From the NCBI GenBank assembly GCA_002269645.1, contig NIVC01001085.1, positions 1 to 30,240 of the forward strand: DNA of 30,240 bases. Reading direction: 5' to 3'. Under the pieces are notes generated by a model. That model had not been told where the DNA came from and did not search any database. It was given only the letters and a program-made list of their open reading frames with translations. A program made the translations under genes and the position numbers. The stretch comes from Macrostomum lignano. Lineage: Eukaryota. Shown piece after piece: positions 1 through 30,240 of this stretch; position 1 is the stretch's first letter; the number at the start of each line of letters is the position of its first letter.

Positions 1-430
1 TAAATTGTGTTTATCATCCATCTGTACTCAATCTAAATTGTGTTTATCATCCATCTGTATCAATCTAAATTGTGTTTATCATCCATCTGTATTTCAATCT
101 AAATTGTGTTTATTCCATCTGTACTTCAATCTAAATTGTGTTTATCATCCATCTGTATTTCAATCTAAATTGTGTTTATCATCCATCTGTATTTCAATCT
201 AAATTGTGTTTATCATCCATCTGTATTTCAATCTGAAATTGTGTTTATCATCCATCTGTACTCAATCTGAATTGTGTTTATCATCCATCTGTATTCATCT
301 AAATTGTGTTTATCGTCCATCTGTACTTCAATCTAAATTGTGTTTATCGTCCATCTATATCCCAATCTGGTTTTGTGTTTATCATCCACAAAAACCCCAA
401 TCTAAACTGTGTTTATCATCCATAAAAACC
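1..430. repeat. Satellite, 33-34 bp unit (AATCTAAATTGTGTTTATCATCCATCTGTA[C/T]T[T]C), degrading at its right end and running off the window start
   Basis: About 12 tandem copies read directly from the sequence. Confidence 0.95.
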
Positions 431-788
431 CATTTACCTTAGCTTTTGTGTCAATGGCCTGTCAATGACCTGTTGACAGGGCTCAGAGGCTTGTGCGCTA
501 TTCCGTTAGCAGATATAACTTATTTATACGGACAAACACTTAGCTGAACTCTGTTTTCTAATATTCTTCTCTGCTTTAAGTTTGTCAGAACTGTTTACAA
601 AAATAGCATCATCTATATACCTCATATGCGAGTCTGAAACTTTAACATACGTTAAAGACGTTTTCTGGCAAATGCAAACAGGCTTTCTCGTATTGTGTGG
701 CGCAGTTGCAATTCAATTATTTGTTGCCCCCTGGTTGAGTATGTTTTCCAGCTACGTCAAGCCTCTGTGTGTTTTTTTCAGCTTAGGG

Positions 789-1643
789 CAAGGGTCGGCA
801 AAACTTCTTTACTTCAAAAGCTAGATAGAGAATCTAACGCCTCACTGCGGGTCACAGGAGAGGAGGGAGGAGAGATTGAAGAGAAGAGAGGAGAGATTGA
901 AGAGAAGAGAAAAGAGATTGAAGAGAAGAGAGGAGAGATTGAAGAGAAGAGAGGAGAGATTGAAGAGAAGAGAAAAGAGATTGAAGAGAAGAGAGGAGAG
1001 ATTGAAGAGAAGAGAAAAGAGATTGAAGAGAAGAGAAGAGAGATTGAAGAGAAGAGAAAAGAGATTGAAGAGAAGAGAGGAGAGATTGAAGAGAAGAGAA
1101 AATATATTAAAGAGAAGAGAGGAGAGATTAAAGAGAAGAGAAAAGAGATTGAAGAGAAGAGAGGTGAGATTGAAGAGAAGAGAAAATATATTGAAGAGAA
1201 GAGAGGAGAGATTGAAGAGAAGAGAAAAGAGATTGAAGAGAAGAGAGGAGAGATAGAAGAGAAAAGAGGAGATATTGAAGAGAAAAGAGGAGAGATTGAA
1301 GAGAAGAGAGGGGAGATTGAAGAGAAGAGAGAAAAGAATTGAAGAGAAGAGAGGAAGGATGAAAGAGAAAAGATAATATATGGAAGAGAAGAGAAAAGCG
1401 ATAAAAGATGAGAGAGGAGCGATGGAAGATAAGAGAGAAGAGTTGAGAAATAGGAGATGGGAGATGAGATATTGGCAAAGAGAGGAGACAAGAAAAGAGA
1501 TGAGAGGTGATAAGCGAAATGGGGGGAAAGCGGAGAGGCAAGAGGAGAAGAGATGCGCGAGAGGAGTAGAGGAGAGGAGAGAGAAGGGGGTGAAATTTCA
1601 AAGGACCCGAAGGCTGTGGATAGAGAGGGTTTGCCTACCTCTG
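789..1643 (+). mobile_element. Non-autonomous hAT (Charlie/MER58-like) MITE, copy 1, with internal GA-rich array
   Basis: The termini CAAGGGTCGGCAAAAC (789) and GTTTGCCTACCTCTG (ending 1643) are imperfect inverted repeats of the hAT CAGGGGTCGGCAAAC type. The subterminal AGATAGAGAATCTAACGC..ACTGCGGGTCAC is shared in inverted form with 5665-5700. No matching 8-bp TSD. Confidence 0.75.
860..1590. repeat. GA-rich minisatellite, 21-bp unit GAGATTGAAGAGAAGAGA(GGA/AAA), decaying into irregular GA sequence
   Basis: Tandem units are visible directly and produce the artefactual (EIEEKRG/K)n ORF. Confidence 0.95.
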
Positions 1644-2004
1644 CCCAATTATTATATTTGGTAAATAGCATAGTATTAACCGAGGAACTCGTACATTCGT
1701 TTACTTTAACTAATAATTTTGATTTTGTACGTGTTTTCAGTCCAAGTTGCAGAATCAGTGCGGCCATTGCAACACTACAAAATGTTGCTAACAGAATGAA
1801 CGGATTAAAGTCTTCAACTAGTCCAATAATGTTTGCAAAATTGTTAGTTTACGTTTCCTTGAAAATTGTTTTATCCTGCAAAGATAGAATTTTAATTGTT
1901 TCTTTTTATACGGTTAATTTTTATGTTCTTTTATTACGTTTGGATTGTGTGCTTTCGGATAAATGTTTAAATGTCCTGACAGTTAGAGGAAGACATGAAG
2001 TTAT

Positions 2005-2548
2005 GAGATAGAGATGGAGACAGGATGAGATGGAGACAGGCTGTGATGGAGAGGGTGAGATGGAGACAGGATGAGATGGAGACAGGATGAGATGGAGACA
2101 GGGTGAGATGGAGACAGGCTGTGATGGAGAGAGGGTGAGATGGAGACAGGATGAGATGGAGACAGGATGAGATGGAGACAGGGTGAGATGGAGACAGGCT
2201 GTGATGGAGAGAGGGTGAGATGGAGACAGGATGAGATGGAGACAGGATGAGATGGAGACAGGATGAGATGGAGAGAGGGTGAGATGGAGACAGGGTGAGA
2301 TGGAGACAGGCTGTGATGGAGAGAGGGTGAGATGGAGACAGGGTGAGATGGAGACAGGCTGTGATGGAGAGAGGGTGAGATGGAGACAGGGTGAGATGGA
2401 GACAGGCTGTGATGGAGAGAGGGTGAGATGGAGACAGGGTGAGATGGAGACAGGCTGTGATGGAGAGAGGGTGAGATGGAGACAGGGTGAGATGGAGACA
2501 GGCTGTGATGGAGAGAGGGTGAGATGGAGACAGGGTGAGATGGAGGTG
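2005..2548. repeat. Satellite, 15-bp unit TGAGATGGAGACAGG, with a 17-bp variant
   Basis: Direct tandem units. Confidence 0.95.
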
Positions 2549-2559
2549 GTTAGATTGAG

Positions 2560-3455
2560 AGTGTGATATTAAGATAGTGTCGTATTGAGATAGTGTGGCA
2601 TTGAGATAGTGTGGTATTGAGATAGTGTGATATTGAGATAGTGTGATATTGAGATAGTGTGATATTGAGATAGTGTGGCATTGAGATAGTGTGATATTAA
2701 GATAGTGTGATATTGAGATAGTGTGATATTAAGATAGTGTGATATTGAGATAGTGTGATATTGAGATAGTGTGGTATTGAGATAGTGTGATATTGAGATA
2801 GTGTGGCATTGAGATAGTGTGGTATTGAGATAGTGTGATATTGAGATAGTGATATTGAGATAGTGTGACATTGAGATAGTGTGATATTGAGATAGTGTGA
2901 TATTAAGATAGTGTGATATTGAGATAGTGTGGTATTGAGATAGTGTGATATTGAGATAGTGATATTGAGATAGTGTGACATTGAGATAGTGTGGTATTGA
3001 GATAGTGTGATATTTGAGATAGTGATATTGAGATAGTGTGACATTGAGATAGTGTGAGATTGAGATAGTGTGAGATTGAGATAGTGTGGTATTGAGATAG
3101 TGTGGTATTGAGATAGTGTGATATTGAGATAGTGTGGCATTGAGATAGTGTGGTATTGAGATAGTGTGATATTGAGATAGTGATATTGAGATAGTGTGAC
3201 ATTGAGATAGTGTGATATTGAGATAGTGTGATATTAAGATAGTGTGATATTGAGATAGTGTGGTATTGAGATAGTGTGATATTGAGATAGTGATATTGAG
3301 ATAGTGTGACATTGAGATAGTGTGGTATTGAGATAGTGTGATATTTGAGATAGTGATATTGAGATAGTGTGACATTGAGATAGTGTGAGATTGAGATAGT
3401 GTGAGATTGAGATAGTGTGGTATTGAGATAGTGTGGTATTGAGATAGTGTGAGAT
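2560..3455. repeat. Satellite, 16-bp unit TGAGATAGTGTG(AT/GT/GC)AT, with an internal duplication of about 331 bp
   Basis: Direct tandem units. A diagnostic TATTTG variant at 3011 and 3342 is followed by the same run of variants both times. Confidence 0.95.
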
Positions 3456-3905
3456 GAGACATGGTGAGATGCAGACAGGGTGAGATGTAGACAGGGTGAG
3501 ATGCAGACAGGGTGAGATGCAGACAGGGTGAGATGCAGACAGAGTGAGATGCAGACAGGGTGAGATGCAGACAGGGTGAGATGTAGACAGGGTGAGATTC
3601 AGACAGGGTGAGATGCAGACAGGGTGAGATGCAGACAGGGTGAGATGCAGACATTGTGAGATGCAGACAGGGTGAGATTCAGACAGGGTGAGATGCAGAC
3701 AGGGTAAGATGCAGACAGGGTGAGATGCAGGCAGGGTGAGATGCAGGCAGGGTGAGATGCAGGCAGGGTGAGATGTAGACAGGGTGAGATGCAGACAGGG
3801 TGAGATTCAGACAGGCTGAGATGTAGACAGGGTGAGATGTAGACAGGGTGAGATATAGACAGGGTGAGATGCAGACAGGATGAGATGCAGACAGGGTGAG
3901 ACGGA
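3456..3905. repeat. Satellite, 16-bp unit TGAGATGCAGACAGGG
   Basis: Direct tandem units. Confidence 0.95.
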
Positions 3906-4191
3906 GAGGAGAAGACAGAGCCACAATGTGAGAAGAGTTTCGGAGAAATCTGGGAAAGAAAGGATTCAAGAGGATTAATAGTCAAAGCAAGTAAAAAGAT
4001 AAACAGATAAAATTTCAAATCTACAGACCCGCCCAAGGATTAAGGACTTTTAAAAACGGATTATGCGCAAAATGTAATGCTAATTTTATGACTATAAATA
4101 TTGCTGACGGATATGTGTTCATTTACATCCACTTGCATTTTGTCGGACCGAACTTCTACTATTTAATTAAAGATATTCTAAAGTATTTATA

Positions 4192-4227
4192 GCTAGATAG
4201 GAAACCCGCGGTATTAACGCACGGGGT
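4192..4227 (-). mobile_element. Probable Helitron 3' terminus (imperfect GC hairpin, 8 nt, then CTAG)
   Basis: The minus strand reads CCCCGTGCGTTAATACCGCGGG-TTTCCTAT-CTAG, matching canonical Helitron 3' architecture. The base after CTAG is C rather than the usual T, and the 5' end was not located. Confidence 0.5.
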
Positions 4228-4338
4228 TCCTTTTCTTCAGGTGAAGTAGCTGTATCCCATTTTGCCAAGACCAAAGCAAGCGGGCAGGCAGAAAAGCGCT
4301 GGGTTGAAGTGAATATTTCTGCAACTGGCTGCGTGCAA

Positions 4339-5736
4339 CAGGGGTTGGCAAAGTCTGGCTCGTGTGCCAGCTGCGGACCGCCATGCCTCTCTTTTCGGCC
4401 CTTTGGGTCGTTTGCAACTAAACAAAATTGACGTCCGGCCGCTCGGGTTGTCTTCTCAGCTCTCCTCTTCTCTCTCCTCTCCTCTCCGCTCTTCTATCTC
4501 CTCTCCTCTCCGCTCTTCTCTCTCCTCTCCTCTCTTCTCTTCTCTCTCTCCTCTCCTCTCCGCTCTTCTCTCTCCTTCCTCTTCTCTTCTCTCTCCTCTC
4601 CTCTCCGCTCTTCTCTCTCCTCTCCTCTCTTCTCTTCTCTCTCCTCTCCTCTCTTCTCTTCTCTCTCCTCTCCTCTCCGCTCTTCTCTCTCCTCTCCTCT
4701 CTTCTCTTCTCTCTCCTCTCCTCTCCGCTCTTCTCTCTCCTTCCTCTCTTCTCTTCTCTCTCCTCTCCTCTCCGCTCTTCTCTCTCCTCTCCTCTCTTCT
4801 CTTCTCTCTCCTCTCCTCTCCGCTCTTCTCTCTCCTCTCCTCTCTTCTCTTCTCTCTCCTCTCCTCTCCGCTCTTCTCTCTCCTTCCTCTCTTCTCTTCT
4901 CTCTCCTCTCCTCTCCGCTCTTCTCTCTCCTCTCCTCTCTTCTCTTCTCTCTCCTCTCCTCTCCGCTCTTCTCTCTCCTTCCTCTCTTCTCTTCTCTCTC
5001 CTCTTCTCTCCGCTCTTCTCTCTCCTCTCCTCTCTTCTCTTCTCTCTCCTCTCCTCTCCGCTCTTCTCTCTCCTTCCTCTCTTCTCTTCTCTCTCCTCTT
5101 CTTTCCGCTCTTCTCTCTACTCTCCTCTATTCTCTTCTCTCTCCTTCCTCTCTTCTCTTCTCTCTCCTCTCTTCTCTTCTCTCTCTTCTCCTCTCCTCTC
5201 CTCTCTTCTCTTCTCTCTCCTCTCCTCTCCTTCCTCTCTTCTCTTCTCTCTCCTCTCCTTCCTCTCTTCTCTTCTCTCTCCTTCCTCTCTTCTCTTCTCT
5301 CTCTTCTCCTCTCCTCTCCTCTCTTCTCTTCTCTCTCCTCTCCTCTCCTTCCTCTCTTCTCTTCTCTCTCCTTCCTCTCTTCTCTTCTCTCTCCTCTCCT
5401 CTCATCTCCTCTTTTCTCTCTCCTCTCTTCTCTTCTCTCTCCTCTTCTCTCTCCCCTCATCTCCTCTACTCTCTTCTCTTCTCTCACCTCACCTCTTCTT
5501 TCTCCTCCCTTCTCTTCTCCTGTCACTTCTCTCATCTCTCCTCTCTTATCTTCTAGCCTATGCTCTTTCATCTTCTCTTTGTTTTTCTCTCATTCTCTTC
5601 TCTCACTCCTCTTCTCTCTCCTAGTTTCCCTTTCCTCTTCTCTCCTCTTTTCCCTCCCCTCTGTCTCGTGGCCCGCAGTCATGCGCTAGATTCTCTATCT
5701 GTGCCGCTAAAGTAAAAAAGGTTTGCCGACCCCGTG
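4339..5736 (-). mobile_element. Non-autonomous hAT MITE, copy 2, inverted relative to copy 1, with internal CT-rich array
   Basis: TIRs are CAGGGGTTGGCAAAGT (4339) and GGTTTGCCGACCCCGTG (ending 5736). It has a MER58-like subterminal GC block and shares subterminal sequence with 789-1643 at both ends. Confidence 0.8.
4456..5660. repeat. CT-rich (polypyrimidine) degenerate minisatellite, e.g. CTCTCCTCTCCTCTCCGCTCTT
   Basis: About 1.2 kb of almost pure C/T with recurring CCGCTC variants. Confidence 0.95.
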
Positions 5737-6502
5737 GCATAGCAGCAGCGCGGACTGGAAACTAAAGGCAGAAAGGATGGTGAGGTGGGCTATCCAATTT
5801 TTAGGATCAATATAGTTGCACAGAAGTCGTACAAGACCTGCCCGCCTGCAGTAAGAATTCCCCTTTCCACTGCACCAGAAAGTTTGCTTACGTCACAAAA
5901 TCCGTCAGCCCTGCCCTGCCCCAGAAGCCCCGGGCCGGATCTGCCCTTCTTTATCCACCTACGTGCACCTCCTTCCTTCCATCCGTCCTGCCTCGTAGCC
6001 TCCCTCTCTCTCTTGCTAAGTTAAAAACGAACTTACCACTCCCAATCCTTTATTCGATCCGTTCGTTCCCATGTGCGTCTCCCTTCTTCGATTCGGCCAG
6101 AAGCGCCAGTCCTTCGTCTCGCCCTTTCTCACCGAACTCTTGTGTGCGCGAGCCGTACATTTGTCTGTATGCGGGTACATACGCGCACTCGTTGACCGAT
6201 CCTTTGCAAAAGATGGTTTCTTCTTTTCCTTGCCATCCCAGCTGATGGATAGAATATCGAAAGAAAAACATGGGACGAACAACTATGAACTAAGAAAGTT
6301 ACTGCGGATGTGTATAGTCTATAAATAGCCCCAAGATTTATTAGCGGATATGCCGCAGCGGGGCCGGTACTGCGCAGTGTATCTCGGTGTAACGAACAAG
6401 TATTTTACATCCGCTTTCTTTTGACCGAAATTCTATACTGACTACTTCAACTTTTCTAGTAGTAGTATTTGTAAATTTTTATTTCTTTAACTTATTCAAG
6501 AA

Positions 6503-6808
6503 TATAATATTAATAGTAAATGATAAAACCTGCCCTAATGGGTAGATATGCAACCGACAGCTCAGCAGCAGCCATTGCGCGGCGCATCTAAAAGCTGCGT
6601 ACGGCTGTTCCGTCCAAGGACTGGGGGTCGCCACACGCCCTCAATTACCCCAGCTAATGCTGGCACCCATTTTACAGCTGGGTAAACTGAAGCAATGCAG
6701 AGTTAAGTGTCTTGCTCAAGGTCACACAAATTATTCCACTAGGATCAGGAATCGAACCCCCGACCTTTCAGTCGCAAGTCCAACGCTCTAACCACTAGGC
6801 CACAACCC
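6503..6808 (-). mobile_element. tRNA-derived CORE-SINE, copy 1
   Basis: The minus strand has an A box (TGGCCTAGTGG) and B box (GGTTCGATTCC). The sequence GTGACCTTGAGCAAGACACTTAACTCTGCATTGCTTCAGTTTACCCAGCTGTAAATGGG closely resembles the MIR-type CORE domain. The tail is AT-rich. Confidence 0.85.
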
Positions 6809-6913
6809 CGCTTCTCCTTTACTTGTCCAGGAATTCTATAATTTTCCATAGTCTCTTGAACGACAATGAAGCCAGACAAGAATCCCACTCCTATATTATC
6901 CCATCCCCCATAG

Positions 6914-7463
6914 GAGTTCCGTCACTCGCGTCACGCAGTCGGAGCGGCACGACCTCACTAGCAAGAGCTCCGAGATTGAAAAGCACCCGGAGTCCTTGCC
7001 CAAGCCCACGGCTGACCCGCCAACCGCAGCCGCCGCCGCCTCCACGCCGACTGAGGAAAATGCCGCAGCTTCCCGACCGCCTGCGTCTCCTCGACAGCGC
7101 GGTGTCCCAACGGCATCACCGGCAACAGTCAAGCAGCTGACGCCGCCGCTAGAGGAGCTGCCGCCGCCGCCTCCGCCGCCACCAGCCGTTGAGGAAGTCA
7201 GCAACGACGATGATGTCAAGAGTTCGAATCCGGCGCTTAGCCGAGCTGCCGAGCGAAGACGCCAGCGAGCCGAGGCCGCCGCTGCTGCTGCCGCTGCCGC
7301 TGCTGCAGCCGCTGCAGTTGCCGCTGCCGCCGCCGCAGCAGCCTCGGAGCCCGAAGAGCCTCCGTCGTCGGAGCCATCTGCGCCGCCGAAGTCGGAAGAG
7401 CGGCCGCCCGCCAAACCGTTGGACTTTTCGCCTGGCATGACGACGCCATCAACTAGCGTTAAA
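6914..7463 (+). CDS. PPP1R12: MYPT/PPP1R12-like gene, first exon visible in the window (post-ankyrin low-complexity region)
   Basis: Acceptor CCCCATAG at 6913 and donor AAA|GTGAGC at 7464. 550 nt, phase 2 to 0, open. It encodes (R)SSVTRVTQSERHDLTSK, resembling the RRSS[IV]TR segment that follows the MYPT ankyrin repeats, plus polyPro and polyAla tracts. Confidence 0.8.
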
Positions 7464-7624
7464 GTGAGCTGCTACAACTCGTATTGTCTTTCTTGGTAAA
7501 GCAGCTTCATCAAAATTCAGTCCTACCAACCGCAAATTGCGGTACTAATGATAAATATATTGCAATAAAATGTTCGTTGAGTTTCTGACGATGAAGTCGC
7601 TCTAAACTGTACATTAAATTTGCC

Positions 7625-8975
7625 ATAGACTATTCCATAGAAACCGCCCTGGACTATTCTATGAACATTGCCCTATAGACTATTCCATAAACATCGCCCT
7701 GGACTATTCCATAAACATCGCCCTAGACTATTCCATAAACATCGCCCTAGACTATTCCATAAACATCGCCCTAGACTGTTCCATAAACATCGCCCTAGAC
7801 TATTCCATAAACATTGCACTATAGACTATTCCATAAACATCGCCCTAGACTATTCCATAAACATCGCCCTAGACTATTCCATAAACATCGCCCTAGACTA
7901 TTCCATAAACATCGCCCTGGACTATTCCATAAACATTGCCCTAGACTATTCCATAAACATCGCCCTAGACTATTCCATAAACATCGCCCTAGACTATTCC
8001 ATAAACATCGCCCTAGACTATTCCATAAACATCGCCCTATAGACTATTCCATAAACATCGCCCTGGACTATTCCATAAACATCGCCCTAGACTATTCCAT
8101 AAAAATCGCCCTAGACTATTCCATAAACATCGCCTTAGACTTTCATAAACATCGCCCTATACTATTCCATAAACATTGCCCTAGACTATTCCATAAACAT
8201 TGCCTTAGACTTTAATAAACATCGCCCTAAACTATTGCATAAACATCGCCCTATACTATTCCATAAACATCGCCCTAGACTATTCCATAAACATTGCCTT
8301 AGACTTTAATAAACATCGCCCTAAACTATTGCATAAACATCGCCGTAGACTATTCCACAGAAGTCGCCCTAGACTATTCCACAGAAGTCGCCCTAGACTG
8401 TTCCACAGAATTCGCCCTAGACTATTCCACAGAAGTCGCCCTAGACTATTCCACAGAAGTCGCCCTAGATTATTCCACAGAAGTCGCCCTAGACTATTCC
8501 ACAGAAGTCGCCCTAGACTATTCCACAGAAGTCGCCCTAGATTATTCCACAGAAGTCGCCCTAGACTATTCCACAGAAGTCGCCCTAGACTATTCCACAG
8601 AAGTCGCCCTAGACTATTCCACAGAAGTCGCCCTAGACTATTCCACAGAAGTCGCCCTAGACTATTCCACAGAAGTCGCCCTAGATTATTCCATAGAAAT
8701 TTCCCTAGACTACAGTGCCACAGAAGTCGCCCTAGACTATTCCATAGAAATTTCCCTAGACTACAGTGCCACAGAAGTCGCCCTAGACTATTCCACAGAA
8801 GTCGCCCTAGATTATTCCATAGAAATTTCCCTAGACTACAGTGCCACAGAAGTCGCCCTAGACTATTCCATAGAAATTTCCCTAGACTACAGTGCCACAG
8901 AAGTCGCCCTAGACTATTCCATAGAAATTTCCCTAGACTACAGTGCCACAGAAGTCGCCCTAGACTATTCCATAA
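7625..8975. repeat. Satellite, 24-bp unit CGCCCTAGACTATTCCA(TAAACAT/CAGAAGT), ending in a 51-bp higher-order dimer
   Basis: Direct tandem units. The variant switches at about 8345 and 51-bp dimers begin at about 8690. Confidence 0.95.
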
Positions 8976-9412
8976 AAATTTCTGTAAAACTTTTCGTTTT
9001 AACCATTAAGAATTCTCTAAAATTATTCAAAATCACAAGAGTTCCTCGACTATGAATAAAAATATTTGTCATTTTCAAATAATTTCAGGATGCAATTCCA
9101 GATAGTTTGCTGTCAGATATCGTGAGTAGTATAGACGCTCGTTGTAAGCGTTATCTAAAAGAGAAAAAACGTTAAATTGAAAACTACCCGAATGCTGTAT
9201 TGGGCGTGCAGTTCCGTTCAATAGAGATATTATGTAACGTACTTTAAAAACTAAAATTACGAGTATTAATAATGATTTCGTGCTTAACGCTTGCAATAGA
9301 ATATTAATAATAGGAAATTTTATGAATAGAAGCATGCGTTTTGTCTCGACTACTTATCAACTGATCAGCAACAAAGACTAACATGAGTCTCTGTCTTGGT
9401 GTCTGCCTTCAT

Positions 9413-9521
9413 GTCTGTCTGTCTGTGTGTCTGTCTGTCTGTCTGTCTCTGTCTGTGTGTCTGTCTGTCTGTCTGTGTGTCTGTCTGTCTGTGTGTCTGT
9501 CTGTCTGTGTCTGTCTGTCTT

Positions 9522-9562
<41 letters not shown>

Positions 9563-9579
9563 GTGTCTGTCTGTCTGTG

Positions 9580-9610
<31 letters not shown>

Positions 9611-9738
9611 GTGTCTGTCTGTCTGTGTGTCTGTCTGTGTGTCTGTCTGTGTGTGTGTGTGTGTGTGTCTGTCTGTCTGTCTTATGGTCTGTCTGTCTGT
9701 CTGTCTGTCTTATGGTCTGTCTGTCTGTCTGTCTTATG

Positions 9739-9804
<66 letters not shown>

Positions 9805-9902
9805 GTCTGTGTGTCTGTCTGTCTGTCTGTCTGTCTCTGTCTGTGTGTCTGTCTGTCTGTCTGTGTGTCTGTCTGTCTGTCTTACTGTCTGTCTGTCTTA
9901 TG

Positions 9903-9944
<42 letters not shown>

Positions 9945-10085
9945 GTGTCTGTCTGTCTCTGTCTGTGTGTCTGTCTGTCTGTCTGTGTGTCTGTCTGTCT
10001 GTCTGTCTTATGGTCTGTCTGTCTGTCTGTCTTATGGTCTGTCTGTCTGTCTGTCTGTCTGTGTGTCTGTCTGTCTCTGTCTGTG

Positions 10086-10144
<59 letters not shown>

Positions 10145-10229
10145 GTGTCTGTGTGTCTGTCTGTGTGTCTGTCTATCTGTCTGTCTGTCTGTCTGTCTGT
10201 GTGTCTGTCTGTCTCTGTCTGTGTGTCTA

Positions 10230-10262
<33 letters not shown>

Positions 10263-10347
10263 GTGTCTGTGTGTCTGTCTGTGTGTCTGTCTATCTGTCT
10301 GTCTGTCTGTCTGTCTGTGTGTCTGTCTGTCTCTGTCTGTGTGTCTA

Positions 10348-10410
<63 letters not shown>
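9413..10410. repeat. (CTGT)n microsatellite with GT, CTAT and CTTATGG interruptions
   Basis: Direct. Confidence 0.97.
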
Positions 10411-10572
10411 CAACAGAAATTTTTAATGGTCCTTGATCAGCAACCTTGCACGATGTTTTTGAACAATTTGATGACCCAAGCTTGGCGCCTCATTTTTGTA
10501 CTAATATTTATGTGTTTTGCTGTGTGCCCAACTTACCCGAATGAGTTAAATTATTAATTTAATATTGCGCAG

Positions 10573-10752
10573 ACTCTGCTAAAACGCATGGAAAGTTGGC
10601 AAGAGAACAGCGCAACAAGTGGCGTTCAAACTCGTAGAAGAAATTTTAATATTAGCGGCGGCAACGGTCGGGCAGCCTCCGTCATCCTGTCGACCGACCA
10701 ATCTGGTGGCAGTTCTTTTAGCCAGTTGAAGAGGCACTTCTCTGCCGGAAAG
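10573..10752 (+). CDS. PPP1R12: MYPT/PPP1R12-like internal exon (TLLKRMESWQEN...QLKRHFSAGK), not in the ORF track
   Basis: GCGCAG acceptor at 10572 and AAG|GTTTGA donor at 10753. Exactly 180 nt, open in phase 0-0 and compatible with both neighbouring exons. It is a GC-richer island between two satellites. Confidence 0.68.
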
Positions 10753-10804
10753 GTTTGACACTGCCGTTATCTGTTGTGAGACTGGTCGGTGTTGTCGCTG
10801 AAAG

Positions 10805-11625
10805 ATTAGGAGGTCACTAAAGGATCGGGGGAGGTCACTGAAGAATCTGGGAGGGTCACTAAAGGATCGGGAGAGGGTCACTAAAGGATCGGGGGAGGTC
10901 ACTGAAGGATCTGAGAGGGTCACTAAAGGATCAGGAGAGGTCACTGAAGGATCTGAGAGGGTCACTAAAGGATCAGGGGAGGTCACTGAAGGATCTGAGA
11001 GGGTCACTAAAGGATCGGCGGAGGTCACTGAAGGATCTGAGAGGGTCACTGAAAGATCGGGGAGGGTCACTGAAAGATCGGAGAGGGTCACTGAATGATC
11101 GAGAGGGTCACTGAAAGATCGGGGAGGGTCACTGAAAGATCGGAGAGGGTCACTGAAAGATCGGGGAGGTCACTGAAAGATCGGAGAGGGTCACTGAAAG
11201 ATCGGAGAGGGTCACTGAAAGATCGGGGAGGGTCACTAAAAGATCGGGGAGGGTCACTGAAAGATCGGGGAGGGTCACTGAAAGATCGGGAAGGGTCACT
11301 GAAAGATCGGGAAGGGTCACTGAAAGATCGGGGAGGGTCACTGAAAGATCGGGAAGGGTCACTGAAAGATCGGAGAGGGTCACTGAAAGATCGGGGAGGT
11401 CACTGAAAGATCGGAGAGGGTCACTGAAAGATCGGAGAGGGTCACTGAAAGATCGGGGAGGGTCACTGAATGATCGGGAGGGTCACTGAAAGATTGGGAA
11501 GGGTCACTGAAAGATCGGGAAGGGTCACTGAAAGATCGGAGAAAGTCACTGAATGATCGGGAGGGTCACTGAAAGATCGGGGAGCGTCACTAAAAGATCG
11601 GGAAGGGTCACTGAAGGATCGGAGA
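10805..11625. repeat. Satellite, 22-23 bp unit GGTCACTGAAAGATCGG(G/A)GAG
   Basis: Direct tandem units. Confidence 0.95.
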
Positions 11626-11802
11626 GGAACTTTTACCTGTGTTAAAGATCGTGAAATTTATTTAAAGTTTTCCGCATGATTTAAATTAATAAGCCATGCT
11701 CAGCTGCAGATGCATGCAGTAAAGATTAATTTGTTGTTTGCTTTTTTCGCGTGAACGTGTCTTTTAGAAGTGCCATATTGGGATTGAGCGATTCGATAGA
11801 AA

Positions 11803-12430
11803 GCTGTGACAGTACAGCAATGTTGTGACAGTACAGCAGTGCGATGGCAGTTCAGCAATGTGATGACAGTACAGAAATGAGGTGACAGTACAGCAGTGTG
11901 ATGATGACAGTACAGCAGTGTGTTGATTACAGTACAGCAGTGTGATGATGACAGTACAGCAGTGTGATGATGACAGTACAGCAGTGTGATGATGACAGTA
12001 CAGCAGTGTGATGATGACAGTACAGCAGTGTGATGATGGCGGTACAGCAGTGTGATGATGACAGTACAGCAGTGTGATGATGACAGTATAGCAGTGTGAT
12101 GATGACAGTACAGCAGTGTGATGACAGCGCAGACATACAGCAGTGTAATGATGACAGTACAGCAGTGTGATGATGACAGTACAGCAGTGTGATGACAGCA
12201 CAGACATACAGCAGTGTAATGATGACAGTACAGCAGTGTGATGATGACAGTACAGCAGTGTGATGACAGCACAGACATACAGCAGTGTAATGATGACAGT
12301 ACAGCAGTGTGATGATGACAGTACAGCAGTGTGATGACAGCACAGACATACAGCAGTGTAATGATGACAGTACAGCAGTGTGATGATGACAGTACAGCAG
12401 TGTGATGACAGCACAGACATACAGCAGTGT
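11803..12430. repeat. Satellite, 22-bp unit ACAGTACAGCAGTGTGATGATG, with a 71-bp higher-order repeat
   Basis: The marker CAGACATACAG occurs at 12130, 12201, 12272, 12343 and 12414 (period 71). Confidence 0.95.
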
Positions 12431-12451
12431 GACTCTCCTGTCAACCCACAG

Positions 12452-13063
12452 ACGGACACTGACAAGACGCCAAAGGTGCAGGAGCCGCAGCCCCAGCCGC
12501 AGCCCGAAGCCGTCAACCGTCTCCCAGTTCCCAGCATCGTGGCCGAACCCGAGCCAGCGAACGAGAAGACCGTCGATGCCGTCGGAGGCTCCTCGGATCG
12601 ACGCGTGTCGGCCATCATGGAGAAGGAGAAGGTGGAAGAGTCGGAGACGGAACGCCGTCGGATCTCGCGACGTAATCGGGCAACAAAACGAGCCACGCAG
12701 GGTGTCGCACAAGATGTTGTCGAGCAGGCGAAGAAACTTGTGGAAGAACGACAACAAGCGGCTGCTTCAGCGGCTAATGACACTTCGACAAATAGTTCAG
12801 ATGCCGCAGCCTCCTGTCACAGCAGCAATGACTCTGGAGTCAGCGTAACTGGAGCCTCCTCGAAGCAGCCGCTGCCCGCTGTACTGGAAGATTCCTCCAC
12901 CGCGGCTTCTGCTGTACCCGCCGCGTCGACAAACGCTAGTACGGATGATGATTCTGCTGGTAGAGGGAATGCTACTACTGGCAGTAGTGCTAGCAGTAGC
13001 CGGTATAGTCGTTTTAATCGGCGACAGGCTACTATGGGCTTGCCGCCAACTGCTGGGGATCAG
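12452..13063 (+). CDS. PPP1R12: MYPT/PPP1R12-like exon carrying the inhibitory phosphorylation site (human MYPT1 Thr696 equivalent)
   Basis: CCCACAG acceptor at 12451 and CAG|GTGAGC donor at 13064. 612 nt, phase 0-0. EESETERRRISRRNRATKRATQGVAQDVVEQAKK aligns by eye with MYPT1 EESESQRKARSRQARQSRRSTQGVTLTDLQEAEK. Confidence 0.92.
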
Positions 13064-13200
13064 GTGAGCTTTATTTGATGGCATCATATTTGCTAGCGTG
13101 TATGATGTTTGTTTTTTTGATTGAGCGCTGTTCTCATCAATCAGTGACATGCAGGTTTTGTAATGACTGATGGACACTGAACTGTAATTTTTCTGTCTTT

Positions 13201-13477
13201 CAGTCAGTCAGTCACCCACTCACTCAAGTCAATCAGTCAGTCAGTCAGTCAGTCAGTCAGTCAGTCAGTCAGTCACCCACTCACTCAAGTCAATCAGTCA
13301 GTCAGTCAGTCAGTCAGTCAGTCAGTCAGTCAGTCAGTCAGCCAGTCAGTCAGTCAGTCAGTCAGTCAGTCAGTCAGGCAGTCAGTCAGTCAGTCAGTCA
13401 GTCAGTCAGTCAGTCAGTCAGTCAGTCAGTCAGTCAGTCAGTCAGTCAGTCAGTCAGTCAGTCAGGCAGTCAGTCAG
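13201..13477. repeat. (CAGT)n microsatellite with a duplicated CACCCACTCACTCAAGTCAAT insert
   Basis: Direct. Confidence 0.97.
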
Positions 13478-13585
13478 AAACAAGCTGCATGTTCAACCAA
13501 AGCAGAAATACTAGGCAAGCATCTGCAGCTAATTAAAGCTCCGATGAGGTTTGCTGGTCTAACAGAATTCAATATAACTCTACAG

Positions 13586-13606
13586 GGTAACCTTCTGCCA
13601 GCGCAG
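13586..13606 (+). CDS. PPP1R12: Candidate 21-nt microexon (GNLLPAQ) of the MYPT gene
   Basis: CTCTACAG acceptor and consensus CAG|GTAAGA donor. 7 codons, phase 0-0, no stop. Confidence 0.55.
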
Positions 13607-14077
13607 GTAAGAAAAAAAGAGGGCAGCTTTCAGGATTCTTTCTAATCTTCGTCCTCCCAACCCCCCACCCCGTTTATTTCGGTCACTCCTAACTTTCTTC
13701 TCTTTCATTTCGATCAAGAGGAGCTCCTGAGGCTGCTGAAAAAGGCTGCCCTTATTTCGAACTTGCGTGTACATTACCGAACAGTGTTGTTCTCTGGCTT
13801 GAAAGTTGGGGCAGAGGGACAGACAGACTTGTAGGTAGGGGAAGGAAGCGAATTAGCGAACTGCAGGACTGTATGGGCGACGGACCAATCTGCTAAAACC
13901 GGATTCTGGCTCGGCTTCATTGGCTTTTTTTACAGCATTGGGGTTGACCATCCAGATGCTAGGGTTAGGGGTTTAGGGCTTGGGATAAAGGATAAATCTT
14001 CTGAACTTGACTGTCTTTGTTGGAATCCCCCCTGTTGCTTTGCTCGGTTGGTTTCGGTTCGTACAACACACAAACAG

Positions 14078-14473
14078 AGAGACCCTAAAAGAAGAAGACA
14101 ATCTATAGAAGGTTGGAAGCCACAGGAAATGCCTCTGTTTCGAGCCACTTCAACGCCTCGTTCTGTGCACTCCGGTTCGCCGCTGTCTTCTTCTGCCGGT
14201 GGCAGCAATGTCTGCTACGGTGGGCCTCTTGGCGCTCTGTTAAGCATTAGTAGCGGCGCCAGCGGCGCCTCTAGCGCTAGTGGCGCCAGCAGTTTCGGTG
14301 GCAGCGCCCCAGCCTCGCGCCGTGGCTCGTTTCGTCATTCGAGTTCGGCGGGTTCCGGGTTTAGTCAGCAACCGTCTGCTGCTTCTGCTGCTGCTGCTGC
14401 GTCTTATTTGACACCGCAGTCAACCAGAAAGCATTCGAGATATTTTGCAAAATCTTCTGAGTCTGTGGACTCT
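14078..14473 (+). CDS. PPP1R12: MYPT/PPP1R12-like Ser/Gly-rich exon (RDPKRRRQSIEGW...RRGS...SYLTP...SVDS)
   Basis: AAACAG acceptor at 14077 after a pyrimidine tract and TCT|GTGAGT donor at 14474. 396 nt, phase 0-0, open, with basophilic kinase motifs. Confidence 0.78.
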
Positions 14474-14574
14474 GTGAGTGCCCTGGCATGTTGAGCGGAC
14501 TTCCCCGAAAGTTCTCCACCTTGAGGAATTTCAAACGATTGTTTACTTACTAGCATAACTGTTTCAAATTTAAA

Positions 14575-15125
14575 CTGGGGTATTCAATTCCTCTGAAATC
14601 GCCGTCAAGGGGTATTCAATTCCTCTTAACCCACAATCAAGGGGTATTTGATTCCTCTGAACTCACCATCAAGGGGTATTTAATTCCTCTGAAATCACCA
14701 TCAAGGGGTATTTAATTCCTCTGAAATCACCATCAAGGGGTATTCAATTCCTCTGAACTCACCATCAAAGGGTATTCAATTTCTCTGAAATCACCATCAA
14801 GGGGTATTTAATTTCTCTGAAATCACCATCAAGGGGTATTTAATTCCTCTGAACTCATAATCAAGGGGTATTCAATTCCTCTGAAATCAACATCAAGGGG
14901 TATTTAATTCCTCTGAACTCATAATCAAGGGGTATTCAATTCCTCTGAAATCACCATCAAGGGGTATTCAATTCCTCTGAAATCACCATCAAGGAGTATT
15001 CAATTCCTCTGAACGCACCATCAAGGGGTATTCAATAGGAAATCACCATCAAGAAGTATTCAATTCCTCTGAAATCAACATCAAAGGGTATTCAATTCCT
15101 CTGAAATCAACATCAAGGGATATTT
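14575..15125. repeat. Satellite, 32-bp unit CACCATCAAGGGGTATT(C/T)AATTCCTCTGAA(A/C)T
   Basis: Direct tandem units. Confidence 0.95.
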
Positions 15126-15400
15126 AATTCCTATAAATCCAATCCATAGGGGATATTTAATTTATATAAATATTTCAATTCCTATAATAGCAGAATATAC
15201 CCTAAGTGTTTATGGCATTCGAAACGCCACTCGAAAAGCACTCTAATAAGCCACTTCAAACCACTTAAGTGCCCAAAAATCAGCCGGGTATGTAACTGTA
15301 CAAACAATCTAATTTTTTTTCAATCTCTTATCTTTGACATTCACTTTGGCAGTATCTATACATGAAGTAGATCATAGCAGCTAACTATTCACAGGAGGGC

Positions 15401-15762
15401 GGGGGGCCGTAGCCCAGCGGTAGCGCAGCTTCTCTGGTGTGCCAGCGACCCAGGCTCGATTCCAAGTGCAGTCACATTAATTTGGGGCTGAATTTGAATC
15501 TCGGCTTGGCTCTGCTCGTGCAATTAACGGCCTTGAGAGCCAACCCCCAAGGCGCAGTGAAGTGTACATGCCTAAAGATAAAATAAAGTTAGGGCCGCTG
15601 TACACTCCTGTGTGAGTGTGTGCCTGCGTACGTATCCGCGCGCTTATATGCCTGCTCAGGGGAGTCGGCGGAATGGGCAGTAATGCCTCTCGCCGGTTGT
15701 GTGCCTATGTCGCTTAAAGTGCGCCAGGGTGCACACAAAACCCCCCTGCCTCTAAAAAAAAA
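15401..15762 (+). mobile_element. tRNA-headed bipartite SINE insertion with a poly(A) tail and 14-bp TSD
   Basis: A-box-like TAGCCCAGCGG and B-box-like GGCTCGATTCC. Internal A-rich linker at about 15573-15588 and terminal A-run at 15754-15763. Exact flanking direct repeat ATTCACAGGAGGGC at 15387-15400 and 15763-15776. Confidence 0.85.
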
Positions 15763-15949
15763 ATTCACAGGAGGGCTGGGGCAATTCTGCGGTCCCATTC
15801 CGCTGACTCCTCAGCAGACTCCTCAGCATATACCTGACTTTCTAATCGTTAGGCCTGAATATACCTGAATCGCATGACAACCCTCGGGTGGATTTTTTGG
15901 GCACAAAAGACCCAATTCAATTTGGGACTCAGCTTCTCTGCTCTACCCC

Positions 15950-16205
15950 TAATAATAAATAATAATTGATTACACCCGCCCTAATGTCCAGATGTGCAAC
16001 CGACAGCTCAGCCGCATCTGAAGGTTCAGTCCAAGGACTGGGGGGTCGCCACACACACCCTCAATTACCCCAGCTAATGCTGGCACCCATTTTACAGCTG
16101 GGTGAACTGAAGCAAAGCACTGTTAAGGGCCTTGCTCAAGTACACAAATTGCTCCGAATCGGTCGAGAATCGAACCCCAGACACTCTAACCACCAGGCTA
16201 CGCTC
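15950..16205 (-). mobile_element. tRNA-derived CORE-SINE, copy 2, with a deletion of about 20 bp in the tRNA head and a (TTA)n tail
   Basis: Shares long near-identical blocks with 6503-6808, e.g. GTCCAAGGACTGGGGGTCGCCACAC...CAATTACCCCAGCTAATGCTGGCACCCATTT. Confidence 0.85.
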
Positions 16206-16307
16206 GTACAACCCCCTATCCAAGACCCAGCTGTATTCAACTTAAATAAAACGATTGCTAACTTTCTTCTAGTTAAATTTGAGTTCGAATCACCCTTGAC
16301 CTCCCAG

Positions 16308-16610
16308 TCCGACTCAGGCAGAGGCAGCTCGCAGGCCATCGCCGACCCAGGCCACTCCGGCCTGTCCCGCTCCCGGCCCGGGTCCTATCACGGCTCCGCC
16401 TACGGCGCAACCGCGTCTTCATCTTCAGCCTCCTCGCCGTCATCGTCTGATTTAGATTACAAGCGACTCTATGAGAAAGAGAAAGCCGCTAACGAACGGT
16501 TGAATGCTGAGAATGGCCGCCTGCGGGAGGAGAATGAGCAGCTGAAGCGGCAGTCGAGCGAGCAACGACAAGTGGATAGACGGCTGTCCGAGTATGAGGC
16601 TCAGAACAGG
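16308..16610 (+). CDS. PPP1R12: MYPT/PPP1R12-like exon, start of the C-terminal coiled coil (PRKG1-interacting domain)
   Basis: CTCCCAG acceptor at 16307 and AGG|GTGAGT donor at 16611. 303 nt, phase 0-0. [18 protein letters not shown] matches MYPT1 DFKKLYEQILAENEKL. Confidence 0.92.
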
Positions 16611-16625
16611 GTGAGTGCCAGCTAG

Positions 16626-16654
16626 CTGTCTGTCTGTCTGTCTGTCTGTCTGCC

Positions 16655-16687
<33 letters not shown>

Positions 16688-16725
16688 GCCTGTCTGTCTG
16701 TCTGTGTGCGTTCCGCGTTTATGTC

Positions 16726-16781
<56 letters not shown>

Positions 16782-16820
16782 GTCTGCCTGCTTGCCTGTC
16801 TGTCTGTCTGTCTGTCTGTA

Positions 16821-16891
<71 letters not shown>

Positions 16892-16907
16892 GTGCGTTCC
16901 GCGTTTA

Positions 16908-16962
<55 letters not shown>

Positions 16963-17050
16963 GTGCGTTCCGCGTTTATGTCTGTCTGTCTGTCTGTCTG
17001 TCTGTCTGCCTGCTTGCCTGTCTGTCTGTCTGTCTGTCTGCCTGCTTGCC

Positions 17051-17139
<89 letters not shown>

Positions 17140-17154
17140 TAGTGTCTTAGTGCC

Positions 17155-17211
<57 letters not shown>

Positions 17212-17218
17212 GCTTGCC

Positions 17219-17287
<69 letters not shown>

Positions 17288-17300
17288 GGCTGTCTGTCTA
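16626..17300. repeat. (CTGT)n microsatellite with repeated GTGCGTTCCGCGTTTAT and CTGCTTGC inserts
   Basis: Direct. It starts about 15 nt after the 16611 donor. Confidence 0.97.
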
Positions 17301-17529
17301 TGCTTTGATGCTGATCTGTCCGATTTGGCAGTATAATATATGTCCGTTACCATTATGCTATTTGTTGATATACTTGTCTAACTGTTCCTAACACACGTAG
17401 CTATTGTCACTAATTTTAAAACGTACAAACGTCACATGGTTACATTTACGTGTACATTGTTATTAAAAGTTGAAGCCAGGCCACTCACGCCCGAACCCCA
17501 CTGCCTTAACGCACCGCCCCGATCCGCAG

Positions 17530-17619
17530 TCGCTGGAGCAGGTCATGAGAGAGAACGAGAAACTTAAAGCTGAGAACCGAGCCTTAGCTCGAGTGGTGGC
17601 TCGGCTATCGCGGCAATAA
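17530..17619 (+). CDS. PPP1R12: MYPT terminal exon A, leucine zipper SLEQVMRENEKLKAENRALARVVARLSRQ*
   Basis: CCGCAG acceptor at 17529, phase 0. Its heptads match the MYPT1 tail [24 protein letters not shown]. The stop codon TAA lies inside AATAAA (17615-17620). Confidence 0.9.
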   Translation, partial: SLEQVMRENEKLKAENRALARVVARLSRQ

Positions 17620-18672
17620 AATCGATAATTAAGGATGCACAAGGACTCTTTCTTCTGTTTCCCGCTTTCAACTCTTTGTATTCACAGTTTCGTCTGAGTC
17701 TTTGTGCTCCAGTTCGTTTATTCTTTTTTAGTGTCTGCTTTTTTGACCAACTCAAATCTATCAGCAATCGGTGGCCAGAAGTTTTATCAATTAATTTTCA
17801 TCGATAATTCTTCATTATTCTCGCTCTGGTACAATCTTCAATTCATAGTTCTTTCTCTTGATTGAATCAAACTAATTAAAATAGTTATAAGAAAAGAAAA
17901 TTTCGCTTATTCGGCAATCGAAAACGGAGCAATTCAAGTCGGCTCGACTAGGCTACTCGTTTAAGTAGTAAGCAGCGTTTTCGCATGCAAGTATGTTTTG
18001 TTAGTTGGAAATGGAATGCAATTTTGCAGTATTGCTTCATACTGATAATTAGTAGTTTTGTTAGTGATTTGTGGTGACATTTATGCAAATATAATAAATT
18101 ATATATTCAAAATTTTATCGTATACAACATGATTTTCAGTTTTATAGTTGACCCTTCATTATCAACCAATAATTGGCATTGCATGAATAAATCATAATGA
18201 TAGAAAATAATTATAATTTTCCATCATTTCTTCATCATTATCTAAATATACTAATATTTGAATATTTTATACATTATATAAACTATAGATTTAGTTTAAA
18301 TATAAAACAATTGTATTTAAATATTATTATATATATTATATTAAATTAGTGATTCTTAATCTTTGAAGTTTATTGTTATTGGAGTGTAATCTAATTAGAA
18401 TTTTCGCGAATAATTTTTTTCAATAATTTTTGTACTATTAATTTTATCTACAAACTATTAAATCGTTAAATTATTCAAATAGTTGAATAACTTGATTTAA
18501 TATTTTATTTATCGGAACTTGAAAATAAAAAAAATATAAGTAAATCTAAAAATCCAAAGCTTGCATTTTTTGCTTATCAAGTTGCTACCTATCCACGGTT
18601 TAATGATTTAATAAGCATTTATAAATTTCAGTTTGTTATCTACATACAGATATTTAATATCACATATTTTAG

Positions 18673-18816
18673 TTGGCAACCGCAGCATCAGCCGAGGTGG
18701 AAAACTCTCGTCTCCGCCTTGAGAACAGCAAGCTTCGAGCGGACAATGTGTCCCTAATTCGAGTTATCGATCGTCTGAAACGAACAAATAACAACGGCAT
18801 TGTTCGGCCGGTGTGA
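18673..18816 (+). CDS. PPP1R12: MYPT alternative terminal exon B, second leucine zipper LATAASAEVENSRLRLENSKLRADNVSLIRVIDRLKRTNNNGIVRPV*
   Basis: ATATTTTAG acceptor at 18672, phase 0. A GC-richer coding island in very AT-rich DNA. It has four heptad leucines with N-N-N-I at the intervening positions, and LIRVI is identical to the MYPT1 tail. Confidence 0.75.
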   Translation: MATAASAEVENSRLRLENSKLRADNVSLIRVIDRLKRTNNNGIVRPV

Positions 18817-19813
18817 TTTGATTGGATATCAGACAAACAAATTATATTTAAACCCAACGGTTCTGCTTAAACATTTTCGTTTATAACTAACTTAACTTGC
18901 TTTTTTCCTGCAATGTATAAAGCCTGTTTTATTTTTTTTAGCTCGTATTATCATTAATAACGCTATTATTAGAAACACGTACGCGTATTATTGTTCGTGG
19001 CGGTCAAGTATAGCTTACGTATTTACGTATTTAGCGCGAGCAAAGTTAGCCAATATGTTGAGTGTTAGAACTTGCTATGAACTATCAAATTGTTAGTATT
19101 TATTGCATATTAAGTAAGCTCATATCTGCGCTAAAAATAGTCAAACAATATTAATGTAACTCTTTAAATCTATTCGTCAAAGTTTGTGTAGATTTTTCAA
19201 CTAACACTAACCATTTCGCCTTAACCTTATAGTATTATTTTCTTGTTTTACAGGGACTTATGCCTTTTTCGAAGTGCATCGTGTCCTTTATTTGTAATTT
19301 ATTTTGAATCTCTAATTCTGATTGCATGCACTCGGTTGAAGCGAATAAGTTGGGAAGCAGTAGAAATTGTGGTGGTGTTGTGAAACCGTTTTTCACCTTC
19401 ATATTTTGCTTGTACGGTTACAAACTAACTAAAGATCATATAAGATTAATATTTATTATAAAATCCAAGAAAAATTCAATTTTTTGTTATAATTTTTGTA
19501 AGAGTAATCTTCGTTGACTTACCGTTTTTTCAATGACCCGGGCACGCACTGGTCACTGTTTTTGTTGATTTTAAAACAACTCCGCTCTCCGCTTGTTTGG
19601 CTTCTTTAATTTTATAATGCTCCTCCACCCTGGAACTCTGCTTCAAACCTCCTTGTGCAGTTTCTTTTGTTTTAATCCACTCCCTAGTTAAATTAACAGA
19701 AAGTGTAAACTCAGCATAAAAAATATATTTTTGTTTCCTTTGATACAGTCGTATTTTAATTTACAACTAAAGCCCGCTAACCCTTGTTATTGCAATGCCT
19801 TAATTGCTATTTT

Positions 19814-19920
19814 AATAAATCTATTAATATTAATATTTGTTTTATGTCAACGGCATTCATACCGTTATTTTTTACGGGTTTAATTTGAATGGAAAAAATG
19901 TGCGCTGGTAATTGTAATAA
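19814..19920 (+). promoter_or_regulatory. Candidate distal polyadenylation signals (AATAAA at 19814 and 19915) for exon B transcripts
   Basis: Hexamer match only. The region is AT-rich, so a chance occurrence is likely. Confidence 0.25.
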
Positions 19921-22695
19921 AAAAATTTATCTTGTAACTTAATAACATAGGTCTATGCAATTAAAAGCTTTTTTTCACCGCTTCACCCGCAGAGCTGCTG
20001 ATTTGGCAATTTCGTCGCATTCAAAAGCTTATAGAGACTATATAGTTTGTAAAAAAATGTTTTTCATTTCTATAAAATTTCTTTAAATATTAAATATTTT
20101 TATATCCATTTTTCTTTCCAGTTAAGCTGGCATTTCTGAGCCTTTCACAACAGCTGCAGATCGAACTGTGGATATTGTAGATAGTCTATTATAGGCACTT
20201 AGGATCTGCATATCGATTTAGCCTAGACCATGCTTAATAGTTACCTATTGAATATTATAGGAGGTATATTTACACTTAGTAAAGTACGATCCTTCTTGTA
20301 CGGACTAGCGAAACAATTTCAAAACTTTCGAGAGCAGAAGAGAGCTGCCTGCACCTCATGCACCATCTGTCCTGTATGGCAGCTTACTCGTACTTGACGT
20401 TTATTGTGTTGTGAATCGGGACGATCTCAACCATCACCTGAAGTAACGCCTCACGACTGCATGCCCCGTGCTCACGAAACGAATGCAACTCAGATAAGCC
20501 CACAGCGACTCCGCGGATCCTTGCGCGGATTTGGGAATCAGACCTTCGAGGTAAATGTAGACGAACTGTAGATTGGGAAAATTGTGTCGCCCGTGTACAT
20601 CATTGCCCATGGGCATTAAATCGCAGCCTCCGTGGAGTCTGGCATACCGCGGGGCTTATAGCTTCAGGCTAACAACTCGCTGCAGCAACCAGCTTGTCCA
20701 GACGAGACCCTCCGCAACGGTCTTCGTTGGTTGGAAGAGCATTCCATTCCATAGCACCCCGTTAAGTACCATGCAGGACTAACAGGAACACAACACAAAT
20801 GATGTCTCGAAGAAGTCCGATAGGCCGTCAAGTGTTGAAATAACCGCCATAATTTTTGTCATGGTGCATCGCCGTCGGCGGTGAAATCCAACCTCTGGCA
20901 CATTGTACACATGGAGCACCATTAAAGCCTAAATGGCATTCAAATTAAGGCATACCAGAGGTCACGCCTTTACTGATAGCGCAGTTTTACCTTGGGTTCA
21001 ATGAATGTCAAGGGCCAAGAATTCCTATATTTCCTACATTATTTTGTTGCAAATCGGTGTTGTTAGCACGATTATTCTAGCGCCACGGTACGCAGTTCAG
21101 CTCCAAAGAGATTACCTCCAGAGAGGTATCCATTGCCAGCGCTGCAACTACTAGCTGTGTTGAGAATGCAGCTAACACTTGTGCGTGACTGACTGCACCT
21201 CAACTTTACTCGGAAGACTCTGCACTTACCTGGGCCCGAGAATCTCTGCCAGCTTCTCCGCTACCAAAGGGCTACGAGGGCGAGCGACCAATCTTGGCTC
21301 TACATGTATGTCTGAACTTCCTGGGACTTTCAGGTGGAAACTGTATCTAATAACGCTAGCTCGTCATTAATCAAGACCCCGATGCGCGCTGAACATAAAA
21401 TTAAGGCAATAAATGCACTACACGTAGTATCTGTCTAACACGTTTACTTCCGTGTGTTATAAAGATGTTTCCGTACATATGTAGACTGGACCAGGTACAG
21501 AATTTGGTACACTACGCTGTTCACACCACAGAAAATAGAATAGAATTCTAGGCATTGTTTTCTTGAGCATTTCCTGTTCACTGATCGCTGTCACTATTTT
21601 CAGCGAGAAACAAAAAGTCTATGTATATACTATGTTAGATTGAAAGACTTGCCACTTAAAACTAGAATTTTAGAGTACACAACAAAATAATTGCCGCAGG
21701 GTCTAACTGATTTCCAGCTGAGCTAAAATAGGAGTAATTGTGTCATGCTTAATTGAAGCGAATTCGCGGCTTCTGAAGTCTTCCTTGCTGGCAGTCAAAG
21801 CTAAGATATTAGGAGATATAAAATTCAAAAAGATTTCGACGCATTGATCGATCTCAGCTTAGGAAAGTTTCAAAGCCATTCAATTGCTGCCACTAAACTG
21901 AAAATCGCTTCGACAATCGCCCCCAGAAATCTTTAACTTCTACTAACTCATTTAGCCGCGTCCCTTCCAGATGCCACACGGGCCCTCTTTTCAGCTGTAA
22001 GTCATTTCAAGAATTTAAAAAGATTGCTATTGTCCATAAAATATCCAGAAAAATAGCTGAAAACTTATGCATATGTGGGCGTTCTTCTGCAGTTGCTCAT
22101 GTCAGTAAGAAGAGTGGAGAGTGGCAGAGATTCGCCACTCTTTGGCATGAAGCTTGGCATGGAAGTTTGGACTCGACACACAGACACAGTGACTACAGAG
22201 AATTGCACTCCGTTGCTTCTATACAAAACCTCTCGATCTTCCCAACGAATCAAAATCAATATCTGCGAATAAAGAATTGAGGGACAAGATTGAGAACCAA
22301 CTTTTACAGCTCAGTTGTCCGATAGCTAGTCTGATCTGACTGTTAACCGCTCCGCTTGTGAGAAATAAAATTTTACAGAAAATTTTCTCAACTCAAGAAC
22401 ATCTTTCAGTTTTCTGCTTCGACAGTATTTTTTTCGATTTTGGAATAAGCGTCACCTGGAAAGCAGAACAGCCGATATCCAGCTGGAGCTCCCACAGTCA
22501 GGGAGTTGCCAATGAAAAAGCTGTTTGCTCAACAAAACTGCGGGGGCGAGAGGGCGCCTCTTGTATTTATGAAGGCGAGAATCCGCCAACCGATCTCCAA
22601 CGGTTGAGCTGAGCTGATACGAAATTCGTAGACAAAACCCTTTTAGATCGAATCGAGCGGTAAAAAGGCTGGAAAAGGGATTCTAACGGTTCACC

Positions 22696-22777
22696 ATGAT
22701 CAGCAGGCCGACTTTTCAAGTGGCTTGCCATCAATGGCTTCTGTTTTTGATGCTATTCCAGGCTGTAACTGCCTACA
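22696..22777 (+). CDS. F-type lectin gene exon 1, signal peptide MISRPTFQVACHQWLLFLMLFQAVTAY
   Basis: CACCATG start, hydrophobic core and a V-T-A cleavage-type motif. Consensus A|GTAAGT donor in phase 1, which matches the downstream exons. Confidence 0.82.
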
Positions 22778-22968
22778 GTAAGTTTATCTCCTAAATTTTG
22801 ATTCGTTTATTTCTTTATAACATACAGAGAAACACTGTCAAAAAAGCGAGTCCGAAAGCATGAGCTGTAGCATGAGTCATGAATTACTGACTTCACATTC
22901 AACGTATGCCTACGAATGAACGGTTTTATACATTCAAATATAACTAACATGTCTGAAAATATTTTCAG

Positions 22969-23370
22969 GCATGCTGAAGCTTAGCCATTGCTCTCAGAGC
23001 TCCGTTGGCTGGAAAGGCGTTTGCGGCAGAGCCATCGACGGAAACACCAACCGGAACTACTGGGGACACTCGTGTACTCACACGAAGCTTGAACACGGCT
23101 GGTGGGTGGCCAAGACTCAGAAGCTGGCTCACATCAGACAGATTAAAATCTATAACAGAGCTGACTGTTGCGCCAACCGACTCACAAACTTTGTGGTGAT
23201 GGTGGATGGCCATCAGTGTGCTTCATACCATTCTCGCAGCGCCTTCAGTGTGAAGACATTCCACTGCAACCGCGTCGGTCGCTCCGTGATGATCCGAAGT
23301 CGAGCGAGAACCTATTTAACTCTCTGCGAAGTTCAGGTCTTCGGCGCGTACACAACACGCAGAAGCGGAC
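22969..23370 (+). CDS. F-type lectin (fucolectin/FTP, F5/8 type C fold) domain exon A1
   Basis: CTAAC branch point, TTTTCAG acceptor and C|GTAGGT donor. 402 nt, phase 1-1. Motifs AIDGN, SCTHT, WW, NRADCCANRL and LTLCEVQV. Confidence 0.92.
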
Positions 23371-23568
23371 GTAGGTTGCGCAAATCAAGTGACCTATTTC
23401 AAATTTGGGCTTTGAGAATTTCTTGTAACTTAATTTATACTGTGAGCGAATGACTGCGACCAGAAAGACCCACAAAGAGTACAAGAAACATGTAAAAATA
23501 CATGTAAAAGAGTACAAGTACATGTAAAAATTGGGTAACTAAGTTAAAATATCAAAACCAATTCCCAG

Positions 23569-23973
23569 GAAAACTAAGCTTCAACAAGTGCTTCCAGACC
23601 TCGACGGGCTGGAACGGAGTCTGCAAGCGAGCCATGGACGGAAACAAAAGCCAGAGCTACTGGAAGCACTCTTGCAGCCACACTAAATCCCCTAGCGGAT
23701 TCTGGCAAGGAAGCTTTACCAGACCCGCTCGCATCAAGGAGGTCGTTATCTACAACAGGCTCGACTGTTGCTCCAACCGACTCAACAACTTCGACATCAT
23801 CGTGGACGGACAGGTGTGCGCCAGACACAGGTCCAGCACGTTCTTCTCAGTGAAGAGATTCAAGTGCGACAAGGTCGGTCAGAATGTCATCATCAGGACC
23901 AATCTGAAGAAGTGGCTCACTCTGTGCGAGGTCGAAGTGTTCGGAGAGTACATCAAGCAAAAGAAGAGAGCCG
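23569..23973 (+). CDS. F-type lectin domain exon B1
   Basis: TTCCCAG acceptor and G|GTCAGT donor. 405 nt, phase 1-1. Motifs AMDGN, SCSHT, NRLDCCSNRL and LTLCEVEV. Confidence 0.9.
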
Positions 23974-24080
23974 GTCAGTCTCGAAGACGCTCATTTCTTT
24001 CTTTTAGTACATGTACTCAATTTGCTGCTTGTCAGTCATCAGACATTTAGTCTTAAATATCTAACATGCAACGGTTGCAG

Positions 24081-24482
24081 ATATGCTGCCTCTGAGCCAT
24101 TGCTCTCAGAGCTCTGTCGGCTGGAGCGGCGTCTGCAGCAGAGCCATCGACGGAAACACCAACCAGTACTACTGGGGATACTCGTGCACTCACACGAAGC
24201 TGCAGAAGGGCTGGTGGATGGCCAAGACTCAGAAGCTGGCTCACATCAAGGAGATCAAGATCTTCAACAGACTCGACTGCTGTTCTAATCGACTCACAAA
24301 CTTTGTTGTCACGGTGGACGGTCACGCGTGCGTCTCGTACAACTCTCGCAGCGTCTTCAGGGTGAAGACGTTCAGGTGCAACAGAGTAGGCAGGATCGTG
24401 AAGATCAGCAGTCGCAAGAGGACCTACCTGACCCTATGCGAAGTTCAGGTGTTCGGCTCGTACACGAAGCGATCCACAGGCA
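24081..24482 (+). CDS. F-type lectin domain exon A2
   Basis: CTAAC branch point at 24061, TTGCAG acceptor and A|GTAAGT donor. 402 nt, phase 1-1. Read-through of the donor gives a stop at 24488-24490. Confidence 0.92.
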
Positions 24483-24661
24483 GTAAGTAGAGAAGTCTTT
24501 TTTGTTTTACGACAGCATGGCCAGGCTTAATTGTCCCGTATAAAAGCTATTACTCGTATAACAACTGCAACGCGGGTGTAATGCTGTTTATATTGGACGT
24601 TTTACAATTGCCAGCATACATGTACTTCTGATTCTTTGTGACGATTTTTTGCTTTTCTCCT

Positions 24662-24898
24662 AAACGCGCTTCCTGGTACAGCTGGGGCCCGGACTAATTG
24701 GGCCTCACGGTCTCCAGCGCCACCTGGCAGAACCGATTGGATAGGGGCCGGGTCAAGCAAACGTGCAGACTTGCGAAGACGTGCAGGAGGCGACTTCTTG
24801 AGGGCGATGGCCCAGAGACGCGTTTTCTGACTGCTCCCCCTTTCTGGCTACTGCGTGGCCGGCGGAGCAGTACCTTGTTGTTTTTGTTTTTGTTGTTG
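24662..24898 (+). mobile_element. Retroposed insert of about 240 bp with a (TTG)n tail, in a lectin intron
   Basis: A GC-rich body ending in TTG/TTTTG repeats, flanked by TTTTCTCCT at 24653-24661 and 24899-24907. It is absent from the paralogous intron after exon A3. Family not identified. Confidence 0.55.
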
Positions 24899-25048
24899 TT
24901 TTCTCCTTATTTTATTCGACTGCTTTTTAGGCATTGTTTCGAGCATGAAAATGAATGCAATGCCCTAAGACTCCTGCGTTGCTTATCAATAGCAAATACT
25001 CGTCATTGCTCATACTCGCTCGATATCTCTCTCTTTCCCCCCTTCCCT

Positions 25049-25049
<1 letters not shown>

Positions 25050-25086
<37 letters not shown>
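25050..25086. repeat. (CT)n microsatellite
   Basis: Direct. Confidence 0.95.
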
Positions 25087-25090
<4 letters not shown>

Positions 25091-25559
25091 CCCATGCAAT
25101 ATTTCAACGCCCGCTGACGTATGTGATCTGCTCGACATCAATGGGCGTCGTTGGCAAATGACTATTTTATATCACGCTGACCAATAACGACGTCATATCA
25201 TCTATCATCGAACGTCGGTCTAGTGTAACAGTACTGACACAGAGTAGAGAATCAGATCTGATACCAGCTATTATACGAGTATTGCTGTCTCTTAGCCCTC
25301 CAAGCGTCCAGTCAAAAACTTACTTATAAAGTTAGTGCCAAAAAGACTCAACCTTTTAAACGAATCGTAACCATAAGTCAAAAACTAAAACACCACACCT
25401 ACCACTATGAAGACGTACCACAAATACGTAAATTTTAGCACGAGTACCTAAAACGAAAATTTTCGTAAGATTTTGACGCCCCGAAGTAAGTTTCTTGCTG
25501 CTAAAGGTTTTCACTTAAATACAGCACGTAAGAACTAACCAACTGAACTGAATCCACAG

Positions 25560-25964
25560 ACAAGCTGAGCTTCAACAAGTGCTTCCAGACCTCGACGGGC
25601 TGGAACGGAGTCTGCAAGCGAGCCATGGACGGTAACAAAAGCCAGAGCTACTGGAAGCACTCTTGCAGCCACACTAAATCCCCTAGCGGATTCTGGCAAG
25701 GAAGCTTTACCAGACCCGCTCGCATCAAGGAGGTCGTCATCTACAACAGACTCGATTGTTGCTCCAACCGACTCAACAACTTCGACATCATCGTGGACGG
25801 ACAGGTGTGCGCCAGACACAGGTCCAGCACGTTCTTCTCAGTGAAGAGATTCAAGTGCGACAAGGTCGGTCAGAATGTCATCATCAGGACCAATCTGAAG
25901 AAGTGGCTCACTCTGTGCGAGGTCGAAGTGTTCGGAGAGTACATCAAGCAAAAGAAGAGAGCCG
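25560..25964 (+). CDS. F-type lectin domain exon B2 (near-identical to B1)
   Basis: CTAAC branch point, TCCACAG acceptor and G|GTCAGT donor. 405 nt, phase 1-1, offset 1991 bp from B1. Confidence 0.9.
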
Positions 25965-26071
25965 GTCAGTCTCGAAGACGCTCATTTCTTTCTTTTAGTA
26001 CATGTACTCAATTTGCCGCTTGTCAGTCATCAGACATTTAGTCCTACATATCTAACATGCAACGGTTGCAG

Positions 26072-26499
26072 ATATGCTGCCTCTGAGCCATTGCTCTCAG
26101 AGCTCTGTCGGCTGGAGCGGCGTCTGCAGCAGAGCCATCGACGGAAACACCAACCAGTACTACTGGGGATACTCGTGCACTCACACGAAGCTGCAGAAGG
26201 GCTGGTGGATGGCCAAGACTCAGAAGCTGGCTCACATCAAGGAGATCAAGATCTTCAACAGACTCGACTGCTGTTCTAATCGACTCACAAACTTTGTGGT
26301 CACGGTGGACGGTCACGCGTGCGCCTCTTATAACTCTCGCAGCGTCTTCAAGGTGAAGACGTTCAGATGCAACAGAGTAGGCAGGATCGTGAAGATCTTC
26401 AGTCGCAAGAGGACCTACCTGACCCTATGCGAAGTTCAGGTGTTCGGCACGTACACAAAGCGATCCACAGGCAGTAAGTCCAAAGTTGTTAATATTTGA
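26072..26499 (+). CDS. F-type lectin domain exon A3, probably terminal (stop at 26497-26499; a GTAAGT donor also exists at 26474)
   Basis: TTGCAG acceptor, phase 1, same motifs as A2, offset 1991 bp from A2. No further lectin exon was found downstream. Confidence 0.88.
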
Positions 26500-26612
26500 C
26501 AGTTCAGAATTGCCAGCATACTTCTGGTTCCTTGTTGCGAAAGTTTTTTTTCTTCTTTATATGTTCAAGAGTATTTTGGAATATCATTGACCAGGAAAAT
26601 GAAAGCAACGCT

Positions 26613-28460
26613 TTAACGTGCAGCGTGGTCTTCGTTGGAAAAGACGGAGACTCGTTTGGTAGCCTGGAGAAACCGAATGAGTCGTGTGATATTCTCGGTC
26701 CGGCAAGCGTCGTCCCTGGACGGGTTGAGCCCGAGGTAATTATAGTTTATCTGGTCTCGATTTAAATCTGGCCAGTAGCAGACGAAGTGTTTGGCGTCTT
26801 CGTTTTCGAGGTTGCAAAAGTTGCCAATTTTCGACGGTCGGATTTTACTGGTGAAGCAAAGCTCGACCAGTGTGACAAGCTCTTCTTAAATCATTTCGCC
26901 GTTGCCCGGTAGGCAAACCGAGGCGATGAGTGTAGTCCTCCCAGGAAGTATGTCTTCAGATTGGATGACACATATGTCCCTGGTGGACAGTTCCGATCTG
27001 AGCCATGCGTTATTGAGCTTGACAATATGATACAGGATCTTGGTGCCATATTTACCTCCCGGGTGCAGGATGATCCGTGGTGCATTTAAGTCAATGTGCT
27101 TCATAAGATTGACTGAAGCAGCAAACCTGTGCTGCAGGTTGACCTGCAAGCAGTGAATTCCCTGAAAGACAGTCATGTCTACTCTCAAGGGAAGGCAAAA
27201 AACGGCTCGTCCTCAGTTTCATCCGTAAGAGTTGAGTCGCCAATTTCCATTGGCTAAGGCTCAGCCGCCTCCCCAGCCGCGGAGGTGGACGCGGCGCCCG
27301 CGGCAGGTGAGACACCTGGCCGCACTGCACCGCCTTTTTCCTCAGCACCCCGCCGTCAGGAGTCTGGCTCGGCCGACAGCATCCTCCACCTGTGGCGATT
27401 CCACCTGTTGGATGGCGGAGCCGGGCCGCAGTCCAGTTCCTTTGGCTGGCTTTGAGCAGTTTAACAAGGGGCACGAGTCCACTAGAGGTGAAGTCTCAGA
27501 GACTGAGCTTCGTTAAAGGCGTGCTGAATTAGTCCTGACCGCCGACTACCGCGGACGGGTCTACGTCCGCACGAGGCAGAATCAGCAGCACGAAGTGCCT
27601 TGTTAGGCTCGGGATCAGGTTGCTGTTGCCGCTTGGCCGGCGGAGCCGGAGCCCAGCTCCGGGTGCGGCGCGCTTCCCGTCGTTCTTGACCTCCGTCTTG
27701 CCCTCCTCACAACGGACGATGGTCTGTTAATGGAGACCAAGGTGGAGGGTCGAGCCATATGGTAGCCGCTTGGTCCATCCCTTCGTCACGCCGAGGACGA
27801 CAAAGGTCCCGGTCGTGCCCTTGTGGACCGTGTTGTGGTACACAAGACCACTGGCGTCGAGATCCGGCTGCCGCTTGATCCAAATCCGATGGCGGATGGT
27901 CTTTTCGGACGCTCGCTCTCCAGGGTGAAGGTCAGCTGACCAGGTCGCTGTGCCAGTCGAACTTGGGCAGCTGATCTCGCAGGAGTTGGGTGCTCTCCTC
28001 GGATTTGCACCACAGTAGGATGTATCCGTTCGTCTTTGTGGACTTGATGATGTCAACGAAGACCCCCTTCTGGGTTAGGTTTAGCAGGCCCTCGTCGATG
28101 GTACGCCACGCGACGTCGAGCTGCTCAGGCGTCAAATCGCAGTCCCCGCCGAGGATCCTCAGGGCAGGTTAGAGCGGCTGCTTGACCTTTGAGGCGTAGG
28201 TCTCCGAGGTCGTGTCCGGACCGCTTCATTGTTGTAAGGCGGAAGGCTAGCAGGGTTGCCCCCCCCTGAGAGTTCGAGGACACGGCGGTTTCTGATGGTC
28301 CAGCCGCGCCACCAGACTCCCCGGGGTACTTCTCCGCCGCGGTGACTCCCAAAGGCCTCACCGCGGCTTGTCCGCCCTCCGAAGGTTTTTATAGGGTAAG
28401 GTCTAGGTCTAGGGTTTCTAGGGTAAGGTTTTTAGAAGCGTTATTCAGGTACTAGAATAA
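26613..28460 (-). mobile_element. Degenerate, internally deleted R1/LOA-clade non-LTR retrotransposon (ORF1, partial APE endonuclease, ORF2 C-terminal zinc knuckle; no RT)
   Basis: Broken ORF1 frames (TYASKVK; LRILGGDCDLTPEQLDVAW...GYILLWCKSEESTQLL) resemble DUF4780-type R1 ORF1. The ORF2 start IHCLQVNLQHRFAASVNL, then PRSCII and LIASVCLP..EELVTLVELC, are typical of R1 APE. The tail is a CX2CX8HX4C-like GNFCNLENEDAKHFVCYWP followed by YLG..ITRLIRFLQAT. Several stops and frameshifts. The 3' boundary is uncertain (26544-26640). Confidence 0.75.
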
Positions 28461-29013
28461 GTTCTTTAATCAAGCTTAAAAATGTGAATGATTAACAAGA
28501 CACGCGGCTTTAATGTGCGATTTTGGAAACGTCAAATTTTGACCCCGGATATAGCCAGCCGGATAGCTTAAAATTGAACCAAGATTGGATAGTGTTAAGT
28601 ACATCTACGATGGTATGGCAACTACAACTATCGTGTACTATAGAGAAATTACTATAGAGAAATAGCTAGAGAAATCAACACCAACGCCTTCACGCATACG
28701 CATTTTGCGCAAAATAACACATTTTCCCCTTACGTTTCAGTATCATTGTGCGCTTAGTGCCAGTTTTTACGTTAGCGGTTCAGATGTCACTCGCATTTCT
28801 TCTATATTTGCTTGTTGGATGACAGGCTTTTCTGTCTCAGTAACACGGAAAGGCAATCTTTCAAGGCTATTTCTGTCTTCCAGGAGGCCAGATGTATTCA
28901 ATATTTCGCCTTCATCACTGCCACAAAGACACTTCTGATAACAGAAAGTTCATAAAGTGTAGCTCCCTAAATTATATCAAATTATAACTTATGCTTATCC
29001 TCCATATGGAATA

Positions 29014-30240
29014 TGGAGGATGTTCCATAAGTACTTATACTTTTGCATGCTGCTCAGGAACTACGCAACCAATCATTGTAAGTTTTATGTCGCTGGAAAG
29101 CGGCTTTACTCATCTTTAATCTGTCGCCAAAATCATTTCGTTCTGTCAACTATGTCAAAAGTTACAACAAAAAACGTAGTCAAAGGTCACCCATAGACTT
29201 ACAAGAAATTTTCAAAATCAAAACTTCAAAGTTCAGCACGCAGAGTTATTTCGGATTCTACATAATGCATTCTTTTTTTGCTTCATAAGCGAATGCCACA
29301 CCCTTTTCGTCTATGGAAAATACTGGCCTAAGCTTTCACAGCATCTTAATCTTAAGATCACAGCATCTTAATCTTGTAAAGTTTCACCACCTTGGCTGCT
29401 GCTGCATCACCATGGATGTGAACTCAAGGGAAGGACAGCGCGCTGCAATTTTTACCCTCTGGAAACTCGGAAAAAAGCTATCAGAGATTTATGCGGATTT
29501 ATGCAACATTCATGGAGCTAATGCGGTGAGCAGGATGACCGTCTACAACTGGGTTGAGCAGTTCGAAGCAGGAAGGACCAATGTTGCTGATTTGCCGAGG
29601 TCGGGCCGCCCCTGCACATCAGGCTCTGATGCTCTCACCGATCGAATTCTTGATCTGCTGGACGAAGATTGTCGGCTAACGATTCGACAGATTGCAGATA
29701 GACTGGACACGCCGAGCACAACTGTGCATCGCTGCTTGTCGCGCATGGACTTTGTCAAGCTGACTGCTCGTTGGGTGCCACGCCTACTCACCTCGGACTT
29801 GAGACTGCAGAGGCAGCAGATTTGTCAGGCCAATATTCGGATGATGGAAGAATACGGTGGTTGGGATCTCTTCCATCGAATGATAGTCACTGGAGATGAA
29901 ACCTGGATTCCCCATTTTGATCCACCAACGAAACGTGATTCCCAGGTCTGGATGCTGAAGGGCTCTGATCCTCCGGTAAAAGCTCAAAGGGACGCACATG
30001 GAAAGAAGATCATGCTGTCTCTGTTTTTCGACTGCAATGGTCCTCTAACTGTCGAGTTTTTGGAGCCAAACACTACAATAAACTCTGAGCGCTACGTTGA
30101 AACGCTAACAAAGCTGCATCATGACATCCAGAACAAGCGTCGTGAAAATCCCAGACCTTTCATTCTTCATCATGACAATGCAAGGCCTCATACAGCACAA
30201 AAGACAGTCGAGGCAATCAGCAAGCTGAAGCTCCATCTTT
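29014..30240 (+). mobile_element. Mariner DNA transposon, left part (continues beyond the window)
   Basis: TA at 29012-29013 is followed by the TIR-like TGGAGGATGTTCCATAAGTACTTATAC, then about 400 bp of leader and the transposase ORF. Confidence 0.85.
29412..30240 (+). CDS. Mariner transposase, uninterrupted to the window edge (276 codons seen)
   Basis: Manual translation MDVNSREGQRAAIF...W..QFEAGR..V.DLPRSGRP...WVPRLLT...IVTGDETW...LHHDNARPHTA shows the HTH regions, the WVP motif and the first two catalytic Asp. No stop or frameshift. It is absent from the ORF track, presumably because it has no stop in the window. Confidence 0.96.
   Translation, partial: MDVNSREGQRAAIFTLWKLGKKLSEIYADLCNIHGANAVSRMTVYNWVEQFEAGRTNVADLPRSGRPCTSGSDALTDRILDLLDEDCRLTIRQIADRLDTPSTTVHRCLSRMDFVKLTARWVPRLLTSDLRLQRQQICQANIRMMEEYGGWDLFHRMIVTGDETWIPHFDPPTKRDSQVWMLKGSDPPVKAQRDAHGKKIMLSLFFDCNGPLTVEFLEPNTTINSERYVETLTKLHHDIQNKRRENPRPFILHHDNARPHTAQKTVEAISKLKLHL

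What the first reader, a model, noticed from the sequence alone, without database searches (positions are those of the whole stretch)
22696..26499. Secreted five-domain F-type lectin with a dibasic site in every linker: a candidate lectin polyprotein
Seen: signal peptide plus domains A1-B1-A2-B2-A3, about 700 aa. The linkers read TTRRSGRKL, KQKKRAD, YTKRSTG and KQKKRAD, and A3 is also followed by KR. All five domains keep the His and R-x-D-x4-R residues. Established: that motif is the F-type fucose-binding signature, tandem-domain F-lectins are known, and KR/RR/RxxR sites are proprotein-convertase targets. Inference: the precursor may be cut, prohormone-style, into five separate lectins of two specificity classes, rather than acting as one multivalent chain. 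This is the strongest candidate for an undescribed system in the window.
Basis: partly seen in the sequence, partly recalled or inferred. Interest (0 to 1): 0.8.

Follow-up and report, generated by a model that had tools for sequence, protein, structure and literature searches.

The report
Flatworm tandem fucose-lectin gene, basic linkers
This is the first third of a large secreted lectin gene of the flatworm Macrostomum lignano, with up to 15 fucose-lectin domains and a WSC domain; its linkers are unusually rich in paired basic residues, but nothing yet shows that the protein is cut there.

Summary
The sequence features are real. The window holds a signal-peptide exon and five F-type lectin domain (FTLD) exons with canonical splice sites, all introns in phase 1. 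Every domain keeps the His/R-x-D-x4-R motif, and the linkers read as quoted.

The "five-domain, ~700 aa" protein is an artefact of the window edge. The stop at 26499 is a read-through into an intron whose donor is intact. The window is Macrostomum lignano DNA, 98% identical to GenBank contig NIVC01000031.1. There, the RNA-seq-guided model PAA93238.1 splices A3 onward to more FTLD exons and a terminal WSC domain followed by AATAAA. Window and contig exons together give one open 2149-aa frame with 15 FTLDs plus WSC.

The dibasic linkers are more than chance: 15 of 15 linkers here against 18 of 185 in other taxa. However:
- no linker fits the furin consensus;
- the FTLD-to-WSC linker has Pro at P1';
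- the domain cores hold 32 further dibasic pairs;
- more distant M. lignano paralogues mostly lack dibasic linkers;
- the whole protein is very basic (pI about 10).

Best reading: a multivalent secreted FTLD-WSC lectin from a lineage-specific expansion, built by recent exon-pair duplication. The polyprotein idea is unexcluded but weakly supported (about 0.12).

The parts
22696..22777 (+). Exon 1: start codon and signal peptide (MISRPTFQVACHQWLLFLMLFQAVTA|Y). It is 82 nt and is followed by a phase-1 intron.
   Evidence: The donor is gtaagt. No FTLD exon lies upstream in the window.
22969..23370 (+). Exon 2: F-type lectin domain A1 with its C-terminal linker AYTTRRSG (23346-23369).
23569..23973 (+). 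Exon 3: F-type lectin domain B1 with linker EYIKQKKRA (23946-23972).
24081..24482 (+). Exon 4: F-type lectin domain A2 with linker SYTKRSTG (24458-24481). Reading through the donor would give GSK*.
24483..25559 (+). Intron 4 (1077 nt). It is not homologous to the other introns and contains a (CT)17 microsatellite at 25052-25085.
25560..25964 (+). Exon 5: F-type lectin domain B2, with a protein sequence identical to B1. The GenBank model PAA93238.1 starts at the internal Met at 25625.
26072..26473 (+). Exon 6: F-type lectin domain A3 with linker TYTKRSTG (26449-26472). Its donor CA|GTAAGT is intact.
26474..30240 (+). Start of a transposon-laden intron of about 5 kb, not 3' UTR. It includes the spurious read-through stop at 26497-26499 and a mariner-type transposase ORF at 29412-30239. 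The next exon pair (B3-A4) lies about 1.2 kb beyond the window end.
23567..24488 (+). Duplication unit 1 (B1 exon, 107-nt intron, A2 exon). It is about 98% identical to unit 2 at 25558-26479, and the homology stops at the outer exon edges.
25558..26479 (+). Duplication unit 2 (B2 exon, 107-nt intron, A3 exon).

Best explanation
The region is the 5' end of one large Macrostomum lignano gene: the signal peptide and the first five of up to fifteen one-exon F-type lectin domains. In the GenBank assembly the gene is BOX15_Mlig033443g2 / PAA93238.1.

The gene continues across a transposon-filled intron to more FTLD exons of classes B, A, C, B' and A', and ends in a WSC carbohydrate-binding domain. 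The array grew by recent tandem duplication or gene conversion of two-exon (B-A) and three-exon (C-B'-A') units. All exons are phase 1-1.

The product is most likely a secreted, very basic (pI about 10), multivalent fucose-type lectin that works as an intact chain, cross-linking or coating glycans. Exon skipping possibly yields isoforms with different repeat numbers. The short 6-8-residue linkers are K/R-rich as part of this basic character.

Shown: gene structure, family membership, motif retention, extension beyond the window, linker enrichment. Inferred: secretion, fucose binding, action as an intact chain.
For: - The splice model is consistent throughout.
- Family membership: Pfam FTLD x5 and the solved structures FBP32, AAA and SpX-1.
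- Organism and locus: the best hits are all M. lignano FTLD or FTLD+WSC proteins. Window 16626-30239 is 98.2% identical to NIVC01000031.1.
- Onward splicing: P0123 (PAA93238.1) contains the A3-specific residues (KIFSRKR, GTYTKRSTG) spliced directly to NKLSFNKC...SQDYKK, which is B3 or B4. It then runs through A5, C, B' and A' to WSC.
- That annotation derives from a genome-guided RNA-seq assembly (PMC5730564).
- The contig's A2 exon carries frameshifts. The ORF reopens before B2, which explains why the model starts at the Met inside B2.
- Window exons plus downstream contig exons form one open 6450-nt CDS of 2149 aa.
- WSC is confirmed at 8e-20.
- AATAAA lies 49 nt after the WSC stop, and none follows A2 or A3.
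- The tandem FTLD proteins characterised so far are described as intact multivalent chains, e.g. the FBP32 trimer and oyster bindins with 1-5 FTLDs (PMC5712786).
- Each domain has 8 Cys, the same in every domain type, an even number compatible with intradomain pairing only.
Against: - No direct transcript was seen that joins exons 1-4 to the rest.
- The GenBank model uses only 7 of the 11 FTLD exons from B2 onward. The true isoforms are therefore unknown, and short-read assembly across 98%-identical exons is unreliable.
- An older UniProt model (A0A1I8JGN9, P0002) ends with the read-through SKSKVVNI.
- The conserved [KR]R in every linker, retained in diverged variants (TTRRSGRK, TKRSTGNK, IKQKKRAD, TKLAAKRSD), is somewhat more than composition alone predicts. 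It is compatible with cleavage.
- Expression site, ligand and protein size are unknown.
Confidence: 0.65

Rival explanations
1. Lectin polyprotein. The multi-FTLD precursor is cleaved at the [KR]R in each linker by a kexin- or PC2-like convertase in the secretory pathway. This would release single FTLDs of several specificity classes, which could then oligomerise as single-domain eel agglutinin does.
For: - 15 of 15 linkers carry [KR]R, against about 10% of inter-FTLD linkers in other taxa. No other protein with at least two linkers in the 129-protein sample has a dibasic pair in all of them.
- The motif persists in sequence-diverged linker variants and in the 82%-identical paralogue P0001.
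- The dibasic residues sit in predicted coil with lowered pLDDT between well-modelled domains.
- Each domain has 8 Cys, an even number compatible with intradomain pairing only, so cleaved domains could separate.
- A signal peptide is present.
Against: - No linker has the furin consensus R-X-K/R-R. Only RRSGR|K is a minimal RXXR, and it has Lys at P1'.
- The FTLD-to-WSC linker is KRR|P or KKR|P. Pro at P1' is disfavoured for convertases (my own knowledge), yet the basic cluster is conserved there too.
- 32 dibasic pairs occur inside the domains.
- More distant paralogues mostly lack dibasic linkers.
- Given the linkers' 33% K+R, a dibasic pair is expected in 20-98% of shuffles.
- The linkers are only 6-8 coil residues long.
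- Neither F-lectin review mentions proteolytic processing, and a literature search found no animal lectin polyprotein.
Confidence: 0.12
2. A bindin-like variable-repeat lectin. Every FTLD exon is phase 1-1, so exon skipping, together with unequal crossing-over between the 98%-identical units, generates isoforms or alleles with different numbers and orders of A, B and C domains. These may include short forms ending after A2 (GSK*) or A3 (SKSKVVNI*). This reading is not exclusive of the best explanation.
For: - All domain exons are symmetric, at 402-411 nt.
- The GenBank model skips one B-A pair and one C-B'-A' triplet.
- The UniProt model P0002 is A1-B-A3.
- In-frame stops lie just after both the A2 and A3 donors.
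- Oyster bindin makes proteins with 1-5 FTLDs by alternative splicing, with microsatellites and a retroposon at the repeats (PMC5712786). A (CT)17 run and transposons lie in the introns here.
Against: - The skipped exons are near-identical copies, so the skipping may be a short-read assembly artefact.
- No poly(A) signal follows A2 or A3.
- No isoform data could be found.
Confidence: 0.3
3. The basic linkers are functional polyanion-binding elements, in the manner of Cardin-Weintraub BBXB clusters. They would anchor the lectin to sulfated or acidic mucus or matrix, rather than serve as cleavage sites. This reading is not exclusive of the best explanation.
For: - Linker K+R is 33%, against 17% overall.
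- The protein's pI is about 10, with only 5-6% D+E.
- The basic cluster is conserved even where Pro follows it (KRRPK, KKRPK).
- Other M. lignano paralogues have arginine-rich linkers without a clean dibasic motif, such as GRSRSRTPG and ARRRPRVSR.
Against: This rests on motif resemblance only. No binding data exist, and many paralogues have neutral linkers.
Confidence: 0.2

Closest known systems
Tandem-domain F-type lectins, e.g. striped bass MsaFBP32 (PDB 3cqo) and the Xenopus protein with five FTLDs and a pentraxin domain
   Same: The FTLD fold and sequence family match (3cqo E=5e-23 across two consecutive domains). The His/Arg/Arg fucose triad motif is kept. Short linkers of about 10 residues join head-to-tail domains of related but different sequence. 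The protein is secreted.
   Different: There are up to 15 FTLDs rather than 2-5, and a C-terminal WSC domain. WSC is not among the co-occurring domains listed in the review. Each domain has 8 Cys. The protein is very basic, and its linkers are K/R-rich (33% against 7% K+R).
Pacific oyster sperm bindin (1-5 tandem FTLDs from one gene)
   Same: The repeated FTLD exons allow variable repeat number. Recent intragenic duplication is evident. Microsatellites and transposons lie in the introns next to the repeat exons (PMC5712786).
   Different: Oyster FTLDs are split by an intron in mid-domain, whereas here each FTLD is one exon. There is no evidence here for sperm expression, alternative splicing or positive selection. 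A WSC tail is present here.
Convertase-processed repeat polyproteins: nematode polyprotein allergens such as ABA-1, pacifastin-type inhibitor precursors, and LEKTI (my own knowledge, not tested here)
   Same: The precursor is secreted, has many tandem small disulfide-bonded domains, and has basic residues in every linker.
   Different: Those precursors carry regular consensus sites (RxKR/RRKR or clean KR/RR), and mature single units have been demonstrated. Here the sites are heterogeneous, none is a furin consensus, one has Pro at P1', and no mature products are known.
Other M. lignano FTLD(-WSC) paralogues (P0003, P0005-P0008, P0011; UniProt 'WSC domain-containing protein')
   Same: They share the domain family, signal peptides, the FTLD-WSC architecture, and 43-57% identity.
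   Different: They have 2-4 FTLDs, and their linkers mostly lack dibasic pairs.

Membership tests
F-type lectin (FTLD) family | Sequence or profile similarity to the FTLD / F5_F8_type_C_2 domain and to solved F-lectins | tested here: met
   PF22633 at 2.6e-44 with five stretches. FBP32 3cqo 5e-23, Sm-hPAF 3le0 1e-16, SpX-1 2j1r 1e-13, AAA 1k12 2e-11.
F-type lectin (FTLD) family | Fucose-binding motif His-x(~24)-Arg-x-Asp-x4-Arg/Lys | tested here: met
   The motif is present in all five window domains and in all ten downstream ones. The spacing is 25-26 residues from the SC[TS]H histidine. It aligns with SCTHT...NRGDCCPERL of FBP32.
F-type lectin (FTLD) family | Actual fucose or glycan binding | not testable with these tools
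   This needs recombinant protein and a glycan array.
FTLD-WSC secreted lectins of M. lignano | C-terminal WSC domain on the same transcript | tested here: inconclusive
   No WSC exon lies in the window. In the matching GenBank contig, a WSC exon (8e-20) ends the RNA-seq-based model that includes window exons B2 and A3. The link to exons 1-4 is inferred.
Proprotein-convertase-processed polyprotein | Entry into the secretory pathway (signal peptide) | tested here: met
   The N-terminus has a basic n-region, an 11-residue hydrophobic core and VTA|Y, judged by inspection. No predictor was available.
Proprotein-convertase-processed polyprotein | A consensus convertase site (furin R-X-K/R-R, or a clean KR/RR with a permissive P1') at every unit junction | tested here: not met
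   No linker has R-X-K/R-R. KR|S, KR|A and RR|S are minimal dibasic sites only. The last junction is KRR|P or KKR|P.
Proprotein-convertase-processed polyprotein | Sites conserved in orthologues or paralogues beyond what composition predicts | tested here: inconclusive
   The sites are kept in the 82% paralogue P0001 and in diverged linker variants. They are mostly absent from the 43-57% paralogues. Shuffling gives P([KR]R) of 0.10-0.70 per linker. No orthologues from other Macrostomum species were in the databases searched.
Proprotein-convertase-processed polyprotein | Mature single-unit products observed | not testable with these tools
   No proteomic or expression record for Mlig033443 was found.
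Bindin-like variable-repeat F-lectin | Alternative splicing or recombination changing FTLD number | tested here: inconclusive
   The symmetric phase-1 exons permit it. Database models differ in which exons they use, but this may be an assembly artefact.

The most novel reading that the evidence does not exclude
A giant precursor of about 240 kDa, with 15 FTLDs and a WSC domain, is cut at the conserved [KR]R of each 6-8-residue linker by a kexin- or PC2-type convertase. This would release a stoichiometric cocktail of single F-type lectin domains of four or five specificity classes (A, B, C, B', A'). It would be the first animal lectin polyprotein.
Probability: 0.12. Interest if true: 0.65.

Novelty: new member of a known kind. 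Interest (0 to 1): 0.3.

Why it matters
As it stands this is an uncharacterised but already annotated member of the tandem F-type lectin family. It belongs to a lineage-specific FTLD(-WSC) expansion in a model flatworm.

- **Annotation.** The GenBank model is 5'-truncated by an assembly frameshift, and the window supplies the missing signal peptide and three domains.
- **Architecture.** Up to 15 FTLDs plus WSC is unusually large, and WSC is not a partner listed in the F-lectin review read here.
- **If the linkers were cleavage sites.** That would be a new way for an animal to produce a mixture of lectin specificities from one gene. M. lignano has transgenesis (PMC5730564), so a reporter or tagged-protein test is feasible.

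Tried and rejected
- **WSC or extra FTLD exons in the window.** tblastn found none, even at E=50. The gene simply leaves the window.
- **Exact look-up of P0002.** It is not on record in the assemblies.
- **Gene ID in papers and supplements.** Mlig033443 / PAA93238 gave no hit in full text or in the supplements of four M. lignano expression papers, so no tissue or expression data were obtained.
- **Literature on lectin polyproteins or furin.** The search gave only an irrelevant virology review. The oyster bindin primary paper is not held.
- **Structure prediction of the spliced window protein.** P0123 was used instead. Its N-terminal domains and WSC were poorly modelled, so only residues 380-920 are interpretable.
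- **Closest non-Macrostomum relative, P0010.** It comes from an unidentified JGI metatranscriptome contig and cannot serve as an orthologue.
- **Rfam and tRNA scans of the window.** Nothing was found.
- **Antisense ORFs inside the exons and ORF 24698-25117 in intron 4.** I treated these as chance and did not test them. The minus-strand ORFs at 26886-28056 had no Pfam match.
- **"Two specificity classes".** This is true for the window only. Downstream there are further classes: C is 66-69% identical to A, and B' is 71% identical to B.
Full report
**1. Is the observation in the sequence?**

Yes. An ATG at 22696 opens an 82-nt exon encoding MISRPTFQVACHQWLLFLMLFQAVTAY. By inspection this has a basic n-region, a hydrophobic core and a VTA|Y cleavage site. 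Five exons of 402 or 405 nt follow: 22969-23370, 23569-23973, 24081-24482, 25560-25964 and 26072-26473. Each is bounded by AG and GT, and every intron is in phase 1.

The spliced product carries five matches to the F-type lectin profile PF22633 (2.6e-44) and to PF00754. It also matches solved F-lectins: striped bass FBP32 (3cqo, 5e-23, aligned across two consecutive domains), the Streptococcus FTLDs and eel agglutinin 1k12. All domains keep the SC[TS]H histidine and N-R-x-D-C-C-x-N-R, and each has 8 Cys.

**2. Where is it from, and is it complete?**

The best database hits are all from the free-living flatworm Macrostomum lignano. Window 16626-30239 is 98.2% identical over 13.7 kb to GenBank contig NIVC01000031.1, held here as L001.

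In that contig the annotated protein PAA93238.1 (BOX15_Mlig033443g2; P0123; 1020 aa) begins at the Met inside exon B2, which is window 25625. It contains the A3-specific residues (KIFSRKR, GTYTKRSTG). It then continues, spliced in frame, into NKLSFNKC...SQDYKK (a B exon beyond the window), an A, a C, a B' and an A' domain, and finally a WSC domain (WSC 8e-20).

That annotation derives from a genome-guided RNA-seq assembly with experimentally defined transcript ends (PMC5730564), so the onward splice from A3 has transcript support. Further points agree:
- The A3 donor (CA|GTAAGT) is identical to the donor used after A2.
- No AATAAA or ATTAAA lies within about 420 nt after A2 or A3, whereas AATAAA sits 49 nt after the WSC stop.

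The contig's A2 exon carries frameshifts that the window lacks. The frame reopens before B2, which explains why the GenBank ORF starts at the first Met in B2.

Joining the six window exons to the ten downstream FTLD exons and the WSC exon of L001 gives one uninterrupted 6450-nt CDS. It encodes 2149 aa with 15 FTLDs plus WSC, about 242 kDa once the 27-residue signal-peptide exon product is removed, with pI 9.9. The window ends about 1.2 kb before the next exon pair. The "five-domain, ~700 aa, six-exon" unit is therefore an artefact of the window edge.

What remains inferred is that exons 1-4 and the annotated part lie on the same mRNA, and which of the near-identical exons are actually used. 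The GenBank model uses 7 of the 11 FTLD exons from B2 onward.

**3. Are the dibasic linkers more than chance?**

As a description, yes.
- In the conceptual full protein all 15 linkers contain [KR]R.
- Dibasic density is 0.16 per adjacent pair in linkers against 0.017 in domain cores.
- Linker K+R is 33% against 17% overall.
- In 185 inter-FTLD linkers from tandem FTLD proteins of other taxa, only 18 have a dibasic pair, and linker K+R is 7%. No other protein with two or more linkers has one in all of them.

As evidence for a specific motif, it is weaker.
- The 15 linkers fall into three positional classes: A-to-B/C, B-to-A, and A-to-WSC. They are related by recent duplication.
- Given their own composition, a dibasic pair is expected in 20-98% of shuffles, and [KR]R in 10-70%.
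- The domain cores carry 32 further dibasic pairs, such as CKRAM, VKRFK, SRKRT and LKKW.
- The close paralogue P0001 (82%) keeps the pairs. The more distant M. lignano paralogues P0003 and P0005-P0008 mostly do not.

**4. Do the linkers look like convertase sites?**

Only minimally. None has the furin consensus R-X-K/R-R. The candidates are TTRR|S, RSGR|K, KKR|A, TKR|S and AKR|S. The FTLD-to-WSC junction is KRR|P in this gene and KKR|P in the paralogue. There, a conserved basic cluster is followed by Pro at P1', which is unfavourable for convertases (my own knowledge). This suggests that basic clusters are kept in these linkers for reasons other than cleavage.

An AlphaFold model of P0123 is confident for residues 380-920, with pLDDT above 90 in the domain cores. 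It puts TKRSTG, TTRRSG, TKLAAKRS and IKQKKRA in 6-8-residue coils between the last strand of one domain and the first strand of the next. Confidence dips there to block means of 63-88, and residues 786-789 fall below 50. The sites are thus plausibly exposed but short. This is compatible with cleavage and does not argue for it.

**5. How the array arose.**

B1-intron-A2 (23567-24488) and B2-intron-A3 (25558-26479) are about 98% identical, including the 107-nt intron. The homology stops abruptly at the outer exon edges. The same unit recurs twice more downstream, and a C-B'-A' unit occurs twice. This indicates recent tandem duplication or gene conversion of exon blocks.

Each exon encodes a domain together with its own C-terminal basic linker, so the linkers are copied along with the domains.

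**6. Literature.**

Two reviews of F-type lectins (PMC5712786, PMC12221842) do not contain the words cleavage, proteolysis, furin or polyprotein. They describe tandem FTLD proteins as intact multivalent chains (the FBP32 trimer). They describe oyster bindin as varying from 1 to 5 FTLDs by alternative splicing, with microsatellites and a retroposon at the repeats. The 2017 review (PMC5712786) notes the FTLD motif in planaria but does not list WSC as a partner domain. No paper or supplement mentioning this gene was found.

**7. Mechanism and verdict.**

The most likely reading (0.65) is a secreted, strongly basic, multivalent fucose-type lectin with a WSC tail, acting as an intact chain, possibly in several repeat-number isoforms.

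The polyprotein reading is not excluded, and I put it at about 0.12. The linker enrichment is genuine and unusual for the family. The site quality, the Pro-flanked junction, the in-domain dibasic pairs, the paralogue comparison and the overall basic composition all weaken it.

Two non-exclusive alternatives are bindin-like isoform variation (0.3) and polyanion-binding linkers (0.2).

**8. Novelty.**

This is a new, functionally uncharacterised member of a known family that is already annotated as a hypothetical protein. It has an unusually long FTLD array and an FTLD-WSC architecture. The practical gain is a corrected gene model. The polyprotein idea is a cheap, testable hypothesis, not a finding.

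Noticed in passing
window 1-17300: More than half of the window is a patchwork of about a dozen tandem-repeat arrays with periods of 4, 5, 16, 21, 22, 24, 32 and 34 nt. Examples are a 16-mer x119 at 2011-3901, (CTCTC)n at 4460-5662, a 24-mer x56 at 7622-8976 and (TGTC)n at 9400-10410. These arrays explain the extreme GC/AT skews and the many overlapping spurious ORFs.
   Followed up: partly
window 29412-30239 (runs off the right end): An intact-looking mariner/Mos1-type transposase ORF lies inside the long intron after exon A3. It matches HTH_48 and Transposase_1 (2.7e-16) and DDE_3.
   Followed up: partly
window 26600-28250, minus strand: A GC-rich stretch (0.586 G+C for 27001-28000) carries several minus-strand ORFs of 100-127 aa without Pfam matches. 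It is probably a degraded transposable element in the same intron.
   Followed up: partly
window 25052-25085 (intron 4): A (CT)17 microsatellite lies about 470 nt upstream of exon B2, with a T/G-rich tract near 24880-24910. This recalls the GA/CT microsatellites that flank the FTLD exons of oyster bindin.
   Followed up: no
L001 8454-8855 (GenBank NIVC01000031.1) vs window 24081-24482: Exon A2 is frameshifted in the GenBank assembly but intact in the window. This probably explains why PAA93238.1 starts at an internal Met and lacks the signal peptide and A1-B1-A2.
   Followed up: yes
L001 31630-32518: Another B-A exon pair lies about 6 kb downstream of the WSC stop. The B copy is out of frame in my scan. 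It could be a pseudogene fragment or the start of a neighbouring paralogue.
   Followed up: no
window 23567/24488 and 25558/26479: The homology between the two B-A units ends within a few bases of the outer splice sites, while the inner 107-nt intron is as conserved as the exons. This pattern suggests gene conversion confined to the unit.
   Followed up: partly
window 18001-20000: An AT-rich island (G+C 0.27-0.32) lies upstream of the gene. It has no ORFs of note and no RNA family or tRNA hits.
   Followed up: no
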